Shown one piece after another: positions 1-64,000 of a stretch of 64,000 bases of DNA. The notes under the pieces were generated by a model. That model saw only the letters and a program-made list of their open reading frames with translations. It did no database searches and was not told where the DNA came from. The translations under genes were made by a program, and so were the position numbers. The stretch comes from Candidatus Adlerbacteria bacterium (GTDB lineage Bacteria > Patescibacteriota > Minisyncoccia > Phycocordibacterales > SBAW01). Each line of letters opens with the position of its first letter. The first letter of the stretch is position 1. The stretch spans positions 120,300-184,299 of the forward strand of contig JAQBRA010000004.1 in the NCBI GenBank assembly GCA_028286685.1, given 5' to 3'.

Positions 1-38
1 GTGCATGGGAATATAGTACCGCCTCGCAGGCATAAAAA

Positions 39-72
39 GAACCCGCGCAAAAGCGCGGGTTCCTGCATTTTT
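39..72. terminator. Intrinsic terminator hairpin, GAACCCGCGC-AAAA-GCGCGGGTTC, followed by a T-run in minus sense and a weaker one in plus sense
   Basis: Perfect 10-bp inverted repeat at 39-62 followed by TTTTTT; lies downstream of the stop of the minus gene 86..460. Confidence 0.6.
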
Positions 73-85
73 TAGGCTCCAGCAG

Positions 86-460
86 TTAATTCTTCTGCGG
101 GGGATCGATCCAGGCAGCCCAAACGACTGCAGCATTCCGGCCGCCAATGACGGCAGAGTGCACTTCCCAACCCTTTTTCTGGAAGTGATGGTCTGCGGGA
201 CGATAGCGAGCTTCAGTGACGAGTTCTTCAAACTCAGCCGCCGCACGCTCGGCCGTCATGCGTGACGGGAGCCGTACCGCTTGTCCGTACGGGCCTTGGT
301 GGAGAATGCGACCGGAGCGATCATCGCCATGCACCGGCTCGAAATAAGTAAAGCGGCTCTCCGGGCCGGCGAGAACGGTTTTTAGGTATTCGGCCAGCGT
401 AGCGTAATCGCTGGTTTTCCCAATCACTTGGGTTTCTTTTGTCAGATCTGTGAGCTGCAC
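86..460 (-). CDS. Hypothetical protein (124 aa)
   Basis: Uninterrupted ORF followed by a terminator; no recognisable motif. Confidence 0.45.
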   Translation of the reverse strand: MQLTDLTKETQVIGKTSDYATLAEYLKTVLAGPESRFTYFEPVHGDDRSGRILHQGPYGQAVRLPSRMTAERAAAEFEELVTEARYRPADHHFQKKGWEVHSAVIGGRNAAVVWAAWIDPPQKN

Positions 461-783
461 GGCTATCTCCTATCTGCATATGGAAGAACGACTTGGCTTA
501 AGCTATATATTGAAATATAGGATACGTCAAGGGCATTGTGCAGCCCGGCTTCCACACACCGGCCAATACAAAAGTCACCCACGCAATTTATTTTCAGAAA
601 CAGAGTCGGGATGCCGAGAATCGAACTCGGATTTCGCCCACCCGAAGGGCGTATAATACCATTATAAGACATCCCGAAAACGCTCTACTACGCTCCAGAA
701 TATAGCAAGAAAAGCTCCCCTTTGCATCTATTCTATAAAAAGAAAGCGCCCCGCCGTAGCGGGACACTGTTGTTAGGGGAACA

Positions 784-1257
784 CTACGCATGCGTCCCGG
801 TTCCATTCTGCTTTAAGTCGGCAAACTTGGGCACTTGGAGCGGCCGCCAATTGGGTGGTATGGCATCCGGCAAGGACGTCGGTATGTTCCGATCCGGAAT
901 CTCGTAAGGGTCCTGGGGACGGAATTTAGACAGCATTGATGCCAGGAATTTCTGGACCTCTTTGTCCTTGTCGCCGCAGGCAAAGCAGCGCACCACGACC
1001 GTGCCGAACTCGGGCCACGTATGCACGTCGGCGCACGAGGCGCCGATGATTTGCACGGCAGTCACCCCTTCTCCGCCATCAGTAAACTTATGATGGGCGC
1101 CGGCAAGCGTAGGAATGCCGGCGTTTTGCAGGTATTCCTTTAATGATCTCGCGATAGCCCTCCCGCTTTTGAGCAACAGCAGGTCTCTGCAGTTGTAAAA
1201 ACCCCAGAGATGATCCCGTTCCGGGCGATCGGCGGTCGAGAACAAAGATGCAGCCAT
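784..1257 (-). CDS. S-adenosylmethionine decarboxylase proenzyme-like protein (SpeH family)
   Basis: Motif HKFTDGGEGVTAVQIIGASCADVHTWPEFG...CFACGD resembles the SpeH self-processing and pyruvoyl region (ESH.S.HTWPE...tCG). Confidence 0.55.
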   Translation of the reverse strand: MAASLFSTADRPERDHLWGFYNCRDLLLLKSGRAIARSLKEYLQNAGIPTLAGAHHKFTDGGEGVTAVQIIGASCADVHTWPEFGTVVVRCFACGDKDKEVQKFLASMLSKFRPQDPYEIPDRNIPTSLPDAIPPNWRPLQVPKFADLKQNGTGTHA

Positions 1258-1377
1258 TCCGTGATTCCCCTCGCTAAAGCAGAAGAAGATTGAACGAAAG
1301 AAAAGTCTGCGTTGCAGTATAAGACGCTGCGCTCAGATTGCAAGCTGGGGACGGCCAAAATCTGCTACCATAGGGCC

Positions 1378-1941
1378 ATGGATTCGCCTGCGCTCGTACT
1401 GCCCCCCTCGATCACGCTGGTCATCGCCCTCCTGGCAATCTTTCTCTCGTACCTGGTCGTCATCAAGTACACCGTGCGCAACAACTTTGCCCGTACCCGG
1501 CTTGGGATGACCTCGTTCTTTTTCTTTATCGTGGCAACGCTCTCCCTTTCCTTCTGGCAATACACGCTCCATACGCTCCCCTTTGCCGGGCCATTCTTTG
1601 CGCTCGGCGCCCTTATCGGCCACTTTGTCGGCGTGCGCGGCGCCGAGGAGCGCTTGAAGTCGGAAGGTCTCGCCCACTACCATGAGCACTTCGCCCACGT
1701 GCATGTGGGAGCGCTCAAGAACATGACTTGGTGGAGCGTCGTTAACTTCTACTCGGTCGCAGGAGCGCTCATGCTTATCAACTTGGTCGGCTTTAGTACC
1801 GTCATTGCCCGCAGCGAAGGGTTCGCTATTGCCACCAGCGCCGTGGGCGCATTCCTCCTGGGCACCATCGCACCCTACCTCGTTCACCTCTGGACTATCA
1901 GGGCGCAGCACCATCCCAACAGCACCACGAGCGACAGGTAA
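1378..1941 (+). CDS. Hypothetical polytopic membrane protein
   Basis: ATG at 1378 with several hydrophobic helices. It overlaps an antisense ORF 1333..1914, which I judge spurious. Confidence 0.45.
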   Translation: MDSPALVLPPSITLVIALLAIFLSYLVVIKYTVRNNFARTRLGMTSFFFFIVATLSLSFWQYTLHTLPFAGPFFALGALIGHFVGVRGAEERLKSEGLAHYHEHFAHVHVGALKNMTWWSVVNFYSVAGALMLINLVGFSTVIARSEGFAIATSAVGAFLLGTIAPYLVHLWTIRAQHHPNSTTSDR

Positions 1942-2588
1942 AACACCCAGCGCGCATATTTTTTCTGCTGTGCGCTGTAGCTGCCTTTCATAAACATCGG
2001 GATCTTTGCCGCGGCGTATTCTTCTCCCCTATATACGGCAATGGCTAGAAAGTGCGGGAGCTGCCAGAGGAATAAGAAAGCGAACATAAGCCATGCGGTG
2101 TAATCAATCACGCCCGCTGCGGCCGCATAGCCCACCAGGGGCGGCGTAGCGCCCGCTACAGCCCCTACAAAGAGGGCATAGGCGCTATGGTGCTTAAGAG
2201 GCGTATAGGCAAAGACGTACACTACAAAGCCAACCAGGGCCGCCAAGAGCACTGCGCCGTTAGTCGCATTCAGCAAAACCACGCCCAGCACAAGCAAGAC
2301 CGCGCTAAATATAAGCGCAGCCCGGGCAGAAATTCTCCCGCTCGGAAACGCGCGCTGCTTCGTGCGCTCCATGCGCGCGTCTATGTCGCGGTCGTAATAA
2401 TTATTAACAACGCACGCCGAGGCGATGACCAGCGCCAGGCCGCCAATCGCAGCGCCAAAGAGCATCCAGTTGATGCCGCTATGGCTGGCATAAATAAAAG
2501 CCGCCGCTGCCACCAGTATGTTGCCGTACACGATGCCGGGCTTGGTAAGCCGGTAGTACGTTTTAAGGGGGCCCTGGGTATCAGTCAT
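1884..2588 (-). CDS. cyoE: Protoheme IX farnesyltransferase (heme O synthase)
   Basis: Internal ATG at 2588 (MTDTQGPLKTYYRLTKPGIV..) overlaps the cyoD stop by 8 nt. UbiA-family polytopic protein, last gene of the cyo operon. Confidence 0.8.
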   Translation of the reverse strand: MTDTQGPLKTYYRLTKPGIVYGNILVAAAAFIYASHSGINWMLFGAAIGGLALVIASACVVNNYYDRDIDARMERTKQRAFPSGRISARAALIFSAVLLVLGVVLLNATNGAVLLAALVGFVVYVFAYTPLKHHSAYALFVGAVAGATPPLVGYAAAAGVIDYTAWLMFAFLFLWQLPHFLAIAVYRGEEYAAAKIPMFMKGSYSAQQKKYARWVFYLSLVVLLGWCCALIVQR

Positions 2589-2940
2589 TTGATGCTTCCG
2601 CACTGATAGTATTTTCAATAAACGGCAGCTGTGCTTGCTGCTCATGCCCCAGGTTCTGCATAATCCACAGCGTTCCTCCCACCAGTACCGCCGCAATAAA
2701 TACCGCAAAGCACAGCGCCATAACATTCCACCGCGGCTTTTCCTCATCGCCCACATGCAAAAAGAAATACAGCTGCACCAAAAGCTGGGTAAGCGCAAAG
2801 ATAACCAGTACCCAGGGCAGCTGGACATGCATTGAAGGACTGTGCTCTCCGGTTGTATGCAGCCACACGAACGCCGCAGGCACCAAAGTTAAGACCAGTG
2901 AGAGTGCAAATCCTATTATGTAGTGGGTTAGGGCGCGCAT
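2581..2940 (-). CDS. cyoD: Cytochrome o ubiquinol oxidase subunit IV
   Basis: 119 aa with 3 TM helices, positioned between cyoC and cyoE. Confidence 0.8.
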   Translation of the reverse strand: MRALTHYIIGFALSLVLTLVPAAFVWLHTTGEHSPSMHVQLPWVLVIFALTQLLVQLYFFLHVGDEEKPRWNVMALCFAVFIAAVLVGGTLWIMQNLGHEQQAQLPFIENTISAEASND

Positions 2941-3509
2941 TAGAGTGCTCCGAGCATATACACGATAGTAAAGATGAATATCCAGATGACGTCGAGGAAG
3001 TGCCAGAACAGCGCCAGGCAGGTCAGTTTGCGCAGCACGCCCTCAGTGAGGCCCTTAAAGGCGATGTGCGCCATAAGCACTACCATCCACAAGGACCCCA
3101 AGGCCACATGGAGCCCGTGCGTGCCCAACAGCGTAAAGAATGCGGAAAGGAACGCGCTCTTGTCGGGCCCTTGGCCCTCGCCAATGAGCGCAGCAAACTC
3201 ATGGACCTCCATCCCCAAGAAGCCAAGGCCCAAAGCCAGAGTTATAAGGAGCGCAGAAAGCGCCAGAGCGCGCTTGCCATGGCGCGCCGCCAAAAGCGCC
3301 AGGCCGATAGTAAAACTCGAGGCAAGCAGCAGCACCGACTCTACTGCTACAAACGGAATATCGACAATGTCTCCTATCCCGTAACCGCCAAATACCTGGC
3401 CCTGCAGCACTGCGTAGGTGGCAAAGAGCCCGGCAAACAGCACCGCATCGCTCATGAGATAGGCCCAGAAGCCGAAGGATACTTTGTCTGTAGTGTTGTG
3501 GTTGCTCAT
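2940..3509 (-). CDS. cyoC: Cytochrome o ubiquinol oxidase subunit III
   Basis: N-terminus [35 protein letters not shown] is typical of CyoC. Confidence 0.85.
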
Positions 3510-5419
3510 ACGGTTATTTTTTCCTCGATGTTCGTCTCAAACGACCGGGCAATAAGGCACGCGACGATCGCCGCTAGAGCAAGCGCCGCGAGCCACCAGA
3601 TGTGCCACACGGCCGCAAAGCCGAGCGCCAGGGCACATAGCGAAATAAGTACCCCCACAATAGTCTGCGTCGGCATTTCTATCTCGCCATGCGCCGGGCC
3701 TACCTCCATGCCGCCACCGTCCTCTTTATAGTTCCAGAACGCGTCGCGGCTATATATGTGCGGAATTGCGGCAAAGTTGTGCGCCGGAGGCGGCGAGGAC
3801 ACCGACCACTCCAGCGTGCGGCCGCCCCACGGGTCGTTGCCCGCCGGATTCTGCTTGCGGTCGCGGATGCTTACAAACAGCTGCAGGGCCTGCAGGAATA
3901 TTCCTGCGGCAATAATGCACAGCCCCACGGCCGCCACGATAAACAGCGGCTGCCACGAGGGATCGACCACATTAAGCCGGCGCGTGGCGCCCATGAGCCC
4001 CAGAGCATACAGCGGTACGAATGCGGTTAGGAATCCTATCAGCCAGCACCAGAACGCGTACTTGCCCAGGCGCTCGTTGAGCCTGAAGCCGAAGAGCTTG
4101 GGGAACCAGTAGGCAAAACCCGCAAAGAATCCGAACAGCACGCCGCCAATGATCATGTTGTGGAAGTGCGCCACCAAAAACAGCGAGTTGTGCACTTGAA
4201 AGTCGATGCCCGGAATAGACATCAAGACCCCGCTCATTCCACCGAGAATAAAGGTCGAGAGAAAGCCCATAAACCACAGCATCGGGGTCTCGAAGGTGAT
4301 GCGGCCGCGGAACATCGTAAAGAGCCAGTTGAACACCTTAACACCCGTCGGGATAGCAATGACCATGGTCATAATGCCGAAGAACGCGTTGACGTTGGCT
4401 GATGCGCCCATGGTAAAGAAGTGGTGCACCCATACCAAGAACGACAAGACCGCGATGCACATGGTCGCCACCACCATCGAGGTATAGCCAAAGAGCCTTT
4501 TGCGCGAGAATACCGGGACAATTTCGGAAAAGATGCCGAACGCCGGAAGTATCAGTATGTAGACCTCCGGGTGGCCCCACGCCCATATCAGGTTGACGTA
4601 CATCATGGCATTGCCGCCCAGCTCGGTCGTAAAGAAGTGCATGCCCAAGGTGCGATCTAGGCCCAAGAGCGCCAGAGTAACGGTGAGTATAGGGAAAGCA
4701 AAGACCACGAGGATCATCGAGGCCAGCGTGGTCCAGGCAAATATCGGCATGCGCATCATGGTCATGCCCGGCGCGCGCATTTTTATGATGGTCGCTATAA
4801 AGTTGATGCCGGCCAAAAGGGTGCCCACGCCCGCAATTTGCAGCGCCCATATGTAGTAGTCGACCCCCACCCCGGGGCTGTAGGCCAATTCCGAGAGCGG
4901 AGGGTATGCCAGCCAGCCGGTCGCGGCAAACTCCCCCACTACCAAAGAGAGGTTAATAAGCACCGCGCCCGCGACCGTAAGCCAGAACGAGAGCGAGTTA
5001 AGAAAGGGGTATGCCACGTCGCGCGCACCAATAAGTAGAGGGGTCGCCAGGTTTATAAGCGCAAACATAAACGGCATCGCCACAAAAAAGATCATGATGA
5101 CCCCGTGCGCGGTAAATATCTGGGCGTAATGGTCGGGGCTTAGGTAGCCCTCCGAGCCGGGCACCGCTATGGCCTGCTGCACGCGCATCATGGCAGCATC
5201 AACCGCTCCACGCAAAAGCATTACGCCCGCCAAAATAAAGTACATGACCGCGATCTTCTTGTGGTCTACGGTGGTCAGCCACTCGCGGTAAAACCACCCC
5301 CACAAACGGAAGTAGGTTAAAAGTGCCAGGGCACCCAATGCGCCGCCCACAATCATGAGCTGCGGGACCGTCTCAATGGGCCCGTGGAGGAATGCGCTTA
5401 AGGTAAGTTTTCCAAACAT
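3506..5419 (-). CDS. cyoB: Cytochrome o ubiquinol oxidase subunit I (heme-copper oxidase)
   Basis: 637 aa with N-terminus MFGKLTL...; carries heme-copper oxidase subunit I His ligands and the WFFGHPEVY-like motif WAWGHPEVY. Confidence 0.9.
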
Positions 5420-5421
5420 AG

Positions 5422-6225
5422 TTAGTGGGAGTGCCCCGTCGGATTGTGCGCGTCCATAAACTGCATAAGGACCGAATCAAACAAGCCGGGCGCTATGGCC
5501 GCATAAAACGTCTGTGGGACGCTAGAGCTCGGTTCTACCAATTCCTTATACTTCTCCCACGAGAGTGTCTCCGGAGAGGCCTTGATGCGGCCCACCCAGG
5601 CGTCAAACTCTTCGGGCGTTACGGCCCAAGCGGTAAACTTCATTGTAGCAAAGCCCTCGCCGCTGTAGTTGGCCGAGGCGCCCGCGTACGCGCCCGGCTC
5701 GGTGGCCATCAGATTAAGCGCGGTTACCATGCCAGTCATGGCGTATATCTGCCCGCCCAGCTGCGGTATCCAAAACGAGTTCATTGGCGCATCGGACGTA
5801 ATTCTAAACTCCACCGGCCTGTTTACCGGCATGTGCAGGTAGTTAACGGTCGCTATCCCCTGCTCTGGGTATATAAAGAGCCACTTCCAGTCCAGGGCCA
5901 CTACCTGGATTATCAGCGGGTCGCCGCCGGCCAGGGGTTTGGGCGGATGCAGCTCGTGCGTGCTGCCCCACGTAAGCGCGCCCAAGACCAGCACCACTTC
6001 TAAAGGGATAACCCACCACACCAGCTCCTCCATGCGGCCATGCTCCCAGTTGGGGCTGTATTTGGCTTTTTTGTTTGAGGCGCGGTACTTGTAGGCAAAG
6101 AAAAACAGCAGGAAGTAGACCGGGATGGCGACAATGAGCATGAAGCCCAGCGCCTGGAACATGAGGCCGCGCTCGGCGAGCGCTATGACGCCCTTGGGGT
6201 CTAGGACGGGGAACAACTCAAGCAT
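5422..6225 (-). CDS. cyoA: Cytochrome o ubiquinol oxidase subunit II
   Basis: 267 aa with two N-terminal TM helices and a cupredoxin-like C-terminus lacking the CuA ligands; first gene of the cyoABCDE block. Confidence 0.85.
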
Positions 6226-6312
6226 TCAGATATTGTAGCGCGGAAAGAGAAAAGGCCCCGCCACACTGAAGTGGCTAAGGGACCTTTGTTTACGCTACAG
6301 ATTACAGTTGAA

Positions 6313-6672
6313 TTAGCCCTTCCCCAACAACCATGCTTCCAGTTGCTGAGAAGTGTAACCATCCACGAAAGTGGTCACATGCCCATAGAAGCGGATTTCC
6401 TCTACGAGCTGCTCCTCGAATGTCGCCTTGCCTTTGACATCGAAGCGCGTAAGGGATTCCTCCCTTTCGCACTTCGGGCATTTCACCGAAAGCCACTGTC
6501 GGTATTTGAAGCCGCCGACCCACCAACCGCCCACATGGTCACGATGTATGAGGGGCTGATCAGTCAGCGTTCCCCCGCAGCCACACTTCTTGAGGGAGTT
6601 CGAATACCATTCAAGGGTTGGTTTCCAAAAAGGGTGCCGTTCCTTCTTCGCCTCTACCATTGTCATCTCCAA
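6313..6672 (-). CDS. Hypothetical Cys-rich (zinc-ribbon-like) protein
   Basis: KCGCGG and KCPKCE motifs. Sits upstream of the cyo operon on the same strand, with an AT-rich promoter-like region at 6673-6740. Confidence 0.35.
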   Translation of the reverse strand: MEMTMVEAKKERHPFWKPTLEWYSNSLKKCGCGGTLTDQPLIHRDHVGGWWVGGFKYRQWLSVKCPKCEREESLTRFDVKGKATFEEQLVEEIRFYGHVTTFVDGYTSQQLEAWLLGKG

Positions 6673-6834
6673 TGCAAATTAACTACTGAAATTAGTATAT
6701 AATACTATATATTATATGTCAAGTATAGCTGGGTGTACGGAACAAACTAGCACGGCTAATAAACCACTCGCACGGAGACTAGAACAAAGTCTCTCGCAAG
6801 AGCAGCTGAAATGCGCCTAAAAATCTATGGAAAG

Positions 6835-7200
6835 CTAAAGGCCCAAAGAGACCGCGACGATAAAGCACAGAGATGCGAGTACGGGAGAGGCGGCGACCTC
6901 TACGGGCAGCAGGCGCGAGACTTGCTTCATCCGGGCAAACACAAGAGCCTCCACGCCCACGCACACGCCCAAATAGAGCGCGATATGCATTACTAAAGAG
7001 CTTGCGAGCAGCGTTGGGGAAAGTACGGCCAAAGCCGTGCCGGTCAGGACCTCGAAGGCGGCAATGCCGCCGAGCCACAGCGCCGCGCGGGCGTAAGAAT
7101 CCTCGCGCTTACGGACGACCGAGTAAAGGGCGTAGCCGATAGCCACTAGCGTGGCTATCGTTGCAAGCAAATGGAGCGCCAATATGGCTTGGTACAACAT
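6835..7200 (-). CDS. Hypothetical membrane protein (121 aa, 4 TM)
   Basis: Hydrophobic ORF; last GC-rich gene before the AT-rich island. Confidence 0.4.
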   Translation of the reverse strand: MLYQAILALHLLATIATLVAIGYALYSVVRKREDSYARAALWLGGIAAFEVLTGTALAVLSPTLLASSLVMHIALYLGVCVGVEALVFARMKQVSRLLPVEVAASPVLASLCFIVAVSLGL

Positions 7201-7299
7201 TGGGTAATTGTAGCATTAGATGATATACAAACCCTTCTGTTCAGATTGTTGAAAGTCGCCTTAGCTTGGGAACTCTGCACCTAACTACCGTAGCCTTTA

Positions 7300-7524
7300 T
7301 TATCGGCTATCTAAAATTTGCCAGGTATTTTGAGTGTTGTTTTGAATTTCATTCAGGTAATCCTCAAAACTATTTATGATTCTAGTCGTACTACTATCAA
7401 CCATATCGGCAGTATAAAAAGTGTTGTCTTTTATTTCCCCGAGCCTGACGTAGCACATAATCAGCAGTATCAGGACGGCTATTTGGAACCAGAACTCCTT
7501 AAAAAAGGCCAGGGCTTTGCTCAT
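7300..7524 (-). CDS. Small hypothetical membrane protein within the AT-rich island
   Basis: 74-aa ORF with one TM helix; AT-rich codon usage matches the island. Confidence 0.3.
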   Translation of the reverse strand: MSKALAFFKEFWFQIAVLILLIMCYVRLGEIKDNTFYTADMVDSSTTRIINSFEDYLNEIQNNTQNTWQILDSR

Positions 7525-7572
7525 GGGCCGATTATACCCCAGAAATATAAACTGCTAAGAACACGAATAATC

Positions 7573-8175
7573 TCAAAGATTGCCGCAATGGTTCCTTAAT
7601 TCTTGTTGAAATTTATTATAGTCTTCAGATCTTCCCTTTAAAGAGCCAATATTGAACCCTTCGACTAACGAAGAATATATTTCCTCGTCCAAGACAGTGA
7701 AATCTATTTCTCCTAAATCTCTCTTTCCTGCAATTATCTTAAGTATCCTATCTTTTGGCTGCAAATTAGAATGAGGAAGTTCTTCATGCCCTGCCAGATT
7801 AAAATAATTAACAACGGAATCTTTTTCCTTTATAAAAAGGTCCTCAAAATGAGGCTCGACTACAAGTGTGGCCACAGGAATTCCTGGTATCAAACTTTCA
7901 TTAGAGCGAATCCAGGAACTTATCTCAGTTTTTCTTTCAGGATATGTATCGACATCAGAATGTACGATCAAAATATCTGGACGATCTCCTTGCATAAGGG
8001 TACTAACAGCAGCTGCAAGTTTTGGATATACAGACCCTTTCGTTTCATAAGGTTTCTTAAAATCAACACTAAAACTCAGAGGAAACTGAATCTCGAAGGA
8101 GGAAATCGTGCGTTCAACGAGTATCTCGAGAGGCCTCGAGTCCAACCTGCCTTCGCAAATAATGCCGATCAGCAT
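7573..8175 (-). CDS. TOPRIM-like nuclease-domain protein (DUF4276-like), partner of the upstream AAA_21 ATPase
   Basis: N-terminal IGIICEGRLD (conserved Glu) and HSDVDTY (DxD) resemble the TOPRIM catalytic motifs. Its start overlaps the stop of the ATPase gene (8175/8179), so the two are translationally coupled. Confidence 0.55.
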   Translation of the reverse strand: MLIGIICEGRLDSRPLEILVERTISSFEIQFPLSFSVDFKKPYETKGSVYPKLAAAVSTLMQGDRPDILIVHSDVDTYPERKTEISSWIRSNESLIPGIPVATLVVEPHFEDLFIKEKDSVVNYFNLAGHEELPHSNLQPKDRILKIIAGKRDLGEIDFTVLDEEIYSSLVEGFNIGSLKGRSEDYNKFQQELRNHCGNL

Positions 8176-8178
8176 AAA

Positions 8179-9297
8179 CTATTTTGAATACCGAGCTTGT
8201 AAGTACTCACTTAAGTCTCCGCCTTCTGCAAGTACTTTCGTGACTTGTGATATTTGCTCGGAATCTTTTAGACCAGTGAATCGACTACCTTTTATTGGAT
8301 CTTTTCCCACATAAATAACATCCTGCGGCCTAACTTTATTAATTATGGCGGTACTGTGAGTCGAGAAAACAAATTGTTTATTTGTTGTTCGAGAAATATT
8401 ATCAACAAAATTAATAATTTTTAGAATTCGTTCAGGATGTATGCCATTTTCTATTTCATCAAAGACAAAAGTGGAATAGTCATCACTAATAACCCCGGCG
8501 GCTAAATAGTAGAGTGTTCTTAAGTCTCCATGAGAAATAGCCTTAAACGACAATCTCCCTCGCATATTTTTTTCCGTAAATAATACAACATACTCATCAA
8601 TGCCTGCTAACTGAGTCGTGTTTGCGGGTGCAACAATATGCTCGAAAGAGTTCAAAGAAGGCAAGAGTTTTTTGGTCATTACCATAAACTTCTCATATTT
8701 CTCAGGAACCTTTGTTATCCTGTAAATTAAATCTTCAACCTTTTCAACCAGTACAGAAAGATCAATTACTGGTACATAAGTCTTACCTAATATCGATCGA
8801 ACTTTTTGAGCATCAGGATTTTTATACTGAGAAATTGCCGTTTGGTAATCACTAATAAGGAGAGGGATTGCTTTACTTTCAGAATTTAATAATTCACTAT
8901 TATTCCTAATAAAAACCTCCCGTGATTCTCCCGTAGGATCACTTGCAGTTAATTTCTCGTAAACAACTACCAGCTCTAGATTGTTGTCAGCTTTTTTTTG
9001 TGCAGAAACTCGAAACTCGTACACATATTCATTTTCATCACCATTAACAAGAGTGATTTTTATATCAAAAGTATCAGAGCTTGAGTTTCTGTAAAAAGCT
9101 TCTCCAGGTGTTTTAGTAAATTTTTTTACAGCATCATTAACATTGAGACTTGCAACTAGATCCTTTGTAAGCGAAATGGCCGTTATAAGATTGCTTTTCC
9201 CAACGCCATTATTGCCTACAATTATGGAAAATCGGTCAAGGTCAACTGACTCGTTTTCTATACTTTTGAAGTTCTTAATGTGGATGTTTTTTATCAT
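8179..9297 (-). CDS. AAA_21/ABC-type ATPase (OLD/PARIS AriA-like family)
   Basis: Walker A VGNNGVGKSNL, ABC-signature-like SHGDLRTL, Walker B FVFDEIENGIHP and H-loop FSTHS. Confidence 0.75.
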   Translation of the reverse strand: MIKNIHIKNFKSIENESVDLDRFSIIVGNNGVGKSNLITAISLTKDLVASLNVNDAVKKFTKTPGEAFYRNSSSDTFDIKITLVNGDENEYVYEFRVSAQKKADNNLELVVVYEKLTASDPTGESREVFIRNNSELLNSESKAIPLLISDYQTAISQYKNPDAQKVRSILGKTYVPVIDLSVLVEKVEDLIYRITKVPEKYEKFMVMTKKLLPSLNSFEHIVAPANTTQLAGIDEYVVLFTEKNMRGRLSFKAISHGDLRTLYYLAAGVISDDYSTFVFDEIENGIHPERILKIINFVDNISRTTNKQFVFSTHSTAIINKVRPQDVIYVGKDPIKGSRFTGLKDSEQISQVTKVLAEGGDLSEYLQARYSK

Positions 9298-9483
9298 TGA
9301 TGCCTGAAGTATACCTCAAAAGAGTATAAAGTCTTTATGAATAAACTTGTCTATACGCCTCGCGCTTTCCGGCCTCCACCATGTGGGTCACGGATAACTT
9401 TTCGCCGTCGCTACAAAGTTTCCGCTACCCCACCTCACGACCTCGCCTGCTGGCTCGGTAACGTTCCGGTTGTCCACCATACT

Positions 9484-9504
9484 GAAAAATCCGCCTCAAG
9501 GCGG
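9484..9504 (-). terminator. Intrinsic terminator downstream of tRNA-Ala
   Basis: Hairpin CCGCCTCAAGGCGG followed by ATTTTT in minus sense. Confidence 0.55.
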
Positions 9505-9516
9505 ATGTTTTCATGT

Positions 9517-9592
9517 TGGTGGACCCTACCGGGATCGAACCGGTCACCTCCTCATTGCAAATGAGGCGCTCTACCAGATGAGCTAAGGGCCC
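9517..9592 (-). tRNA. tRNA-Ala (anticodon TGC) with encoded CCA
   Basis: Minus-sense GGGCCCTTAGCTCATCTGGTAGAGCGCCTCATTTGCAATGAGGAGGTGACCGGTTCGATCCCGGTAGGGTCCACCA. Has the G3:U70 identity pair, anticodon loop TT-TGC-AA and T-loop GGTTCGATCC. Confidence 0.9.
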
Positions 9593-9740
9593 AAGCGAGG
9601 TCCCCAAAAACAAGCTCGCTTGTATTTGGGCCGAGCGCCGGGCCAGTAAGCTTTCGCTCAAGGACCCAAACGCTACCTATATAGATATAGCATAAAACCT
9701 TTCCGGCGTCTCTAGGGGCCATTTTGCTATACTGGGGCTC

Positions 9741-10202
9741 ATGCTTCAACTTATGCGCTCGGTGCGGGAGCTGCGCCAGTCTGGCCAGCTCCATAGGGCC
9801 CTTATTACCCGCCTGGTCATGTTCGCCGTTATCTCCCTTATTCTCCTGGGCTTTGTAGGCTTCCAGATAGCCCAAGGCACCGCCGACTGGCGCCTAGTTT
9901 TGCCGCTTGCCCTGGTCGGATTCGGCCTCGGGGTTACCGTATTTGCCCGCATGGGCAAGGCTGTATGGGACGAAGAAACCGAAATGGTTATCGCCACCAA
10001 AATGGATCGCTGGGGCTTCCTGGTTTTGGCGCTCTATATCGCCTTTGAAGTCGGCCTGCGCACCGAACTGCCCCGCCTTTTCCCTGCGGTTGCCAGCACG
10101 CTCCCGCTCCTTTTGGCGGCAATCTTTGGCACAATATTCGGCCGTTTTGTCGGCATGCTCCGGGAAATATTACGGGCGCACAAAGGACGAGAAAATTACT
10201 GA
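9741..10202 (+). CDS. Hypothetical membrane protein (153 aa)
   Basis: Four predicted TM segments; clean ORF on the plus strand. Confidence 0.45.
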   Translation: MLQLMRSVRELRQSGQLHRALITRLVMFAVISLILLGFVGFQIAQGTADWRLVLPLALVGFGLGVTVFARMGKAVWDEETEMVIATKMDRWGFLVLALYIAFEVGLRTELPRLFPAVASTLPLLLAAIFGTIFGRFVGMLREILRAHKGRENY

Positions 10203-10313
10203 TTTTATCGCCTTGTGCGAGCCGGAGCGATGTTTTGCACTGGCAAAACCGCGAGGCGGGGTCGAGCGCAGATTTGCTGACGAGCAAATCTGACGGGTGA
10301 CCACAAAGAACAA

Positions 10314-10652
10314 CTACTTCTTAAGCTCGTCGATTTTTGCCGCCAAAATAAAGTCGTTTTCGCTCAGGCCGCCTATGGCGTGGGTCATCAGTTCAATACT
10401 CAGGGTGTTGTAGGAAATGGTCAGGTCCGGATGATGACCCTCCTCCTCGGCCACAACGGCGATCTTGTTTACAAAATTTATCGTCTCGACGAAGTCCTTA
10501 AAGGTGTAAGTCGTCGCTAAAATGCGCCCACCGTCTATGAGCATCCACGACGGGTCAAGCTCCTTAAGGAGCTCTGCGGACTTCTCCGGTATTAGCGGGG
10601 CCACGCCGCCCTCGCACGGCTTGCACTTGCGCTTGTGGAGCTTTTCTTCCAT
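10314..10652 (-). CDS. phhB: Pterin-4-alpha-carbinolamine dehydratase
   Basis: EGHHPDL motif; 112 aa. Confidence 0.75.
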   Translation of the reverse strand: MEEKLHKRKCKPCEGGVAPLIPEKSAELLKELDPSWMLIDGGRILATTYTFKDFVETINFVNKIAVVAEEEGHHPDLTISYNTLSIELMTHAIGGLSENDFILAAKIDELKK

Positions 10653-10661
10653 ACGAATACC

Positions 10662-11678
10662 CTACGCCTTGCGCGGCGCGCGGGCAAGGCTGATAACGTG
10701 GTCTAAAAAGGCCGAAAGGCTCGACCCTACTGCCTTGAGCGCCTTAGGCAGGAGCGACTCGCTGGTAAGCCCCGGCAGCGTATTTACCTCCAAAAAGTAA
10801 ATACCGCGCTTGGAAATGATAAAGTCTGAGCGCGAGTAGTGCGAAAGGTTAAGTCCTTCGTGCACAGTCTTGGCGATCTGCTCCAGCTCCCCTTTTTCCT
10901 TGTCGGTAAAGTTGCCGGGCACGCGCTCGGTCGTTTCGCCGCTGTACTTGGCCTCGTAGTTAAAAAACGGCTGATGCGGCGGCGGCACTATCTCGACCGG
11001 CATAAGCGCATAGGTGCGCTCGTTCCTAAAGTCGTCTACGACGCCCACGGTGGCCTCGCGGCCGGGGATAAACTCCTCGATAAGGATGCGGGGCGAAACC
11101 GCTGCCGCACGCGCCAAGGCGTGCTCAAGCGCGTGATAGTTGTGGGCTACGTGCGTACCCACTGAGGAACCGCTCGAGACCGGCTTAATAATTGCCGGAT
11201 GCGGGAAGGAGCGGAACAGCCGCCGCGCCAAAGCGTCTATCTCCCCCTCTTTGGCGGGCTCCAACACCAGGCCGTGCGCCACTTTAACGCCCAGCTTCTG
11301 CACGGCCTCCTTGGTGTGCTGCTTGTTGAACGCAATGGAGGAGCTAAAGGCATTAGAGCCCGTGTAGGGCACGCCCAAGGCATCAAGCTGGCGCTGTACG
11401 CGGCCGTCCTCGCCGTACTCGCCGTGCATGGCGTTAAAGGCCACGTCGACGCCCTTCAGCGCCTTTTCCGGGTCCATAGCGACGCCGTGCACGTGCCACT
11501 CGCCGTCGCGCGAGATAAATATGTCGCGCGGCTCGTACTTGTCGCGGTCCAGGTGCTCCAGCACCGAAGCGCCCGACTTGAGCGACACCTCGTACTCGCC
11601 GGACGGCCCGCCGCGCAATACTCCGACAACCGTTCTCATGCCTTGAGTATATAACAAAAGGAAACGCCGCCGAAACAT
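10662..11678 (-). CDS. ddl: D-alanine--D-alanine ligase
   Basis: ATP-grasp motifs (HG.yGEDG, EEFI.GRE); the true start may be the internal MRTVVGVLRGG. Confidence 0.85.
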   Translation of the reverse strand: MFRRRFLLLYTQGMRTVVGVLRGGPSGEYEVSLKSGASVLEHLDRDKYEPRDIFISRDGEWHVHGVAMDPEKALKGVDVAFNAMHGEYGEDGRVQRQLDALGVPYTGSNAFSSSIAFNKQHTKEAVQKLGVKVAHGLVLEPAKEGEIDALARRLFRSFPHPAIIKPVSSGSSVGTHVAHNYHALEHALARAAAVSPRILIEEFIPGREATVGVVDDFRNERTYALMPVEIVPPPHQPFFNYEAKYSGETTERVPGNFTDKEKGELEQIAKTVHEGLNLSHYSRSDFIISKRGIYFLEVNTLPGLTSESLLPKALKAVGSSLSAFLDHVISLARAPRKA

Positions 11679-11711
11679 CGGCGGCGTTGAGCGATTTGTG
11701 CGTATGCAAAA

Positions 11712-12014
11712 CTAATAGCGGACTGGGTGGATATCAACCCCGCAAGCACAGTGGATCTTGCTTGCAAGCGTGTGCCTATTGCCACAATTGGGACAGCCTA
11801 CCCTGCCTTGCCAGCCCTCATACTGCACTTGTTTGACCGGCCGCGATACGGCTCGCCTCACGGGATCCGGCCGGCGCGGATGCGCCCGCGCAAACATACG
11901 ATTGCGGTACCCTTCGACGCCGCTGCGGCCGACGATATCGCCCGTGCTATTGCAGCGGAAGCGATTGCGGCTCAACGGAGTAAAAGTGGCTTCGTGTTGC
12001 CCTGGCTCACCCAC
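11712..12014 (-). CDS. Hypothetical small Cys-containing protein (weak call)
   Basis: CPNCGN...CACG zinc-ribbon-like motif. The ORF overlaps an equally long antisense ORF, so the call is ambiguous. Confidence 0.25.
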   Translation of the reverse strand: MGEPGQHEATFTPLSRNRFRCNSTGDIVGRSGVEGYRNRMFARAHPRRPDPVRRAVSRPVKQVQYEGWQGRVGCPNCGNRHTLASKIHCACGVDIHPVRY

Positions 12015-12080
12015 GGGACCCTCCTCGGTTGAATGAACAAATAAGCCTCGCCCGCAAAGATAGCACAGGCAGAATTATAG

Positions 12081-13334
12081 TTAAAGCAGGAGGCTCTTGC
12101 GAGTCTTTTTGCGATGATAGGAAATGGCAAAGCGGTGCGCCTCGGCGTTTGCCAGCAATATATCGCGCTCGCGGTCCTTTATGACGTCGCGGTCGCCTGC
12201 TATTGAGCGCGGCCGGTGCTTTTCGTCCTTAACGACGCCCACGACCGGGATCTTGATGCCGTACTGGTCCAGCACTTTCTGCGCGGCATTGATCTGGGCC
12301 TTGTGGCCGTCCACCACGATGAGCTTGGGCATAGGCCACTCGTCGTGCCCCAGGCGGCGCGACAACACCTCTTTAAGCGAGCCGGGGTCGTCCCCGCCCT
12401 TGGCCTCGCGCAGGATAAATTTGCGGTACTCCATTTTGTTGGGCAGGCCGCCCTCTACCACCGTCATGACGCCCACATGGCCCGAGCCGGCCAAGTGCGC
12501 GATATCGTACGCCTCGATGCGGCTGCCGCTCGCGGCATTACCGCTGCGGAATTCCTCTTTTATCAAAGACACGTCCTGGATGTGGGTCAGCGCAAAAAGC
12601 TGCTGGCGCAGGCGGGCAGCTTCCTCGAATTCCTCGTCTTTGGCAGCCCGCTTCATTTCCTTTTCCAAAGACTTAACCAAAACAGACTTCTTGCCCTGGA
12701 ACATCAAGACAATATGGCGGATCGTGCGGCGGTACTCGGCCTTATCCACTGCGCCGCTGCAAACGCCCGGACATAGGCCGATAGAAGCATCAAAACAGGG
12801 CTTGCAGACCTTCCCGGCCTTCTTGAGCTCCTCGCACGGCGTGCACTTGATGCGGTACGGGAATATCTTGCGCAGCAATTTCATGGCCTGCTGCAGCTGT
12901 ATGCCATGCGGGAACGGCCCGAAGGTGTGTGCACGGGTCTTTTCAGGGAATTCCGCTTCCAAATTCTTATTGCGCACCACTAAGACGCGCGGATAGTCCT
13001 CTTTGGTTATAACGACGTTATTAAAGCTCTTGTCGTCCTTAAGGTCGGTATTGTAGTAGGGCTTGTGGGTGCGAATAAGCGACGCTTCCAGCAGCAGCGC
13101 TTCTAAGACCGAGTCCACTGCGCGGAAATCTATAGAGGTCGCCTTCTCGAGCATCTCCACCAGCAAGGGTCCGCGGGTGTCTATAAGATCCTTGGCGAAG
13201 TAGCTGCGCACCCGGTCGCGCAGACTCGTGGCTTTGCCGATATAAAGCAGCTTCTTGTTGCGCCCCAAGAAGAAATAGACCCCCGGCGTGTCCGGAATTT
13301 TGCTGGCTTTTTTCTTATACTGCTCTAAATTCAT
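12081..13334 (-). CDS. uvrC: Excinuclease ABC subunit C (compact form; GIY-YIG, UvrBC-interaction and RNase H-like domains; no C-terminal HhH)
   Basis: N-terminal GIY-YIG motif PGVYFFLGRNKKLLYIGKATSLRDRV; 417 aa versus about 600 in the canonical protein. Confidence 0.85.
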   Translation of the reverse strand: MNLEQYKKKASKIPDTPGVYFFLGRNKKLLYIGKATSLRDRVRSYFAKDLIDTRGPLLVEMLEKATSIDFRAVDSVLEALLLEASLIRTHKPYYNTDLKDDKSFNNVVITKEDYPRVLVVRNKNLEAEFPEKTRAHTFGPFPHGIQLQQAMKLLRKIFPYRIKCTPCEELKKAGKVCKPCFDASIGLCPGVCSGAVDKAEYRRTIRHIVLMFQGKKSVLVKSLEKEMKRAAKDEEFEEAARLRQQLFALTHIQDVSLIKEEFRSGNAASGSRIEAYDIAHLAGSGHVGVMTVVEGGLPNKMEYRKFILREAKGGDDPGSLKEVLSRRLGHDEWPMPKLIVVDGHKAQINAAQKVLDQYGIKIPVVGVVKDEKHRPRSIAGDRDVIKDRERDILLANAEAHRFAISYHRKKTRKSLLL

Positions 13335-13397
13335 ATTGACATTGTATACTTACAGTGTTACATTGACAAGTAGTGAAGCAGTAGAGGGAGATGTTTT

Positions 13398-13577
13398 ATG
13401 GCGGAAGAAAAGCTCAAGACTGAACTGGTCAACACGCTCGACAACCTTGATGAAGATTCGCTCCTCACAAGAGATCAGCTCAAGGAGAATGTCGAAAAAC
13501 TCACCCCAGAGGCGGTGGAGAAAATCAGCAATGTACTGCAGCAGAGCGAAGGCATGCCAAAGAACAAAGAAAAATGA
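13398..13577 (+). CDS. Small acidic coiled-coil protein (59 aa), not present in the ORF track
   Basis: ATG at 13398 preceded by the SD GAGGGAG with 6-nt spacing. Encodes MAEEKLKTELVNTLDNLDEDSLL...KNKEK, ends in TGA and is followed by a strong terminator. Confidence 0.45.
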   Translation: MAEEKLKTELVNTLDNLDEDSLLTRDQLKENVEKLTPEAVEKISNVLQQSEGMPKNKEK

Positions 13578-13583
13578 CACAAA

Positions 13584-13617
13584 GGCCGGGAAGCTCCATG
13601 CTCTCCCGGCCTTTTTT
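13584..13617 (+). terminator. Intrinsic terminator, GGCCGGGAAGCTCCATGCTCTCCCGGCC plus TTTTTT
   Basis: 8-bp GC stem followed by a T-run directly after the small-protein stop; abuts the uvrA stop. Confidence 0.7.
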
Positions 13618-13619
13618 AT

Positions 13620-16220
13620 TTACCTGCCCTTCAATACCTTTTTGAGATACTTGCCGGTGTGCGAGTTTTTGTTATTGGCAACCTCCTCGGGCGTGCCTTT
13701 TGCAATCAGCTGGCCGCCGCCCTTCCCTCCTTCGGGGCCAAAGTCGAGCAAATAGTCGGACGCCTTGATGACATCCATGTTGTGCTCGATGAGCACCACC
13801 GAGTTGCCCGCGGCCACCAGCTTGTTAAGGATATCGATAAGCTTGCGCACGTCCTCGTAGTGGAGCCCGACCGTCGGCTCGTCCAGGAGATAAATGGTCT
13901 TTTGCAGGTGCGGGCGGTAAAGCTCCGAGGAAATCTTGACGCGCTGGGCCTCGCCGCCCGAAAGGGTCGTCGCGGACTGGCCGAGCTTGAGGTAGCCCAG
14001 GCCTACATCGTCCAAGGTCTTCAAGCGGTCGGAAATAGAAGGAATATCCTCGAAGAACTTCATCGCCTCCTCGATAGTCATTTCCAAGACGTCGTAGATG
14101 CTCTTTTTCTTGAATTTGACCTCCATGGTCTCCTTGGTAAAGCGCTTGCCGTTGCAGATGTCGCAGGTCACATATACCGTCGGCAAGAAGTGCATCTCCA
14201 CCGCAATGACGCCGTTGCCCTCGCAGGTCTCGCAGCGCCCGCCGCCCTTCTCCTGCTTTACGTTAAAGGAGAAGCGGTTCGCCTTCCAGCCGCGCGCGCG
14301 GGCCTCGCTGGTCTCGGCAAACAGCTCGCGGATAAAGGTAAAGGCGCCGGTGTAGGTTGCAGGGTTAGAGCGCGGGGTGCGGCCGATGGCCGACTGGTCG
14401 ATGAGTATCGCGCGGGAGAGATGCTCGGTGCCCTCGAAGCCCGCGGCGTTGTGCACCTGGTTTGAGCGGTAGCGCTTATCAAAGCGCGCCTTGAGGTTCT
14501 CGTGCACTATCTCGTAGAGGAAGGTCGACTTGCCCGAGCCCGAGACGCCGGTCACCGTTACCAGTCGGCCGAGCGGTATATCGACGGAGAGATTCTTGAT
14601 GTTAAATGCCTTGCCGCCTTTAACTTTAAGGAAGCCTTTATCCTTCTCGCGGCGCTCCTCGGGCAGCTCAATTACCGTCTCGCCGCGCAAGTAAGAAAGC
14701 GTTATCGAGCCGCTATCGTTCTTCTTGGCGGTCAGGAGCTTCTCGAGCCAGTCGGCCACCACCACGTTGCCGCCATGGACGCCAGCGCCCGGGCCGATGT
14801 CTACCAGGTAGTCTCCGGCGTAGATAGTGTCCTCATCGTGCTCAACGACAATAATAGTATTGCCCAGGTCGCGCAGGTTAAGCAGCGTCTTGATAAGGCG
14901 CTCGTTGTCGCGCTGGTGGAGGCCGATAGTCGGCTCATCGAGCACATACAAAGCGCCCACGAGGCCGGAGCCCAGCTGGCTCGCTAGGCGGATACGCTGC
15001 GCTTCCCCGCCCGAGAGCGTGTTGGCGCGGCGGTCGAGCGTCAGGTAATCAAGGCCCACATCGAGCATAAACTTCAGCCGCGCCGAAATTTCCTTGATGA
15101 CCGTTTTTGAAATTTCCTGGTCCTTTTTGGAGAGGTCGAGATTGTCGAAAAATTCGTACGCGTCTGCGATGGACGAATTGGTAATGTCCATGATGTTCTT
15201 GCGCACCGGATCCTTCTCCCGAGTATCTTCCAAGAAGACATTGAGCGCCTCGGGGCGCAGGCGCGCGCCATTGCAGACCGGGCACGGGTCGTCGCTGTAG
15301 ATATGCTTGGTGCCCAGGCCGTTGCAGGCCGGGCAGGCGCCGTACGGCGAGTTAAAGGAGAAGAGGCGTGGCTCTACCTCAGGGAAGGAAAATCCGTCGT
15401 AGGCGCACATGAACTTGGCCGATACCAGGCGCTCGCCGTGGGCGTCAACGACGCGCACCAAGCCCTCGGACTCCTGCAGCGCGCGCTCGACCGATTCGGA
15501 CAGGCGCTCGATAGCCGCCTTCTTGTCGGTTTTAAATTCGCTCACCAGTATTTCGTCCACCAAAGCATCGATATCGTGCTTCTTGTGGCGCGCCAGCTCT
15601 ACCCGCTCGCGCAGGTTGATTATCTTGCCGTCCACGCGGGCCTTTTCAAACCCTTTGCCGAGTAGGTCGTACAGCAGCTGGTAGTACTCGCCCTTGCGGC
15701 CGACCACCACCGGGGCGAAAATCGCTATCTTGTCGTCGTTAATATCGACACCCATGACTTTGCGCGCATTTTTAGGCGCCGCCTTGGTAACCCCTTCAAT
15801 AATGCTCTCGATAATTTCCTGGTTGCTGTGCTTTTTTATCTCGCGTCCGCAGATAAGGCAGTGCGGATGCCCGACGCGCGCGTAGAGGATGCGCAAGTAG
15901 TCATAGATTTCCGTAATAGTTGCAACCGTCGAGCGCGGATTGTTGGAGCGGCTCTTCTGGTCGATCGAGATAGCCGGGGAAAGGCCGGTTATCTCCTCGA
16001 CATCGGGCTTCTGCATCTGGCGGAGGAACTGGCGCGCGTACGCAGAAAGCGACTCGATATAGCGCCGCTGGCCTTCGGCAAAGATAGTATCGAACGCCAA
16101 GGACGATTTGCCCGAGCCCGAGAGGCCGGTAAAGACGACCATTTTGTCCCGCGGGATCTTAAGGTCGATGTTTTTAAGGTTGTGGGTCTTTGCCCCTTTG
16201 ATATGTATGAAATTTTCCAT
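13620..16220 (-). CDS. uvrA: Excinuclease ABC subunit A
   Basis: 866 aa; duplicated ABC ATPase modules with Walker A GLSGSGKSSL and GVSGSGKSTF, plus zinc-finger Cys clusters. Confidence 0.95.
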   Translation of the reverse strand: MENFIHIKGAKTHNLKNIDLKIPRDKMVVFTGLSGSGKSSLAFDTIFAEGQRRYIESLSAYARQFLRQMQKPDVEEITGLSPAISIDQKSRSNNPRSTVATITEIYDYLRILYARVGHPHCLICGREIKKHSNQEIIESIIEGVTKAAPKNARKVMGVDINDDKIAIFAPVVVGRKGEYYQLLYDLLGKGFEKARVDGKIINLRERVELARHKKHDIDALVDEILVSEFKTDKKAAIERLSESVERALQESEGLVRVVDAHGERLVSAKFMCAYDGFSFPEVEPRLFSFNSPYGACPACNGLGTKHIYSDDPCPVCNGARLRPEALNVFLEDTREKDPVRKNIMDITNSSIADAYEFFDNLDLSKKDQEISKTVIKEISARLKFMLDVGLDYLTLDRRANTLSGGEAQRIRLASQLGSGLVGALYVLDEPTIGLHQRDNERLIKTLLNLRDLGNTIIVVEHDEDTIYAGDYLVDIGPGAGVHGGNVVVADWLEKLLTAKKNDSGSITLSYLRGETVIELPEERREKDKGFLKVKGGKAFNIKNLSVDIPLGRLVTVTGVSGSGKSTFLYEIVHENLKARFDKRYRSNQVHNAAGFEGTEHLSRAILIDQSAIGRTPRSNPATYTGAFTFIRELFAETSEARARGWKANRFSFNVKQEKGGGRCETCEGNGVIAVEMHFLPTVYVTCDICNGKRFTKETMEVKFKKKSIYDVLEMTIEEAMKFFEDIPSISDRLKTLDDVGLGYLKLGQSATTLSGGEAQRVKISSELYRPHLQKTIYLLDEPTVGLHYEDVRKLIDILNKLVAAGNSVVLIEHNMDVIKASDYLLDFGPEGGKGGGQLIAKGTPEEVANNKNSHTGKYLKKVLKGR

Positions 16221-16375
16221 AGGTTTTATTGCTTTTGTAGCTTACCGTAGAGCTCCTAAGAGCGGTACACAAATAAGCCGGGGACGCACAACGCCCCCTT
16301 GCATAGTGCAGGGGGTGGCGTATGTGTATCCACACTCTACCATAACGGCACAAAAAATGGGACTATACTAGGCTC

Positions 16376-16564
16376 ATGAACAAAACATTCTTCATCAAGG
16401 TAGCGACCTGCATTTTTACCCTCGTAGGCTTGGTGCACTTGTATCGCGCGCTTAACGACCTGCCATTTGTCGTGGCAGGATGGGCCGTGCCAGTTGATTT
16501 GTCTTGGGCAGCGGGCGTCGTGCTGCTTTTGCTTGCATGGACCGGCTACCGCCACTGGAGATAA
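16376..16564 (+). CDS. Small hypothetical membrane protein (62 aa)
   Basis: Two hydrophobic helices, followed by a hairpin at 16600-16631. Confidence 0.3.
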   Translation: MNKTFFIKVATCIFTLVGLVHLYRALNDLPFVVAGWAVPVDLSWAAGVVLLLLAWTGYRHWR

Positions 16565-16626
16565 TAAATTAGGCAGCAAGAGAAATTAAAAGCGCCCGAC
16601 CGAAAGGAAGGGCGCTTTGTCGTTAG

Positions 16627-16713
16627 CTACCGCCTGGCGGTAGCGTCTCTTGTTGCGAGCGGAGCAAAAGTGAGAAACAGTAGCACCGCTGCTCCGAGAT
16701 ACACGGCCGTCAT
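16627..16713 (-). CDS. Candidate 28-aa hydrophobic micro-peptide (MTAVYLGAAVLLFLTFAPLATRDATARR)
   Basis: Strong SD AGGGGAGG 6 nt upstream of ATG 16713; minus-sense terminator hairpin (16600-16631) immediately downstream. Confidence 0.25.
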   Translation of the reverse strand: MTAVYLGAAVLLFLTFAPLATRDATARR

Positions 16714-16996
16714 TGAAACCTCCCCTGTTGCTGTGCCGCTTAAGCGTATCAGTACCCTGTCTTGCGTCCAGGAAAGTTATGCACCTTTCAGCGGATATAA
16801 AAAAGCCCCGGTGCTCTCAATCGTTAATTCATATCAAATGAAAAAACGACAAGCACTCGGGGCTCTTGCGCGGCGCGATTCGCACGCTGCGCACAGAAAC
16901 GGTAGCTCTTGGAAAGAACAAGTGAAGCGAAGTCGCACATTCCCAGCGGCACGGGGTGGTGGGGGGACAGGAACGCCGCGCCTCCGCTTCATTTTC

Positions 16997-17026
16997 TATA
17001 GTACTCCTTTCTTTGCTGTATGTCAA
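16997..17026 (-). promoter_or_regulatory. Sigma70-like promoter (TTGACA-17 nt-TACTAT) firing into the uvrB-uvrA intergenic region
   Basis: Minus-sense CTTGACATACAGCAAAGAAAGGAGTACTATAG starts just downstream of the uvrB stop. Confidence 0.45.
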
Positions 17027-17054
17027 GCAGTAGCACAAGAGTCCGCAAATCTCT

Positions 17055-19160
17055 TTATTTCCTAGGCTTTTTTGCCGCCTCTTTGGAATCGCGCTGGGCG
17101 CGCTTGACCTTGCCCGCCTCTTCCCCGCGCAGGGCCGAGCGCTTTGCAGGCGCGCCGTTAGTGATGGTGTACATCTCGTCGCGCAGTATCGCCGCGGTCT
17201 CAAAGTCGAGATTCTTGACCGCTTCGGCCATCTGCTCGCGCTTTTCGGCAATAAATTTGCGCGGGTCTTTCTTATACAGATCCTGGTCAACGTCCAGCAA
17301 TTGCTGCACGGCGCGGCCATGTTCCGTACGCAGCTCGTCGGTAATGTCCTTGATAGCCTTCTTGATAGTCGTGGGCGTGATGCCGTGCTTGGTGTTGTAG
17401 GCCACCTGTATCGCGCGGCGGCGGTTGGTCTCGCTAATGGCTTTCTTTAAGGACTCGGTTTCATTGTCGGCATACAAAATAACGCGGCCGCCCACATTGC
17501 GGGCCGCGCGGCCGATAGTCTGTATCAGCGAGGTCTCCGAGCGCAAAAAGCCCTCCTTGTCTGCGTCGAGTATGGCCACCAGCTCTACCTCCGGCAGGTC
17601 CAGGCCCTCGCGCAGCAGGTTAACGCCTACCAGTACGTCGTAAGTGCCCTTGCGCAGGTCGGTAAGGATCGTGATGCGGTCCAGGGTCTCGATGTCGCTA
17701 TGGAGGTAGGCTGCCTTGTAGCCGCGCTCCTTGAGGAACTCAGACAGGTCTTCGGACATTTTCTTGGTGAGGGTGGTAATAAGCACGCGCGCGCCGCGGT
17801 CTATGACTTTCGTCGCCTCATCCAAGACATCCTGCACCTGGCCGAGCGTGCTGCCGGTGCCGGTTACGGGGCGCACGACAATCTCCGGGTCGATAAGGCC
17901 GGTCGGGCGGATGATCTGCTCGACTACATTCTCGCCGCTTTTCTCTTTCTCGTATTTGCCGGGGGTGGCCGAGGTGTATATCACCTGCCCTACCCTTTCT
18001 TCAAACTCTTCGAACTTCAGGGGGCGGTTATCGATAGCGCTGGGCAAGCGGAAGCCGTAGTCGATAAGGTTTGTCTTGCGCGCGCGGTCGCCCTCGTACA
18101 TGCCGCCAATTTGCGAGACCGTTACGTGGCTCTCGTCGATAATAGTCAGAAAGTCGGGCGTGCCGTCCTTTTTGTGCGGGAAGTAGGCCAGCAAGGTGTA
18201 GGGCGGCTCGCCCGGCTTGCGACCGTCAAAGTGGCTCGAATAGTTCTCGATGCCGTTGCAGTAGCCCATCTCGCGGATGCGGGCCAGGTCGTAGTTGGTG
18301 CGGCGCTTCAGGCGCTCGGCCTCGAGCATCTTGCCCTGGCCCTCGAGCTTTGCCAGCTGGTCCTTAAGCTCGCTCTTGATGTGCTCGATTGCCTTCAGGC
18401 GCTCGTCCTCAGGGGTTACGTAGTGCTTGGCCGGAAATAAAAAGAGCGACGCGCCCGATTTGATCTCGCCGCGCGTGGTCGCATCTATAATGCGCACGTT
18501 GCCGATCTTATCGCCCTCGAAGTCCGCCTTGTATATCACCTTCTCGCCGGTGGGCATGATCTCTATAGAGTTGCCGAGCGCGCGGAACGTGCCCGGCTTG
18601 AGGTCGGCCGTGGTGCGCTCGAAGTAGATGTTTATCAGCTCGCGGATAAGCTCGGCCCGGGTCTTCTTGAGTCCGGCGCTAATTTCCAAGTGCACCTTGC
18701 GGTACTCATCCGGCGATCCTAGCGCGTAGATGCACGACACCGACGCCACAATAATGACGTCCTTGCGGGTAAGCAGGGCCTGGGTGCTGGCATGGCGCAG
18801 GCGGTCAATCTCCTCGTTGATCTGCGCCTCTTTCTCTATATAGGTGTCGCTGGTCGGGATGTAGGCCTCCGGCTGATAGTAGTCGTAGTAGGAAACAAAG
18901 TAGTGCACCGCCGCATCCGGAAAGAACTCGCGGTATTCCTGCGCCAGCTGCGCCGCCAGGGTCTTGTTGTGGGCAATGACGAGGGTCGGCTTGCCTATCT
19001 GCTCAATGACATTGGCGCCAGTAAAGGTCTTGCCCGAGCCAGTAACACCAAGCAGGGTCTGGTGCTTTTCTCCGCGCTTGATGCCGGCCACGAGGGATTC
19101 TATGGCCTTTGGCTGGTCGCCGGCAGGCTTGTGGGTAGATTTGATAGTAAAGACGGACAT
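17055..19160 (-). CDS. uvrB: Excinuclease ABC subunit B
   Basis: Likely start [20 protein letters not shown] at 19160. Helicase motifs GVTGSGKT and DESH; Lys-rich C-terminal tail. Confidence 0.95.
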
Positions 19161-19167
19161 ATAGACA

Positions 19168-19236
19168 CTATAACCGAGGATAGCGAGGAAACAATAAATC
19201 AAATTTATTGAATTCCGAGCGTCGCAGGGTATATGA
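19168..19236 (-). promoter_or_regulatory. Conserved upstream element copy A (uvrB leader/promoter), with internal hairpin CAATAAAT-CAA-ATTTATTG
   Basis: Shares CTATAACCGAGGATAGCGAGG and ATTCCGAGCG.CGCAGG.TATATG with the region upstream of tgt. Minus-sense TATAGT lies 6 nt before the uvrB ATG. Confidence 0.5.
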
Positions 19237-19276
19237 GACGTTTTACGTGCTCATATAGCAAATGCGGGCAAAAAAA

Positions 19277-19308
19277 GGCCGCCTGCGAGTTATGGGGTGC
19301 AAGCGGCC
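19277..19308 (-). terminator. Intrinsic terminator of tgt (hairpin GGCCGC...GCGGCC plus TTTTTTT in minus sense)
   Basis: Inverted repeat followed by a 7-nt T-run on the minus strand. Confidence 0.5.
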
Positions 19309-19353
19309 GCGGACCATTGCGGGCGGGGGCCCACGATCCGCACCGCAACCGTA

Positions 19354-20574
19354 TCATTTTGCCTGGTATTTTTCCAGGAAGCTGTCGCGATACTGCTCGA
19401 AGGTGCCGTCTAGAATACTCTCGCGGATCTTTTTCGTGAGCTGAGTTAAGAAGTAGATGTTGTGCTGCGAAGCCAGGACCAAGCCCAGCATTTCTTTGGT
19501 ACGGAAGAGGTGGTGCACGTAGGCGCGGCTGTAGTCGGTGCATGTCGGGCATTCGCAGCCCTCATCCAAGGGCCCCCAATCCTCCCGGTAAGCCGAGGCG
19601 GTAATCTGGTACTTCCCTGTTTTGGCATACACGCCGCCGGTGCGGCCGTTGCGCGTAGGCAAGACGCAGTCAAAGGTGTCGATGCCTGCAGCCACGCCAA
19701 TAAAAATATCCTCAGGCTCGCCGATGCCTAAAAGGTGGCGCGGCTTTTCTTTGGGCAGCTCAGCATTTACCTTCTCCAATATTCCCAATATGTCCCACTT
19801 GCTGAACGAGCCGCCGATGCCGTAGCCGTCAAAATCCATGCTTGCGAGCTCGCGCGCGCTTTCAAGCCGCAAATCCTCAAAGCGCCCGCCCTGCACGATG
19901 CCATAGAGGCCCTGTGCCTGGTTTGCTTTAATATTCTGGCGGTGCGCCTTAAGGCTGCGCAGCGCCCAGCGATGCGTGCGGTCCATCGCCTCTTTCTGGT
20001 ACTGATGCGGCTCGTTGGGCGCCGTGCATTCGTCGAAAGCGTAGATGATATCCGCGCCGAGCTTGTGCTGGATCTCAATGCTGCGCTCGGCCGTAAAGCG
20101 GTGCAGCGTGCCATCGACATGCGAGGTAAAGGAAACTCCTTCCTCGTCCACTATGGCCAGGCGGCCGTGGCTTGAGGCCAGCTCGGCGTCATAGACCGCA
20201 ATCGCGTCCTCCCGCGCCGCTTGCTCGGGCAGGAACTTGGATAGCTTGACCCCGAACGCCGCGCCCAGGGAAAATACCTGGAAGCCGCCCGAGTCGGTCA
20301 TGATCGGGCCTTTAAAATTCATAAACTTGTGTATGCCGCCCGCGCGGGCCACAAGATCCTCGCCGGGCGAGAGGTACAGGTGGTAGGTGTTGGCGATAAT
20401 CCCCTGTACGCCCAGCTTGCCCCAGTTAGCCTGGTCGACGCCCTTGGCGGTCGCCTTGGTAGCGACAATGGTAAAGGACGGCGTCTGAATGTCGCCGTGC
20501 GGGGTACTCAAAACTCCCGCCCTCGCCATGGAGTTCGGGAGTTCTTTCTCTATAGTGAAGTTAATGGGACGCAT
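19354..20574 (-). CDS. tgt: Queuine tRNA-ribosyltransferase
   Basis: 406 aa TIM-barrel tRNA-guanine transglycosylase with zinc-site motif CxCxxC...H (CECPTCTDYSRAYVHH). Confidence 0.9.
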   Translation of the reverse strand: MRPINFTIEKELPNSMARAGVLSTPHGDIQTPSFTIVATKATAKGVDQANWGKLGVQGIIANTYHLYLSPGEDLVARAGGIHKFMNFKGPIMTDSGGFQVFSLGAAFGVKLSKFLPEQAAREDAIAVYDAELASSHGRLAIVDEEGVSFTSHVDGTLHRFTAERSIEIQHKLGADIIYAFDECTAPNEPHQYQKEAMDRTHRWALRSLKAHRQNIKANQAQGLYGIVQGGRFEDLRLESARELASMDFDGYGIGGSFSKWDILGILEKVNAELPKEKPRHLLGIGEPEDIFIGVAAGIDTFDCVLPTRNGRTGGVYAKTGKYQITASAYREDWGPLDEGCECPTCTDYSRAYVHHLFRTKEMLGLVLASQHNIYFLTQLTKKIRESILDGTFEQYRDSFLEKYQAK

Positions 20575-20583
20575 GAATGATTA

Positions 20584-20647
20584 CTATAACCGAGGATAGC
20601 GAGGGGAGAAAGCTTGCTTTCTCATTCCGAGCGGCGCAGGTTATATG
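20584..20647 (-). promoter_or_regulatory. Conserved upstream element copy B (tgt leader/promoter), with internal hairpin GAGAAAGC-TT-GCTTTCTC
   Basis: Same flanking conserved blocks as copy A; the hairpin differs in sequence but keeps an 8-bp stem (covariation). Confidence 0.5.
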
Positions 20648-20665
20648 CTTGCATATATAAAAAAT

Positions 20666-20690
20666 GCGGGCCGCCCGATAGGGCGGCCCG
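20666..20690 (-). terminator. Intrinsic terminator (GGGCCGCCC-GATA-GGGCGGCCC plus TTTTTT in minus sense)
   Basis: Perfect 9-bp GC stem followed by a T-run, downstream of gene 20716..21096. Confidence 0.7.
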
Positions 20691-20715
20691 TTCTTGGAGG
20701 CGTTGAGCAAAAAGC

Positions 20716-21096
20716 TCAGTGCTCGTGCTGCAAACGAGCATGGAAGATAAGTGCGGCAGTGTCGCCATCGATTTCGTTGATGCCAACATTGCAGTCGCAG
20801 GCGAGCAGATGCACATCCGCATCAACCAGCGCCTCAATATCCAGCAGCCCGCCGATCGTTCCGTCGGTGGCAACGCCCGCCTCGCTCAGAGCGGCGGCGA
20901 TAGGTTCCAGGATCGTCCCTGCTATCGGCAAGGCTCGTACGTACGACTCGCCTTTTAATTCGATGTCGTGAAAGAGCCGGAATTTCCGGTCGGGATGCTC
21001 TTTGAAGAACTTCATCGCCGAGCGAAGCAGGTTGGCCCGCGACGGAATGGGAAGCGCGGCTGCCTCGAGAGCAGACACCTTCACTTGGTCGTTCAT
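20716..21096 (-). CDS. Hypothetical protein (126 aa)
   Basis: Clean ORF with a terminator; no confident motif. Confidence 0.45.
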   Translation of the reverse strand: MNDQVKVSALEAAALPIPSRANLLRSAMKFFKEHPDRKFRLFHDIELKGESYVRALPIAGTILEPIAAALSEAGVATDGTIGGLLDIEALVDADVHLLACDCNVGINEIDGDTAALIFHARLQHEH

Positions 21097-21210
21097 GGGA
21101 AAGAACTCCTCTAGGGTTTTGAGCTAGCATGCTGCCCTGCTCTTATGCCGACTATAACAAAACCCCGTCTTTTTACAACGGGATTTTGTATTCAGATATT
21201 TTTCTATTTT

Positions 21211-21732
21211 TTACTGCAAAGTGCCTTCCAAGTTAGGGACGCTCGGGCCCGGCGTGATACTGACCATCTCAACCTCGAAAATAAGAGTCGAGTTGCCCGG
21301 TATAGGGCCGTAGTCCTGGGCGCCGTACGCAAGGCCCGGAGGGACCAAGAGCAGGCGCTTGCCGCCAACCTGCATGCCCACGAGCCCCTGGTCCCAGCCC
21401 GGTATTACCTGTCCGGCACCCAAGGTAAAGCTGTACGGGGCCTTGCCGACCGAAGTGTCGAACACGGTGCCGTCTTGCAGGCGGCCGGTGTAGTTAACTG
21501 AAACCAAATCGCCCGGCGCGGCAGCGGGGCCGGTGCCCACCGTTTCATCCTGCATGAGGAGCTGCGAAGGGGCCTCTGCCTGCTGTGCCGGCTGCGGTGC
21601 GCTCGGCAACCCGAACGGAACGCCCAAGATAAAAAAGATGCCGACTACGATTAAGGTGACCGTAACGGCGATACTGACCTGCAAAGTGCGTTTAGACATA
21701 GGGCAACTATACCGCTCGACCAGCGGGACCAC
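21211..21732 (-). CDS. FKBP-type peptidyl-prolyl cis-trans isomerase with N-terminal signal/anchor
   Basis: FKBP core VSVNYTGRLQDGTVFDTS...GWDQGLVGMQVGGKRLLLVPPGLAYG. Confidence 0.85.
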   Translation of the reverse strand: MVPLVERYSCPMSKRTLQVSIAVTVTLIVVGIFFILGVPFGLPSAPQPAQQAEAPSQLLMQDETVGTGPAAAPGDLVSVNYTGRLQDGTVFDTSVGKAPYSFTLGAGQVIPGWDQGLVGMQVGGKRLLLVPPGLAYGAQDYGPIPGNSTLIFEVEMVSITPGPSVPNLEGTLQ

Positions 21733-21750
21733 AACCGATACTATGGGGAT

Positions 21751-22209
21751 ATGGAGATACCGTTTTACCGGCAGGAAAACGAGGGGTATTGCGGCCCGGC
21801 CGTGCTGCAGATGGCGCTGGCGGCATTAGGAACGGATTTAAGCCAGAAAGAGCTGGCGGAGGAGGCGTATACGCCGCTCAATGACCCGGACCACGGCACG
21901 GAAGTTGCGGACATGGTGCGCGTATTGGAGGCCCATGGCGCGCGCGTACAGGCGCAAAACGGAACGGCCTTGGCTGATGTTGCTGCAGCGCTCGAGGCGG
22001 GAAAGATAGCAGTGATCGCTTTTACCGAGCGGCACTACGGCTGGGGCCACTACTCCATAATTAAAAAAATCGACGCGACTCACGTGCACTTGCTGGACCC
22101 CGATGAGGACAGCGGCGGAGAGCCAATGGCCCGCGAAGAATTTGAATCTCGGTGGCAGGACCCTAAGCACACCAAGACGGACCACTGGGCGGCCTTTGTC
22201 GGCGCTTAG
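21751..22209 (+). CDS. Papain-like cysteine peptidase C39-like domain protein
   Basis: YCGPAVLQMAL motif with a downstream His; 152 aa. Confidence 0.6.
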   Translation: MEIPFYRQENEGYCGPAVLQMALAALGTDLSQKELAEEAYTPLNDPDHGTEVADMVRVLEAHGARVQAQNGTALADVAAALEAGKIAVIAFTERHYGWGHYSIIKKIDATHVHLLDPDEDSGGEPMAREEFESRWQDPKHTKTDHWAAFVGA

Positions 22210-22212
22210 TTC

Positions 22213-23205
22213 TTATTGATTCGGATGCTCCGGAAAGGCGATATTTGCCCGCTCTACTGCGGCAGCCTCTCCCACGTCTCCCTCGGAGGCGGACAGCGAA
22301 ACGCTGGCGCTCTGCGAAGTCATTGCAGGGAGGAATTTGCTATTGGCGCCCAGAAGCAGTACGACCGCCAGGGCGGCTGCAATGCCCGGCAGCAGGAGGT
22401 CGGTAGGCTGGACCTGGATGCGGATAAAGAAGGTAAGCGCCAAGACGGTGATAAGCACCGCGGCGATAGTAGCGAGTATCCATGATGCGGCCGGGCCGGA
22501 CTCGGTAAAGAGGTTTGCGGCAAAGCGCGTCGCAGACTGCATAAAAGATCCTGCGGGCGCGGGTCCTATTTCGGCGCCGGCTACGGGGTCGGTTGCCTCG
22601 GGCACGCTAGAAACCTGGGGACCGGCTGCGACTCCAGCCGCTGGCGAGGCAAAGAATTGCACGACGAAGGTCGCCATTTCCCCCTTGTACCGGCCTTCTG
22701 CGATACCGACGCCGATTTCCTGGTACTGCGCCTTAGCTATATTGGCGCGGTGCGTAGGCGACGCCATCCAGGCATCCACGACGTCTTTGGAGTCGTTAAA
22801 CCTGACCGCCAGATTTTCTCCCGCGTATACGTAGTTATAGCCTTGCCGCTCGAACCATACCCACGGCTGCTCGCCGCTCGGAGTCACGTGGCTAAAGTAT
22901 CCTTTGGACGCCATGTCTTGCGCCTTTGCCTGCGCTGCGGCGTTTAGGGTTTCGTTCTCGCGCAGTTCCCCGCGGCCCAGATCGGTGCGGGCTTCTTGGG
23001 TTATGCCGATAACGTCAGCGCGCACTACCGCCGCCAAAAATACATTGGGACCTTCTTTGAGCGCCGTGTGCCCGAGTATGACGCCCTCGCTTACGAGCGC
23101 CAAGCCTAAAAAGGCTACGAGCCAGTTGCGGCGCAGGATGTGCGGCCGGTGCGAGTTTCCGCGCCACGGCAAAAGATGGTTTTTAATGGTGCGCCAAAGC
23201 CGCAT
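22213..23205 (-). CDS. CAP/SCP (YkwD-like) domain membrane protein
   Basis: N-terminal TM helix, CAP core (GYFSHVTPSGEQPWVWFERQGYNY...SPTHRANI), then a hydrophobic C-terminus. Confidence 0.65.
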   Translation of the reverse strand: MRLWRTIKNHLLPWRGNSHRPHILRRNWLVAFLGLALVSEGVILGHTALKEGPNVFLAAVVRADVIGITQEARTDLGRGELRENETLNAAAQAKAQDMASKGYFSHVTPSGEQPWVWFERQGYNYVYAGENLAVRFNDSKDVVDAWMASPTHRANIAKAQYQEIGVGIAEGRYKGEMATFVVQFFASPAAGVAAGPQVSSVPEATDPVAGAEIGPAPAGSFMQSATRFAANLFTESGPAASWILATIAAVLITVLALTFFIRIQVQPTDLLLPGIAAALAVVLLLGANSKFLPAMTSQSASVSLSASEGDVGEAAAVERANIAFPEHPNQ

Positions 23206-23276
23206 TACTCCCCTATCATACAGGCAAAAGCCCCGCTTGTGCGGGGCTTTTATGCACAGAATATGGAGAACGGGGC

Positions 23277-26200
23277 TTAATTGATGACCGCAACAGGCTT
23301 CGGCGCGTTAAGCTCGGCGCAGGTGATCTGGTTTATCTTCCACTGGGTGAGCTTGTATACCCAGCCGGTAGGCTCGGAGAGACCCCAAGGAGCGAGCACT
23401 TCGTCTGCGTACTGGGACTGGAATTTCTTGACGACGGCGTCGGTCTCAACTCCAAAGAGGCCGGTTACCGCAACGGTCGTGTTCATGTGTGCGCCTAGGA
23501 AGGTCTGGAGAAGCTTTACCTCCTCCGTGTCGTTCTTGCCGCCCATGCGCATGAAGGTGTAGAGCAACGGGGTGCTGCACACAGGGCCGATCTCGGCGCC
23601 GAGAACTTCTCCTACGCGGCTCGTATTGCGGTTGCGGCTGCCATTGCTGCGATTGGTTGAAGTAGTTACAACAACCGGTGCTTCCTCTGCTGCAATATAG
23701 GTGCGCGAGAGCGTGCTGGCAGCGGCGTTCTGGTTGCCGCTAAGATCGGCAAACTTATGCTCCTGAACAGTCGCGGAGGAAACGCTGCCGGTCGGCGTCA
23801 TGATGAAGGTCCACACGGTTGGGCTTACGGCCGTAAAGTCGCTGATGATAGCGCTACTTGCATCGATGTCGCTCATCTCAAAACCGGTTACCGGCTCTGA
23901 AAAGGTGGCGGTAACGAAGGTCGAGGATTCGCTAGTCGGATTGGAGCTGGTGGCGCTCAAGACTACGGTCGGCACCGTGGTGTCCTGAGACTCAGGCGTT
24001 GCGTCGTACGTTACGGTGCACGGCGCGGTCCATTCGGACTTGTTGCCGTTAGCATCAACCGCACGGATCTTGATCGTGTAGAGGCCCTCCCCTTCGGTAA
24101 AGGCTCCCGTGCGAGACGTAACGGTCAGGCCAGTTTCAATGTACGGATTGAGATCGTTATGCAATCCCTGGGAGGTAACCCAGTACTCGTAGGTAACGGT
24201 GCCGGAGTCGTCGGTTGAGGCGCCCCAGTTGACCGTAACGGAGCTGCTGTTGGTAGTTGCGCCACAGGCAAGAGACGGCTCAGTGAGCGTAAGGGCGCCC
24301 GGCATGGTCGGATTTTCGTCTCCCGAGGAGGGGGTTGGCGAGGTCGTGAAGGAAAGGACGGAGCCCGGGTACCACGTACCGGCTACCTGTGCCCATGCGA
24401 CAAAGTGGTACTGCGTACTAGCGGCAAGGCCGGACAGTGCATGGCTGAATGATCCGCCAGCTGGTGCGGCGCCGACGCCGGTCGGATGGTATGACCATCC
24501 GGACGGGAGCTGGCCGCTCGGGTCAACTGCGGCAGTCATAGGACCTGCGGAGGAAGCGCCCCACCAAAAGGAAGTGTTGCTTGCGGCGATAGGGCCATTG
24601 GCTCCATTAAGTGTTGCGCCATTGATGCCTACCGGATTGGCGGCATTAGTAGTAGCCGACGGGACCGCGGTCTCACCGGTGATACTGAAGGACAGTACCG
24701 AGCCCGGGTACCAGACGCCGCCTACCTGCGACCAGGCGACAAAGTAGTAGGTCGTGCCGGATGCAAGACCCGAGAGCGAGTGGCTAAACGTTGCGGCGGG
24801 TGCCGCTGCACCAAGGCCAGTCGGATGGTACGCCCATCCAGACGGGAGTTGGCCGCTCGGATCTGCCGCCTGGGTAAATGGGCCGGCATTTGTCGTACCC
24901 CACCAGAACGAGGTGTTCCCGGCAGCAACCGAGTTATTGGTTGCATTGAGAGTCGCATCGGTGGCAGTAACGCCGCTTGCTGCATTAGTGGTTACGCCGG
25001 GAGTTGCCGGAGGAGGAGTAGGGGCTGTGTCGAGCTTGACGCTCCAGATCGTGCTCCAGGCGCTCCAGTTGCCCGCTACATCGCGCGCGCGGACCTGCCA
25101 GTACCATACGCCATCCGGTGCACCCGTGGAATGGATTGTAGGATCGAGCAGAGTGCCCGAGGTCCATATCCCGCCGCCTACCAATATATCGTTGGCATCA
25201 TGCGCCGAATCGAGCGATGAGTGGAACTCGTACGTAATGTTGCCCGGCTGGTCGTCGGTAGACTCCTGCCAAGTAAAGTCGAACTCGTTGGTGTTAAGCG
25301 TAGTGCCGTTTGCAGGGCTCGTAAGAACGGGAACGGACGGAGGCACCGTATCTGCGCTGTGGTAGGTTATCGGGCACGTATTGCTCCACGCCGAGGCATT
25401 GAACGATCCGTCGTCATTAAGATTGTTATTGTTGGCATCGTTAAATGCCATTACCTCGGTCAGGAAGGTGCCGCCGTCTTCGGCAGCGCCAAAGCTGAAC
25501 CAATTGCCCATGCTCGGGCCGGTAAAGACCATATTGCTGATGACATTCCAATTCGCGCCATTGTCGGCGCTGACGCGGCGGATGTATTTGATATTGGATC
25601 CTGCGACCGTAGTCCAGCGCTGGTTGAGCGAGTTGCGGCTTTCAAGGATAGAAACGCCGGAAGGGTTGCAAGCGAGACTTATCGGGTCGGACTCAAGGTT
25701 GGCTGCCTCACCCTCTACGTTCCATCCCAAGAGCGTAGGCTTCTGGATCTGAGTCGGCTCGAAGTTAAAGGTCTTGGTGGTAAGCGTGGAGCCGTTAAGG
25801 GCACCAAAGACGAACTTGTCGATGTTCTCGGTGTAGCCGTCTGCGTACGGCTCGCCTACGCGAACACCGAGGAACGAATCGCCATCGAGTATCTCAGCAT
25901 CGGGGTAATCAACGAGGATCTCATTCCAAGTCTTGAGGGTAGTGCCGGAGACGCCTGCCTCTGCCTGCGCGGTAGTCGGCCAGGTTGCGCCCGAGTAAGA
26001 CCACTTGGCGGAGCCGTTCTGTATTGCATCCCACTCATTCCAAGAGTTCTGCACGACTGCCCCATTGTTGGCCGGGACGAAGACCAGGCGGCGCTGCCAG
26101 ATATTAGAGCCGTCGAAGCTGACGTTGAAGTTGAGGTAGCCCGAGCGATTAGCGTCGCCGCCGTTACCTGCCGAAGGATTGTACGTGCTGTACTTGAGCG

Positions 26201-28007
26201 TCTTTATGGCCGAGAGCTGCACGCCGCCGAAGGCGTAGGTAGCGAGGTTGCGGCGCTCGGTTCCGGTAACGGAAACCTGTACGCTGCCGTCGCCCAAGCT
26301 GCCGGCAGGGCCGGAAACGAACGAGCCGAGCGCGTTGTTGATGGTGTCGTTCTCGTCGTTGTAGAAGAACCACTTGCCGGAATTATTATCGGCGGCGAGG
26401 AAGCGGTCAGTCTGCGTTTCGAGATCGGCAGCCCTAACTACAATCGTGCTGTTCTGGTTATTGATCGATGGTTGCGAAGTGGAAATATCGACATTATCGA
26501 TAAGGAAGCCCTTGCCCGAGGTTGCCGGAGCAGCCGTGCCTGCAGTGCGGAAGAGGAGCGAGTCTACCGTGCGGGTCGGATTATGCTCGTCGTTGCGGAA
26601 GTAATTCTCCCAGCTGGTGCCCGTGTGCTTAAGAGCGCCGTCGATGTAGATCTTGACGACATCGTTGTTGGTGCCATCGACAAAGTCCATGACGAACTTG
26701 ATCGTGTGGGCTGCGCGGGTGAGCGTAGCAACCGGCACGTCGACAAACGTCGCATCGTCGAAGAATACGTGGATGCCGTCTGTCTGATCCTCGAAGCGCA
26801 GGTAGCTCATGCGCGCGCCGTCGCCGCGGTCCGGAGAGACCGACATGACAAGGCCCGGCTGGTAAACGGCAGTTGCGACGCCGAGGTCAAACTGCGCCTC
26901 AAAGTGCGTTTTGCGGGTGCCGCCGGACTTGCCGCCGTTCTCAGCGCTCGTCTCTCCTGCCTCGTTGGCTACGGAGTACGAGTAGGTCTGGTCTGCAAAC
27001 GAGCCCGAGGTAACTGCATTGGAGATGCGGAGCGTCTTGCAGCCAAAGTCGGTGTAGCCGTAAGTATTAGTAACAACCGCCTGGTCGAACGGACCAGTGG
27101 ATGCCCAGCCGTGCTGGCCGTTAACCGAGCCCAAGGAGTAGCCGTCAAAAGTGGTGTCATCGGAAAGGTCGCACGCAGGCACCGGTACCGGCAAGAGCAC
27201 GGAGGCCACCTGCTTGCTTATGGTGCCATTGTTGCCTACGGAAACCTGCTGGTTGCTGTAGAGGGCACCAGTTATATTGTTATTGTTTCCTATTGCAATG
27301 CCGAAGGCATCAGAGACATTACTCTTGGTGGAATACACTGTGCCGCTCCAAGCAACATTAGCACCGGTGGTAAAGGTGCCTTTTGTTTCGAGGTAGAAGT
27401 CCTGTGCAGTGCCACCAATAAGCGAGAGAGTGTTGTTGTCACCAACTACGACATTGTCGTTTGCAAAGATAACTACATCGCCACTGGTTACCGTGAGATT
27501 GATATGGACATTTGCGTGAGTAGTGATGGTATTGAAGACATACGTACCGGCTGAAAGGTTGAGGGTAGTATTGTCGTTGAGGAGAAGATTGCGGTAGGTG
27601 CCCGGAGCCAGCGTGAGGGTGCCGTTTACGGATACGGTGCGGTCGCCGGAAACAGAAGAGCTTGCAGTAAAGGAGTTGGCGGCAGGAAGAGTGACGGCAG
27701 GAGCATTTTGCACAAGGCCGCCGGTTGTGGTATTTCCGCCGACCGTGGTGGTCAGGCCAGAGCGGACGCCAGAGAAGTGTCCGTTGGCACCCAGATCAAT
27801 CTTGCTATTGCCACCAGTAAGACCGCTGGATACATGCGCATTGTTGCCCAAGGCTGTATTCGCATTTGCCGCACTGCCGGCGCCAAACACTGCAAAATCA
27901 CTAAACGTCTCTCCTGCTGCAAAAGCAGTGAGCGAAAGAGCGAGAGCGATACTAATTGCTGCAAAAAACGCAACGCCCGCGCCCAACCATCCTTTATAAG
28001 TAGTCAT
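23277..28007 (-). CDS. Giant secreted cell-surface protein (1576 aa): signal peptide, beta-rich adhesin-like regions, tandem FN3-like repeats, C-terminal peptidoglycan-binding domain
   Basis: N-terminal signal peptide, long Thr/Ser/Gly/Asn-rich beta segments, two FN3-like repeats of about 113 aa, and a C-terminal PG_binding_1-like segment (LLQTFLGAH...GLFGVETDAVVKKFQ). Confidence 0.8.
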   Translation of the reverse strand: MTTYKGWLGAGVAFFAAISIALALSLTAFAAGETFSDFAVFGAGSAANANTALGNNAHVSSGLTGGNSKIDLGANGHFSGVRSGLTTTVGGNTTTGGLVQNAPAVTLPAANSFTASSSVSGDRTVSVNGTLTLAPGTYRNLLLNDNTTLNLSAGTYVFNTITTHANVHINLTVTSGDVVIFANDNVVVGDNNTLSLIGGTAQDFYLETKGTFTTGANVAWSGTVYSTKSNVSDAFGIAIGNNNNITGALYSNQQVSVGNNGTISKQVASVLLPVPVPACDLSDDTTFDGYSLGSVNGQHGWASTGPFDQAVVTNTYGYTDFGCKTLRISNAVTSGSFADQTYSYSVANEAGETSAENGGKSGGTRKTHFEAQFDLGVATAVYQPGLVMSVSPDRGDGARMSYLRFEDQTDGIHVFFDDATFVDVPVATLTRAAHTIKFVMDFVDGTNNDVVKIYIDGALKHTGTSWENYFRNDEHNPTRTVDSLLFRTAGTAAPATSGKGFLIDNVDISTSQPSINNQNSTIVVRAADLETQTDRFLAADNNSGKWFFYNDENDTINNALGSFVSGPAGSLGDGSVQVSVTGTERRNLATYAFGGVQLSAIKTLKYSTYNPSAGNGGDANRSGYLNFNVSFDGSNIWQRRLVFVPANNGAVVQNSWNEWDAIQNGSAKWSYSGATWPTTAQAEAGVSGTTLKTWNEILVDYPDAEILDGDSFLGVRVGEPYADGYTENIDKFVFGALNGSTLTTKTFNFEPTQIQKPTLLGWNVEGEAANLESDPISLACNPSGVSILESRNSLNQRWTTVAGSNIKYIRRVSADNGANWNVISNMVFTGPSMGNWFSFGAAEDGGTFLTEVMAFNDANNNNLNDDGSFNASAWSNTCPITYHSADTVPPSVPVLTSPANGTTLNTNEFDFTWQESTDDQPGNITYEFHSSLDSAHDANDILVGGGIWTSGTLLDPTIHSTGAPDGVWYWQVRARDVAGNWSAWSTIWSVKLDTAPTPPPATPGVTTNAASGVTATDATLNATNNSVAAGNTSFWWGTTNAGPFTQAADPSGQLPSGWAYHPTGLGAAAPAATFSHSLSGLASGTTYYFVAWSQVGGVWYPGSVLSFSITGETAVPSATTNAANPVGINGATLNGANGPIAASNTSFWWGASSAGPMTAAVDPSGQLPSGWSYHPTGVGAAPAGGSFSHALSGLAASTQYHFVAWAQVAGTWYPGSVLSFTTSPTPSSGDENPTMPGALTLTEPSLACGATTNSSSVTVNWGASTDDSGTVTYEYWVTSQGLHNDLNPYIETGLTVTSRTGAFTEGEGLYTIKIRAVDANGNKSEWTAPCTVTYDATPESQDTTVPTVVLSATSSNPTSESSTFVTATFSEPVTGFEMSDIDASSAIISDFTAVSPTVWTFIMTPTGSVSSATVQEHKFADLSGNQNAAASTLSRTYIAAEEAPVVVTTSTNRSNGSRNRNTSRVGEVLGAEIGPVCSTPLLYTFMRMGGKNDTEEVKLLQTFLGAHMNTTVAVTGLFGVETDAVVKKFQSQYADEVLAPWGLSEPTGWVYKLTQWKINQITCAELNAPKPVAVIN
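24361..25040. repeat. Intragenic tandem repeat (2 units, period about 339 nt) encoding duplicated FN3-like modules
   Basis: Units begin GAGCCCGGGTACCA at 24361 and 24700; the antisense ORFs share PVGWY.HPDGSWPLGS. Confidence 0.75.
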
Positions 28008-28226
28008 CTAAATAAATCCAAAGGTTTCCCTCTTTAAGCCCTTTATAAATGCCCTGAACTCCTCATCTAACTAGCGCATCTAGAATACAACACCCCTAGA
28101 ACAAGCGCCACTATAACTGAGATGCAGCCAGTGTCACAGAACTACATGAAAAGTACATGAAGCAGACAGGTAAGAAACCCCTGAAAAGACCGGGTGCCGG
28201 CAAAAATGGGTGATACAGTTTAGGGC

Positions 28227-29012
28227 ATGAGAAGCGCGACCGCTGCATTGGGCCTTTTACTGCTTCCCTCTTTGGCGTTTGGAGCCGGGTTTGCCAAGCA
28301 GTCCATATTTCTATCAAAAAGCTCGGTAACCGAGGGCGACACCGTGCTTATCCATGCGGTAGTCCAAAACGACCTCACGGCGAAATTCCCGGGCAACTTG
28401 GTTATAAAGGACGGCGAGACCAAAGTGGGCTCGGTGCCGGTCACGCTCGACCCGGGCGAGGCCCAGGCAGTCTCAGTTTCGTGGAAACCGAGTGCCGGCA
28501 GCCACAAGATTACGGCCGAGCTGCAGGACCAGGGCGGCACCGCTGTCGAGAGCGAGTCGGAGACCTTTGCGATTAAAGCAAAGCCCAAGCCGGTCGCTGC
28601 CACCAGCAGCAAGCCGAGCTCCCAGGCCGCCGCAGCGGTAGAGTCCTCGAGCGCCATACAAGAGCAGATAGGCAACCTCTCCCCCGCCGCAGAGGGTGTT
28701 GCAGCGCCGGTATTTAAGCTGGTGGATGGCAGCCGCGAGGCTATAGCCGATGTGCTCGACAGCCAGATAGCAAAGACCAAGCCCAAGGTAACCAAGATAC
28801 CGATGCCCATGCAGGGCGAGGTCGAGGGCGCCCAGACGGTTAAAACGCCCGACCCGCAGGGCTGGGCGTCGTCTATCTTCTTTACCGTCTACTTTTATAT
28901 ATTGACCGTGCTGCGGTTTGTCGTCGGCTCGGCTGGGGTCTTCTATCCCCTGCTTGCTATTGTGTTCTTCTTTACCCTGTGGCGCATGTATAGGAGATTC
29001 AGGAGGGTCTAG
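28227..29012 (+). CDS. Secreted/anchored hypothetical protein (signal peptide, beta domain, 2 C-terminal TM helices)
   Basis: Signal peptide MRSATAALGLLLLPSLAFGAG; Pro/Ser/Ala-rich linker; C-terminal hydrophobic helices. Confidence 0.55.
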   Translation: MRSATAALGLLLLPSLAFGAGFAKQSIFLSKSSVTEGDTVLIHAVVQNDLTAKFPGNLVIKDGETKVGSVPVTLDPGEAQAVSVSWKPSAGSHKITAELQDQGGTAVESESETFAIKAKPKPVAATSSKPSSQAAAAVESSSAIQEQIGNLSPAAEGVAAPVFKLVDGSREAIADVLDSQIAKTKPKVTKIPMPMQGEVEGAQTVKTPDPQGWASSIFFTVYFYILTVLRFVVGSAGVFYPLLAIVFFFTLWRMYRRFRRV

Positions 29013-29127
29013 AAAAAACAAGGTTGTCCGGAATGTTCGCAGGAGCGTCGGCGACGGAGATAGGAAAATTCATCAGCAGGGAATTTTCTGCGTTCCGGCA
29101 AACTTCGTTTTTACTAGGCCCTAATCT

Positions 29128-29862
29128 TTAGCGCACCAAGAACGTCGCGCGGGCGGTAACGGATACTTCCTTTTCTATAGTCGAGGTGTCGTAGCTGCCG
29201 TAATCCTCTACATTGGTCGAGTTGGGGGCCATAACCTGCACGACGCCGCTCGAGGAGGTCTTTATCTTGCCGACCGAGGAGCCGCCGCTCTTGGCGATTT
29301 CCTGCGCGCGAGTCTTGGCGTCCGTTATGGCCTCGCCCAGTAAGGAGACGCGCAGCTCCGGCAGCGTCGTTACGTAGTACTCGGGCTGGTGCGGGTTTAT
29401 AGAGTAGCCGCGGGTTATAAGGGCCGTAACGTTCTGGGCGAGTCCCTGCACCTTCTCGACATCTTCCGAAGTAATCGTAATGTCCTGATGCACGCGGTAG
29501 CGGATCGGACCCCCATTGTTCTGGTAGCTCCAATCCTGGTCGCCGGTGATGGTATTGGTGACAATCGCCTCCTCTGCTATTCCCTGGGTTTTAAAATAGG
29601 CCTTAAGCGCAGTAGCATCGTTGCCAACCTGGCCGTACGCCGCCTGCAAGCCTTCCTGCATGGCCGAGCGGTATACCTCTATGGTCCACTTGGCCTGGTC
29701 TGCCTTTATAGAGGTCTTAGCCGAGCCGGTAACGGAAATAGTGTCGTCGCTGCCGCGTGCCGCCACGAACGCAGAGGAAAATATGATGCCGGTAAGCACC
29801 AAAGCCCCGCCCACGACGAGCGCGGCGGCAACGGACGGACGGTCTATAAAGTCCTTGAACAT
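29128..29862 (-). CDS. SIMPL domain (DUF541) protein
   Basis: N-terminal TM helix plus a domain resembling the 26-kDa periplasmic immunogenic protein. Confidence 0.65.
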   Translation of the reverse strand: MFKDFIDRPSVAAALVVGGALVLTGIIFSSAFVAARGSDDTISVTGSAKTSIKADQAKWTIEVYRSAMQEGLQAAYGQVGNDATALKAYFKTQGIAEEAIVTNTITGDQDWSYQNNGGPIRYRVHQDITITSEDVEKVQGLAQNVTALITRGYSINPHQPEYYVTTLPELRVSLLGEAITDAKTRAQEIAKSGGSSVGKIKTSSSGVVQVMAPNSTNVEDYGSYDTSTIEKEVSVTARATFLVR

Positions 29863-29869
29863 AGCGTAA

Positions 29870-30304
29870 CTATACTCTCGGGGTGCGGTAGTGCAAAACG
29901 GAAGTTATGAACAGCGCCAGGGTAACCGTGGCTGATATGGCACAGAACTGGCACAAGGCGCCAATGAGCGTCAGCTGGATGTAGAAAATCGCCCATATAG
30001 AGTAGAGGACGCCAAAGCCGGTGTAAGCCAGGGCGCCCAGCCGCAAGCCGCGCGAGTTGGGGTCGATAGCCAGCAGCACCGAGAGCGCCAGCATGTAGCC
30101 GTAGTATGCCAGGCCGATGTAGGACCACGGCACGCCGAAGAATTTCGAGTACTCGCTGGTCAGTACTGTCTCGCAGCCACCGATGGCGCACGTGGGTATG
30201 AGGTTGAGGTACTGGAAATAGGAAAGGTAAAACACATCGCCCAAGCCGATAAGCGCGAGGGCTATCAGGATGAACGGGGCCAGCGGTGCACGGTTAGTAT
30301 CCAT
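29870..30304 (-). CDS. Vitamin K epoxide reductase (VKOR) family protein
   Basis: Polytopic protein with loop cysteines (CAIGGC) and active-site CQFC. Confidence 0.7.
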   Translation of the reverse strand: MDTNRAPLAPFILIALALIGLGDVFYLSYFQYLNLIPTCAIGGCETVLTSEYSKFFGVPWSYIGLAYYGYMLALSVLLAIDPNSRGLRLGALAYTGFGVLYSIWAIFYIQLTLIGALCQFCAISATVTLALFITSVLHYRTPRV

Positions 30305-30876
30305 TAGTTGAATCGTATCGTCGCGAGCAGATCCTGGAAGTCAGTCCTGATAGGGTCCGTGTCCTTCGCCCAGCCTGCCGTAAAGACGTACACCTGGCCG
30401 CCGCGCAGCAGTGCCACGGCATCGGTTTCGTACAGGCCCGAGTGGCGATAGGCCACTGCCGGCTCCCCGCCCACAACGACAGGCGTCAGCACTCCGTCGG
30501 AAGAAAGCGCGAAGTTAGACCGGCTATCGCTCCTTACCCAATCGGCAAGAGAAACTCCTTCGGCAATGGGGGCGCTCCACAGGGCAATGCTCGGCGGGCC
30601 CTCTCCGTTTTCCACGGGCTGGTAGCCCTCGGGCAAAAGGGCCACAACCTGGGCGCCGTCCTGGGCCAGGAGCTGCGTATCGTACCGGTCGGCCGCATAG
30701 TCAAACGACAAGCCGAAGCCGTTGGGCGCATAGGTTTCAATCTGCGCGCTTGGCGCGGCCGATACGCCGCCCGTGCCATCTAAGCGGCTTACCAGGTATT
30801 TAGAAAAGGCAAAATACGCACCACCCAAAATAACCGCGAGCACCAGCACTGTGATTATGAGGTTTCGGCTTGTCAT
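30304..30876 (-). CDS. Hypothetical membrane-anchored secreted protein
   Basis: N-terminal TM helix, then a soluble domain. Confidence 0.5.
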   Translation of the reverse strand: MTSRNLIITVLVLAVILGGAYFAFSKYLVSRLDGTGGVSAAPSAQIETYAPNGFGLSFDYAADRYDTQLLAQDGAQVVALLPEGYQPVENGEGPPSIALWSAPIAEGVSLADWVRSDSRSNFALSSDGVLTPVVVGGEPAVAYRHSGLYETDAVALLRGGQVYVFTAGWAKDTDPIRTDFQDLLATIRFN

Positions 30877-30884
30877 AAAGATAA

Positions 30885-31325
30885 TTATACAATATCACGC
30901 TCATCCTCCCTCCCCCGTACCTGATACTCATCATAGCCCATATAATGGGCGACCTCGTGCCATATCGTCTCGCGTATGGCGCGGCGCATGGCGACCTCGC
31001 CAGAAAGGCTGTATTTTGCCGCCAGCATTGCCGCTTCTTCCTCAAGCGGCAGCCGGTAGAGCGTAATAGTATCCGGCAAGGTCATCCCCTCGCCATAATG
31101 ATTGCCGCGCGCCGTGTGCGGTATGCCGCGATAGAGGCCCAGCAGTGTTTCGCCTTCGCCCAAGCCTTCTTCTTTCCGCGTGGCCTCATCCGGCTTGTCC
31201 TCGGCCAAGAACACCACATTTTTTATGAGGTGGTGGAATTTCTCCGGCACCGCGCTCGGAAACTCCTCTCCTATCAGTTTTTCAAATTCTTCGCGGGACA
31301 TGGAATAGGATGGGTAGCAAAACAA
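30885..31325 (-). CDS. Zincin-like metallopeptidase family protein (Zincin_1/DUF1025-like)
   Basis: C-terminal HEVAHYMG (HExxH) motif; about 140 aa. Confidence 0.6.
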   Translation of the reverse strand: MFCYPSYSMSREEFEKLIGEEFPSAVPEKFHHLIKNVVFLAEDKPDEATRKEEGLGEGETLLGLYRGIPHTARGNHYGEGMTLPDTITLYRLPLEEEAAMLAAKYSLSGEVAMRRAIRETIWHEVAHYMGYDEYQVRGREDERDIV

Positions 31326-31417
31326 GGTTGACGGAGTGTCTGTAGATTCGACGGAATCGAGGCTAGGGAATTTTCAGCAGAAAATTCGCCCACTCCGGCA
31401 AGCTTCGTTTTACTACC

Positions 31418-31957
31418 CTACTTTAACAAACTCTTAAACTTCGCCTGCACTTTATCGACCTTGGGTGCTATTACCAGCTGGCAGTAGCTCGCGCCTTTGT
31501 GGTTCTCGTAATACTTCTTGTGGTAATCCTCGGCGACGTAAAACTCTACCAAGGGCTCCACCGAGGTCGCGATGGGCGTCTCTCCGTACTTGAGGCTTAG
31601 GTTCTTTATATAGTGCTCGGCCATGTCCATCTGCCGCACGGTCGTATAGAAGACCGCCGGGCGGTACTGCGGGCCGATGTCATTACCTTGCCCGTCCTGC
31701 TGCGTCGGGTCATGGCTCTCGAAATAGACCTGCAAAAGCTCAGGAAATGCGATATCGTCCGGATTGTAAATTACCCGCGCCGACTCCACGTACGGCGTCA
31801 TGCCGGTTGAGACTTCTTCGTACGTTGGGCCACTCGAGCGCTTATGCACCGGCCCGGCATAGCCCGGATCAACACTCTCCACGCCTTTAATCATCCGGAA
31901 TACGGCCTCGGTGCACCAAAAGCACCCGCCGCCAAAGACTATTGTTTCGCTCTCCAT
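31418..31957 (-). CDS. msrA: Peptide-methionine (S)-S-oxide reductase
   Basis: GGGCFWCTEAVF active-site motif; start taken at MESETIV (31957). Confidence 0.9.
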   Translation of the reverse strand: MESETIVFGGGCFWCTEAVFRMIKGVESVDPGYAGPVHKRSSGPTYEEVSTGMTPYVESARVIYNPDDIAFPELLQVYFESHDPTQQDGQGNDIGPQYRPAVFYTTVRQMDMAEHYIKNLSLKYGETPIATSVEPLVEFYVAEDYHKKYYENHKGASYCQLVIAPKVDKVQAKFKSLLK

Positions 31958-32007
31958 ACTGTAATAGTATCCCACTAGACAATCCGCACCAAACAAGGAG
32001 ACGACAA

Positions 32008-32505
32008 ATGGAACCGGCCACTTCAGTAGCGCCCACTATCGCATGGGGCCTGCCCGCCCTGACGAAAAAACTGACCAGTCCGGAAGTTATTAGCGAAATC
32101 TGCGATACGATCTTTGCCGACCTGGCAAAGCTCCGCGACGAAGCCCGCCGTGTCGGCGCCGATACTATTGCAACTCGACACAACTACCCCGGCTCCAGCT
32201 TGCCCTATATCGCCCCGAGCGGCTGGGCCCGGCGGGATCGGAAAGAATGGTACCAAGGCTACTACATTGGCATAGGCCTGGATTGCAGCAAGACTTCCTC
32301 GCTCGGCTTTATGACTGGAAAAGTAGTCGATGAGCTCCGTAGGCGGCTGGAAGCCGCTCAAGAACAGTACTACCGCGAAGAACCCCGGGAAGTCCTAAGT
32401 ATCGGCGGCGCAGTCCATATCCAGGGCGAGATATTCCAAACCAAGGACGGGATCTTCCAGGTCGAGCATACCCATTCCTGGTATGTGAAAATCAGATACG
32501 ACTGA
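32008..32505 (+). CDS. Hypothetical protein (165 aa)
   Basis: ATG at 32008 preceded by SD AAGGAG at -8. Confidence 0.55.
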   Translation: MEPATSVAPTIAWGLPALTKKLTSPEVISEICDTIFADLAKLRDEARRVGADTIATRHNYPGSSLPYIAPSGWARRDRKEWYQGYYIGIGLDCSKTSSLGFMTGKVVDELRRRLEAAQEQYYREEPREVLSIGGAVHIQGEIFQTKDGIFQVEHTHSWYVKIRYD

Positions 32506-32549
32506 TGCGCAGTCCAAGAACTATAACCGCCGGGCTAGCCCGGCGGTTT

Positions 32550-33716
32550 TTATTTATCCTTCAAATACTTCTTCCCTTTCAGTTTCTCCGGCAGATAGCT
32601 TTCCTTGTCGTACAGCTTATAGCCCTTGTGGTAGCCGATATCCTTCATGAGCTTAGTTGGCGCATTGCGGACCCGCATGGGTATTGGCAGGCTGCCCAAC
32701 TTTTTAACATCATCTACCGCAGCAAAATAGGCGTCATAGCTCTTGCGCGACTTCTTAGACTCCGCCAGGTACGCCACGCCATGCGCCAGGTTTATGGCGC
32801 ACTCGGGGTAGCCTATCTTTTCGCATGCCTCAAACACGGCATTAGCGACCACCAAAGCGGTCGGCTGCGCCAAGCCGATATCCTCCGAGGCAAATACCAC
32901 CATGCGCCGCGCGATAAACAGCGGGTCCTCCCCCGCCTCCACCATCCGCGCCAGGTAATACAGCGCGGCATCGCCCTGGCTGGCGCGCATGCTTTTTATG
33001 AAGGCCGATATGGTGTTGTAGTGCTCCTCGCCCTTCTTGTCGTAGCGCAGGTGCGCCGACTGTATGGTTTCCTTAAGTGCATCGGTCGAGAGCTTGCCGT
33101 AGAGCTTGTGCGCGTTCTCGAGGACCGTAATGGCCTGGCGCGCATCGCCCTGCGCCATCTGCACCAGCCACTCCTTGGCTTCTTTGGCTATTTTTGCCTT
33201 TAGCTCTTTTGCGGCGCGATCGATAATACGGCCCATGTCCGCCTCGGTAAGCTCCTGCAGCACAAAGACGCGCGAGCGCGAAAGCAATGCTGAGATTATT
33301 TCAAACGAAGGGTTCTCAGTCGTAGCCCCCACCAAGGTTACGTCGCCGCGCTCGACAAATGGCAACAAGAAATCCTGCTGCGCCTTATTAAAGCGGTGTA
33401 TCTCGTCGATAAATAAAATCTTGGGCCGGTCAAAGCCGAGCGTCGGCTTGTTGCGGCGATTGTCGCCCAGCACGTTCTTGATATCCTCCTTGCCCGAGTC
33501 GACCGCCGACAGCTCAAAAAAATCCGCATCGAGCGCATTGGCGTACATGCGCGCCAGGGTTGTCTTACCGCTCCCGGGCGGCCCCCACAATATAAAGGAG
33601 AAGAGCTCCTTCTTGTCCATGGCCATGCGCAAGGGCTTTCCCGCGCCTACCAGATGCTCCTGCCCCCAGAATTCCTCGAGGCTCGTGGGGCGTATTTTGG
33701 ATGCCAGCGGTTCCAT
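32550..33716 (-). CDS. rarA: Replication-associated recombination protein A (AAA ATPase RarA/MgsA)
   Basis: Walker A GPPGSGKTT and Walker B LFIDEIHRFNK, with a MgsA C-terminal domain. Confidence 0.9.
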   Translation of the reverse strand: MEPLASKIRPTSLEEFWGQEHLVGAGKPLRMAMDKKELFSFILWGPPGSGKTTLARMYANALDADFFELSAVDSGKEDIKNVLGDNRRNKPTLGFDRPKILFIDEIHRFNKAQQDFLLPFVERGDVTLVGATTENPSFEIISALLSRSRVFVLQELTEADMGRIIDRAAKELKAKIAKEAKEWLVQMAQGDARQAITVLENAHKLYGKLSTDALKETIQSAHLRYDKKGEEHYNTISAFIKSMRASQGDAALYYLARMVEAGEDPLFIARRMVVFASEDIGLAQPTALVVANAVFEACEKIGYPECAINLAHGVAYLAESKKSRKSYDAYFAAVDDVKKLGSLPIPMRVRNAPTKLMKDIGYHKGYKLYDKESYLPEKLKGKKYLKDK

Positions 33717-33759
33717 AGCTTAAGTGTACTCTTTTGGCGCAGCGCGGGTACACAAGTCA

Positions 33760-33782
33760 AAAAGCCCCGATCGGGGCTTTTT
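33760..33782. terminator. Bidirectional intrinsic terminator, AAAAGCCCCGATCGGGGCTTTT
   Basis: Perfect hairpin flanked by A-run and T-run, between rarA and the KGG-protein gene. Confidence 0.7.
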
Positions 33783-33808
33783 GACGCCCAGGGACGCAGC
33801 GGTTGACA

Positions 33809-34114
33809 CTACTCTTCGCTGTCATTTTCGTCACCGGTGCGTCCGCCGCCGTGGCTATTCTGCCCGCCTACGCGGCCTGCGGCAACCGCCTTCTCCCTGT
33901 CGTTGGCGAAGTTGCCAGGGTTGTTGTCCTTGCCCTGCGACTTGCCGCCCTTAGAAGCGATAGCGCGGCGCTGCTCCTCGCTCATGCCGGCAAATCCGCG
34001 GCCGCCGCCCGATGAGCTTTGCTGCTCCATTTCGTCGAGCTCACCGGTAGGCTGTCCCTGCTCATCTTGTTCCTGTTGCATAAGCTTAGTTCGTTTAGCC
34101 TGGTAATCGCCCAC
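33809..34114 (-). CDS. KGG-repeat general stress protein (YciG/Con-10-like)
   Basis: GGRGFAGMSEEQRRAIASKGGKS and repeated KGG/GG motifs. Confidence 0.65.
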   Translation of the reverse strand: MGDYQAKRTKLMQQEQDEQGQPTGELDEMEQQSSSGGGRGFAGMSEEQRRAIASKGGKSQGKDNNPGNFANDREKAVAAGRVGGQNSHGGGRTGDENDSEE

Positions 34115-34303
34115 TAAGCCATGCTAGCGCAAGCCGCCTGAACAAGAGGTTAAGGGCGGGAGTATTGGATTTTGCAATTTTTGGATAAGAAAAACCGCCC
34201 CATAAGGAGCGGTAGAATACTCGGCTGCATGGCCATTCGCGGCCGGAGCAGAGCTATTGACGGTAAAGCCTTCTAGGTCCAACTCCTGCGCAGCCGAGCC
34301 TTA

Positions 34304-35983
34304 CTACTTTAACACTTGGGGAGTTTTGGGCAAATCGAGCTTGCCAAGCGCCTGCGAGTACGTGAGCCCCACCTTCTTGCCCGGATTAAATATATCGTGC
34401 GGGTCGAATATCTTCTTAATCTCTAGAAACAGCCCGTACATTTCGCGACCGAACATCTTCTCCACGTAGGGCGTGCGGATAAGCCCGTCGTTGTGCTCGC
34501 CGGATATGGAGCCGCTGTAGGAAATGACCAGGTCGTAGACCTTGTGCGAGAGCTCGTCTATTACGCGGGAGATAGTCGGGTCTTTGGGATCGATAAGCGG
34601 GATGATATGGAAATTGCCGTCGCCCACGTGCCCCGCGATAGTGTAGGTCAGCTGCGGATACTCGGCCATGAGCGCCTGCAGCTTCGGCAGGAACTCCGGC
34701 AAAGTCGCGGGCGGCACCACGAAGTCGTCTATGAAGGGCGCGGTGCGCTTGCCGCGGATTTTCTTGCGCAGCAGGTTGAAGCTCTCCCGGCGTACGGCCC
34801 AGTACTTGCGGGCCGCCTGCTCGGTCGCAGCCACCCGCACGGAAACGCGCGACTTGTTGTGCGCCACCTCGGCGGCAAGCTTCTGCGCCCGGCTCAGGGC
34901 CTCTTGCTGCGTGTCGCTCCTAAACTCCACCAGCAGCACCAGCTTGGGCACGCCGCCCGTCAGCGCCATCCACAGCTCGGGCAAAAACGAGAGGCCTATA
35001 GAGAAGAGTCCTGCCTTCATCTGCGAAGCAAGCTCGGGCAGGTATTTGATAGCAATGGAGAAGGTGTGGTCGTCGTACGACTCGAAGCTGTCGGGCTGAT
35101 ACTTGAGCACCTCCGGCACCAGCTCGCCCAACTGAGAGAGATCACTGACGAAAATAACCGCCATGGAGGAGTACGGCTTGGGGTGCACGAGGCCGAACTT
35201 TATTTTAGTGACAATGCCCAAGGTCCCCTGCGAGCCGACCATGAGCCGGGCAAGGTCCAGGGAGTTTTTGCCGTCGCCCATGTCCCACAGGGCATAGCCG
35301 GAGGAATTCTTTTCCACCTTGGGCTTATGGGCCTCTATGATTTTTGCATACGCCGGGTTGGATAGCAGCAGGGAAACCTGGCGGTACAGGTCGCCCTCAA
35401 AGCCGGGCTCCTGAAGCTTTTGCGCCAGTGCGTCGCCTTCCAATTTCTTAAGGCTGTGGACCTGCCCGTCGGCCAGCACGACCTCCAGTTCGCGCACATA
35501 GCGGGCGGTCTTGCCGTACTTGAGGTTCTTCTCGCCGCCGGAATTGTTGCCCACCATGCCGCCCACAGTATTGAGCTCGCGGCTGGCGGTATAGCTCGGG
35601 AGTTCCAGGTCTTTCTTCTTGGTCTCCTTATCAAAATCCCTGAAAAACATGCCGGGCTCGACTACCGCCTCTTCCCCTTCCAAAGACACTAATTTATTTA
35701 AATGAGCTACCGTATCGAGCACGATGGAGGTCGTCAGCGGGCCGCCGGACATGTCGGTCCCGGCCGCGCGCGGCGTGATATGCAGGTCGAGCTTGTGGTT
35801 TTCCTGCTTTTTGACCGCAACGTAGCGCACCAAGGACGCGACGTCGGCAGCATCCAAGGGACGGACCACCGCCTGCGGGGTCACCTTAAAGAGGCTCGCG
35901 TCGCGCGAGGCAACGTCGAGAGTAGCGGCGTCGTCGAGGACTTCGCCGCGCACGACTTTTTTGAGCTCCTGCGCCAATGACAT
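34304..35983 (-). CDS. FAD-linked oxidase (GlcD/D-lactate dehydrogenase-like, FAD_binding_4 + FAD-oxidase_C)
   Basis: Start at MSLAQELKK (35983). FAD-binding PCMH-type domain and a C-terminal GHVGDGNFH motif. Confidence 0.8.
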   Translation of the reverse strand: MSLAQELKKVVRGEVLDDAATLDVASRDASLFKVTPQAVVRPLDAADVASLVRYVAVKKQENHKLDLHITPRAAGTDMSGGPLTTSIVLDTVAHLNKLVSLEGEEAVVEPGMFFRDFDKETKKKDLELPSYTASRELNTVGGMVGNNSGGEKNLKYGKTARYVRELEVVLADGQVHSLKKLEGDALAQKLQEPGFEGDLYRQVSLLLSNPAYAKIIEAHKPKVEKNSSGYALWDMGDGKNSLDLARLMVGSQGTLGIVTKIKFGLVHPKPYSSMAVIFVSDLSQLGELVPEVLKYQPDSFESYDDHTFSIAIKYLPELASQMKAGLFSIGLSFLPELWMALTGGVPKLVLLVEFRSDTQQEALSRAQKLAAEVAHNKSRVSVRVAATEQAARKYWAVRRESFNLLRKKIRGKRTAPFIDDFVVPPATLPEFLPKLQALMAEYPQLTYTIAGHVGDGNFHIIPLIDPKDPTISRVIDELSHKVYDLVISYSGSISGEHNDGLIRTPYVEKMFGREMYGLFLEIKKIFDPHDIFNPGKKVGLTYSQALGKLDLPKTPQVLK

Positions 35984-36125
35984 TGTCTTAATTTTAGCAT
36001 GCAAAAAGCCCCGGGCTTTTGCCGGAGCTTTTGCTCTTCGCTCTGCTAGGCAATAGAAGCACGTTCGTCTTATATCGCCGTCACTCGCTCGGATACATAA
36101 AGTAGGACTTTTGCTCCTCGCTTCG

Positions 36126-36278
36126 CTAGGCGATTGGGTTGCGGCCCTGGATGAGCCGGATAAGCACCATGACGATAGCGATAACCAGAAGGATATGGAT
36201 GAATCCGTTGATGGTCGCGCCCGTGACAAGGCCCAGGAACCACAAAACAAGCAGGATGGCTGCGATGGTTACAAGCAT
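36126..36278 (-). CDS. lmo0937-family small membrane protein (50 aa), not in the ORF track
   Basis: MLVTIAAILLVLWFLGLVTGATINGFIHILLVIAIVMVLIRLIQGRNPIA closely matches the conserved lmo0937 family pattern. Confidence 0.65.
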   Translation of the reverse strand: MLVTIAAILLVLWFLGLVTGATINGFIHILLVIAIVMVLIRLIQGRNPIA

Positions 36279-36338
36279 ATGTGAAATGATTAAGGATTAA
36301 TGCGTTTACCCTACCATTCAAGCGCGACTAGCCTGTAG

Positions 36339-37616
36339 TCAGTATGAAGCACTGACGGACAAGAGCGCGGCGGCGGACCAGGCCTGGATGCGGCAGGCGC
36401 CACCCTGCCCGCTCGTATGGACATACTCCTTAAAGCCGTGCCGGTACCCAAAGAGCTCTATAGGGGTCTTGAAGTGCTCGTACGCGCGGCGCAGGGCCTC
36501 CCGCACGCGCCGCGCGTCCTCGCTAAAGCCGAAGTTTTGAAGCCCTTCGGCGAGCATTGCCGTATCGTGCGGCCATATCGACCCGTTGTGGTAGGACACC
36601 GGGTCAAAGCGCGGCGAGCGGCTGCTGAGCGTGCGGATGCCGGCCTGCGGCACGAACATATCGCGGCTCATGAGCCGGTTGCGCAGATGCGTCATATGCT
36701 CCTGGTCCAAAATAGCCTCGCCTTGGTAAGCCGCCCAAAGCACGTGCCCGACACTCGACCGTTCGGCAGTCAGGGGCATGCCTTTGCCGTCGAGCGCAAA
36801 AGCGAGGCTTGTCGAGCGCGGACCCTTGCGCACGAATGCCTCGTTAAATCTTTCCTTGAGATCCGCCGCGCGGGCGCGGTACCGGGCAGCCAGGGCACGG
36901 TCATCCTCGTTATCGAGCGCCCCGAAATAATCCGCCCATGCACGCAGCGCCGCCCATGCGTAGGCCTGCACCTCTACGGGAGCTATGGGATACGGCGGGC
37001 GCTCGGCCCGGTCTTCGTAAAAAACGGACTCCGTGCTGTCCATCCAGCTCTGCACCGACAACCCGCCGAATGTGCGTTCCGGATGGAGCGAGTAGTCCAA
37101 AAACCCGTCGCCGTTGCTGTCGCCCCACTCCAGTATCCAGGCAAGCCCGGCGCGGACATTGGGCAAAAGCGATATGACAAACGAGCGATCCTTCGAAAGC
37201 CTCGAATACTCCCCTACTGCCATCAGGAACAGCGGAGTCGAGTCGACGCTGTCATAATTGCGCATCTCTCCGGTGGGATAAATAAACCAGGGGCTCTCCG
37301 AAAGCGCAGTGAGATGCCCGTGATTGTCCGGCCGGAATTCGTGGATAATCTTGCCCGGCTGCTCGCCGCTTTCTATCTGGTGCGAGCGCCCCTGCAGGTT
37401 GCCGAGCGTGCGCAGCACCTTTTCCACGAGGTTCAGGAAGTACTCGTCATGCGTGCGCTCGTAGGCTTTGAGGAGCCCGAGCGCGGTTATGAGGGAGTCG
37501 CGGCCGAATATGCAGCCGTATGCCTCGCCGCGGCTCGAGGCCAATATGCCCTCGTCGGTCTCAAGCTCCCGTATCGATTTAAGCCCGAGCTCCCAAAGCG
37601 GGTCATTGTGCTGCAT
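36339..37616 (-). CDS. Six-hairpin glycoside hydrolase (amylo-alpha-1,6-glucosidase / GH63-like MGH-type)
   Basis: GDE_C-like (alpha/alpha)6 barrel signatures; 425 aa. Confidence 0.6.
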   Translation of the reverse strand: MQHNDPLWELGLKSIRELETDEGILASSRGEAYGCIFGRDSLITALGLLKAYERTHDEYFLNLVEKVLRTLGNLQGRSHQIESGEQPGKIIHEFRPDNHGHLTALSESPWFIYPTGEMRNYDSVDSTPLFLMAVGEYSRLSKDRSFVISLLPNVRAGLAWILEWGDSNGDGFLDYSLHPERTFGGLSVQSWMDSTESVFYEDRAERPPYPIAPVEVQAYAWAALRAWADYFGALDNEDDRALAARYRARAADLKERFNEAFVRKGPRSTSLAFALDGKGMPLTAERSSVGHVLWAAYQGEAILDQEHMTHLRNRLMSRDMFVPQAGIRTLSSRSPRFDPVSYHNGSIWPHDTAMLAEGLQNFGFSEDARRVREALRRAYEHFKTPIELFGYRHGFKEYVHTSGQGGACRIQAWSAAALLSVSASY

Positions 37617-37655
37617 AGGTTCATTTTCCCAAAAGAAACATGAAGGGCAAGGGTA

Positions 37656-38693
37656 TTAGCTGTCGGCCTCATCTCCGAGAAGCTTCCGGTATATCGCCTC
37701 GTATCCGTCCGCCATGCGGCTTACATTGAAATTTTGCAGGGCGTGCTCGCGGCATGCGGCGCGGCTTATGGTGCCTATGTTATGGAGCGCGTCTATCATC
37801 CCCTCCACGTCCTCGACCACGAAGCCGGTTACGCCGGTCTTGATTATTTCCGGTATGGCGCCCCGGTTAAAGGCAATGACCGGGCAACCGCAGGCCATGG
37901 CCTCGATCAGAGTAAGGCCGAACGGCTCGCGGAATACGACCGGATGCAAAAAGGCGCTCGCGCGCGACATAAGCCGGTTGCGCTCCTCTTCGTCTACCTC
38001 GCCCACCCACTTGATGCGCTCACTGAGCCGCGGCTCTATGTATTGCTTGAAGTACGGCAGGTCGATCGGCTCTACCTTGGCCGCGAGTATGAGCGGAATA
38101 TCCAAGACCTGGGCCACGTCGACCGCATACTGCACGCCCTTGTCCGCGGCAATGCGGCCGACATACAGCAAGTAGCCGTCGTGCTCGGCACTGAAGGGGT
38201 AGTGTTCCATGGACAGGCCGTGGTGCACCGTCCCCGCATGATTTATGTTGGGCAGCGGATAGAGCTGCGACTGCGATACGGTAACGATATTGGGTCCGCG
38301 CAGAAGCTCAAACAGCTTGCGGTTCTCGCCGGTAAAGGGTCCGTGCACGGTGGCCACGACCGGCGTTGTCGCCAGATTGGCGATCGGTATCGAAAGGGGC
38401 GCCATATGGTCGTGGATAATATCAAACTCGTCCTGCAGCTCGTAAGCCACGCCCATATGGAGCATGGTCAGGTCGTTGGTGCCGTACAGATCATTGAACT
38501 TTGCCTCGCGCAGCGCGCGCGGGTATACGCTTTCAAGCCGCGCCTGGGTCTGCGAGTCGCCCGAAGCGAAGAGCGTTACCTCATGGCCGCGGCGCACTAG
38601 CTCTTCGGTTAGGGCATGCACAACACGCTCAGTGCCGCCGTATTTCTTCGGCGGCACGCGCTCTGCCAGGGGGGCGATTTGGGCAATTTTCAT
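37656..38693 (-). CDS. Family 4 glycosyltransferase (GT4)
   Basis: MKIAQIAPLAERVPPKKYGGTERVV N-terminus and a C-terminal E-x7-E region. Confidence 0.8.
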   Translation of the reverse strand: MKIAQIAPLAERVPPKKYGGTERVVHALTEELVRRGHEVTLFASGDSQTQARLESVYPRALREAKFNDLYGTNDLTMLHMGVAYELQDEFDIIHDHMAPLSIPIANLATTPVVATVHGPFTGENRKLFELLRGPNIVTVSQSQLYPLPNINHAGTVHHGLSMEHYPFSAEHDGYLLYVGRIAADKGVQYAVDVAQVLDIPLILAAKVEPIDLPYFKQYIEPRLSERIKWVGEVDEEERNRLMSRASAFLHPVVFREPFGLTLIEAMACGCPVIAFNRGAIPEIIKTGVTGFVVEDVEGMIDALHNIGTISRAACREHALQNFNVSRMADGYEAIYRKLLGDEADS

Positions 38694-38743
38694 TGCCCAG
38701 TAAGAGTAACGGCTATGAATGAAGCGCTCCTGAAGGGGCCAGA

Positions 38744-39175
38744 TTACAGCTCGTTGCGCTGCACGAAAGCGCCGCGCGACACGACCGTGCCGTCAGGATT
38801 AAGCTGTACGTCGCCTTCCTTAAGCACCAGCTTGCCTCCCTCGCTAAAGATGCCCACCTCCTTGCCTACTCCCTCGCGCGCGCATATGACGCCCGAGACT
38901 TCGCCGGAAAGAAGCGGCGTCGTGGTGGCGCCCACAAGCGCGCAGGTGCCACGGTAGCCGCCCACCTCTACGTCAACGCCCGCCACCGTAAGGAACACAC
39001 GGGTCGTGGTGCCTTGGCTGTCCGGATCGATCCCCTGATCCACCAGCTTCCACTGGAGCTGCTCGACTACGATCGGGTCCACCTTCTGGGCATTGAGATG
39101 GCTAACCAGCATCCATGCGCCCAAAACGGCTGCGAGCACCAAGAGCACGACTACCGCGTATTTTTTATCCATCAT
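38744..39175 (-). CDS. Hypothetical secreted protein
   Basis: Signal/anchor MMDKKYAVVVLLVLAAVLGAWMLV. Confidence 0.5.
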   Translation of the reverse strand: MMDKKYAVVVLLVLAAVLGAWMLVSHLNAQKVDPIVVEQLQWKLVDQGIDPDSQGTTTRVFLTVAGVDVEVGGYRGTCALVGATTTPLLSGEVSGVICAREGVGKEVGIFSEGGKLVLKEGDVQLNPDGTVVSRGAFVQRNEL

Positions 39176-39194
39176 ATAGTGCTAGTATACCAAA

Positions 39195-39878
39195 ATGCGT
39201 ATAAACAAGTACCTCGCCGATCAGGGCCTGTGCACCCGCCGGGAGGCCGACCGCTACATAGCCCAGGGCCTGGTCTACATAAACGGCACCAGGGCCGAAT
39301 TGGGCTCCCAAGTCCAAGAAGGCGATACCGTGGAGACGCGGCTGCCGGAAATGCATTACCGCTACTATGCCTACAACAAGCCCAAGGGCGTCGTTACCCA
39401 CTCGCCCCAGGACGGGCAGAAAGGCATCCAAGACGTTGCGGGCCTGTCCGGCGTCTCCCCTATGGGCCGGCTCGACAAGGAATCCCATGGCCTCATAATT
39501 TTGACCGACGACGGCCGCATCACCGAGCGGCTTTTGGGCCCCGACCGCGCGCACGAAAAAGAGTACATGGTGGAAACCCGCGAGCACCTGCCGCCGAGCT
39601 TTAAGAAGCGCATGGAGCAGGGCGTCAACATAGAAGGCTACACGACCAAGCCCGCCAAAGTTAAGCTCTTAAGCGACACCAAATTCTCTATTATTCTTAC
39701 CGAAGGCAAGAAGCACCAGATACGCCGCATGTGCGCCGCGTGGGGCTATACCATAGCCGACCTCAAACGCACCCGGGTCATGAATGTAAAATTGCACCCG
39801 CTGCAGTCCGGCCAATTCCGCGCCATCAAGGGCCTAGAGCTCAAGGAGTTTTTGCAGTCGTTGGGTCTTTCCAACTAA
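39195..39878 (+). CDS. rluF: Pseudouridine synthase (RsuA/RluF family) with S4 domain
   Basis: S4 motif MRINKYLADQGLCTRREADRYI and catalytic Asp in GRLDKESHGLIILTDDG. Confidence 0.85.
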   Translation: MRINKYLADQGLCTRREADRYIAQGLVYINGTRAELGSQVQEGDTVETRLPEMHYRYYAYNKPKGVVTHSPQDGQKGIQDVAGLSGVSPMGRLDKESHGLIILTDDGRITERLLGPDRAHEKEYMVETREHLPPSFKKRMEQGVNIEGYTTKPAKVKLLSDTKFSIILTEGKKHQIRRMCAAWGYTIADLKRTRVMNVKLHPLQSGQFRAIKGLELKEFLQSLGLSN

Positions 39879-41138
39879 TCACGCGCTGCTGCCCGCAACA
39901 TAGCCGGTGGTCCAGCACAGCTGCAGGCTGTAGCCGCCCGAGGGCCGATCTATATTGATCATGTCGCCTATGATAAAGAGGCCGGCTACCTTGCGCGACT
40001 CCATAGTTTTAAAATTGATCTCTTCCGGCACTACCCCGCCGGAGGACACGACCGCCTTATCCTTACCCAAGAGGCCCTTCACCTTGAGCGGGACCGACTT
40101 GATAAGCTCGATGAGCTTGATGCGCTCCTCGTGCCGGACGCTGTGGTTAGGCGTGTCGCCCGATATGCCTGCAATCTCGAGGACCGCCGGCACCAATGCG
40201 GACGGGATAAGCTTGCCGAGGGCATTCTTTAATTTCTTGTTGCTCTCGGCAATCAAGAGCGCCTGCAGCTTTTCCTTGAGCATCGCATAATCGAGCGCAG
40301 GCAGGAGGTCGAGCATGATAGTCACTTCCCCGTATTGCAGCAGCTCGCCCACATCGCGGCTCATGTTAAGGACCGTAGGGCCGCTTACGCCCACGTGGGT
40401 AAATAGGAGCTTTCCTTTCTGCATCTGCTGCTTTACCCCGTCCTGATACACTGTGAGCTTTATGTCGGGGAGCGTCACGCCGGCAATCTTTTTAGCCCAC
40501 CCGTCATGAAGGGCAAGCGGCACCAGCGCTGCATTATTATCGACCACCTTGTGACCCAAGCTTCTAAGCCAGGCAAAGCCTTCGCCGGTCGAGCCCGTCT
40601 CGGGCCGCGAGGTGCCGCCCGTGGCAACAATGCAGGAGCGGGCCGCTACCCACGAGTTGTCGCTCAATCGCACCTGCAGGAGCCCGCTGGCACGGTCTTG
40701 CACTATGCCCGACACCGGCTTGCCCTGCACCACCTCGACGCCCCCCTTCTTTACGTAAGCGTTCAATACGTCCCACACCGATTGGGCCCTGTTGGATACG
40801 GGAAACATCCGCCCCTCGGCCTCCTCGCGGACCATGAGCTTCCGGTCGCTAAAAAATTTCAGCGCGTCTACGACGCCAAACTGCGAAAATGCCGAATATA
40901 AAAATTGCTCGGCGCCCTTGTATTTGGGCAGCAAAGTCCTGGGGTCCGGCTTGTGGTTGGTGATATTGCAGCGCCCGCCGCCGGTAATAAGCAGCTTCTT
41001 GCCGAGCGACTGGTTCTTCTCCAGCAGCAAAACCGTGCGGCCCCGCTCGGCGGCCCGGCCCGCCGCGAGCATGCCGGAGGCACCCCCTCCCACGACTACC
41101 ACGTCCCAAATAGCTCCTGTAGTGAGTTTTTGCTTCAT
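39879..41138 (-). CDS. NAD(P)/FAD-dependent oxidoreductase (HI0933/BaiN family)
   Basis: N-terminal GxGxxG (VVVGGGASGMLAAGRAAERG) and HI0933-like length. Confidence 0.8.
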   Translation of the reverse strand: MKQKLTTGAIWDVVVVGGGASGMLAAGRAAERGRTVLLLEKNQSLGKKLLITGGGRCNITNHKPDPRTLLPKYKGAEQFLYSAFSQFGVVDALKFFSDRKLMVREEAEGRMFPVSNRAQSVWDVLNAYVKKGGVEVVQGKPVSGIVQDRASGLLQVRLSDNSWVAARSCIVATGGTSRPETGSTGEGFAWLRSLGHKVVDNNAALVPLALHDGWAKKIAGVTLPDIKLTVYQDGVKQQMQKGKLLFTHVGVSGPTVLNMSRDVGELLQYGEVTIMLDLLPALDYAMLKEKLQALLIAESNKKLKNALGKLIPSALVPAVLEIAGISGDTPNHSVRHEERIKLIELIKSVPLKVKGLLGKDKAVVSSGGVVPEEINFKTMESRKVAGLFIIGDMINIDRPSGGYSLQLCWTTGYVAGSSA

Positions 41139-41377
41139 TAAAATGAATATGAAAATACCGGCGCAAGGCCGGTAGGTTCATTAGGCTGCGGCCTCCTCGG
41201 ACGGGGCTGCGGTCTCCTCTGCGGGGGTGGCCTCTACGACCTCCTCTGCCGGCATCTCTGCGGGCTTGTTTTCATCTTCCATATATAGTTGAAAGTTATC
41301 TTGCGGATAAAGCGACCGAGCCTCTAGCCTAGCACATCGAAGCCATAAGCGGTACCTAGGGCTTCATGCCTCCTACA

Positions 41378-41410
41378 TACAGCAAAATCGCCCCGGTTTC
41401 CCGGGGCGAT
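41378..41410 (-). terminator. Intrinsic terminator of cspA (AAAATCGCCCCGG-GAAA-CCGGGGCGATTTT)
   Basis: Hairpin plus T-run in minus sense right after the csp stop. Confidence 0.65.
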
Positions 41411-41420
41411 TTTGAGCGCG

Positions 41421-41618
41421 CTAGGCGCGGCTTACGTTGACGGCGTTAGGTCCCTTAGGGCCCTCCGCTACCTCAAAGTTCACCGTATCGCCCTGGCGAA
41501 GCTCGTCGAAGGTTACTCCGACAAGGTCCTTAGAGTGAAAGAAGAGATCCTTGGCCTCGCCCTCGCGGGAGATAAAGCCAAAGCCGCGGTCCGTCAATGT
41601 TTTTATAGTTCCAGTCAT
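41421..41618 (-). CDS. cspA: Cold-shock protein (CspA family)
   Basis: MTGTIKTLTDRGFGFISREGEAKDLFFH RNP motifs. Long 5'-UTR with TATACT about 60 nt upstream. Confidence 0.9.
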   Translation of the reverse strand: MTGTIKTLTDRGFGFISREGEAKDLFFHSKDLVGVTFDELRQGDTVNFEVAEGPKGPNAVNVSRA

Positions 41619-41726
41619 GTTTTTTGTTGTTGTTGTTCTCGAAACTCCGACCCTTGTTTCTTAATCACCAGTATACCACACCCCTTCCTAATCTCCTAAG
41701 GGTCTTGGGTGGGGATAGGATATGCC

Positions 41727-41969
41727 CTACTTTGTCCTGACCAGGGCCAGCTTTTGCGCCCTGGTCCACGACTTAATCTCGGCCTCCCGGCGCGATGCAG
41801 TGCTCCGATTGAGCTTGCGCTCCGTATAGACGATTTTGCCCGCGCGCCTGGCGCGCGTGTACTTGGCGCCCCGTCCAGCCTTATGCTCGGCAAGCCGGCG
41901 CGCCACATCGGTCGTAATGCCAGTATAGAGGCTCTTGTCCGCGCACTCTACTATATAAACAAAGTACAT
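41727..41969 (-). CDS. GIY-YIG nuclease family protein (80 aa)
   Basis: YFVYIVECADKSLYTGITTDVARRLAEH. Confidence 0.85.
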   Translation of the reverse strand: MYFVYIVECADKSLYTGITTDVARRLAEHKAGRGAKYTRARRAGKIVYTERKLNRSTASRREAEIKSWTRAQKLALVRTK

Positions 41970-41972
41970 GGC

Positions 41973-42599
41973 TTAGGAAATCGGTATCTGCTCGCCCAGG
42001 AATTTAGGGATCCGGTGCACGATTAAGTCGAGCACTGCCTTGACCCGGGCCAGGGACTCGCGCACCTGGTTGCGCGGCAAGAGATGCACGTTGTCGGCCC
42101 GCAGGCCTACCGCATCTATGCCCAAGGTCCGGGCAATAAAGATCGATCGCGGCAGATGGAAGGACTGTGTGGCAATGACAGCCGACTCTACCTTGAATAT
42201 CTCGTGCGCCCGGTACATCGTGCTGTAGGTATCGAAGCCCGCATGGTCAAGGTAGATGTCTTCCTCGGGCACGCCCCGGCTCAAGAGGTATTTGCGCGCC
42301 GGGTCCACCTCGTTGTGCTCGACCGTGCTGTTGTCGCCCGAAACGAGAATCTTCTGCGCTTTGCCCGCCTGATACAAAGCCACGGCCGCATTGGCGCGGT
42401 CCATGAATACTGCCGAGAGGGCGCCGCTGCGCAAAATTGCGGCACCAGGAACGATGGCAACCGTCCGCTCGGGCACCGAGCCCACATCGGCGTACATATG
42501 GCGCTGCTCGCCCCAGACCATGCCGGCATTAATAACGGCAGTGCAGACCGCAACCGCCGCTGCGGCCGCCGTAACCCAAAAAAGTAACCGCTTAAGCAT
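41973..42599 (-). CDS. YdcF/SanA-like DUF218 protein
   Basis: N-terminal TM helix and DUF218 core (ILVSGDNS...). Confidence 0.65.
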   Translation of the reverse strand: MLKRLLFWVTAAAAAVAVCTAVINAGMVWGEQRHMYADVGSVPERTVAIVPGAAILRSGALSAVFMDRANAAVALYQAGKAQKILVSGDNSTVEHNEVDPARKYLLSRGVPEEDIYLDHAGFDTYSTMYRAHEIFKVESAVIATQSFHLPRSIFIARTLGIDAVGLRADNVHLLPRNQVRESLARVKAVLDLIVHRIPKFLGEQIPIS

Positions 42600-43111
42600 T
42601 AGGCTTGGTCGTATGCGTTCTGAAGCGCCTGCATGTCCAGCTTCTTCATCGGCATGAAAGCGTTGATGACTGCCTGCGACTTCTTAGGATCAGGGTCGGT
42701 CATAAGCTTGCCCATAAGGTCCCCCGGCGTTATCTGCCAGGAAAGCCCGAACTTGTCCTTGCACCAGCCGCATTGCTCGTTTTCAGGATGCGCGGAGAGC
42801 TTGGACCAGAAGTAGTCTATCTCTTCCTGGGTCTTGCAGTCGACCAGGAGCGACACCGCCTCGTTGAACTTGAATACCGGTCCGCCGTCGAGCCCCATAA
42901 AGCGCTGGCCCGCCAGCTCGAACACGCCGGTAAGCACTTTGCCTTCCATGCCGGCCATAGGGCCCTCGGTTATACCGCCCGGATAGCGCGTCATGCTCAG
43001 CACCTTTGACTCGCTCTCCTTGCCCGGCGCACCGTTAAATACGTCTACATAAAAAGTAATGGCTTCCTCGGCGCTCTTATCAAACCACAAATGCGGGGTG
43101 ATTTTTTGCAT
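42599..43111 (-). CDS. VOC/PhnB-like glyoxalase-superfamily protein
   Basis: MQKITPHLWFDKSAEEAITFYVDVF is PhnB-like. Confidence 0.7.
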   Translation of the reverse strand: MQKITPHLWFDKSAEEAITFYVDVFNGAPGKESESKVLSMTRYPGGITEGPMAGMEGKVLTGVFELAGQRFMGLDGGPVFKFNEAVSLLVDCKTQEEIDYFWSKLSAHPENEQCGWCKDKFGLSWQITPGDLMGKLMTDPDPKKSQAVINAFMPMKKLDMQALQNAYDQA

Positions 43112-43164
43112 GCCTTTATTATACCCGAAGCAAGGGAGAGAGATAAAGTGCGGCCTTTTAAGCG

Positions 43165-43608
43165 CTACTCGTGGTGATACTTGCCGCCGGACAGTATTGA
43201 GGAGGCGCGATAGAGCTGCTCGGCCACCATGAGCCGCACCAGCATATGCGGAAACACCAGGGATGAAAGCTTGAGCGTTGTCTCGGCGCGCGTGGCAACT
43301 TTATCGCTCACGCCGAACGCCCCGCCAATAATGACTACCAGCCGCTTGCTGCCTGCCTGCATCTGCTTGTCCAGAAGTCTTGCCAGGCCCGGGGTATCGA
43401 TATCGCGGCCGCGCTCGTCTAAAAGCACCACGCAGTCGCCGTCTTTAAGGAGCTTCAGTATCGCGGCGCCCTCGGTTTCCTTGTCGCTTGCGCGCGGGTG
43501 GGCCCACTCGAGGGGAAAGCTCTTGGAAAGCCGCTTCTGGTATTCGGCAATGCCGTCGGCAACCATCGCGTCATGCGCCTTGCCGGGCGAGATAATGAGG
43601 ACTTTCAT
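43165..43608 (-). CDS. rlmH: 23S rRNA (pseudouridine1915-N3)-methyltransferase
   Basis: SPOUT fold, 147 aa, VVLLDERG...IIGGAFG motif. Confidence 0.8.
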   Translation of the reverse strand: MKVLIISPGKAHDAMVADGIAEYQKRLSKSFPLEWAHPRASDKETEGAAILKLLKDGDCVVLLDERGRDIDTPGLARLLDKQMQAGSKRLVVIIGGAFGVSDKVATRAETTLKLSSLVFPHMLVRLMVAEQLYRASSILSGGKYHHE

Positions 43609-43614
43609 GGGCTG

Positions 43615-44652
43615 CTAGGCCGAGGCGCGCGCGTAAATGGAGAGGAGTGCCAGGAAAAGGCTCGAGCAGAGCGGCCCCAGGAAAAGTCCCGCGGGCCCGA
43701 ACAAGGCGACTCCGCCAAGCACGGAAAAGAGAACCATGAGCGGATGCAGGCGGGCGCGGTTACCGACCAGCTTCGGGCCCAGGAAATTATCGATAAGCCC
43801 CACGGCAAGGACCGCCCACAGCAAGAGCCCTAGGGCCGGCCCCAGGGCGCCAGTAATAAGCAAATATAGAGCTGCAGGAACCAAGACGAGCGCCGTGCCC
43901 AAGCCCGGCACCAGGGCGGCCAGGCCCGCTGCAAGCCCCCAGAGGACCGGGCTCGGGACGCCGAACAGGTACAGCCCTAGGCCCGAGAGCGCTCCCTGCA
44001 AGAACGCCAGCGTCAGGTTGCCCTTTACTATCCCGCCTACGGCCTGCTCGAGGCGGTCGAGAATAGTGTTGTCATCGCTGTCAGTAAGAGGACTGAGACT
44101 TATGAGCCTGGCTCGCAGATCCGCTCCGTCGCGCAGCATGTAAAAGAGCGCAATGAGGAATATAAAAAGACTGAAGAGGGTCTGGGTCAGGCCGGAAAAC
44201 AGCGCGCCGCCATTAGCCACTATCCACGACACGGCTCCCTTTGCGTACGTGTCGACCGAACTGGCCAGTACGCCGGAAAATCGCTCGGTGCCGGGGATAT
44301 AGCGCTCGGCGAGCGCCTGACCGTATGCCACGACTTGGTTGAAATACGTCGTTCCGCTTCCATCTGAAAGCGTTGTGGCAAGCTGCCGCGCCTCTTCAAC
44401 AATCCTGACGCCAATCAGCGCGAGGGGGACCATCACGCACACCAATGCGAGCAGTATCGTGATGAGGGCTGCGCTTGCGGGCCAGCCCTTTATCTTCCTC
44501 AGCAGAAAGAGGTAGACCGGCCGCAGCACGACGGCAAAAATAGCCGCAAGCGAAAGCGGCACCAAAAAGGGCTTGAATATCAGAAAGACCAGCACGGCGG
44601 CACCCACCAGGATGCTTAAGAGAAAGTAGGGCCGGATGGCGTCTGCGTTCAT
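43615..44652 (-). CDS. AI-2E family transporter (PerM/UPF0118)
   Basis: 345 aa with about 8 TM helices and the typical family length and topology. Confidence 0.75.
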   Translation of the reverse strand: MNADAIRPYFLLSILVGAAVLVFLIFKPFLVPLSLAAIFAVVLRPVYLFLLRKIKGWPASAALITILLALVCVMVPLALIGVRIVEEARQLATTLSDGSGTTYFNQVVAYGQALAERYIPGTERFSGVLASSVDTYAKGAVSWIVANGGALFSGLTQTLFSLFIFLIALFYMLRDGADLRARLISLSPLTDSDDNTILDRLEQAVGGIVKGNLTLAFLQGALSGLGLYLFGVPSPVLWGLAAGLAALVPGLGTALVLVPAALYLLITGALGPALGLLLWAVLAVGLIDNFLGPKLVGNRARLHPLMVLFSVLGGVALFGPAGLFLGPLCSSLFLALLSIYARASA

Positions 44653-44671
44653 AGCGTGCAGTATATACCAA

Positions 44672-45031
44672 TTAGATAACCCTGCGATCTTCTATCGCAC
44701 CCTGCTCAATCTCCGCGATAGCCTCGGGCGTCGGAGCAGTTTTGCGGGCAAAGTGCGTAAGCTCCTTTTGCTTGCTGAGCTCATCCTCGAGCCGGGCATT
44801 TTCCTTCCTGAGCTTGCGGTACTTAAAATAGCCGCTGACGCTCTCCGGAAGCACTATAAGAAAGGCGATGAGTATGCCGGCAAACGTAGCCACGAGCAGG
44901 ATTAATGAGAGAGATCCCTCAAGCTGCCAGTTAAAGAAGGAAACCGTCACCAAAGCGGCATTTTGCAGCGCGAAAATAACTACTAACCCCCCGAGTAAAA
45001 TGCCGACTACAAAAAATATGAATACAAACAT
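44672..45031 (-). CDS. LapA-family (DUF1049) membrane protein
   Basis: N-terminal TM helices (IFALQN), then a coiled-coil KENARLEDEL. Confidence 0.65.
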   Translation of the reverse strand: MFVFIFFVVGILLGGLVVIFALQNAALVTVSFFNWQLEGSLSLILLVATFAGILIAFLIVLPESVSGYFKYRKLRKENARLEDELSKQKELTHFARKTAPTPEAIAEIEQGAIEDRRVI

Positions 45032-45051
45032 AGCATTACTATACCCTATCG

Positions 45052-45267
45052 CTATAAATACCTGCTTATCTCCTCAGCGGCCTCCTGTGCCACCTCCTGG
45101 TCCTGGTCCCGCACGAGCCCCTGCTGCATTTTAAGCAGCACCCCGTGTATTTCCTCGACGCTGTACCCTTTTGCCCGCAGAAGTTCCGCCTCTTTTAAAA
45201 GCACATTGTCCTCCGGAGTGCTTTTCCGGAGCGCCGCGTCGAATAGTTTTGAAAATGGATGCGCCAT
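45052..45267 (-). CDS. Hypothetical small protein (71 aa)
   Basis: Internal ATG at 45267 (MAHPFSKLF...); the longer upstream extension is Arg-rich and low-complexity. Confidence 0.3.
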   Translation of the reverse strand: MAHPFSKLFDAALRKSTPEDNVLLKEAELLRAKGYSVEEIHGVLLKMQQGLVRDQDQEVAQEAAEEISRYL

Positions 45268-45280
45268 GCGGCTTGGCCTT

Positions 45281-46027
45281 TTATTGTACCTGCAGGTAGT
45301 AGTCGGTGCTACCGTAGAGCGTATAGTCGTAGCCTTCCTGGCTTGCCGGCGCGGCATACACTTTTGCGGTCGAGCCGATTTCCTTTTCAACATCACCGAT
45401 CGATTCTACGCCCTTAAGCGTGCCCAGAGGCGGAGGACTGATGCGCATGCCGGAGGCCACTATTACCTTCTTGCCATCGACGGTTATCGAGCATACCCCG
45501 TCAAAAAAGCACGAGGTATCCACGGCCGATATTTTGCCGGTAAAGGTTACTGCCGCTTGCGGCTTGGTGCCCAAGTCAGCCTCCACAGAGGCCCGGGTCT
45601 TGGGGCCAAAGTAGCCCACTGCCGGAGTTATGCCGCGCGCAGCCTGGTATTCAGCAAGCGCGGCGCGGGTAAGCGGCCCGAAGTAGCCGGTTGCACCCAC
45701 TGCCGCAAGCGCCTGCGCCGAGGCGCCCGCCTTCTGCGAAATCAGGTGCTGCTGCAGCCACACTACGTCCTCGCTGCGCATGCCTGCCCAGAGGTCCTGC
45801 TGCGGCACTGGGGTGGTTTCTGTTTTGCATTCGCCCTCGTACAAGAGCGTCGCCTGGTCCGCGCCCAGCATGCAGGAGTTGCCGTAGGTTTTGGCGGTGC
45901 CGTCTTGGCTTTGGCCGCACACCGGCGCGTACTGCATGGTGCACATAGTAGGCTCGGCCGCAGTGGCAATCTGGAAAGATACGGCAAACAGCAGCACGGG
46001 CATGAGGGCAAAAATTAGTTTTTTCAT
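45281..46027 (-). CDS. Secreted Kazal-type protease-inhibitor domain plus peptidoglycan-binding domain protein
   Basis: Signal peptide; Kazal motif CTMQYAPVCG...TYGNSCMLGADQATLLYEGEC; PG_binding_1-like WLQQHL...GYFGP...GYFGPKT. Confidence 0.65.
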   Translation of the reverse strand: MKKLIFALMPVLLFAVSFQIATAAEPTMCTMQYAPVCGQSQDGTAKTYGNSCMLGADQATLLYEGECKTETTPVPQQDLWAGMRSEDVVWLQQHLISQKAGASAQALAAVGATGYFGPLTRAALAEYQAARGITPAVGYFGPKTRASVEADLGTKPQAAVTFTGKISAVDTSCFFDGVCSITVDGKKVIVASGMRISPPPLGTLKGVESIGDVEKEIGSTAKVYAAPASQEGYDYTLYGSTDYYLQVQ

Positions 46028-46141
46028 ATGCTTTTGTTCTGTACAGATTATGACGTCCCGCTTGGCACCCTCTTACACCTTACGATTAAAAAGCACCCCC
46101 TCAGGGGCTTTTCAAAACGGCCGGACCCGTACGCGGCTGCC

Positions 46142-46441
46142 CTAGTTTCCGGAAAATCCGGGGATATTGAAGATGCCGACAGCAAGGTCTGCCCAGATGA
46201 TAAGAAGTGCTGCCAGGAATACTCCGCCCAAGATCAGCCGGTTCCTGGCGCTTCCAACCTTCCTGGCAGCAAACTCATAGGCAAGGCCGGTCCCGAGCAG
46301 GAGGATGCCGATCGTTATGAAATCGGTTAGATCCCAATCCACTTCATGGGTAAACTGCATCGCTATCAAAGGTACTGCCAAGATGGCCGCGGTCCCGAGT
46401 ACGATGCCCATAATTCTTTTATTTTCCATAGATAGTCTCAT
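46142..46441 (-). CDS. Hypothetical membrane protein (99 aa)
   Basis: Three TM helices. Confidence 0.5.
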   Translation of the reverse strand: MRLSMENKRIMGIVLGTAAILAVPLIAMQFTHEVDWDLTDFITIGILLLGTGLAYEFAARKVGSARNRLILGGVFLAALLIIWADLAVGIFNIPGFSGN

Positions 46442-46538
46442 GTGTTTCTATAATCCCCTCCTTCGGGTGCGCTTATATAACCGCCGGCCCTGGAGGAAAG
46501 TTACCTGATTGAAAAAAGCAGCGCGTACGAACTGATGC

Positions 46539-47084
46539 CTACTTGCTTAGCAGTTCCAGCAATTTAGTCGTGGTATTCCAGTTGCGGATAGTCATAGACT
46601 TGTAGGGCAGCGTCCCGACGATTTTACTAAGCCGGCTTTTGGTCCGCAGGGAGCTAAGCCGCTGCGAATAAATCACGCCAGTGCCCGGCCACACCGAATC
46701 CACCCCTTCCTTGGGGCTGAATACGGCCATGGCCGGGGTAACAGCAATGTCCATGAGAAAGATCGCGTCGCTGTGGTATTTCTTGGGCTGCTCGCCGAAG
46801 CCTTTGGGCTTTTTGTCGACCATGGCCTTAAGCTGGCGGCGGCTCAGTACCAGGACCTTAATAAGCGCGCTGTCGAGCTTAAAGGCCTTGGGCAGGACTT
46901 TCTCTATCTTATCTTTTATAAAATCGGGCTTTTTGTCGGACTTCAATAGTACGTTGCCGCTGGCGATATAGGTCGAGACATCAGAAAAGCCCATTTCTTC
47001 CAGGCACTTCCTCAATGCCGCCATTGATACCTTATTTTTCCCGCCGACATTGATGCCGCGCAGAAGCACTGCGTACGTATTCAT
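46539..47084 (-). CDS. DUF1697 domain protein
   Basis: MNTYAVLLRGINVGGKNKVSMAALRKCLEEMGF is characteristic of DUF1697. Confidence 0.75.
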   Translation of the reverse strand: MNTYAVLLRGINVGGKNKVSMAALRKCLEEMGFSDVSTYIASGNVLLKSDKKPDFIKDKIEKVLPKAFKLDSALIKVLVLSRRQLKAMVDKKPKGFGEQPKKYHSDAIFLMDIAVTPAMAVFSPKEGVDSVWPGTGVIYSQRLSSLRTKSRLSKIVGTLPYKSMTIRNWNTTTKLLELLSK

Positions 47085-47390
47085 TTATTTTGATTTTTTA
47101 GAACGCCTGTCGAGCACCGCCCGAATCGAGGGGCTTACCGGCTTATCCGCCCGGTGGATGCAGCCTATCCAGCAGCACGGCCGGCGCATGCCGGAGCCAA
47201 GCTTCGAGGTCGCCTTCCTTATCCTAATATCTCTGGTTTCCGCCTTTTTGCCGGATATAACCCAACATATCCACTCTTGGCGCGCCAAGGGCGTAATGCT
47301 TTCCCACACGGCATGCGCCGCCTTGTTTGAGGCAACGGCCTGGCGCAGATCTGCGGGCATGGCGTGCATGCCTCTAGTGTACCAAAGCAA
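47085..47390 (-). CDS. YdeI/OmpD-associated family protein
   Basis: QEWICWVISGKKAETRDIRIRKA motif. Confidence 0.65.
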   Translation of the reverse strand: MLWYTRGMHAMPADLRQAVASNKAAHAVWESITPLARQEWICWVISGKKAETRDIRIRKATSKLGSGMRRPCCWIGCIHRADKPVSPSIRAVLDRRSKKSK

Positions 47391-47430
47391 TGCCCAGCCT
47401 TCAGCAATTCCAGCAGCCTTGTTGCCGGCC

Positions 47431-47790
47431 TTATTGCTTCCGCAAAATCTTCTCCATTGCCCTTCCCTTTGCCAACTCGTCGATCAGCTTGTCCAAGTAG
47501 CGAATTCCCTGCATGGTCGGCTCCTTGATGTCTTCCACTCGGACGCCACACACCACGCCGCTGATCAGAGTCCGCGACGGATTGAGCTTGGGAGCTTCCG
47601 CAAGAAAGGTTTCGAAGTCCGTCTGTTTTTTCAGGTGCGCTTTTAACCCTTCCTGGCTGTATCCTGTCAGCCAGCGGATGACTTCATCGACTTCTTTTTT
47701 CGTGCGTCCTTTTTTCTCTGCCTTGGCCACATACAGCGGATAGACGCTTGCGAAGCTCATTCTATAGATCCGATGGCTTGTAGTATTCAT
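47431..47790 (-). CDS. DUF2200 family protein; the left-most gene carrying the array repeat (degenerate copy 0) upstream
   Basis: [44 protein letters not shown]. Confidence 0.65.
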
Positions 47791-47798
47791 GGTAAGTA

Positions 47799-47825
47799 GC
47801 GGGTATCCGGGACAATGCTAGAACC
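47799..47825. repeat. Array repeat copy 0 (degenerate, about 21 of 28 matches): GCGGGTATCCGGGACAATGCTAGAACC
   Basis: Aligns to the consensus GCTGGGTGTATGGGACGATGTTGGAACC; lies 9 nt upstream of the DUF2200 ATG. Confidence 0.6.
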
Positions 47826-47829
47826 TTAC

Positions 47830-48300
47830 TTAGATGCTATCGGATTTTATATCCACGGCTTTTTGCAAAATCCGTTCAAGCACTGACGCCGCAGCGGCGG
47901 TTATGGCAGAGGCGATAATTATAAGAAGGCTTATGGCAACGCCGCCCGCGATATCGTCGCCAGGCCGAACTACAAGCAGGTAGGCCAGTGGCGCCGCGAC
48001 GAAACCGATAAGGGCTAGCGCACAGTATTTCATAGTCCGCAGGGCTTTCAGCGACGATTGCGAGAATACCTCATTCCGCCCCGCGAGCCCCAAGAGCTTG
48101 AATGCTTGGTAGAGCGCGATGAAAAAAGCGATAGACGCCGTATATGCATACGCCAAGAACAGATCGTTGAAGTAGATCTCAAAGAGCGTGGCATGCGCAT
48201 TCCTGCCCTCAAGGTGGGGTTCCCAAAGCATAAAGGCAAGAACGCCGATGCCGATGAGCATAACGACCACTTGAAGAAATAGTGATGGGATCCTTTTCAT
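47830..48300 (-). CDS. Cassette gene: hypothetical 4-TM membrane protein (possibly DUF2975-like)
   Basis: Flanked by repeat copies 0 and 1. Confidence 0.5.
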   Translation of the reverse strand: MKRIPSLFLQVVVMLIGIGVLAFMLWEPHLEGRNAHATLFEIYFNDLFLAYAYTASIAFFIALYQAFKLLGLAGRNEVFSQSSLKALRTMKYCALALIGFVAAPLAYLLVVRPGDDIAGGVAISLLIIIASAITAAAASVLERILQKAVDIKSDSI

Positions 48301-48368
48301 GGCCGGTTCTTATAAATTTTCATCCAAAGCATTCCTACTTAGAACTTTCCTTGCTCTTAAGAAGTAAC

Positions 48369-48398
48369 CCGCTGGGTGTATGGAACGATGTTGGAACC
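48369..48398. repeat. Array repeat copy 1: CGCTGGGTGTATGGAACGATGTTGGAACC
   Basis: One mismatch to the consensus. Confidence 0.9.
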
Positions 48399-48408
48399 TC
48401 CTTAAGTT

Positions 48409-48837
48409 CTATTTATTTGCATTGAACTCCACAATCCACTCAATACCGTATTTATCTCTAAACATACCGGCATATGTTCCCCAAGGACTTTCCCCGATTG
48501 CCCCTTCTACTTGTCCTCCAATAGAAAGACCATTAAATATTTTTTCCGCTTCTTCTTTGTTGTCTGCATTTAGATGGATTTTACTCCTATTTTCATTTTC
48601 ACTTACTTTTCCCATAACTTCAGGAACATCGTTTCCTATTAGCATATTTCCGCCGCCAATAGGCAAAGTAATCAGCATGATTTTGTTCTCCTCTATATCT
48701 CTAACCGGGAATTCAGGACTCGCAAGATCTTTGAAACGAATCACCTTTGTAAAATCTCCGCCAAAAACAGATTTATAAAAAGTAAACGCTTCTTCGGCAT
48801 TACCATTAAAATTAATCCAAGGGTTTATTGCTGTCAT
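48409..48837 (-). CDS. Cassette gene: VOC/PhnB-like glyoxalase-superfamily protein (paralogue class of 42599..43111)
   Basis: MTAINPWINFNGNAEEAFTFYKSVFGG. The -10 box TATAAT (48844-48849) lies 6 nt upstream of the ATG, suggesting a leaderless transcript. Confidence 0.7.
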   Translation of the reverse strand: MTAINPWINFNGNAEEAFTFYKSVFGGDFTKVIRFKDLASPEFPVRDIEENKIMLITLPIGGGNMLIGNDVPEVMGKVSENENRSKIHLNADNKEEAEKIFNGLSIGGQVEGAIGESPWGTYAGMFRDKYGIEWIVEFNANK

Positions 48838-48880
48838 AGTGAAATTATATACTTGAGACCTTGGTCACACAACATACTCT

Positions 48881-48970
48881 GAATTTGCTGGGTGCACGGG
48901 CGACCTGATTTTTAACGAACAGAGCGAGTATAAAAATGGAAGTACTCTTGTGGTAACGATGTTGGAACCA
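48881..48970. repeat. Array repeat copy 2, split at its centre: left half GAATTTGCTGGGTGCACGGG, then a 54-nt unrelated insert, then right half ACGATGTTGGAACC
   Basis: The two halves map exactly to positions 1-14 and 15-28 of the consensus. Confidence 0.8.
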
Positions 48971-49037
48971 TTGTAGCAAAAGAAGAAGCGGCTACCCCAT
49001 AGGATAGCCGCCTGCTGAAATGACCGGGGTCAGAGCC

Positions 49038-49619
49038 TTAGCCAGTAATAACCCGACAAATGCGGCCGACAAATCCGAGCTTCTTGCCTCGTCTTTGAAA
49101 CTGGAGGAGATCAGTGCGTGGAATGTCGTAAGCATATCTTGCCCGAGCCATGGCAATTTCCTGGTCTGGATAGAGGCTAACCCAGGTGCGACGCTGAATT
49201 TTCTCGGTTTCTTCGAATACGGCCTTGCCGTCTTGGACTACCCCAACAGGAAGAAAGTCCGTCTCGAACAAGGTGATCTCACGGCGAGTAGTCTCGGAAC
49301 CGATATCTTCGTCGAAGTAGAGCTTGCCGAATCTCATCGACGTATCCCACTCGTGGAATCGGTCGACACATGTCGCCTCTAGACCCGGAAGCAGGCTGTC
49401 CATGAATGCCTGCAACTCAGGACCGGTATAAATACCCTGATTGGGCGCGACAATGAAGTCGACGGTGTGAGTCCAAAAGCCATCGCGGTGTGGAAAATGA
49501 TTCAGCTCGTTGACCGCGACGATCTGGATATTCGTGTTGCCTTGGAGAGCAGCACGGACGGAAGCAAGCTTAGACATGCAAGAAGCGTCCTTTGGCGCTG
49601 GTTGAACAACTATACGCAA
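49038..49619 (-). CDS. Cassette gene: hypothetical protein (193 aa; TTG start at 49619 or ATG MSKLASV at 49580)
   Basis: Flanked by repeat copies 2 and 3, with a terminator-like hairpin GCGGCTACCCCATAGGATAGCCGC downstream. Confidence 0.55.
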   Translation of the reverse strand: MRIVVQPAPKDASCMSKLASVRAALQGNTNIQIVAVNELNHFPHRDGFWTHTVDFIVAPNQGIYTGPELQAFMDSLLPGLEATCVDRFHEWDTSMRFGKLYFDEDIGSETTRREITLFETDFLPVGVVQDGKAVFEETEKIQRRTWVSLYPDQEIAMARARYAYDIPRTDLLQFQRRGKKLGFVGRICRVITG

Positions 49620-49646
49620 ATTACAACAAATTATCTAAAAAGTCGA

Positions 49647-49673
49647 GCTGGGTGTTTGGGACGATGTTGGAAT
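49647..49673. repeat. Array repeat copy 3: GCTGGGTGTTTGGGACGATGTTGGAATC
   Basis: Two mismatches to the consensus. Confidence 0.9.
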
Positions 49674-49675
49674 CT

Positions 49676-50074
49676 TTATTGAGTAGGAATGCCCCTTTTA
49701 GCCAAGTCCTCTATGGACTCAAATTCCAGATAATTCTGGGTCAATTCCTCTCCTGCTTGTATATCCCGAGCCGCTACCAAGTAAGCATCTGCGTGAGCCG
49801 AATCCTGCGTAACCGTTGCCTCGTAGGAGTGATTGATGAAATGCGATACATCAAAGTCGACATGCCACTTTTGGCTAGGCTCATCAAAGAATCCCCACCA
49901 CTGAACTTCATGCTTCTCTTTCTCATCCAAAGAGTCGAACTGCTCTTGAGTAAGGTTCACGTCGAGCAAGGGACTCGCGGTATAAATGAGCGTGCCTTTA
50001 GAAATATTTTGGTTGGCAAAAAGTCCGACACCATGATGCTCTGATTTATCGAGATTGTACTTGATATGAATCAT
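49676..50074 (-). CDS. Cassette gene: small SET-domain protein (132 aa)
   Basis: GVGLFANQNISKGTLIY, NHSYEAT (NHSCxPN-like) and GEELTQNY (post-SET-like) motifs. Confidence 0.65.
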   Translation of the reverse strand: MIHIKYNLDKSEHHGVGLFANQNISKGTLIYTASPLLDVNLTQEQFDSLDEKEKHEVQWWGFFDEPSQKWHVDFDVSHFINHSYEATVTQDSAHADAYLVAARDIQAGEELTQNYLEFESIEDLAKRGIPTQ

Positions 50075-50100
50075 GCCGATACAGTATCACAAAAAGACTG

Positions 50101-50128
50101 GCTGGGTGTATGGGACGATGTTGGAACC
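50101..50128. repeat. Array repeat copy 4 (perfect consensus) with an 80-nt conserved extension carrying terminator hairpin GCCGCCC...GGGCGGC
   Basis: The extension is homologous to the one after copy 9 at 53646-53710. Confidence 0.9.
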
Positions 50129-50209
50129 ATTCTGACACATGAATATGGAAAAGAAAATGCCGCCCAAGTATAGCCGGGGCGGCTCGGTATCGTATAATTT
50201 TTAGGTCGA

Positions 50210-50617
50210 TCAGTTCACTCTACGACTTGTCTGGTGCAAGTCATAGAATCGATAAAGAGCCGGACATGGAAACGGCGCGGACGAAGTACCCCAGACCTGC
50301 TCCCCTTTTTCCTCCATCTCGCGCAGGACTTCCGCCCCGCGATCGAGATCGTTGGTGTTTAAGAGAAAATTGATATGGTATTCCCCCGCTTCGCTCCCAA
50401 TTTGGGTTCGAAACAGCACCCCCGAGCGTGCGCCGACCATATGGGTATCCCATGCCGTCTCAATAATTCCGTCGCAGACATCACTGACAATATGCATACG
50501 TTCCCATTTCTTTAGGTAGAGATCACATGCAGCCATCTTAAGCGCCGCTCGCACTTGGTCGGTAATCATACCTGGACCCTTTTCGACCATGAGGCAAGTC
50601 CAAGAGTCGTTGGACAT
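50210..50617 (-). CDS. Cassette gene: hypothetical protein, possibly SRPBCC/Bet v1-like (135 aa)
   Basis: ATG MSNDSWTCLMVEKGP at 50617; fold call is weak. Confidence 0.5.
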   Translation of the reverse strand: MSNDSWTCLMVEKGPGMITDQVRAALKMAACDLYLKKWERMHIVSDVCDGIIETAWDTHMVGARSGVLFRTQIGSEAGEYHINFLLNTNDLDRGAEVLREMEEKGEQVWGTSSAPFPCPALYRFYDLHQTSRRVN

Positions 50618-50685
50618 CGTCAGTCTCCCGATTTGTTCCTGATGCAGCTGAAAAGATAATACAACAAAGTATATCAAAAGCAATA

Positions 50686-50713
50686 GCTGGGTGTATGGGA
50701 CGATGTTGGAACC
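50686..50713. repeat. Array repeat copy 5 (perfect consensus)
   Basis: GCTGGGTGTATGGGACGATGTTGGAACC. Confidence 0.9.
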
Positions 50714-50760
50714 TTATTAACAGAAATCGCCTAACAAAGTCAGGCGACTCTGCTAGGCGG

Positions 50761-51039
50761 TTAAATGATTGGGACTTGGCCCTCGTCAGGACATTCCGGG
50801 ACGAGCTTTTCGTCCAAGAGATAAAGTTTACCGCTAAGCCAGTCGCCGCTGGCATAGCTTTCATACATCCGGTCGTATTCGGACCGAACAGTAACATCGC
50901 CTGCGATTTTCCAGACCCCGTTTTCTGGAATCACAACGAGCCGCTTTCCGGCAGGCGTATATGGTGGAGTTTCGCTCAGATGACCCTGAACAAGAACCCC
51001 TTTTGCCTCGACGGCTTTCACTCCGTAATAAGTGCCCAC
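50761..51039 (-). CDS. Cassette gene: hypothetical protein (92 aa, GTG start with SD GGAGA)
   Basis: SD CAGGAGAAAGAA immediately precedes GTG 51039. Confidence 0.5.
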   Translation of the reverse strand: MGTYYGVKAVEAKGVLVQGHLSETPPYTPAGKRLVVIPENGVWKIAGDVTVRSEYDRMYESYASGDWLSGKLYLLDEKLVPECPDEGQVPII

Positions 51040-51108
51040 TTCTTTCTCCTGATGTTCTAGTGCGATTAACTTTTATAAAAATACATGAATTACAGAACAT
51101 GTCAATAG

Positions 51109-51135
51109 TTTGGTGTGTGGGACGATGTTGGAACC
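51109..51135. repeat. Array repeat copy 6: TTTGGTGTGTGGGACGATGTTGGAACC
   Basis: Left arm diverged; the shared tail CTATTTTGA overlaps the stop of the next gene. Confidence 0.85.
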
Positions 51136-51401
51136 TATTTTGATTTTAAAACAACAATGTAAGTCCCTATCCATGAACCCAAGGCCAAAGGAAGAATGTA
51201 CAAGTAATTTTGCACATAACTTAGAACTCCAACCGCAATAAGAAAGTGCATTAGTGCGCCTACCGTAGCAGACTTAAAAGGTTGCTTCTCAGCTATTGCG
51301 AGTGTGTAATAAGCATACATACCATCTACCAAAATGTAGGCGAAGAAAACAACGAGAGCGGAAAGCGGATTAAAGGTCTGCCAAAGATCAAAAAAGTTCA
51401 T
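51135..51401 (-). CDS. Cassette gene: small 3-TM membrane protein (88 aa)
   Basis: Repeat copy 7 ends 6 nt upstream of its ATG; probably co-transcribed with 51435..51845. Confidence 0.55.
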   Translation of the reverse strand: MNFFDLWQTFNPLSALVVFFAYILVDGMYAYYTLAIAEKQPFKSATVGALMHFLIAVGVLSYVQNYLYILPLALGSWIGTYIVVLKSK

Positions 51402-51407
51402 AAATTT

Positions 51408-51435
51408 GCTGGGTGTATGGGACGATGTTGGAACC
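51408..51435. repeat. Array repeat copy 7 (perfect consensus)
   Basis: The TAG stop of the upstream cassette overlaps the repeat end (GGAACCTATTTTGA). Confidence 0.9.
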
Positions 51436-51845
51436 TATTTTGAGGCTAGATAGGCCTCTATCTTGGCCACGTCTATCAAATCCTTCTCTCTAGCATAAAC
51501 CTCCTTAACCAGTTTTACATCTCGCAAGCCTGCAAACGGCACTCCGTCAATTAGTTCGGAATTCTTTTTCAGCCGCTCAAAAGTCATTTCTGCAATGCCA
51601 CCAACATTTGGATACAGCTCAATAGTCCCCTCGTCATTGGCTACACCCGCCTCCTCTGTCGGGATAATTCTCGGATGATGGTGCCAACCCTCTTTGTTGC
51701 GATACTCATCTAGAAGTTTGGGAGAAACAACAATATCGATATCATTTGTTTCTTTTAACCCGCGCGCTGCTAACGCCGCACCTCCAATTACTACGTACTC
51801 GTCAACTGGAAAGTTATGCTTTTTTATTTCTGAAAAGATATCCAT
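51435..51845 (-). CDS. Cassette gene: minimal nucleotidyltransferase (pol-beta superfamily) fold protein
   Basis: VVIGGAALAARGLKETNDIDIVV matches the G[SG]-x9-13-[DE]h[DE]h MNT signature. Confidence 0.6.
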   Translation of the reverse strand: MDIFSEIKKHNFPVDEYVVIGGAALAARGLKETNDIDIVVSPKLLDEYRNKEGWHHHPRIIPTEEAGVANDEGTIELYPNVGGIAEMTFERLKKNSELIDGVPFAGLRDVKLVKEVYAREKDLIDVAKIEAYLASK

Positions 51846-51864
51846 AATTTACTTAACTTAATTA

Positions 51865-51892
51865 GCTGGGTGTATGGGACGATGTTGGAACC
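51865..51892. repeat. Array repeat copy 8 (perfect consensus)
   Basis: GCTGGGTGTATGGGACGATGTTGGAACC. Confidence 0.9.
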
Positions 51893-51949
51893 TTTTTAGT
51901 TAATGGCACCTGACGCTAAAATCCTTTTCAGTACAGCCAATAATAAAAG

Positions 51950-53542
51950 CTATTTTATTGAAGCAATGAATGCCTTTGTTTTTGGTCCGAAGTATCCCAA
52001 AGAAGGAGTGATTCCATTTGTTTTTTGAAACTTAGCAAGTGCTGCTCGAGTAAGCGCGCCAAAGAAATCCGTTTCATTTCCTGCAGACCCAATTCCTGAA
52101 AGTGCCACGGGAGATTCGTGTCCGTTCAAAAACTCTTGGAGCGCTTTCACGTCGTCTCCCGAGAAGCCTGTTTTAAGATCACGCGTAAAAGAAACGGGCT
52201 GCACATCTCCAGATTGAAATACTTGCGGAAAGTTTTTCATCAAGTCTTCTGCTTTTTGAGTTTCACTCATTGCAATAAGATTTTTTACTCGACTCTGAAC
52301 TGAACTTCCATGGCTCGATCGGTGGTGTGGTTCAGGAGTTGGGGTTGCCGTAGGAGTGACCGTAAGAGTTGTCGGTGGAGGAAGAGGCTGATCCGATGTT
52401 AAGGAAAAGAGTACACCATTATTGTTGACTCCACCAAACTCAGTAACGCCATAAATCACATCGCTACTACTTCTGAATAATGTAGCATCAGCATTTTTAC
52501 CATCGGTACCATCAAAGTTATGCAGTACGGTATAGGTGCCAGAGTCAGCTGGATCAAAGGAGAAGACGACACCTTTGCTATTAGTGCCTCCCGAAAATGT
52601 GATTCCATAAAATACACCACCAATCTCAAGAAGAGAACCTTGTGAACTGTATCCCTCAGCAGTATCAAAGTTATAAAGCACGGTATACGTGCCCGAGCCA
52701 GCAGGATCATAGGAGAAGATGACGCCTTTGTTATTGGTCCCTCCTGCGCCTGTCATTCCATAAAATTTTCCACCGTATGCAACAAGAGAATTACCTCCCA
52801 CGCCATTCCCTTCAGTACCGTTAAAATTATGCAGCACGGTATACGTGCCGGAACCTGCAGGATCGTAAGAAAAGATAGTGCCTTGGTTAGATAATCCCCC
52901 AGTGCCTTCCCCATAAAAAACGCCATCCGACAGAATCATCGAACCATAATAAGGTCCCCCTCCTTCAGTACCATTAAAATTATGTAGCACAGTAAAGGTA
53001 CCCGAGCCAGCGGGATTGTAGGAATAGATGACACCGCGGCTATCAGGTCCTCCACTTAGAGTAGTTCCATACAGAACTCCATCCTTCTCTAGAAGAGCGC
53101 CTTGGGGAATTGCGCCATGGGTATCATCAAAGCTATGCAGCACCGTGAAAGTGCTTGAATCTGCAGGATCAATAGAATAGAGAACGCCTTTATTGTTTGT
53201 TCCTCCACCGTCCGTTACACCATAAAAAATACCATTGTATTCGAACAATGTTCCAGAAGGATTCCCTCCCTCAGTACCATTAAAATTATAAAGCACGGTG
53301 TAGGTGCCAGAGCCTGCGGGGTCATAGGAGTAGATGACGCCTTTGCTATTTGCTCCCCCCGCATATCCTACTCCATAAATAATTCCATCTTTTTCAATTA
53401 AAAAATCATACGGGTCTGTACCGGTTAGGGAACTAAAATCATACAGTTTTAAATAGGCAAAGGCAGCGAAGGCGGTATGCGCAGATACTAAAAAGGTGCT
53501 TACGAAGATGAAAAACGAGACTATATAAAAAGATAACTTCAT
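51950..53542 (-). CDS. Cassette gene: secreted protein with Gloeo_Verruco-type beta-propeller repeats and a C-terminal peptidoglycan-binding domain
   Basis: Signal peptide; at least 9 repeats of G..YTVLHNFNGTEGG.P.G.L....G.FYG.T..GG..N.GVIFSYDPA; C-terminal PG_binding_1-like (LQEFLNGH...GYFGPKTKAFI). Confidence 0.75.
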   Translation of the reverse strand: MKLSFYIVSFFIFVSTFLVSAHTAFAAFAYLKLYDFSSLTGTDPYDFLIEKDGIIYGVGYAGGANSKGVIYSYDPAGSGTYTVLYNFNGTEGGNPSGTLFEYNGIFYGVTDGGGTNNKGVLYSIDPADSSTFTVLHSFDDTHGAIPQGALLEKDGVLYGTTLSGGPDSRGVIYSYNPAGSGTFTVLHNFNGTEGGGPYYGSMILSDGVFYGEGTGGLSNQGTIFSYDPAGSGTYTVLHNFNGTEGNGVGGNSLVAYGGKFYGMTGAGGTNNKGVIFSYDPAGSGTYTVLYNFDTAEGYSSQGSLLEIGGVFYGITFSGGTNSKGVVFSFDPADSGTYTVLHNFDGTDGKNADATLFRSSSDVIYGVTEFGGVNNNGVLFSLTSDQPLPPPTTLTVTPTATPTPEPHHRSSHGSSVQSRVKNLIAMSETQKAEDLMKNFPQVFQSGDVQPVSFTRDLKTGFSGDDVKALQEFLNGHESPVALSGIGSAGNETDFFGALTRAALAKFQKTNGITPSLGYFGPKTKAFIASIK

Positions 53543-53617
53543 ACCAAAATTGAATCAACCTAAATCCTTCAGATGAAGTATATATCACTTTTCGAAGCGA
53601 TTTTACGCTTAAAATTT

Positions 53618-53645
53618 GCTGGGTGTATGGGACGATGTTGGAACC
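53618..53645. repeat. Array repeat copy 9 (perfect consensus) with a conserved 65-nt extension
   Basis: The extension ATTTTGACACACCAATTTAGAAAAGAAAATGCCGCCC... parallels the one after copy 4. Confidence 0.9.
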
Positions 53646-53716
53646 ATTTTGACACACCAATTTAGAAAAGAAAATGCCGCCCTATAGTCCGGAGCGACTT
53701 GCCGCTAGTTTAAAAA

Positions 53717-54040
53717 TTAAATGTGGAAAGAAAGGGCAAGAATAGCAGATTCGCCATTTTCTGTTCGCCGCCAATTCACAAAGGCAGTACTCTCAACTAC
53801 TTTTGAATAAAGTTCTGGGTATTTCTCTTTTAAATCTTTAGCGTTATCTAATTGTAACGTTACGATTTCTCCTCCTTTTACTTGTACCTTGTTCATCTCA
53901 GTATCTAGGCTAGACATGCAGTCAATCCAAGCATTCATATTTCTTCCGTAGTAGTCAGGGAAGCCAAAAACTTCGTAAAACGTATCGTGCAAAGTCTCTT
54001 CGCTGACAATTTTGCCGGCATCAATTATTACTGTTTTCAT
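53717..54040 (-). CDS. Cassette gene: barstar-like (barnase-inhibitor family) immunity protein
   Basis: MKTVIIDAGKI...LHDTFYEVFGFPDYYGRNMNAWIDCM. A perfect TATAAT (54048-54053) lies 1 nt before an upstream in-frame ATG, so the mRNA probably starts at MKTV (leaderless). The longer ORF N-terminus is just the repeat read in frame. Confidence 0.65.
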   Translation of the reverse strand: MKTVIIDAGKIVSEETLHDTFYEVFGFPDYYGRNMNAWIDCMSSLDTEMNKVQVKGGEIVTLQLDNAKDLKEKYPELYSKVVESTAFVNWRRTENGESAILALSFHI

Positions 54041-54089
54041 GTCCATGATTATACTACGTGTCTCGGTCGCGATAATCTCGAGTGAATTT

Positions 54090-54117
54090 GCTGGGTGTAT
54101 GGGACGATGTTGGAACC
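54090..54117. repeat. Array repeat copy 10 (perfect consensus) with extension carrying hairpin GCGGCTCC-TAATTTG-GGGAGCCGC
   Basis: The extension is homologous to the one after copy 2 (48971-49015). In minus sense the hairpin plus TTCTTCTTTT forms a terminator. Confidence 0.9.
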
Positions 54118-54184
54118 ATTGTAGCAAAAGAAGAAGCGGCTCCTAATTTGGGGAGCCGCTGTATATAAGTCGGAAAATATTTGT

Positions 54185-54559
54185 TCAACCAGGAGTAGAA
54201 GTCCGGACTTCTTCCATAATTACGGAAACCTGTGCGGCAAATTCCGTAGGAAATACTTCCGCAACAAGACTAGGAATATCTCTGCGGATGAATATTTCAA
54301 CTGTCGGAACACGGTCGACTGCATGGTGCTTGATCATCTGACCGTCGCGGTCTTTGCCACACTTTAGATTACTGAAAGCAAGTTCGATTTCCATCAAGAA
54401 TTGAGACGGACAAATCGTATCGCCGCGCAGTTGCGTAGAAAGAAAGTCTGCGAATTCATGTGAGTAGTTACCCACAACACTTTTTGGCCAAAATGCGGAG
54501 AGTTTTTCTTTGATCGGTTCGAGGGGAAGATCAATTTCGTCTTTGGGATCAAGTATCAT
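54185..54559 (-). CDS. Cassette gene (tRNA-proximal): hypothetical protein (124 aa)
   Basis: ATG MILDPKD at 54559 preceded by SD AGAGGAG; the track start at 54586 is a TTG. Confidence 0.5.
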   Translation of the reverse strand: MILDPKDEIDLPLEPIKEKLSAFWPKSVVGNYSHEFADFLSTQLRGDTICPSQFLMEIELAFSNLKCGKDRDGQMIKHHAVDRVPTVEIFIRRDIPSLVAEVFPTEFAAQVSVIMEEVRTSTPG

Positions 54560-54783
54560 TACATGCTCCTCTTTGTTGAAGTCCAAAAATCACATTACAA
54601 CAAAGTATTTGAAAAGTCACTAGCGGGGAAACATGGTTCGGTCAGGCGTTCAAAAGTTGTCGTCACAACTTTTGCCGCACGACCCTGCCTCGCTCCCGCC
54701 TGTGCTCGCGCGGGTCCCGCACTACTTCGAGTACTTCCATTTTCTAAAGCGGAGTACCCCTAAGAAAATTAGGTCGCTCCGGC

Positions 54784-54830
54784 TTTCGAATCCATGCCGC
54801 GAAGCATCCCATGCTTCGCTTCTCCCAGCT
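54784..54830 (+). other. Inverted partial copy of the tRNA-Gln 3' half (TTCGAATCCATG / TCTCCCAGCT) interrupted by a 24-nt perfect palindrome
   Basis: 12 plus 10 nt are identical to the tRNA-Gln T-arm and acceptor 3' strand. The copy is in opposite orientation and sits 18 nt from the tRNA 3' end. Confidence 0.7.
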
Positions 54831-54848
54831 TCATTACTACGTATTTAG

Positions 54849-54919
54849 CTGGGAGACATGGATTCGAACCATGATTCACGGCTTCAAAGGCCGCTGTCCT
54901 ACCATTAGACGATCTCCCA
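54849..54919 (-). tRNA. tRNA-Gln (anticodon TTG), no encoded CCA
   Basis: Minus-sense TGGGAGATCGTCTAATGGTAGGACAGCGGCCTTTGAAGCCGTGAATCATGGTTCGAATCCATGTCTCCCAG. Has a 7-bp acceptor stem, anticodon loop CT-TTG-AA and T-loop GGTTCGAATCC. Confidence 0.85.
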
Positions 54920-54993
54920 ATACCGCTTGAGAATAGCGCATTTCATGGCATAAAAAAAGCGCCCCGCATCTGCGGGGCGCCCGGGCTTTTGCC

Positions 54994-55824
54994 TTACTGA
55001 GGAAACAGCTCGCTAAGCCGAGTGACCAGGACATAGTTTTTGGTTACCAAGGCCATATCCCTGTCGTCTCGGTAGCCCTGCTTGCTCACATCCTCGCCGC
55101 GATACGTGAGCCGGTGCGAATCGTTATCGATGACGTCGGCAACGAGAATTTTCTTGTCCCTCGTGATGCCGACCTCCATCTTAAAGTCGTCCAGCTCGGC
55201 TTCCACATGGGCCCATGCTTCCTTAAGCGCCACACCCACTTTTTCGGCAAGCTTGTAGATTTCCACCACTTGCTCGTCGCTGAGCTCCAGGTCGTCGATG
55301 GCGATCGTCAGAAGGGGCTCCTGTTCCGCCAAAGGCTTATTGGGCAAGAAGGCGTCCAGAAGCCCTGGGTCCGAATTAAGGACCAGGAGCGGGTCATCGC
55401 AAGGAATGTCGACGCCTCTCCACTTCTGCCCCGAAGTTTTCAGAAAGAGCTCGACTACCGGCCGATCGAATGCCTGCTCCGGCGGCGTGCTCGGATTCCG
55501 CTTGCGGTACGAACTCTTCTCCCTTGCCCGCCACCGCACAACAATCTCGAGCGGCACCATGCGGCAATACGGAGCCACAAACGAATCCGGACCGTCTTGG
55601 CTGATGAAAGCCACGGGGATCCCGCGGCGCTTCAGAAGCTCAAAGGTATTGGCGGCAAGCCGGTTCGAAAGCTTTCCCTTGCCGGGCATGACGTGCCGCT
55701 TCTTTCCGTCCAGTGCCGTAATGGCATCCAAGGAAACGACACGGCACGTATCCGGCTCATCGACAAACTGCAGGATTTGCTTGGTCTTTCCTCTAGCAAC
55801 AAGCCGTGTAGCACCTTGGCTCAT
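54994..55824 (-). CDS. purC: Phosphoribosylaminoimidazole-succinocarboxamide synthase
   Basis: SAICAR synthetase family pattern and length (276 aa). Confidence 0.8.
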   Translation of the reverse strand: MSQGATRLVARGKTKQILQFVDEPDTCRVVSLDAITALDGKKRHVMPGKGKLSNRLAANTFELLKRRGIPVAFISQDGPDSFVAPYCRMVPLEIVVRWRAREKSSYRKRNPSTPPEQAFDRPVVELFLKTSGQKWRGVDIPCDDPLLVLNSDPGLLDAFLPNKPLAEQEPLLTIAIDDLELSDEQVVEIYKLAEKVGVALKEAWAHVEAELDDFKMEVGITRDKKILVADVIDNDSHRLTYRGEDVSKQGYRDDRDMALVTKNYVLVTRLSELFPQ

Positions 55825-55868
55825 GGAAGCCTCCTTCAGCGGGTTATAGTGAAGTATCCGCGACTACT

Positions 55869-56924
55869 CTAGGACAAAACCCGATAAAGCGCAAGCTCCA
55901 GCGGGATCTGCGGCAAGGGTGCGCGCTGGGTTTCCAAAAGCGCGGTAATAAGCTCCGCGAGCAGGGTCGAGTTTATCGCCACACCCTCTTTGCCTGCGAG
56001 CTCCTTGAGCAGTTTCAGGTCATCTTCGCCAAATTGGCCCGCAAGCTCTGCCTCCATTTTTGGGGCAAAGCGCAGGAGTAAGATGCCGCGCACCTTGGCT
56101 ATGGCAAGCAGTACGAAAGTCCTAGGCTCCGAGCCAGCGGCAACCGCCTTATGAAAGGCCCCAATGGCCCCTTCGATATCCTTTCCGGCCAGTGCCTGCA
56201 AGAAATCATTAACCGTTTGCGACGATGGCGCGCCCACTACTTTTGCAACCTCTTCCTCAGTAAGCTTCTCATCCGCGGAAATAGTCAGGACTTTCTGCAG
56301 AATGCCGAGCGTGTCGCGGAACGAGCCCTCACCCATAAGCGCCACCAGTTCGGCCCCGGCCGGAGTCATAGTCGTCCCCTCTTTTTTAGCGACATCCAAG
56401 ACAAGCGCCTTGAGCGTCTCGTGCGACGGCTTTTTGAAATTAAAGACCTGGCAGCGCGAGATGATGGTTTCAGGCACGCGATCGAGCTCGGTCGTCGCCA
56501 AGACGAACACGGCATGGCTCGGCGGCTCCTCCAGGGTCTTTAAGAGCGCTCCCCAGGCGTCCTTGGTAAGCGCGTGCGCTTCGTCGATTATGTAGAACTT
56601 GTACTGCGAGGCGAATGGCAAAGTAGACACGCCTTCGCGCAGCTCGCGTATCTCGTCGATGCCGCGGTTGCTCGCCGCATCCATCTCATAAATATCCTGA
56701 TTGTCAGTGCCCAAGGCCCCTGCCAAAATGCGCGCCATGGAGGTCTTGCCGGTTCCGCGCCCGCCCGCAAACAGGTAAGCATGGGCTATTTTGCCGTTTT
56801 TAACTGCTGCCTCCAAGACCGACACCACATGCTCCTGCCCGCGCACTGCCGCAAAGGTTCCCGGGCGATAGGTACGGTACAGGGCCATCGGCGCCCTCCC
56901 TTCAGTTTCAGCCTTTTTTGCCAT
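55869..56924 (-). CDS. dnaX: DNA polymerase III subunit gamma/tau (compact, 351 aa)
   Basis: Walker A GGRGTGKTS, Walker B IIDEAH, sensor motifs; no tau C-terminal extension. Confidence 0.85.
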   Translation of the reverse strand: MAKKAETEGRAPMALYRTYRPGTFAAVRGQEHVVSVLEAAVKNGKIAHAYLFAGGRGTGKTSMARILAGALGTDNQDIYEMDAASNRGIDEIRELREGVSTLPFASQYKFYIIDEAHALTKDAWGALLKTLEEPPSHAVFVLATTELDRVPETIISRCQVFNFKKPSHETLKALVLDVAKKEGTTMTPAGAELVALMGEGSFRDTLGILQKVLTISADEKLTEEEVAKVVGAPSSQTVNDFLQALAGKDIEGAIGAFHKAVAAGSEPRTFVLLAIAKVRGILLLRFAPKMEAELAGQFGEDDLKLLKELAGKEGVAINSTLLAELITALLETQRAPLPQIPLELALYRVLS

Positions 56925-57048
56925 TGCTACCAGTATACCTAAAAGCGGCCCCTATCCGTAATTAAAAAGAACCATGAAGGCACAAAACAACACCATTGCA
57001 TCAACATGTAAAGTCGCTTAGTATACCGAAGGAAGTGTGGGGAGAGCA

Positions 57049-57543
57049 ATGAAAGACTTCGAGCAGCAGTTAGCACAACACTACGGGTATCTTCGGAGGT
57101 TTGCGTATAATTTTGTCAGCACTCGGGAGGAGGCAGACGACCTGGTCCAAGACACCTTTGTGGCAGCCTTGGAAAGCCAGAGCTTCAGAGGGGAAAGTTT
57201 GTTACAAACTTGGTTGTCAGCCATCCTCAAATTCAAGGCACTTTCGTATCTGCGGCAAAAGAGCAGGCGCCAAAAGACAGTAGTTGACGGATTGGAGTAT
57301 GAGAGCGCGACAGAAACCGTTCCCATCCATGCACGTCAATTCGACTCTATGGCCCTGAAAGAGGTTCTCAACAAGATAAAAGATCTCCCTCCCTTGCAAA
57401 GCGAGGCAATCATACACACAAGGGTCTTTGGGTTCCCCGGGATCGAATTCGCCGACATGATCGGCATCCCTCGAGATACAGTAAAAACGAGGGTGCACTA
57501 TGGCATGAAGAACCTCCACAAGGAGGAGAGTATATCCAGTTAG
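57049..57543 (+). CDS. RNA polymerase sigma-70 factor, ECF subfamily
   Basis: Region 2 DLVQDTFVAAL and region 4 HTH (DTVKTRVHYGMKNL); ATG at 57049 with SD GGGGAGAG. Confidence 0.8.
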   Translation: MKDFEQQLAQHYGYLRRFAYNFVSTREEADDLVQDTFVAALESQSFRGESLLQTWLSAILKFKALSYLRQKSRRQKTVVDGLEYESATETVPIHARQFDSMALKEVLNKIKDLPPLQSEAIIHTRVFGFPGIEFADMIGIPRDTVKTRVHYGMKNLHKEESISS

Positions 57544-57566
57544 TAGGTAGCCAGTAGCGTAAGTAA

Positions 57567-57600
57567 CACCGCACGACCAACATTGTGCGGTGTTTTTATT
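57567..57600 (+). terminator. Intrinsic terminator after the sigma gene (CACCGCAC...GTGCGGTG plus TTTTTATTT)
   Basis: 8-bp stem followed by a T-run. Confidence 0.7.
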
Positions 57601-57630
57601 TGTCTTAAAGACACTTAGTGCCCGGTATAT

Positions 57631-57661
57631 AAAAAATGGCCTCGTCCTTTCGGACGAGGCC
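57631..57661 (-). terminator. Intrinsic terminator after the ParB-like gene (GGCCTCGTCC-TTTC-GGACGAGGCC plus T-run in minus sense)
   Basis: Perfect 10-bp stem. Confidence 0.7.
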
Positions 57662-57671
57662 TCGTAGCGTC

Positions 57672-58880
57672 TCAGCTCGCTTTCTTTTTTCCGTTAGTAT
57701 TCATAAGTTCCAGAACCTCAGGCCGGGTCGGTTTCTTAAGGCTACGGATACGGTCCAAGATACCGAGTATCCGTTCAAGGTGTTTAGCCGAAGTCTCAAA
57801 TTTCCGAATCACTTCCTCCACTTCCTCACGAGAGGCATTTTCAAAGATTCGCCGGAACTCTAGCTCGTCCCAATCAACAACCAAGCTGCCTTGCACCGCA
57901 CTTGAGAGCGACGCAAGCACTTCTTTACGCTTAACCGGATGAAAGCGCTCAACCGGCCGGCCGCCGCTAGAATTGCCTGATTTCAACTGGAGCTTGTGTT
58001 CCCGGATGAACTCGATGGCACGATCAGCACTGAGATCGCGCTTAGTGATGATCGCAAGGAGATAGCGCTGCATCATAAACCTCAACTCGCGCTCTCCGGT
58101 TTTTGAGAGATCATCCGGAATGCCGGCCTCAGACTTAGGAGCGTACGATTTGTGCAAGTGGCACAAGTCACCCAGCTCTTCTGCAGTCGGCGCCGGAATA
58201 CCACCAAGCTTGCCGCCCACGCTGATACTCAAGCGCTTGCGCCGGGGCAGTTCCGGATCCAAGAACTTCTGGATTTCCGGCGATAGCTTCGTAAGGTTCA
58301 TACGGTCGTAGAGCTGGGGCGCCGCGTATCCGAATGCCTTGCATAAGTCGTCGACTTTCCAGCCAAGCTTCTGCAGGTCAACGATCTCATATCCCTCTTC
58401 AAGGGGCGTAAGGTCGTCCTGGCCCTTGTTAAGAAGCGACATATCCAAGCGGTGAGTCTTTTCACTCTGATAGACGCGGACCATGATCGGCACCGCCCCT
58501 ACTTGCTTTGCCAGCGCCGCTTCGCGGCGGCGATGGCCGCCCACTGCGATGAAGTAGCAGTTGGCAAATTCAAGGGCTACCTTCGCCCACGGAGCCAGAT
58601 GCCTTGGAGTAAGCACGAGCGCTTGGCGTACACCGTTTGCCCCTACGCTTTCCTCAAGCTCTGCGCGCCGAGCCGGATTCATCGTCTTGCGCGGATTTTT
58701 TGGATCGGGCGCAATATGCACCGGATCCACAAAGCCGCTCTCATTAGATTTAGGCCACCACTCAAGCGGAGTATCTGACACCTCTACCGTATCGCCGCCC
58801 GGGAGCATTACCTCTCTAAGCGTTGACTGAGCCTTTTGAAGCATAGGAAGTCTCCCCTGTCTGAGGTGAAAATTGCGCAA
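57672..58880 (-). CDS. ParB/Srx-like N-terminal domain protein (402 aa), orphan with no adjacent parA
   Basis: ParB-N motif region VLTPRHLAPWAKVALEFANCYFIAVGGHRRREAA. Confidence 0.6.
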   Translation of the reverse strand: MRNFHLRQGRLPMLQKAQSTLREVMLPGGDTVEVSDTPLEWWPKSNESGFVDPVHIAPDPKNPRKTMNPARRAELEESVGANGVRQALVLTPRHLAPWAKVALEFANCYFIAVGGHRRREAALAKQVGAVPIMVRVYQSEKTHRLDMSLLNKGQDDLTPLEEGYEIVDLQKLGWKVDDLCKAFGYAAPQLYDRMNLTKLSPEIQKFLDPELPRRKRLSISVGGKLGGIPAPTAEELGDLCHLHKSYAPKSEAGIPDDLSKTGERELRFMMQRYLLAIITKRDLSADRAIEFIREHKLQLKSGNSSGGRPVERFHPVKRKEVLASLSSAVQGSLVVDWDELEFRRIFENASREEVEEVIRKFETSAKHLERILGILDRIRSLKKPTRPEVLELMNTNGKKKAS

Positions 58881-58989
58881 TGCCGCATACTGCAGCGTAC
58901 TTCTTTGCCTACTATAGGCGAAGACTCGCCGGAGCGGAAGTGGACAAGAAAAGGCCGCGGCACCTGCCGCGGCCTTTTCAAAAGATATA

Positions 58990-59391
58990 TTATTTCGCTT
59001 TCTTTGCTACCTTTTTTGCGCTCTTTTTAACCGCGGCAACCTTGCGCTTTGCGGCCGGCTTTTGGACCTGTATGTAGGCCCAGCCGGACTTGAGATCCTT
59101 AAGGAGTTTTGCCGCCTCGGCGCCGCCCGCGCCCGCAGCCTTGCCGTAGCGCTTAACGACCTCGTCAACAATTGCCATATAGGTCTCCTTGTCGACTTCC
59201 TTGAGATTCTCTACCGCATCCATAACCTCGGCGCGCGCCTTGAGCATCCAGCTCTTAGCGAGCTTGCGGTGCTTGGCGGCGTCCTTGGCGCCATACAACC
59301 AGTATGCGCCCGCTGCCGCTGCTGCAGTTGCCGCAGCCAAACCTGCTACCGCTACAGTGGTCTTCGCATCAATGCCGGATTTTTTTGCCAT
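58990..59391 (-). CDS. Hypothetical protein with Ala-rich TM helix and Lys-rich histone-H1-like tail
   Basis: C-terminus KPAAKRKVAAVKKSAKKVAKKAK. Confidence 0.5.
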   Translation of the reverse strand: MAKKSGIDAKTTVAVAGLAAATAAAAAGAYWLYGAKDAAKHRKLAKSWMLKARAEVMDAVENLKEVDKETYMAIVDEVVKRYGKAAGAGGAEAAKLLKDLKSGWAYIQVQKPAAKRKVAAVKKSAKKVAKKAK

Positions 59392-59416
59392 GTATGTTCT
59401 TTAGATTATAAGAAAA

Positions 59417-59749
59417 CTATTCTTCGCTTCCTCCCATTCCGCGCATGTCCTCGACGCGCACCCGCGAAACTCTGGGCTTTTTGCGCGCCGGCGGATTAAA
59501 TCGCGCAGCGGCAAGCCCCAGCAGTATATCCCATATCGAACCCAAGCGGCTGCTGCCGGCCCTGATAGTCTCGCGCAGCTCCGCCAAGTCCCCCGCTGCC
59601 GCCTCGCCCGCCTCATGCAGGCGCCGGGTGATCGCATTGAGTTCGCGCAGGAGGAGGACGAGGTACCATGCCACCGCGCCGATACCGGCCGCAATGATCA
59701 TAAGGGCCACGGCGACGAGCCCGATAAATACCATAAGCAGGGTTTCCAT
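59417..59749 (-). CDS. Hypothetical membrane protein (DUF948-like; N-terminal TM plus coiled coil)
   Basis: METLLMVFIGLVAVALMIIAAGIGAVAWYLVLL. Confidence 0.45.
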   Translation of the reverse strand: METLLMVFIGLVAVALMIIAAGIGAVAWYLVLLLRELNAITRRLHEAGEAAAGDLAELRETIRAGSSRLGSIWDILLGLAAARFNPPARKKPRVSRVRVEDMRGMGGSEE

Positions 59750-59799
59750 TGCGTCAGTGTACTACAAAGGCTTGCGGGCGCCTCTGTGGATACAGTCGC

Positions 59800-60786
<987 letters not shown>

Positions 60787-60824
60787 CTCGACACTGTATC
60801 CTGCTTTCTTGCTTGTGCAAAGCG

Positions 60825-61622
60825 CTAGCGCGCGCGGTAGTAGAGCTTGTCGCCGAAACGCAGGTCGAGATATTCAAAGTCAGCCAAACTGCGGCCCACA
60901 AACGGCTCGGCCACAAGCGCCAGCTCGAACCGCTCAAACACGTCGCCGCCGGCGTCATGGAGCGCAAATTTAAGAACGAAGCCGCTTTCAAACATTGCCT
61001 CCGCATCGCCCTGCGCATCGACCGAAACGCTTTGTACCGGGCCGGCCTCCGGCCTTTGCGAGAGCGCATCCACAAGCGCAAACAGCGACTCGAACGTTTC
61101 CGGCTCCAAATATTGCCGCGGCAGCGACTCTCCTGCAGCCAAGCCTCGGTACGACACAAACCCTCCCGCCTCCCCTGCGGGCGCGTACGCAACGCCGCCC
61201 TGGTCCATCAGGAAGCAGGACTCTGCCTGGCACCACAGGGCCTTAGGCTCGCGCTCGGCAACATCGGCGGCTATCGAGTGGAAGGTTACCGCATGCACGT
61301 CGGCGGTCCGCAGCTCCGGATACTCGGCCAAAAGCCCTGCGGCAATTTCGGGCTTAGGGTATAGGAATATGTTGCGCTTGGGGAACAAGTACAGGTATTG
61401 GCCGGCAATGGCCCGTTCTACGTAAGCCGCCACGGTGCTTGTAGCCAAGGTGCGCGTGCCGGTAACCTCAACCTCCCTTATCTGCAAAAACGGCAGGTAC
61501 GACGCCCCGACCAGGAGGATCATGAGCAAAAATAAAAAGCCGGCTGCGACAATCGCCAGGCGCGCGCGGCGCCGCTTGCGCCGCGCGCGCAATCTCGAAT
61601 GGGGCAACTCGACTCGGGACAT
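60825..61622 (-). CDS. FtsQ/DivIB-type cell-division protein (POTRA domain)
   Basis: Arg-rich N-terminus, single TM helix, POTRA-like IREVEVTGTRTLATSTVAAYVE. Confidence 0.6.
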   Translation of the reverse strand: MSRVELPHSRLRARRKRRRARLAIVAAGFLFLLMILLVGASYLPFLQIREVEVTGTRTLATSTVAAYVERAIAGQYLYLFPKRNIFLYPKPEIAAGLLAEYPELRTADVHAVTFHSIAADVAEREPKALWCQAESCFLMDQGGVAYAPAGEAGGFVSYRGLAAGESLPRQYLEPETFESLFALVDALSQRPEAGPVQSVSVDAQGDAEAMFESGFVLKFALHDAGGDVFERFELALVAEPFVGRSLADFEYLDLRFGDKLYYRAR

Positions 61623-61666
61623 TCCCCCAGTATAAACGAAACAAAGCGCCAGCTGGGCGCCTTTGC

Positions 61667-62974
61667 TTAAATTATGACTTTTTCCATCTTCTCGCGGCCG
61701 CCCAGGTACGGGCGCAGCGCCTCGGGGATCGTAACCGAGCCGTCGGCCTGCTGGTAGTTTTCCAAAATGGCAATGAGCGTGCGCCCTATGGCGTACGCCG
61801 TGGCATCGTTCATGTGCACGGGCTCTGAAGTGCCGTCCTGACGCTTTATTTTAGTATTGAGCCGGCGCGCCTGGTAGCCGCCCATGTAGTCGGAGGTCTG
61901 CGTCTCACGATAAGTATTCTGGCCCGGCATCCAGGAATTGATATCAAACTGGCGATGATCGGGGCCTCCCATGTCTCCGGTGCAGATAAGCAGCACCTGG
62001 TACGGAATCCCGAGAAGCTGCATGAGCCTTTCTTGCACGCCGACAAACAGCTCCTGCTCGGCCAGGCCGTCTTCGGGCTTCGCAAACGATTCCATCTCGA
62101 GCTTATCGAACTGGTGCTGGCGCAAGATGCCGCGCGTGTCCTTGCCCGCCGCACCCGCCTCGCGCCTAAACGCAGTCGAGTAGCCGATGTAGCGTATCGG
62201 CAGCCGCTCCTCGGCGATGGCCTCGTCCATATGCAAGGGGCCCATGGTGTGCTCGGCGCTGCCCACAAAGACAAGGTCGTCCTTTTCGTAATAATAGCGC
62301 TCGTCTATGGGGTCGAGCCGCGCCATGCGGTTCATCACTTGCGAGCGCATCATGACCGGCGGCAGCACGGGGATAAAAGGCTTGTCGCTTACGGAAAGGC
62401 CTTTCTCTTGTATTATTTTCGCCAGCTCCTCGCGCGAAGTAAGCACCGACATGGCAAGCTGCACGAGCGCGAACTGCATAAGCGCCAAGTCGCCCTTAAG
62501 GTAGGTAAACCGGGCGCCCGAAACCTCGGCCGCCTTCTCGCTGTCGATGACTCCCAGATCGCGGCCTATGTCCCAATGCGCCTTGGGCTCGAAATTAAAT
62601 TGGGGCTTCTCTCCCCACTCGCGCACGACCACGTTGCCCGACTCGTCGGGGCCTACCGGCGTATCTGCTGAAGGAATATTCGGTATCTTTATTAAAATCG
62701 AAACCAGCTCCTTCTCAATCTGCTGGTACTTATCTTCGGCCGCACGAAGCTCCTCTTTAAGATTCTTGCCGGCCTCGGCATCGCGCGCCGCCTGGGCCTC
62801 ATTGCGCTTGCGGTTAATATCGGACACCTCGCCGGCCGCCGCCTTGCGCTCCTCGGCAAGCTGCAAAAGACGATCGAGGTCTATGCCCTCCTTGTTCTTA
62901 TTCTTTATCGCCGTGCGGACCAGGTCCGGGTTCTCCCGTATAAACTGCAAATCGAGCATAGCCCAAGCATACAA
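61667..62974 (-). CDS. serS: Serine--tRNA ligase
   Basis: N-terminal coiled coil plus class II motifs (FRRE, GQNTYRETQ..., GRTLIAILENYQ). Confidence 0.9.
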   Translation of the reverse strand: MYAWAMLDLQFIRENPDLVRTAIKNKNKEGIDLDRLLQLAEERKAAAGEVSDINRKRNEAQAARDAEAGKNLKEELRAAEDKYQQIEKELVSILIKIPNIPSADTPVGPDESGNVVVREWGEKPQFNFEPKAHWDIGRDLGVIDSEKAAEVSGARFTYLKGDLALMQFALVQLAMSVLTSREELAKIIQEKGLSVSDKPFIPVLPPVMMRSQVMNRMARLDPIDERYYYEKDDLVFVGSAEHTMGPLHMDEAIAEERLPIRYIGYSTAFRREAGAAGKDTRGILRQHQFDKLEMESFAKPEDGLAEQELFVGVQERLMQLLGIPYQVLLICTGDMGGPDHRQFDINSWMPGQNTYRETQTSDYMGGYQARRLNTKIKRQDGTSEPVHMNDATAYAIGRTLIAILENYQQADGSVTIPEALRPYLGGREKMEKVII

Positions 62975-63028
62975 CGTCTTTTATATGTTGATAAGAGCGT
63001 GAAAAGTTCATAGTAAAATGAGGGCCAC

Positions 63029-63898
63029 ATGGAGTTCCCTATCCGCCAACTTTTGCCGGAGGAGTTTCCGCCGCTTATGGAAGAAATGCCCGAGCGCGAT
63101 CGGCCGCATTCCTTATATATTCGCGGGTCCATGCCGCCCAGGGAGCACTCCTTTTTATGCGTGGTGGGATCGCGGGCAACTTCTCCGTATGGCCGCCGCA
63201 TGTGCGCCACGCTTATCGCGGGCCTGGCGCGCTATCCGGTGGCGATAATATCGGGCATGGCTTTGGGTATCGATGCCGAGGCGCACAAGGCGGCGCTCGA
63301 TGTCGGGCTCCCTACCGTAGCCGTACTCCCCTCCTCGCTCGACGAGCGGAGCATCTACCCCTCGACCAACAAAGCGCTGGCCCAGCGGATACTTAGCTTA
63401 GGCGGGGCCCTTATTTCAGAAACCAAGGACCCTTACAAGGCGGCGATACACGACTTTCCCAAGCGCAATCGCCTAGTGGCCGGCATGTCGCGCGCGGCGC
63501 TTATTGTCGAGGCGGGAGAAAAGTCAGGCACGCTTATTACGGCGCGCTTGGCGCTCGACTATAACCGCGAAGTGCTGGCCATACCCCATGAGCTCGGACG
63601 CGCTTCGGGCGAGGGCGCCAACCGGCTCATACGCGAGGGCGCCACGCTGGTGCGCAATGCCGATGACATCCTGCAAGCTCTAGGCCTTAAGCTCTTGGAC
63701 AACCCAGAGCAACTGCCGCTCCCCGCCGACCTGACCCTCCCTGAGTCCGCGATACTTGCGGCCCTTGTGGAGCCTATGGAAAAAGACGACCTAATAGAAC
63801 AAGCAGAGCTCTCCGCGCAAGAAGCAAACATCGCGCTCTCCTCATTATTATTGCGTGGGCTGATTACGGAGCGGCTGGGGAAAATTGAACGGAGCTAA
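63029..63898 (+). CDS. dprA: DNA-processing protein DprA (Smf)
   Basis: Rossmann-like DprA core VVGSRATSPYG...AIISGMALGIDAEAHKAAL. Confidence 0.85.
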   Translation: MEFPIRQLLPEEFPPLMEEMPERDRPHSLYIRGSMPPREHSFLCVVGSRATSPYGRRMCATLIAGLARYPVAIISGMALGIDAEAHKAALDVGLPTVAVLPSSLDERSIYPSTNKALAQRILSLGGALISETKDPYKAAIHDFPKRNRLVAGMSRAALIVEAGEKSGTLITARLALDYNREVLAIPHELGRASGEGANRLIREGATLVRNADDILQALGLKLLDNPEQLPLPADLTLPESAILAALVEPMEKDDLIEQAELSAQEANIALSSLLLRGLITERLGKIERS

Positions 63899-63965
63899 AG
63901 CGTCTTGCCAGTTACACTTTTTATAGTAAAGTTTTAACAGATCTCCACCAAAGAAAGGAAGTGCA

Positions 63966-64000
63966 ATGGACCGTCCGCTCTTGGTCAAACTGCTGGCAGA
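63966..64000 (+). CDS. 5' end of a further plus-strand gene (truncated by the window edge)
   Basis: SD AAAGGAAG 6 nt before ATG 63966. Confidence 0.3.
   Translation, partial: MDRPLLVKLLA

Follow-up and report, generated by a model that had tools for sequence, protein, structure and literature searches.

A small hairpin element of CPR bacteria, probably mobile, lies within the −10 boxes of uvrB and tgt in an Adlerbacteria genome

Correia elements are small non-autonomous insertions at TA that carry 26-bp conserved terminal inverted repeats and are present in hundreds of copies per genome. Elements of the IS200/IS605 type have left-end and right-end hairpins that resemble each other. CPR bacteria (Patescibacteria) account for a large share of bacterial diversity, and their non-coding and mobile DNA is, to our knowledge, almost unexplored. 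Here we analyse a repeat found upstream of both uvrB and tgt in a 64-kb stretch of Candidatus Adlerbacteria DNA (hereafter the window), which an earlier note on this DNA had interpreted as a common promoter-plus-operator architecture and possibly the site of an SOS-like repressor. That interpretation is mostly wrong. In our judgement the two copies are probably insertions of a small, non-coding, hairpin-forming mobile element that belongs to a family in CPR genomes and whose core is a folded single strand.

The repeat is present as two copies on the plus strand (19168-19235 and 20584-20647) that have common flanks and unrelated 8-bp hairpins, as had been described. The sequence CTATAACCGAGGATAGCGAGG is matched exactly at 19168-19188 and 20584-20604, and ATTCCGAGCGnCGCAGGnTATATG is matched at 19212-19235 and 20624-20647; with up to 3 mismatches tolerated these are the only 2 flank matches in the 64 kb (chance expectation 0; 0 in 100 shuffles), and a covariance-model search of the window found these two copies and none elsewhere. 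The inner hairpins are, as claimed, perfect 8-bp stems (19192-19199/19203-19210 and 20606-20613/20616-20623) with no sequence in common. What had been missed is that the two outer flanks form a stem of their own (P1: TATAACC/GGTTATA), that the repeated unit also includes another variable hairpin (P3; 19234-19253 and 20646-20653) with a further TATA after it, and that the likeness between the copies runs on to AAATGCGGGC, which is ancestral host sequence.

Copy 1, taken as the whole inserted unit of core plus P3, is 85 nt long and spans 19169-19253 of the plus strand or, equivalently because TATA flanks both ends, 19173-19257, limits that come from alignment with the empty site of a relative, L032. 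The 5′ strand of its P1, TATAACC (19169-19175), pairs with the 3′ strand GGGTATA (19227-19233) with one A.G mismatch, and covariation across the family supports this pairing. Between the two strands lie the conserved 5′ loop strand GAGGATAGCGAGG (19176-19188), the variable hairpin P2 (19189-19213, loop CAA) and the conserved 3′ loop strand TCCGAGCGTCGCA (19214-19226); across the loop strands a GCGAGG/CCGAGC pairing is predicted that consists of GC, CG, tandem G.A, GC and GC. P3 of this copy (TGAGACG-TTTTA-CGTGCTCA) can be extended into the TATA on either side, where it overlaps P1, and is followed at 19254-19257 by the second copy of TATA, a short target or core word that we call X. Copy 2 is 69 nt long and spans 20585-20653 of the same strand, equivalently 20589-20657. 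Its P1 strands, TATAACC (20585-20591) and GGTTATA (20639-20645), pair perfectly and enclose GAGGATAGCGAGG (20592-20604), a P2 hairpin with a C(TT)G loop (20605-20625) and the 3′ loop strand TCCGAGCGGCGCA (20626-20638), while its short P3 (TGC-TT-GCA) is lengthened by the flanking TATA/TATA and followed by the second X at 20654-20657. Since the two copies have neither P2 nor P3 sequence in common, copy 2 did not arise by simple recent copying of copy 1.

Both host genes are encoded on the minus strand, uvrB at 17055-19160 (701 aa from the ATG at 19160; its ortholog carries UvrB Pfam domains) and tgt at 19354-20574 (406 aa, queuine tRNA-ribosyltransferase). The sequence TATAGT forms a −10-like box 6 nt before the uvrB ATG (box 19167-19172, ATG 19160-19158), whose TATA doubles as the end of P1, and another 8 nt before the tgt ATG (box 20583-20588, ATG 20574-20572). 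The suggestion that these are leaderless promoters is plausible: a −10-like box stands 5-9 nt before the start in 18 of 57 window genes, the uvrB box is ancestral in L032 and the tgt box in L032, L033 and L041, and these three relatives have TATAGT, 8 nt and a start in the absence of the element. The features of a leaderless sigma-70-type promoter are thus found together, namely a TANNNT box at the right distance that recurs across genes and is kept in orthologs, and they lend sequence-level support to widespread leaderless, −10-only promoters in this lineage. A promoter scan of 19000-20800 returned nothing useful on either strand. Two minus-strand terminators are host sequence: a terminator-like hairpin with T7 after tgt (19270-19308), which lies outside the element and has diverged between the window and L041, and the terminator of the gene upstream of tgt (20667-20690), with 10 G-C pairs and a T run.

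Comparison of orthologous upstream regions indicated that the element is a newcomer at both promoters. In relatives with the same tgt-uvrB synteny (L032, L033/L034 and L035) it is absent from the tgt and the uvrB promoter, the relatives that lack it there having 90, 89 and 77% Tgt identity, and in L041 (94% Tgt identity) the tgt site is empty and the uvrB site filled. Because the 70-nt sequence is missing from orthologous promoters, it is an insertion and not a conserved regulatory module. Alignment of filled with empty sites shows that the two copies are evidently separate insertions, of 85 and 69 nt, within the TATA|GT (gene sense) of what appear to be ancestral leaderless promoters, and that they differ in age, the uvrB copy being common to the window and L041 and the tgt copy being present in the window genome only. 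With TATA on both sides of each insert, a complete TATAGT is regenerated beside the gene at the original 6-8 nt from the ATG. Identity between the window and L041 is 117/120 over the element region, compared with ~81% in the tgt coding sequence, 60-68% in the terminator spacer and ~87% in the uvrB coding sequence. A second empty/filled pair is provided by L013, in which the element lies between rplB and rpsS with TTATT on both sides of the insert, and L040, which is empty there; a small insertion at the rplB-rpsS site of L036/L038 was no more similar to the family than shuffled controls were. The flanking word is TATA (4 nt) at the window copies and TTATT (5 nt, possibly 6) in another subfamily, 8/8 of whose members with both ends readable are flanked by it, and no duplication is seen in L001. 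At each of three empty sites X is present just once, and the ancestral promoter or operon spacer is intact. Judged from these three empty/filled comparisons, candidate identities for X are a target-site duplication, a recombination core or a part of the element.

These observations bear directly on the proposed operator. A promoter-plus-operator unit, with a cruciform or RNA hairpin through which an SOS-like repressor co-regulates uvrB and tgt, would fit the overlap of the element with the −10 box of both genes, and uvrB is a classic damage-inducible gene, with uvrC, uvrA and uvrB clustered nearby. We give this reading almost no credence. Close relatives lack the element at the orthologous promoters, neither uvrA (13620-16220) nor uvrC (12081-13334) is preceded by a copy that the covariance model recognises, tgt has no link to DNA damage and the structure favours the strand antisense to both genes; in addition, family members lie beside unrelated genes in every orientation, which argues against a damage regulon. 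An operator of the SOS/LexA type was rejected for its absence before other damage genes in the window and its lack of conservation at orthologous promoters.

A cis-acting 5′ leader on the gene-sense strand, that is, a riboswitch or translational element whose transcription would be driven by the old promoter of the distal junction, would explain why 5-30 nt separate the end of the element from a start codon in both window copies and in L013, L022, L024 and L030, and the overlap of 4-5 nt between P1 and P3 is like that of an aptamer and its expression platform. Against it, the distal junction has lost the final T of the −10 box (TATATG/TATATA) and the proximal box is intact, the downstream genes are mutually unrelated, many copies lie between convergent genes, the wobble pairs and the kinds of loop speak for the other strand, and there is no Shine-Dalgarno sequence to sequester. 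We therefore regard a leader as very improbable. A riboswitch with a terminator platform on the plus strand was also considered and rejected, there being no consistent downstream gene and the U-run being confounded with X = TTATT.

Beyond the window, we collected 23 distinct copies of the family from CPR genomes and metagenomes, among them Peribacteria, Saccharibacteria, Falkowbacteria and others. Elements are 65-110 nt long, solitary, and usually present in 1-2 copies per genome; the exact pattern was matched in 7 CPR genomes among 185,579 species representatives. Gene context differs at almost every locus, with tRNAs, ribosomal protein genes, pilM, comF and hypothetical genes as neighbours, and in the plus sense roughly half of the loci are followed by a convergent gene and the others by genes with no functional relation to one another. 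The core of some lineages sits within a scaffold that resembles a tRNA minihelix and adjoins tRNA genes: in L001, L004, L006, L011 and L021 it is surrounded by co-oriented tRNA genes and copies of tRNA 3′ ends, and the extended forms retain only a T-stem and an acceptor-like minihelix. A half-site search for solo conserved strands across all loci examined gave chance-like matches only. The near-identical elements of L016 and L022 lie in unrelated flanks, a sign of recent mobility. At the orthologous pairs L026/L030, L015/L017 and L004/L021, the two loop strands are identical and the stems drift. That loop strands are kept while stems are replaced implies selection that would act on resident copies.

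The same family data can be set against a vertically inherited, non-mobile small RNA gene that acts in trans and whose "empty" sites are precise deletions. Such a gene would agree with 1-2 copies per genome, with conserved loops and covarying stems, with the co-orientation with tRNA genes and with the hairpin and U-run at the 3′ end of several loci. It is hard to reconcile with three empty sites that keep a single X and an intact ancestral promoter or spacer, with near-identity in unrelated flanks, with so sporadic a distribution and with a context that changes at almost every locus, and the U-runs are confounded with X = TTATT. We consider inheritance without mobility very improbable.

The layout of the family is X - P1core - GAGGAUAGCGAGG - P2 - (U)UCCGAGCGNCGCA - P1core′ - X′ - P3 - X, where X is a short A/T-rich word (TATA in the window, TTATT in the other subfamily) and X′ is complementary to X. 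P1 and P2 covary, P2 and P3 are hypervariable, and GAGGAUAGCGAGG and UCCGAGCGNCGCA are near-invariant, the 5′ loop strand being the same in 23/23 members, a near-invariance that is partly ascertainment because the scans used to collect the family demanded exact matches to parts of the loop strands. P1 in most members reads CTGCC/GGCAG, TTGCC/GGCGA, CTGTC/GACAG and so on, and L004 has an extra hairpin inserted within the 3′ loop strand. Among 22 members, 93.4% of cells are paired and both sides change in 10 of 16 pairs, counts taken from an alignment that had been adjusted to the model structure; none of 500 shuffles scores as high, and slid controls fall to 32-47% paired. A structure-preserving hairpin, as the earlier note had it, is thus borne out. 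Its claim of compensatory change is upheld by covariation at the level of the family and not by the two window hairpins, which are too different to be stepwise variants of each other.

Several features bear on which strand is folded. All 23 copies fold better in the plus sense, as do 19 versus 3 when P2 is taken alone, and under strand-symmetric scoring P2 contains 14 G.T against 5 A.C pairs and has CTTG loops seven times and a CAAG loop once. Wobble pairs and CUUG/GNRA loops therefore favour the strand antisense to uvrB and tgt, the plus strand of the window. Two considerations weigh on the other side: the sole substitution between the window and L041 is A.C on the plus strand and G.U on the minus strand, which counts against a plus-strand fold, and template switching on DNA is another way to keep palindromes perfect, with no selection on RNA, which counts against an RNA reading.

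For the probable mobile element, we envisage that the core works as a folded plus strand, antisense to uvrB and tgt, with the internal loop and its predicted tandem G.A as the functional module. The element would insert site-specifically, beside a word X matched by the internal X′, and the enzyme would act in trans. Any effect on uvrB and tgt would be a by-product in which the −10 box is rebuilt and the sequence upstream of the box replaced. As to what the fold is for, we lean slightly towards a small structured RNA carried by the element over a single-stranded DNA recognition hairpin of the IS200/IS605 or REP type.

A pure single-stranded DNA transposable element with no RNA function, like an IS200/IS605-derived PATE or a REP/REPIN, would use the hairpins as cis sites for a HUH-type tyrosine transposase on one strand, with X′ guiding pairing to X. 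This would suit the asymmetric insertion ends, which have no terminal inverted repeat because P3 lies outside P1, as well as the subterminal hairpins, the perfect palindromes, the strand-specific wobble pairs and a flanking word that is 4 or 5 nt long by subfamily and whose complement lies inside the element, adjacent to the foot of P3; no plus-strand promoter is visible in the window. We nevertheless think it unlikely, if a serious contender. The two hairpins of one element are unlike, contrary to IS200/IS605, there are only 1-2 copies per genome, loop strands are kept at orthologous loci while stems are replaced, the tRNA-minihelix-like scaffolds bracketed by terminators resemble transcription units, and no Y1 transposase or RAYT gene is found near any copy in the window or the neighbours scanned.

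Alternatively, the core may represent a new class of functional RNA on a CPR mobile element, defined in our model by a 7x6 internal loop with predicted tandem G.A, free P1 and P2 and an optional third stem. This more specific proposal is tentative and rather doubtful. Candidate activities are those of a self-cleaving or self-ligating ribozyme or of a protein- or ligand-binding module, grafting into the T-loop of a tRNA minihelix (in some lineages) could borrow tRNA processing and stability, and the RNA could join in site-specific insertion through X′-X pairing. Since no convincing plus-strand promoter precedes either window copy, by promoter scan or by direct reading, expression of RNA from these copies is only putative.

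The family is apparently undescribed. Searches of the window and of 20+ loci against Rfam 15 left the element unmatched, both at gathering thresholds and at E<=10/E<=1, no match turned up in viral contigs, GenBank phages or PLSDB plasmids, and literature searches for the conserved 13-mers (both strands, RNA and DNA spelling) and for CPR structured RNA, MITE, IS200 or REPIN found no relevant paper. No transposase, integrase or reverse-transcriptase domain occurs in ~50 ORFs of the window or in 10 genes that neighbour other copies. With respect to known RNAs, ARAGORN and the Rfam tRNA model call only the flanking bona fide tRNAs, which removes tRNA and tmRNA; tmRNA, SRP RNA, RNase P RNA, 6S RNA, Y RNA, the K-turn and ssoA CS-6 were rejected on negative ARAGORN/Rfam results and misfitting topology, having been prompted by what we take to be resemblances (GGGGnUGA...GGUUCGAC-like 5′ ends, UCCGAG and TAGCGA). 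A DDE-type MITE (e.g. Tc1/IS630-derived, or Correia) was rejected because the insert extends from P1 past P3 and inverted repeats are lacking at its two ends. Integron attC sites were set aside as well: the RYYYAAC ... GTTRRRY boxes are lacking in most members, and the copies are solitary, with no cassette arrays.

The element demonstrably moves. Its loop strands are unchanged from Peribacteria to Saccharibacteria while the stems are free to vary, and insertion is precise enough to split a −10 box and rebuild it. If the core acts as RNA, it would add a new class to the structured RNAs, and perhaps to the ribozymes; a single-stranded DNA site would point to an unrecognised transposition system in organisms thought poor in mobile elements. 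For annotation, the case is a warning that a repeat common to two promoters can be a promoter parasite and not a regulator.

Among described systems, the Correia elements (NEMIS) of Neisseria are like the CPR element in being ~100-nt non-coding palindromic intergenic insertions with a TA-containing word on both sides, in often landing in or creating −10 boxes and adjoining gene starts, and in forming hairpins when single-stranded. Unlike them, the CPR element has asymmetric termini, with P3 outside P1, its conserved part is an internal loop and not the ends, and it occurs at 1-2 copies per genome in a family that spans very distant CPR lineages. The features of the CPR element are also compatible with those of IS200/IS605 ends, PATE and REP/REPIN-RAYT systems, which have strand-specific subterminal hairpins and no terminal inverted repeats, persist for long periods and insert next to a defined word of 4-5 nt that can pair with an internal "guide" at the foot of a hairpin; in contrast to these, the CPR element has two dissimilar hairpins, a guide of different geometry whose position is not that of IS608, a very low copy number and a large invariant internal loop. 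The attC sites of integrons, too, are active as a folded single strand, with structure conserved and stem sequence not, a centre that is left unpaired and a terminal structure that varies widely in length, although the CPR element has no integron integrase context and lies outside cassette arrays. Finally, while it has no Rfam 15 match at E<=10 and no consistent downstream gene, the element is similar to riboswitch aptamers and to self-cleaving ribozymes such as twister-sister, pistol and hatchet: nucleotides at the junction or in the loop are invariant, the stems covary freely, further stems are optional (as in L004), the distribution is sporadic and the genetic setting varies.

The 21-mer CTATAACCGAGGATAGCGAGG occurs exactly twice in the window, at 19168-19188 upstream of uvrB and at 20584-20604 upstream of tgt, and so does ATTCCGAGCGnCGCAGGnTATATG (19212-19235 and 20624-20647); neither conserved block has a further match in the 64 kb with three mismatches allowed, or any in 100 shuffles. 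Between the blocks each copy carries a perfect 8-bp hairpin (P2), the two hairpin sequences having nothing in common. These matches bear out an earlier note, made from the sequence alone, that described a shared element with conserved flanks and divergent hairpins. What that description overlooked is that the outer flanks are complementary and form an outer stem, P1 (TATAACC/GGTTATA), that the repeated unit (19169-19253, 85 nt, and 20585-20653, 69 nt) also takes in a second variable hairpin (P3) and then another TATA, and that the likeness between the copies runs on past the unit into host sequence. The further copies of this architecture for which the note proposed a search did not appear in the window, where a covariance-model search returned the uvrB and tgt copies only. 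In gene (minus) sense, TATAGT closes both copies, 6 nt from the uvrB ATG (19160) and 8 nt from the tgt ATG (20574).

A protein named from Candidatus Adlerbacteria matches the window Tgt at 100% identity, and the gene order CAP, FKBP, small ORF, tgt, uvrB ... uvrA recurs in relatives at the loci L032 (Tgt 90% identical), L033/L034 (89%) and L035 (77%), in none of which a model search detected the element. L032 reads ...GCATTTGCTATAGTGTCTCTACATG before uvrB and ...CTTTGTATAGTGGGCTTTCGTG before tgt, whereas the window reads GCATTTGCTATA[85 nt]GTGTCTATATG and TTTTTTATA[69 nt]GTAATCATTCATG, each inserted block ending in TATA. As judged from these alignments, both copies are insertions that interrupt an ancestral TATAGT box (TATA|GT) and have TATA on either side; the two are oriented alike. 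At L041 (Tgt 94%) the tgt site is empty and the uvrB site is filled with the same copy, alike in P2 and P3 and with one substitution in 85 nt. Because this relative has only the uvrB copy and the others have neither, the order of events reads as an ancestor without a copy, a first insertion at uvrB and a second at tgt. Window and L041 are identical at 117/120 positions of the element region, compared with ~81% in the tgt coding sequence, 60-68% in the terminator spacer and ~87% in the uvrB coding sequence, and differences return within ~10 nt on each side. This near-identity is consistent either with recent site-specific acquisition in both lineages or with strong constraint; a homologous-recombination tract does not fit.

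A TATAAT/TATAGT/TACAAT-type box lies 5-9 nt before the start codon, with no visible Shine-Dalgarno, in 18 of the 57 predicted window genes (on the minus strand, for example, at 54053, 48849, 45043, 43123, 30889, 29874, 13346 and 6237), a frequency that points to abundant leaderless mRNAs in this Adlerbacteria genome, where leaderless, -10-driven transcription is probably the rule. In uvrC, a TACAAT box stands 6 nt before the ATG. The TATA of such boxes would be the commonest intergenic TATA and hence a target at hand. Since TATA flanks the insert on each side, TATAGT is restored at the gene-proximal junction, as far from the start codon as it was originally, and the distal junction reads TATATG or TATATA, without the final T. 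With the box so rebuilt, uvrB and tgt most likely keep leaderless promoters within a new upstream context (...CCTCGGT), and the inference in the earlier note that both mRNAs are leaderless appears to be right. The companion proposal, a shared operator that might bind an SOS-like repressor, fares differently: both sites are empty in L032, L033/L034 and L035, as is the tgt site in L041, and the 'shared operator' would be a parasite rather than a regulator. Contradicted by specific results, the SOS-operator model is the least probable account we considered.

Scanning one genome per species with an exact pattern gave seven true matches, all in CPR MAGs (Peribacteria, Saccharibacteria, Falkowbacteria, 'Patescibacteria group', an unclassified bin and, with two matches, one MAG labelled Gammaproteobacteria). 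Five other matches, in coding DNA, were set aside as chance. A shifted pattern, run against metagenomes, contributed 19 more loci, and the two scans together yield 23 distinct copies, a small family collected by exact-match seeds. Read on the strand corresponding to window plus, every copy consists of the P1 5' strand, GAGGAUAGCGAGG, the P2 hairpin, (U)UCCGAGCGNCGCA and the P1 3' strand, with P2 spanning 8-20 bp of unrelated sequence. The invariance of the loop strands is partly ascertainment, each scan having required exact matches to portions of both; conservation beyond the required positions comprises CGnCGCAGG in the genome matches and a leading GAG in the metagenome matches. RNAalifold paired GC/GC and GG/CC around GA/GA, which we infer to be tandem G.A, leaving a predicted 7 x 6 internal loop. 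Across 22 members, in an alignment fitted to the model structure, 93.4% of cells are paired and both sides vary in 10 of 16 pairs; the covariation score was reached by 0 of 500 shuffles, and pairing falls to 32-47% once partners are slid.

The L013 copy occupies the rplB-rpsS spacer and runs antisense to the operon. The spacer is uninterrupted in L040 (86% L2 identity), reading AAAAATAA|ACAATAAATATG, and at this point L013 holds an insertion of ~108 nt with TTATT (+ sense) on either side. This very position is occupied in two relatives of L013, L036 and L038, by a different insertion, a hairpin of ~68 nt (2302-2369 in both) that is flanked by AATAA-containing repeats and has no significant similarity to the element family; the rplB-rpsS spacer is therefore an insertion hotspot. 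In the TTATTGCC subfamily, TTATT stands 5' of P1 and immediately after P3 in 8/8 members with readable ends, and L016 and L022 have almost identical elements (one P2 difference) in unrelated flanks. In general, insertions are arranged as host-X-[P1core, loop strand, P2, loop strand, P1core', X', P3]-X-host, where X is a short A/T-rich word and X' its complement. X' can extend P1 by pairing with the 5' X, or P3 by pairing with the 3' X. The two ends of the inserted block do not form inverted repeats. Mobility, with empty/filled comparisons totalling three, appears to be general in the family. A small RNA gene that does not move is contradicted by specific results and seems improbable. Resident copies are constrained over long periods, because the orthologous pairs L026/L030, L015/L017 and L004/L021 keep identical loop strands while P1, P2 and P3 are altered or replaced.

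The plus sense folds more stably than its complement in 23/23 copies (mean difference 5.3 kcal/mol), and P2 alone favours plus in 19 copies and minus in 3. Under a strand-symmetric pairing score, the P2 stems contain 14 G.T and 5 A.C pairs, and the terminal loops in plus sense include CTTG seven times, CAAG once and several GNRA/GNNA. Three substitutions between L026 and L030 leave the latter with P1 pairs U.G, G.U and U.G on the plus sense, the same changes being three A.C mismatches on the opposite strand; L015 and L017 differ by G.U to A-U and G.U to G-C changes. As a counter-example, the sole difference between the window and L041 elements is wobble-compatible on the minus strand only. These biases in stability, wobble pairs and loops point to the strand antisense to uvrB and tgt as the folded form, equally compatibly with RNA and with single-stranded DNA. 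A gene-sense leader, likewise contradicted by specific results, is about as improbable as an immobile RNA gene, or slightly more so.

At five loci (L001 6100-6260, L004 3080-3365, L006 6700-6990, L011 3600-3880 and L021 380-625) the two halves of a tRNA T arm flank the core plus P3. In its T-stem and acceptor 3' strand, this scaffold is identical to the adjoining tRNA-Val or tRNA-Ser(GCU) gene. L001 reads ...CAGAGGTTCGA[core+P3]ATCCTCTAGAACCCACCA, matching the 3' end of a tRNA-Val gene ~90 nt upstream, and the ends of L004, L021 and L006 resemble the adjoining tRNA-Ser(GCU). The 5' part of the scaffold is conserved as (A)UGAGAA-hairpin-GUUCGMA, and the predicted fold is a four-way junction, closed in L001, L021 and L004 by an acceptor-plus-T-stem minihelix. 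L004 has an extra hairpin within its 3' loop strand; a mini-hairpin (~CCTGCCGGTAGGCAGG) recurs three times in this element (~3100-3260, minus), at the P2 apex, in the 3' loop strand insert and in the tRNA-like tail, which suggests a second, still smaller proliferating palindrome. Bracketed by bidirectional terminator-like hairpins, the tRNA-linked forms look like transcription units; alternatively, they could be remnants of integration into tRNA genes.

Neighbouring genes differ at nearly every locus and take all orientations (convergent, divergent, co-directional sense and antisense). A Pfam scan of ten neighbours found only an NYN domain, a P-loop NTPase and, in the window, FKBP. In L004 (2459-3019) and L006 (6159-6686) a gene with an NYN domain (PIN-like RNase) is convergent with the element at a distance of 130-190 nt, and in L003 (1097-1780) such a gene is 1.7 kb away; this proximity may be a coincidence of synteny. 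L017 has, between tRNA-Asn and the element, an inserted 81-aa GIY-YIG ORF (163-408) that the orthologous L015 lacks. In the window, uvrC, uvrA, uvrB and tgt stand in a row, with the element at uvrB and tgt only; among uvrC, uvrA and uvrB, on one strand within 7 kb (12081-19160), uvrB alone carries it. The ~50 window ORFs examined include no transposase, integrase or reverse transcriptase. They do include UbiA prenyltransferase and haem-copper oxidase subunits I (COX1, E 3e-149) and II at 1884-6225, respiratory oxidases being reportedly absent from the CPR group ancestrally (PMC7507113). A 530-aa ORF (51950-53542, minus) with five to six tandem 153-nt repeats (52475-53397) ends in a peptidoglycan-binding domain and encodes a repetitive surface protein. 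The surrounding low-GC (43-46%) stretch, 48365-54122, holds nine plus-strand copies of the 28-nt motif GCTGGGTGTATGGGACGATGTTGGAACC (48365, 49641, 50095, 50680, 51102, 51402, 51859, 53612 and 54084). Read in gene sense (GGTTCCAACATCGTCCCATACACCCAGC), at least one copy immediately precedes the -10-like box and ATG of a small gene (51435-51845). The motif resembles an activator or promoter-upstream site common to an island of small genes, among them a barstar homolog.

Rfam 15 gave no match on the element at gathering thresholds, or relaxed to E<=10 (window) or E<=1 (nine other loci); ARAGORN found normal tRNAs only, none on the element; viral contigs, phage records and plasmids gave no element match; and none of the papers searched contains its 13-mers. 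The reading we moderately favour is a small mobile element, site-specific in its insertion, that would work as a folded single strand with the conserved internal loop as its functional module. On this reading, RNA and a single-stranded DNA recognition hairpin are almost evenly placed, and we lean slightly towards RNA, mainly because the tRNA-linked forms resemble transcription units. The main rival, a purely single-stranded DNA, HUH-type element (IS200/IS605- or REP-like), is possible though rather unlikely: it accounts for the asymmetric ends, for strand specificity and for pairing between X and X', but not for hairpins that are unlike each other, the small number of copies, the constraint seen in resident copies or the tRNA-like scaffolds. 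Small palindromic insertions are a kind already known from Correia, REP/REPIN, RPE and PATE; the CPR element differs from these in conserving its internal loop instead of its ends, in its copy number and phylogenetic spread, and in its tRNA-minihelix variants.

Follow-up and report, generated by a model that had tools for sequence, protein, structure and literature searches.

A 64-kb stretch of DNA (henceforth the window) from a genome of the candidate phyla radiation (Patescibacteria) contains, directly beside a tRNA-Gln gene, a locus that we read, with a probability of roughly two in three, as a tRNA-Gln-anchored accretion array of integrase-less cassettes, each ending in a P-type half-site of a Patescibacteria-specific large serine recombinase (LSR) family. 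The best reading of the sequence is that the cassettes accreted at tRNA-Gln with the LSR servicing them in trans, and, because the same 28-base site ends LSR mobile elements in related genomes, the locus would be integron-style gene capture built on a different enzyme. An earlier note on this DNA had proposed a cassette array on a site that is neither attC nor dif, with the recombinase encoded elsewhere, and this core reading is supported by the comparisons below.

The repeat, GGTTCCAACATCGTCCCATACACCCAGC in gene sense, occurs across 47797-54117 in nine intact copies, one split copy and one degenerate copy. A search allowing up to 3 mismatches placed the intact copies at plus-strand starts 48371, 49647, 50101, 50686, 51108, 51408, 51865, 53618 and 54090, and six of the nine are perfect; the chance expectation from 100 shuffles is 0. 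No opposite-strand copy was found in the window search, and the copy-family listing held direct copies only. A profile HMM trained on 289 copies taken from other genomes recovered the same nine, plus the split copy's left half at 48956-48972 (E=0.001) and, weakly, the degenerate copy at 47809-47829 (E=0.27), and gave no further significant match in the remainder of the 64 kb. The repeat is real and direct, as the earlier note held, and its coordinates (correct to 0-6 nt), its six perfect copies and its 11 modules stood; the sites, however, are therefore 11 and not 12. The split copy reads GGTTCCAACATCGT, a 56-nt insert and CCCGTGCACCCAGC, and at a related locus (L019) the repeat is split by a homologue of the R9 insert, inverted relative to R9's. 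The features are listed outward from the tRNA, with intact 28-mers (R1-R8 and R10) located by repeat search and HMM.

54848..54919, minus strand: tRNA-Gln(ttg) (ARAGORN; Rfam, 65.5 bits)
54118..54847, minus strand: module 1, tRNA-proximal, comprising an inverted, tRNA-Gln-3'-end-like noncoding part (54620-54847), a 124-aa ORF of no Pfam family (54185-54559, minus strand) and a hairpin terminator (54135-54160)
54090..54117, minus strand: R1, perfect
53717..54046, minus strand: module 2 gene, barstar family (Pfam PF01337, E=5e-15)
53618..53645, minus strand: R2, perfect
51950..53542, minus strand: module 3 gene, secreted repeat protein, 530 aa, C-terminal PG_binding_1 (Pfam)
51865..51892, minus strand: R3, perfect
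51435..51845, minus strand: module 4 gene, 136 aa, weak nucleotidyltransferase (DUF6036) match (ORF, Pfam)
51408..51435, minus strand: R4, perfect
51135..51401, minus strand: module 5 gene, 88-aa membrane protein, no family (ORF, Pfam)
51108..51135, minus strand: R5, 3 mismatches
50761..51039, minus strand: module 6 gene, 92 aa, no family, least certain ORF (ORF, Pfam)
50686..50713, minus strand: R6, perfect, preceded by terminator hairpin 50728-50759
50210..50617, minus strand: module 7 gene, 135 aa, no family (ORF, Pfam)
50101..50128, minus strand: R7, perfect
49676..50074, minus strand: module 8 gene, SET domain (Pfam PF00856, E=9e-14)
49647..49674, minus strand: R8, 2 mismatches
49038..49577, minus strand: module 9 gene, 179 aa, no family, terminator 48986-49013 (ORF, Pfam)
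48887..48972, minus strand: R9, split site, positions 1-14 at 48956-48969 and 15-28 at 48887-48900, ~56-nt insert 48901-48956 (copy families, HMM)
48409..48837, minus strand: module 10 gene, glyoxalase/VOC family (Pfam)
48371..48398, minus strand: R10, 1 mismatch
47830..48300, minus strand: module 11 gene, DUF2975 membrane protein (Pfam)
47797..47829, minus strand: R11, degenerate distal site GGTTCTAGCATTGTCCCGGATACCCGCTA, the array's outer boundary (sequence; weak HMM match, E=0.27)

Ten repeat-to-repeat intervals and the interval from the tRNA-Gln 3' end to the first repeat make up the 11 modules, and each holds the one plausible minus-strand ORF that had been claimed for it, 50761-51039 being the least certain. 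Pfam assigned module ORFs to DUF2975, glyoxalase/VOC, SET, PG_binding_1 and barstar, with a weak nucleotidyltransferase match, and gave no family for five of them; the cargo first listed is thereby borne out except for a DUF2200 gene, which lies just beyond the last, degenerate site and hence outside the array. The module 3 gene contains 153-nt internal repeats, and the Logan contig L001 corresponds exactly to module 3, with the repeat at both contig ends. The stop codon of the module 4 gene overlaps the first base of R4. GC content is 0.41-0.50 in the array against ~0.55-0.60 in the flanks and is back at flank level left of R11; the 11 low-GC single-gene modules look foreign, each closed by one 28-base site. 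Clear hairpin terminators lie just upstream of three repeats (54160-54135, 50759-50728 and 49013-48986). The earlier claim that each gene has its own start context and often its own terminator is nevertheless not supported in that form, as consensus promoter and terminator counts in the window show no excess over shuffles.

Genome matches to the motif were Patescibacteria MAGs in 19 of 19 cases, from several classes, and more than 120 metagenome contigs of 0.28-0.64 GC also carry it. Gene order shared with relatives had been named as evidence against cassettes; we found that the flanks (dnaX-tRNA-Gln) are kept, that the cassettes differ and that homology stops at repeat edges. L002 and L006 are 77% identical as far as the tRNA 3' end, with no homology beyond; L007 and L009 have flanks 91% identical and different cassette numbers; homology starts or stops 0-3 nt from the repeat edge in six independent locus pairs (e.g. 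L142/L150); and in L161 an L123-like cassette is joined to one like that of L171. Across loci the median unit is 568 bp, mostly single-ORF, the median gap being 26 nt between site and start codon and 7 nt between stop codon and site, and ORF orientation is biased 2:1, one third being reversed. Cargo elsewhere includes HAD, NUDIX, GNAT, methyltransferases and unknown proteins, being rich in GNAT, NUDIX and unknowns, and some cassettes have terminators of their own. A purely regulatory or processing role for the 28-mer, as a conserved intergenic motif (promoter, operator, terminator, REP-like) that takes no part in recombination, is highly improbable: the 28-mer is indeed always intergenic, often just past a stop codon or terminator and before the next start, but it is restricted to one island in 64 kb, gene order is not kept in related genomes, it lies outside transcription units wherever terminators are clear, its tail changes with the species of tRNA beside it, and it marks LSR element ends.

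The tRNA-Gln already noted beside the array was confirmed, and the 23 nt at its 3' end (54848-54870; gene sense, GGTTCGAATCCATGTCTCCCAGC) appear to act as an anchoring B-type site, the first of the array. Module 1 begins directly after ...CCCAGC, and in related loci the first cassette likewise starts right after the tRNA ...CAGC. Among loci retrieved with patterns that favoured Gln-type tails, tRNA-Gln lies upstream of the array on the same strand in 35 of 35 loci with tRNA-Gln, with 0 repeats upstream of the tRNA, and its 3'-end consensus (GGTTCGAnyCCnnGTCnssCAGC, 29 loci) takes the first position of every array.

Across genomes the motif consensus is RGTTCCAACATCGTCCCAGACNSCCAGC. The 28-mer consists of a conserved 17-18-nt arm, GTTCCAACATCGTCCCA, and a ~10-nt tail that mimics the tRNA-Gln 3' acceptor end (...CCAGC) and is not an exact copy of the host's own. 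The arm is shared by LSR elements at tRNA-Pro, Lys, Trp and Ile, where it is joined to a tail mimicking the respective tRNA: the tRNA-Lys end AGGGCGGAC is matched by the site GTTCCAACATCGTCCCAT-AGGGCGGAC, the tRNA-Pro end ACCCGAC by a site ending ...CCCAAAC-ACCCGAC, the tRNA-Trp end GGCCCGC by ...CCCACAG-GGCCCGC, and the tRNA-Ile end GCGCGCAC by ...CCCACA-GCGCGCAC. From GGTTC to CAGC the repeat measures 28 nt and the tRNA 23 nt, with agreement at 12 of the 15 innermost positions. GGTTC standing 5 nt further out in the 28-mer is apparently the attP-versus-attB offset known for LSRs, whose attP half-sites measure 25 bp and whose attB sites have the zinc-ribbon motif 5 bp nearer the centre (PMC3783163); phage LSR att sites (A118/LI, phiC31, Bxb1) likewise have the outer motif 5 bp further from the centre in P-type than in B-type half-sites, with similar inner motifs (PMC3783163). 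Three observations go beyond the earlier note: the tRNA-Gln 3' end as apparent first site, the 28-mer as an arm plus a tRNA-end mimic, and a candidate LSR family.

The motif logo stays sharp for ~33 nt, with no sign of a second inverted half-site; in about 300 copies conservation stops sharply just past ...CAGC, and on its right side each 28-mer varies except for a weak AA. Neither strand of the 28-mer with its flanks folds into a hairpin (z from -1.5 to +1.7), dyad symmetry is absent from sequence and logo when the site is divided 11-6-11, and Rfam gave no match on the site. Lacking hairpin and dyad symmetry, the site is therefore neither attC nor dif, as the earlier note had concluded, and lacking folding and a second inverted half-site, its integron and pdif analogies are architectural only. 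The likeness to integrons is nevertheless extensive: there is one fixed entry site, the tRNA-Gln end standing in the attI role, a recombination site at each cassette's 3' end, compact and mostly single-ORF cassettes (median unit 568 bp) with a 2:1 orientation bias, small accessory cargo rich in GNAT, NUDIX and unknown proteins, and site variants that are homogeneous within an array. Yet an integron remnant (CALIN), with the repeats as unusual attC sites of an IntI-type integrase, is extremely improbable. In integrons a tyrosine recombinase acts on attC sites folded into hairpins as single strands, with structure conserved over sequence, whereas here conservation is strong and lies in sequence, R''/L''...L'/R' boxes are absent, one third of cassette ORFs are reversed and the candidate is a serine recombinase; no IntI was found in the window, and phmmer on the ORFs of about 140 related loci gave a single tyrosine recombinase, XerD-like, in L153. 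That gene lies directly past the last repeat, the site is exactly 28 nt long, and Xer enzymes, usual in bacterial genomes, act in trans, all of which would suit a pdif-like or IMEX-like system with the repeat as dif-like site of a host XerC/D-type recombinase. We consider this very unlikely, since dyad symmetry is missing, the copies are all direct and never alternate, the site is bound to tRNA 3' ends with a tail that varies with the tRNA, for which dif offers no rationale, an adjoining Xer gene occurs in one of about 150 loci, and no GC-skew switch is found at the array within the window.

In line with the earlier note, phmmer and tblastn found no tyrosine or serine recombinase in the 64-kb window, and no LSR remnant either. 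The search of related loci that it had proposed returned, apart from the one XerD-like gene, a ~490-aa LSR element in or near the array at about 14 loci. The LSR has Resolvase, Recombinase and Zn_ribbon_recom domains, an architecture shared with phage LSRs, and belongs to a family of more than 2600 homologues, named Parcubacteria/Paceibacterota. Where both element ends are visible (about 8 loci), one abuts the tRNA 3' end and the other is the motif; elements closing with the motif at the far end include L115, L054, L177, L183 and L182, and the element is followed by 8 more cassettes in L177 and by 12 more in L182. The LSR gene and the tRNA gene converge, the LSR stop codon falling within the tRNA T-stem, much as phage attP adjoins and overlaps the integrase gene 3' end. 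L184 carries tandem LSR elements with the P-arm fused to the 3' end of the next LSR, the outcome predicted by insertion at the tRNA-proximal junction. Besides the recombinase, full elements at tRNA 3' ends encode an XRE regulator and a rolling-circle initiator (RepSA/REP_ORF2-G2P). We regard this family, in or beside related arrays, as a candidate for the enzyme.

In the accretion reading, the LSR, encoded elsewhere in the genome or once carried transiently by an element, would recombine 28-mer-bearing circular DNA with the tRNA-Gln 3' end. Crossover would fall within or beside the shared ...CAGC, so that the tRNA remains intact, and the junction at the tRNA would remain a usable target, so that newer insertions displace older cassettes outward. 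The resulting order would be tRNA, cassette, 28-mer, cassette, 28-mer and onward, with the oldest site outermost, and the outermost site is the decayed one; recombination of the tRNA site with a 28-mer lying downstream would excise one or more cassettes. Comparison of att sites points to crossover at the terminal CAGC, while the 14|14 split copy and some variant linkage hint at a more central position; across L161, L171 and L123, site positions 22-23 are linked to the cassette downstream. Characterised LSR sites, including those of phages, have two pseudo-symmetric half-sites, whereas conservation in the array is confined to the left half, which would leave a circularised cassette with no recognisable P' arm. 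Canonical LSRs recombine attL-like junctions only with a directionality factor, the phage reaction being one-way without it, whereas tandem arrays imply reuse of the product junction; repeat insertion at one tRNA would thus demand non-canonical behaviour, as in Ccr. No circular or excised cassette form was observed.

The 28-mers could instead be leftover att arms of serially integrated LSR elements, each reduced to one cargo gene and shuffled by RecA-type recombination between 28-35-bp identical repeats, e.g. after natural transformation, single cassettes not being mobilised site-specifically. We judge this unlikely, although several observations favour it: the cargo ORF of full LSR elements abuts the arm exactly as in cassettes, cassettes have no conserved right half-site, LSRs are rare (about 10% of retrieved arrays, in loci cut at 8-20 kb), and repeat variants are more uniform inside one array than across arrays, which fits gene conversion. 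However, the sharp conservation edge and the compactness of the cassettes are not expected of random deletions, decay should leave LSR or Rep fragments and none turned up in the window, and an arm conserved in hosts ranging from 0.28 to 0.64 GC points to a site still under selection.

With a tRNA anchor site, a tRNA-mimic tail and a candidate LSR, the accretion array is less novel than the earlier note supposed when it found the locus unplaceable; it is a variant of the accretion islands anchored at tRNA or other gene 3' ends (SCC, tycheposons). In SCC/SCCmec, too, an LSR inserts at a housekeeping-gene 3' end without inactivating the gene, tandem elements lie between directly repeated att sites with the anchor-side junction still usable, and Ccr LSRs mobilise tandem SCC-like cassettes without ccr, which are excised and circularised in trans (PMC11470126). 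SCC differs in its anchor (rlmH rather than a tRNA), in its cassettes (20-70 kb and tens of genes each, compared with one gene and a ~0.57-kb median) and in Ccr, which probably forms a different LSR clade; the present site, a 17-nt arm plus tRNA-end mimic, is reused at at least five tRNA species. Tycheposon islands of Prochlorococcus likewise start at a tRNA gene, with newcomers integrating at the tRNA and displacing older elements outward, into the island (10.1101/2020.12.28.424599), and share repeated att sequences with dispersed degenerate remnants, elements with integrase and replication module, and hosts with streamlined genomes and few other mobile elements (10.1101/2020.12.28.424599). 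Tyrosine recombinases, however, are found in 910/937 tycheposons (10.1101/2020.12.28.424599), their repeats are partial tRNA copies whereas 17-18 of 28 nt here are non-tRNA, and no dense arrays of one-gene modules between near-identical sites are described for them. The full LSR elements resemble pSAM2-type integrative plasmids (AICEs) and integrative mobilizable elements in gene content and tRNA 3'-end insertion, pSAM2 having a tyrosine integrase rather than an LSR. Similar to the att-flanked, integrase-less units here are CIMEs, known from the ICESt1 literature as cis-mobilizable elements formed by accretion, which unlike the array are few per locus and kilobases long.

Nine copies of a 28-nt repeat, six of them perfect and none with more than three mismatches, lie in a single orientation in the window, where shuffled sequence would be expected to contain none. 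In gene sense (minus strand) the repeat reads GGTTCCAACATCGTCCCATACACCCAGC (henceforth referred to as the 28-mer or the site). A profile built from 289 copies taken from other genomes and run over the whole 64 kb recovered the same nine copies, the left half of a split copy (R9; GGTTCCAACATCGT, an insert of ~56 nt and CCCGTGCACCCAGC) and a weak, degenerate copy, and gave no significant match outside the array. The array therefore comprises 11 sites, located as follows relative to a tRNA-Gln(ttg) gene on the same strand:

54848-54919, minus strand, tRNA-Gln(ttg)
48371-54117, minus strand, nine copies of the 28-mer with at most three mismatches
48956-48972, minus strand, left half of the split copy R9
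48901-48956, insert of ~56 nt splitting R9
47809-47829, minus strand, weak degenerate copy of the 28-mer

The intervals between sites, together with that from the tRNA to the first site, make up 11 modules, each with one plausible minus-strand ORF (11/11). The GC content of the array is 0.41-0.50, compared to roughly 0.55-0.60 in its surroundings. We put the probability that the locus is a cassette array delimited by recombination sites and anchored at tRNA-Gln at about 0.9. The observation made in the earlier note and its core reading as a cassette array are thus upheld, as are the direct orientation of the repeats and the 11 single-ORF modules; the 12 copies it counted are revised to 11 sites, and its view that each gene has a promoter-type start signal and often a terminator of its own was not borne out statistically, although three clean terminator hairpins do occur directly before repeats. 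Recognisable cassette families were barstar, PG_binding_1, SET, VOC, DUF2975 and a weak match to a nucleotidyltransferase, five ORFs being without a family. Defence cargo was rejected, PADLOC giving no match for the five window cassette proteins submitted to it. As to other genomic contexts for the window cassettes, exact-protein look-ups returned either just two short window-matching contigs from one sample (SRR13312974) or nothing. The insert in R9 has a homologue in opposite orientation in a related locus (L019 5908-5962), with an identical core of 22 nt, and there too it splits a repeat, a degenerate one; a very small insertion directed at the site, or a segment capable of inversion, may account for it. 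Another repeat of L019 (5327-5372) is broken by a 13-nt palindrome.

To establish how widely the site occurs, one genome per prokaryotic species was queried with the repeat core. It was found at 19 places, all of them (19/19) in metagenome-assembled genomes of Patescibacteria (CPR) from several classes, and several of these matches were arrays of 5-6 copies. At least 120 metagenome contigs, with GC contents of 0.28-0.64, also carried the motif. The consensus of 268 copies is RGTTCCAACATCGTCCCAGACNSCCAGC. When 297 copies were compared together with their flanks, the logo was sharp over ~33 nt, made up of A at -4, AAA, the 28-mer and a weak AA; a T-rich stretch precedes this block, and no second, inverted block follows it downstream. 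The housekeeping flanks of the window are 68-70% identical at the DNA level to those of two Patescibacteria loci (L014 and L019), which suggests that the window derives from this group, and HI0933-like flavoprotein, RluA-like and dnaX genes conserved near arrays, considered as recombinase candidates, proved to be such flanks. In 35/35 retrieved loci that have a tRNA-Gln, this gene is upstream of the repeats and on the same strand, repeats upstream of it being found in none of the 35; in most loci the first cassette gene begins a few bases past the ...CAGC of the tRNA. The 3' end of the tRNA is therefore the first position of the array. Viral carriers were rejected: all 33 IMG/VR matches to the 20-nt core (L021-L053) fall within one conserved cytosine-methyltransferase gene of high-GC phages. 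This identity (21 nt of the repeat core, protein motif VVWDDVGTFDG) is a coincidence in coding sequence, irrelevant to the arrays and a trap for motif searches.

Comparisons between loci indicate that the modules are exchangeable units. Loci L002 and L006 are 77% identical over serS, dus and dnaX until the last base of tRNA-Gln and have nothing in common beyond it, and L007 and L009, which share a 91% identical distal flank, contain one cassette and at least three, respectively. Across 140 loci there were six independent pairs in which a cassette was common to both (82-97% identity), with the edge of homology within 0-3 nt of the repeat edge, and the array of L161 joins an L123-like cassette to an L171-like one. 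A pair of tRNA-Pro loci (L004/L005) was dropped as an empty-site comparison, the rearrangement being too complex to interpret. Across 177 cassettes the median unit was 568 bp, the ORF ran along the array direction in 100 and against it in 50, and the stop codon lay a median of 7 nt ahead of the site. Cargo included HAD, NUDIX, methyltransferase, GNAT, HTH and ASCH proteins, the majority being without a family. At the variable site positions 19, 22 and 23, agreement was commoner within arrays than between them; co-variation of positions 22-24 with the acceptor of the host tRNA-Gln was looked for and not seen.

We then considered whether the site belongs to a known class. An attC site is an imperfect palindrome (R''-L''...L'-R') that acts as a single-stranded hairpin and whose structure is conserved more than its sequence. 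Six copies of the 28-mer with 20-nt flanks, folded as the gene-sense strand (two also as the opposite strand), gave z values of -1.5 to +1.7, so that an attC-like hairpin was rejected for want of a stable fold on either strand; the logo is instead one asymmetric block of ~33 nt. CALINs by definition lack IntI, which their relatives carry; no IntI-type tyrosine recombinase was found in the window. The dif-type site is also 28 bp long, and has two 11-bp arms with partial dyad symmetry around a 6-bp spacer, while pdif modules are flanked by sites in alternating (inverted) orientation. Read as 11-6-11, the left arm of the 28-mer (GGTTCCAACAT) and its reverse-complemented right arm (GCTGGGTGTAT) match only at the terminal AT and at scattered positions, and every copy has the direct orientation. 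Among the ORFs of about 140 related loci there was a single Xer-like gene, and a link to Xer is favoured by this gene alone: a XerD-like tyrosine recombinase gene (346 aa; L153 5388-6471) right after the last repeat and in opposite orientation, seen in no other locus and probably a housekeeping flank of the array. CRISPR arrays have regular spacers of ~30-40 nt and cas genes nearby, and were rejected on the spacing of 300-1753 nt with a gene in every interval. Without a fold or dyad symmetry and with all copies direct, the repeat thus belongs to none of the three classes (attC, dif-type site and CRISPR repeat), in agreement with the earlier description of it as non-palindromic, unlike dif and too sparse for CRISPR. 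An RNA element was likewise rejected, since Rfam at gathering and permissive thresholds returned nothing but the tRNA and, where terminators are clear, transcription units do not include the site.

Elements at other tRNAs end in the same 17-nt left part of the 28-mer (the ‘arm’) followed by a different right part (the ‘tail’) that resembles the 3' end of their own tRNA.

Element ends at other tRNAs (arm-tail)
Lys element: GTTCCAACATCGTCCCAT-AGGGCGGAC
Trp element: TTTCGAATCTCGTCCCACAG-GGCCCGC
Ile element: GTTCTAATATCGTCCCACA-GCGCGCAC
Integrase-less insert at tRNA-Pro: ...CCCAAAC-ACCCGAC

That the tail co-varies with the target tRNA argues more strongly than any other observation for the 28-mer being an attachment site rather than a regulatory motif. 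In attachment sites of large serine recombinases (LSRs), a central dinucleotide is flanked by two pseudo-palindromic half-sites. In 29 loci the last 23 nt of tRNA-Gln read GGTTCGAnyCCnnGTCnssCAGC, and when these are aligned at the right end with the 28-mer, 12/15 inner nucleotides match and the outer GGTTC is present in both, displaced outward by 5 nt in the 28-mer (GGTTC...CAGC spans 28 nt, as opposed to 23 nt in the tRNA). Serine integrases have an attP half-site of 25 bp, and the motif bound by the zinc-ribbon domain is 5 bp nearer the centre in attB (PMC3783163). Read by this rule, at the level of sequence, the 5-nt offset suggests that the 28-mer would be an attP-like (P-type) half-site and the tRNA-Gln end an attB-like (B-type) one, and crossover would occur in or just beside the shared CAGC, sparing the tRNA. 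Apart from the weak AA of the logo, no conserved right half of the site was found; in elements that carry an LSR, the right half is the 3' coding end of the integrase, which is alike among elements and does not mirror the arm, and when compared by hand the integrase-side half-site and the arm were at best weakly symmetric. Orphan 23-nt B-type copies, with GGTTC and CAGC as their exact ends and no other part of the tRNA, are present inside arrays at L020 3853-3873, L115 98-120 and L182 11449-11471, the latter two abutting an LSR gene. This suggests that the 23-mer forms a B-type unit complete in itself, which can undergo duplication or be transported with other DNA. Right behind the window tRNA-Gln (54620-54847), a noncoding module contains two inverted copies of a sequence like the tRNA-Gln 3' end. 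A module of this type also lies right behind a perfect 28-mer in the Saccharibacteria locus L003 (3926-4082) and was not found in the other loci. One inverted copy holds an inserted GC hairpin that differs between the window and L003 by compensatory changes (GCGAAGCA...TGCTTCGC versus GCGGGCAA...TTGCCCGC), and the module might represent a B-type site in inverted form, or else RNA or DNA with a structural role.

ORF clustering over all loci produced one recombinase family, an LSR of ~490 aa with Resolvase, Recombinase and zinc-ribbon domains and more than 2600 homologues at E<1e-20, the named ones being from Parcubacteria/Paceibacterota. Its gene lies at the element end beside the att junction in eight loci (L054, L115, L177, L178, L174, L182, L183 and L184). 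All elements of which both ends can be seen are arranged alike: the LSR gene converges with the tRNA, and its last four codons and stop codon fall inside the tRNA acceptor and T-stem. A RepSA/REP_ORF2-G2P initiator and an XRE regulator are usually encoded upstream, and the elements (3.7-7 kb) have the motif at their far end.

Examples of this arrangement
L115 and L054: LSR element at tRNA-Gln
L177: LSR element at tRNA-Gln, then eight further cassettes
L183: LSR element at tRNA-Gln, six sites
L182: LSR element, 13 sites

Locus L184 has a second LSR gene, to whose 3' end the arm of one LSR element is fused; this is the product expected if insertion had used the tRNA-proximal junction of a resident element. 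In the same locus (11470-12734) an insertion sequence (rve transposase and HTH_Tnp_2 gene) lies between the LSR gene and its tRNA-Ile target, thereby parting the integrase from its junction. The stop codon of the LSR frame (L115 108-1568; L177, L178 10001-11461) comes from the tRNA T-stem (CTAG); in an excised circle the frame would run ~13 codons further through the 28-mer (...LGVWDDVGT...), so that integrated and episomal forms would encode different C-termini. Locus L003 also contains a LOOT RNA (Rfam RF03000, 73.7 bits; 6610-6725), which is ~2.5 kb away from the 28-mer and has a Shedu-like ORF on one side and the LSR gene on the other. An IMG/VR search with the LSR protein found nothing.

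From the arrangement of these loci the following course of events may be proposed. Circular DNA bearing a 28-mer would recombine with the tRNA-Gln end, the tRNA junction would stay a target, later insertions would displace older cassettes outward, and the outermost site would decay; the degenerate site of the window, at 47797, is also its outermost. Since the tRNA site forms a direct repeat with any 28-mer downstream, the block between the two could also be excised. We consider it probable that the LSR family is the enzyme, acting in trans on integrase-less cassettes stacked in this manner. The model has several weak points: neither phmmer nor tblastn (queries XerD, lambda Int, Hin, CPR Xer and three CPR LSRs, in a screen of limited sensitivity) found an LSR, any other recombinase or a remnant in the window, as the earlier note had held for tyrosine and serine recombinases; an LSR is visible in only about a tenth of arrays; cassettes show no conservation of the right-hand half-site; reuse of product sites is not a property of canonical LSRs; and some variant linkage and the 14/14 split of R9 hint at a more central crossover. 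Alternatively, the cassettes could be what is left of full elements, with homologous recombination between repeats now shuffling them; we regard this as unlikely, since site boundaries are sharp, cassettes are compact and integrase debris is absent. Stacking by an LSR in trans remains our preferred account. A broader proposal, which we offer tentatively and think somewhat doubtful as a whole, is that Patescibacteria possess a phylum-wide serine-recombinase analogue of the integron, in which the 3' end of tRNA-Gln (less often of other tRNAs) is the fixed capture site, the 28-nt asymmetric half-site tags the cassette and single-gene cassettes are reversibly inserted and excised by one LSR family, acting on sites with only one specific half-site and without a directionality factor.

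The array is closest in function to SCC and tycheposon islands and resembles an integron in form; it is a member of neither the SCC nor the integron family and probably not of the tycheposons. In staphylococcal SCC, Ccr LSRs target the 3' end of rlmH for insertion, and tandem cassettes devoid of ccr are mobilised by them as well (PMC11470126). In its proposed working the array is SCC-like; however, the SCC family is defined by Ccr-family recombinases and integration at rlmH (orfX), whereas the anchor here is tRNA-Gln. Tycheposon islands are anchored at a tRNA or tmRNA and have partial-tRNA repeats, an integrase and a replication module; here a tRNA anchor is seen and, in elements of related loci, an integrase with a Rep module, but the repeats are not partial tRNAs except for about 10 nt. 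In the Prochlorococcus tycheposon islands, which are tRNA-anchored, incoming elements displace older ones outward, and most encode tyrosine recombinases and a few LSRs (10.1101/2020.12.28.424599). The likeness to integrons is in form only, namely compact, mostly single-ORF cassettes each ending in a site. No account of such a system turned up in the literature that could be searched; new are the composite site of a fixed arm and a tRNA-end mimic, its reuse over at least five tRNAs, the dense cassettes of single-gene scale and the spread across Patescibacteria.

Patescibacteria (CPR) have genomes of ~1 Mb with few recognised mobile elements, and to our knowledge their routes of accessory-gene gain and exchange are largely unknown. 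Our analysis points to the region downstream of tRNA-Gln as a single recognisable hot spot for accessory genes, and since a simple sequence tag locates it in genomes and metagenomes across the group, the flexible gene pool can be catalogued directly. If the analogy with the integron is true, these tiny genomes, otherwise poor in mobile elements, would draw on a pool of accessory genes that is dedicated to them and can be shared. The results also suggest that the LSR family may tolerate strong asymmetry in its sites, use its product junction again as a target and be redirected among at least five tRNAs through a change of about 10 nt in the site, properties that bear on recombinase mechanism and genome-engineering tools.

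A second low-GC patch (0.37-0.43) lies at positions 7000-9500 of the window, beside tRNA-Ala (9517-9592), in which neither the 28-mer arm nor a tRNA-Ala repeat was found. It encodes an AbiL/AriA/HEC-01-like AAA ATPase (8179-9297; PADLOC, E=8e-33) and a 200-aa partner without a family (7573-8175), and is a candidate defence island.

Follow-up and report, generated by a model that had tools for sequence, protein, structure and literature searches.

A tRNA-Gln-seeded cassette array associated with large serine recombinases in CPR bacteria, one of its sites interrupted by a hairpin module

The genomes of the CPR (Patescibacteria) are very small, and few routes of gene exchange have been recognised in these bacteria. 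In the window analysed here, meaning the whole stretch of 64,000 nucleotides from Candidatus Adlerbacteria, a 28-bp direct repeat separates a series of small genes, and one copy of this repeat is broken near its centre. A first-pass annotation, made from the sequence, took this break as a pointer to the crossover region of a recombination site. The question raised by the locus is, then, whether the break reports the point at which the repeat recombines or has a different origin, and what kind of site the repeat is.

The cassette array at tRNA-Gln

Nine intact direct copies of the 28-mer (plus-strand sequence GCTGGGTGTATGGGACGATGTTGGAACC) were found in the window with a spacing of 300–1753 nt, which is beyond chance, as no match was obtained in 100 shuffles. 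On the gene-sense strand (the minus strand of the window), used here to number the positions of the repeat, the sequence reads GGTTCCAACATCGTCCCAnACnnCCAGC, that is, GGTTCCAACATCGTCCCATACACCCAGC. Each interval of the array contained one small minus-strand gene. The cargo recognised by Pfam included a glyoxalase/3-dmu-9_3-mt protein, a SET-domain protein, a barstar and a PG_binding repeat protein; several products had no Pfam match, and one product of the array gave a weak nucleotidyltransferase-like match below the Pfam cutoff. The G+C content of the array was 0.41–0.50, against 0.57–0.60 in the flanks. The main features of the locus are the following:

47798–47825, minus strand: degenerate 28-mer (19/28 match), beyond the last intact copy
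48371–54117, minus strand: array of nine intact 28-mers, with plus-strand starts at 48371, 49647, 50101, 50686, 51108, 51408, 51865, 53618 and 54090
48409–48837, minus strand: cassette gene downstream of the split site, glyoxalase/3-dmu-9_3-mt family (Pfam)
49038–49577, minus strand: cassette gene that precedes the split site in the gene sense, its product identical to that of JWL87_487 from a Candidatus Adlerbacteria MAG
54623–54847, minus strand: ORF-less element, structured (RNA fold z = -6.1), separating the tRNA from the first cassette
54848–54919, minus strand: tRNA-Gln(UUG) at the head of the array, 3' end GGTTCGAATCCATGTCTCCCAGC, a proposed attB-type half-site

The genes dnaX and holB lie upstream of the tRNA-Gln(UUG). 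At the opposite end, the degenerate 28-mer suggests that older, decayed cassettes, with DUF2975, DUF2200 and DUF1697 genes, lie farther from the tRNA. An exact-protein look-up returned no record for the product of the glyoxalase cassette. In its 5' part, the ORF-less element carries the tRNA 3' end in reverse complement, divided by a hairpin, and its 3' end is a shortened tRNA-3'-like sequence; its homologues in L002, L151, L138 and L192 each follow a 28-mer and end in the local tRNA-Gln 3' end shortened by 5 nt. No Rfam family matched this element. A recombinase gene was absent from the window, since none was detected by a Pfam scan of its 40 ORFs and a tblastn search with the recombinase described below gave no match.

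The 28-mer was also present in 17 CPR MAGs (including Paceibacterota, Kaiser-, Nomura- and Adlerbacteria and Saccharibacteria) in a scan of species-representative genomes, often with several copies within 8 kb, and a metagenome scan added another 120 loci. Eleven of these 120 were chance matches in a phage methylase gene and were removed, leaving a family of 275 copies, spaced by a median of 555 nt, at 126 CPR loci. The arrays consist mostly of one-gene cassettes and start at the 3' end of tRNA-Gln. Of the first 18 loci examined, 9 had this tRNA at the array head with the same orientation, and the first cassette began within a few bases of the tRNA 3' end (...TCTCCCAGC). When two close relatives (L004 and L006) were compared, the sequences downstream of the array were 91% identical, and the difference in cassette content reached as far as the edge of a 28-mer. 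The tRNA 3' end, the repeated remnants of sites and the location of integrase units nearest the tRNA, which together characterise a tRNA-seeded accretion island, were all found in this family. No description of CPR tRNA-Gln cassette arrays was found in a literature search.

A scan of viral contigs with the repeat core gave 61 matches, about 35 of them sharing 21–22 nt with the repeat, and these were judged to be chance matches within a coding region. The 25 matches inspected all belonged to a single high-G+C phage gene family, which the YPCQ motif alone suggests to be DNA cytosine methyltransferases.

Other readings of the repeat were tried and rejected. For a promoter or regulatory box, no sigma-70 or ECF spacing fitted and the placement was independent of gene orientation: the 28-mer was found at the 3' end of the cassettes whatever the orientation of the gene, as in L220 and in 16 antisense cassettes with their own promoter-like motif. 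For a known or tRNA-like RNA, the repeat gave no Rfam match. The upstream motif TCTAGACAGAACC... was considered as a missing inverted arm; it occurs in only 16 copies, adjoining antisense start codons, and for this reason it is probably a promoter. The cassettes seem to carry their own TATAAT-type promoters near the start codon. The claim of the first-pass annotation that the 28-mer is a recombination site and not a regulatory box is upheld, given that the repeat bounds variable cassettes of mixed G+C content, that the arrays start at the tRNA-Gln 3' end and that, in some genomes, elements encoding a large serine recombinase carry the repeat at their far end. The split copy, which had been put forward as internal evidence for this claim, does not serve as such, and neither that argument nor the mechanism attached to it holds.

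Interruption of one repeat copy by a hairpin module

The split copy is located at 48881–48969 of the plus strand, where GAATTTGCTGGGTGCACGGG runs to 48900 and, after 55 nt, ACGATGTTGGAACC continues from 48956. Both flanks of this copy match the flanks of the intact copy 54090–54117, and the pairwise alignment of the two yielded one clean 55-nt insertion. This single insertion, together with the matching flanks, shows that the split in the 28-mer is real. It had been described correctly in its sequence, although the insert had been counted as 54 nt. A chance or artefactual origin was considered and rejected, as the repeat is far beyond chance and module-split sites also occur in the independent assemblies L212 and L016.

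In a plain reading, a shared G is assigned in such a way that the insert spans 48901–48955. The break does lie within one base of the centre of the repeat; its placement exactly at the midpoint, as first proposed, hinges on this assignment. When the module boundaries of other genomes (GCGACC...GTGGT) were applied to the window, the repeat was divided into 13 + 15 nt, with the break between gene-sense positions 15 and 16. The resulting features, with the second copy of the module, are the following:

48887–48899, minus strand: part of the split repeat proximal to the crossover proposed below, gene-sense positions 16–28, CCGTGCACCCAGC
48900–48954, plus strand: the insert, hairpin module copy 1, 55 nt, GCGACCTG...CTTGTGGT, antisense to the cassette genes
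48955–48969, minus strand: distal part of the split repeat, gene-sense positions 1–15, GGTTCCAACATCGTT
54720–54777, minus strand: hairpin module copy 2, 58 nt, within the ORF-less element, inverted with respect to copy 1 (E = 3e-13)

The proximal part departs from the consensus CCA.AC..CCAGC only at positions 18 and 20, in both cases by an A-to-G change. Position 15 of the split copy carries a C-to-T change, which was also found in the neighbouring copy 48371–48398.

The insert, taken at first for unrelated sequence, belongs to a recurrent module. It showed an inverted, collinear match (15/15 and 15/17 nt) to 54720–54777, 5.8 kb apart, and was recovered against the module family by nhmmer with E = 5e-11. 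A profile search of 1.5 Mb detected eight copies of this family, 54–58 nt long, in about five genomes, with the general form GCGACCT-hairpin-GGAAGTRCYCTTGTGGT. Two copies were in the window and one each in L016 (Saccharibacteria), L151 and L212, and diverged copies were present in L217 (two) and L219. The L219 copy represents the same region as one of the L217 copies, from another sample, so that seven placements are independent. Compensatory changes were observed in 3 of the 15 predicted pairs of the hairpin. The module matched no family of Rfam, and the viral contigs searched contained no match to it.

The interrupted 28-mer of L212 has the form GGTTCTAACTTCGTC, module, CCACACACCCAGC, with the break between positions 15 and 16 and the module antisense to the array, a point and an orientation identical to those of the split in the window. 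In L016, the module splits a 28-mer between positions 18 and 19, in the sense orientation. The copies in L151 and at 54720–54777 of the window lie within the ORF-less element; the homologue of this element in L002 shows the empty site, in a hairpin loop, and that of L151 is filled at the corresponding point. The diverged copies of L217 are not part of any site. In all, five of the eight copies (seven independent placements) were within sites of the system, a fraction of about 1% of the searched sequence, and on this basis the insertion of the module is not random. The first-pass annotation had named two observations that would speak against its own reading, a common small element inserting at random and splits at non-central positions in other genomes. 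Both now count against it: the insert is a recurrent small element, and the split of L016 is non-central.

A third insertion was observed in L213–L215, in which the 28-mer that follows a cassette homologous to 49038–49577 is split between positions 15 and 16 by a different sequence of 23 nt, whose derivation from the module could not be shown. Another homologue of this cassette, in L220, lies antisense between two variant 28-mers. Insertions at exactly 15/16 are, then, present in three different sites (window, L212 and L213–L215), a coincidence that could mean that something cleaves there.

REP- and MITE-like elements are small, interspersed and hairpin-bearing. The multiple dispersed copies and the filled and empty sites typical of them were found for the module, which also resembles them in its length of about 55 nt, its hairpin, its occurrence in both orientations and its intergenic location. 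It differs from them in that its ends (GCGACC... and ...GTGGT) are not inverted repeats and that no clear target-site duplication was seen, at most one ambiguous shared G. Its very low copy number and the position of five of its eight copies in the attachment-type sites of one system are also unlike these elements, and among the loci analysed no candidate for a transposase acting on it in trans was seen.

These results indicated that the split copy is an ordinary member of the repeat, interrupted by a small recurrent hairpin module, and that the position of the break reports where the module inserts and not where cassettes recombine. A break within a repeat is no evidence for the crossover of that repeat; here it shows the habits of a second, smaller element. 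The alternative first offered for the insert, an empty or minimal cassette, does not agree with its surroundings, as module copy 1 is flanked by half-sites and not by whole sites. The module would put about five helical turns between the distal GGTTCC motif and the proximal CCCA.AC motif. By this separation the split site would most likely be disabled, and the cassettes 49038–49577 and 48409–48837 locked together; we infer a loss of function at this site. The inner stem of module copy 1 is decayed (fold z = 0.3, against -2 to -3.5 in other copies), and this lost stem, with the changes at two otherwise conserved bases (18 and 20), fits a decaying, disabled site.

Large serine recombinases and the proposed half-site

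Clustering of the ORFs around the repeats revealed one recombinase family. Its domains (Resolvase, Recombinase and Zn_ribbon_recom) identify it as a large serine recombinase, and no other recombinase family was recurrent among the ORF families near the arrays. The recombinase gene is encoded on the opposite strand and ends in a stop codon that abuts or overlaps the 3' end of tRNA-Gln in L171 and L079 and of tRNA-Ser in L189; in L177 it abuts a tRNA-3'-like fragment. The elements bearing the recombinase in these four loci are 2–7 kb long, and their far end is a 28-mer, followed by ordinary cassettes. Those of L171 and L079 also encode a rolling-circle Rep (HUH) protein.

The family is large (>3,300 homologues at E <= 1e-30), and four homologues chosen by protein sequence alone provided an independent test. 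The recombinase gene overlapped tRNA-Gln(CUG) in L223 and L225 and abutted a tRNA-Gln 3' fragment in L224, and 6, 14 and 7 correctly oriented 28-mers were found on the far side in these three loci; the fourth homologue (L226) was cut by the contig end. A recombinase at the end of the element was, in sum, found in L171, L079, L177, L189, L223, L224 and L225, but not in the window. The right arms on the recombinase side had only a short coding-related motif in common. The junction ...CAGC/A was common to the recombinase-side junctions and the 28-mers. A recombinase-profile search for an episomal attP in viral contigs yielded distant recombinases and no 28-mer.

The last 23 nt of the tRNA-Gln 3' end align to the 28-mer with a single gap of 5–6 nt (GGTTCGATCCCTAGTCTCCCAGC with GGTTCCAACATCGTCCCAGACTGCCAGC), and none of 2000 shuffles scored as well. 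The 28-mer reproduces the tRNA-Gln 3' end with 5 bp added. In the model of the Listeria integrase (PMC3783163), the distal zinc-ribbon-domain (ZD) motif is located at half-site positions 16–24 in attP and 5 bp nearer the centre in attB. With the centre set at 22–23, the conserved block AAAGGTTCC corresponds to positions 16–24 of the element-side half-site and the GGTTC of the tRNA lies 5 bp further in, as expected of an attP half-site, which is an attB half-site with its ZD motif moved 5 bp outward. The 28-mer is best explained as the element-side (attP-type) half-site of CPR-wide large serine recombinases, with the tRNA-Gln 3' end as the attB-type half-site, and we infer that a serine recombinase acts on the 28-mer. 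It could also be that the recombinase and the arrays were each drawn to tRNA-Gln independently.

The conservation of the repeat runs from -4 to +30 and then stops, with no partner arm on either side. A second, inverted half-site was not seen among 266 copies (methylase-gene chance matches still included), in which no conservation extended beyond +30. Since nothing is conserved to the right of position 30, the 28-mer sites are without the usual second half-site of serine integrases.

The position of the crossover was approached from the repeat itself. Positions 16–21 are at least 87% conserved in hundreds of copies, and position 20 consistently differs from the tRNA (A vs T), which marks this stretch as element-side recognition sequence and not as displaced tRNA end. 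CCAGC, the shared segment, lies to the right of position 23, and the homology between cassettes in different contexts starts just after it. Positions 22–23 are the least conserved. They agreed in 11 of 17 pairs sharing only the downstream cassette, against 0.31 at random (p = 0.004), and were at the random level in pairs sharing only the upstream cassette; this co-segregation test was BLAST-based, with the methylase loci removed, and had only 13 and 17 usable pairs, while a strict ungapped version left too few. From these observations, strand exchange would most likely occur at or just past the dinucleotide 22–23, within 22–30 and at least 7 bases from the split, a placement based on small numbers and on analogy.

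According to this model, each element entering at the tRNA end would displace the earlier ones outward, and repeated integration would build up a row of cassettes, most of them with one gene and all with a 28-mer as their end. As only one half-site is conserved, each integration may leave the tRNA-side site usable. Cassettes at the head of the array could also be lost again, through recombination of a 28-mer with the tRNA. The array of the window, with no recombinase gene in the window, would be acted on in trans, or would be inactive. To our knowledge, serine integrases are not known to re-use attL-like sites, as the building of these arrays would require.

Taking these parts jointly, we consider it probable that the split copy is a module-interrupted 28-mer, that the 28-mer is the attP-type half-site of tRNA-Gln-targeting serine recombinases within an accretion array, that the crossover lies within 22–30 and that the split site is disabled. 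A more far-reaching proposal, possible but doubtful at present, is that the system is the CPR serine-recombinase counterpart of the integron, in which the tRNA-Gln 3' end would be the entry site, the 28-mers the cassette sites, both of a single half-site type, and the module a lock on cassettes. The single half-site, with its 5-bp spacing rules, would set the type of site, and for that reason one attP-by-attB reaction, with no need of a directionality factor, could serve for the insertion as well as the excision of single-gene cassettes at the array head. The module of about 55 nt would then be a site-specific element targeting these sites beside a GAC/GTC step and holding cassettes in place.

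Alternative readings and related systems

Three other explanations were weighed against the one preferred here. In the first-pass annotation, the 28-mer was a complete tyrosine-recombinase core of the dif, loxP or attI kind, an 11-6-11 site with strand exchange in the central 6 bp, and the insert was a minimal cassette or a footprint of recombination. The proximity of the break to the geometric centre and the insertions at one point in three sites would suit such a core. Nevertheless, the layout turned out to be arbitrary, since the supposed arms are complementary at 4/11 positions and the best dyad anywhere in the 28-mer is 6/14, against a shuffle mean of 5.9. Positions 12–17, which had been expected to behave differently from the arms, were 86–100% conserved in 83 copies not matching the search patterns, the same as the rest of the site, and were as conserved as the rest also in 27 copies from loci chosen through the protein; the variable gene-sense positions are 1, 19, 22 and 23. 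With no dyad and with the central six bases conserved like the rest, the repeat is therefore not a dif/loxP-like 11-6-11 site. A cassette would, moreover, have full sites at its ends, whereas the insert sits between half-sites, and other copies of the module are found at 18/19 in L016 and, away from any 28-mer, in L217 and the ORF-less elements. No tyrosine recombinase was present in the 40 ORFs of the window or in the recurrent ORF families near the arrays, and a crossover at 14–16 would need a tRNA-Gln with a non-functional acceptor strand before integration. This explanation is very improbable. It is quite unlikely, too, that certain sites use the module as a working accessory, be it a platform binding a directionality or regulatory factor or a small structured RNA, and that the split sites are still active. 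Such a role would be in line with the two repeat halves still recognisable in the window, L212 and L016, with a co-varying hairpin flanked by conserved single-stranded segments and with the concentration of the copies inside the sites of the system. It is opposed by the rarity of the module (3 of about 300 repeat copies), by its occurrence at two positions and in both orientations and by the diverged L217 copies outside any site; in addition, the inner stem is gone from the window copy, and the half-site next to it is changed at two conserved bases.

The remaining explanation leaves the split as a module insertion and assigns the arrays to another enzyme, for example a recombinase that has escaped recognition or a single-strand enzyme of the HUH type, working on the asymmetric 28-mer, so that the serine elements would merely share the tRNA-Gln target. 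The one-sided conservation of the site is unusual for serine integrases, many arrays, including that of the window, are without a recombinase gene at the head, and rolling-circle Rep (HUH) proteins are encoded by recombinase-bearing elements, all of which speaks for this proposal. However, a tRNA end copied with a 5-bp expansion is specifically how attP relates to attB in serine integrases, ...CAGC/A is present both at the recombinase-side junctions and in the 28-mers, and no further recombinase family recurs near the arrays; we regard the involvement of another enzyme as unlikely.

If the reading of the 28-mer as a half-site of large serine recombinases is true, CPR bacteria maintain, at tRNA-Gln, a widespread locus that accumulates cassettes and is operated by a large family of these enzymes, and this would be a concrete place to look for the flexible genes of these bacteria. 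Serine integrases are much used in genome engineering, and the locus would supply natural attP/attB pairs for a large, unexplored group of them, as well as an example of recombination sites with only one half-site conserved.

As a cassette-like accretion array of CPR bacteria that is seeded by a tRNA, associated with large serine recombinases and interrupted at one site by a module, the locus shares features with several known systems. The arrays are headed by the same recombinase domain architecture as in the serine-integrase attP/attB systems (A118-type LI integrase of Listeria, PMC3783163), and the element-side half-site is, as there, the chromosomal half-site with the distal motif 5 bp outward. 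Unlike those sites, which have an inverted partner, the ones described here, predicted from sequence alone, have one conserved half-site and form long direct-repeat arrays; by this arrangement the tRNA-side site would be re-used after each integration.

The likeness to integrons (IntI, attI, attC) lies in the mostly one-gene cassettes of mixed composition, largely in one orientation and with one site each, in a typical cargo (glyoxalase/bleomycin-resistance-like proteins, immunity proteins and unknowns) and, in some genomes, in a divergent recombinase gene at the head. An array of cassettes is present, IntI was not found, and the enzyme at the head, where present, is a serine and not a tyrosine recombinase. 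The site is also different, being asymmetric and 28–34 bp long instead of a folded imperfect palindrome: neither a dyad nor a complementary partner in the space before the next gene was found that would allow attC-type folding, and the GTTGGAA of the 28-mer differs from the attC core GTTRRRY at the last base. The array is, furthermore, anchored at a tRNA, and its cassettes seemingly have their own promoters.

As in the tycheposons of Prochlorococcus and in ICE/CIME accretion, the array is seeded at a tRNA 3' end, integrase-bearing elements are transient neighbours of the tRNA, older material is pushed distally and remnants of attachment sites lie between the units. The repeats of tycheposons are partial tRNA copies, and 910 of their 937 integrases are tyrosine recombinases (bioRxiv 10.1101/2020.12.28.424599). 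Here, in contrast, the repeat is a paralogue of the tRNA end expanded by 5 bp and strongly conserved across CPR classes, and the units mostly contain a single gene.

SCCmec-type islands use Ccr large serine recombinases at the 3' end of rlmH and form tandem elements between direct repeats. The CPR arrays resemble them in the large serine recombinase, in the 3' end of a conserved gene as the target and in tandem units, some of which carry no recombinase, and differ from them in targeting a tRNA and not a protein gene, in their far smaller units and in the lineage and the recombinase family involved.

Recombinase gene and structured element at the tRNA

In several of the compared loci, a large serine recombinase gene abuts the tRNA at the array head. 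The open reading frame (ORF) of this gene was found to continue past the junction and along the tRNA antisense strand (L171 1-130; L079 40-160; L223 and L225 11420-11530), and the target therefore supplies the last residues and the stop codon of the recombinase. Excision would alter both.

An ORF-less element of 150-225 nt with strong structure was conserved from Saccharibacteria to Adlerbacteria:

Window 54623-54847, minus strand: ORF-less structured element
L002 3930-4096: homologue
L151: homologue
L138 623-747: homologue
L192 1393-1517: homologue

In the window and in these four loci, the element was always preceded by tRNA-Gln or by the 28-mer, the proposed attachment site. Its 5' part corresponded to the antisense of the tRNA 3' end, and the element terminated in a version of the tRNA-Gln 3' end of that locus, shortened by 5 nt. 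No matching family was found in Rfam. Such an element may represent a novel non-coding RNA, or else a non-coding cassette.

Variant, partial and look-alike sites

A homologue of the cassette at 49038-49577 was located in L220 (7900-8620), flanked by two variant 28-mers (GGTTCCCACGTCGTACCACAGCCCCAGC); the homologue lies in antisense orientation and is surrounded by housekeeping genes. This locus shows that the site has a second sequence type and that single-cassette insertions occur. The hairpin module, a recurrent element one copy of which splits a 28-mer of the window, was also represented outside such sites by two diverged copies:

L217 6188-6245: diverged hairpin module
L217 6699-6756: diverged hairpin module

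Both were contained within a larger duplicated unit, outside any 28-mer and a few kb from the reverse transcriptase and bAvd gene of a diversity-generating retroelement.

Additionally, a partial relative of the repeat was detected in the window itself:

Window 6728-6755, minus strand: partial repeat relative, reading TTCCGTACACCCAGC

Conservation to the 28-mer was limited here to the crossover-proximal half. The partial repeat stands at the border of a low-G+C island (0.37-0.43; ~6.7-9.5 kb) that adjoins tRNA-Ala (9517-9592) and encodes an AbiEii-like AAA ATPase. This stretch may represent a second island of the tRNA-Gln array type, and an older one.

A high-G+C phage gene family, represented in viral contigs L018-L078 and 11 metagenome loci, was found to have 21-22 nt (GTCTGGGACGATGTTGGAACC) in common with the repeat. 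These genes are apparently DNA cytosine methyltransferases, as judged by a YPCQ motif. The shared stretch sits inside the phage coding sequence. The match was judged a coincidence, and these genes constitute a pitfall when searching by pattern.

Probable cassette promoters, cargo and other genes

Among the cassettes with genes antisense to the array, a conserved motif of ~30 nt, TCTAGACAGAACCTACCATATGTTGCAGAAA, was common to 16 loci and lay between the antisense start codon and the 28-mer:

L003 7250-7330 (oriented coordinates): example of the motif
L108 350-430 (oriented coordinates): example of the motif

Its probable role is that of an extended -10 promoter. A TATAAT box was also observed in cassette 5' leaders (window 48838-48880 and 54050-54089), separated from the start codon by a few bases, which suggests that promoters are borne by the cassettes, with very short or absent leaders. 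The following window genes were also recorded:

Window 51950-53542: cassette gene for a 530-aa secreted protein
Window 1884-6225: haem-copper oxidase gene set (COX1, COX2, COX3, UbiA-family prenyltransferase)
Window 23277-28007, minus strand: very large ORF, 1576 aa

Members of the CPR are mostly fermentative, and a haem-copper oxidase set is unusual there. In the secreted protein, a 153-nt (51-aa) unit occurs six times in tandem, and a peptidoglycan-binding domain lies at the C-terminus.
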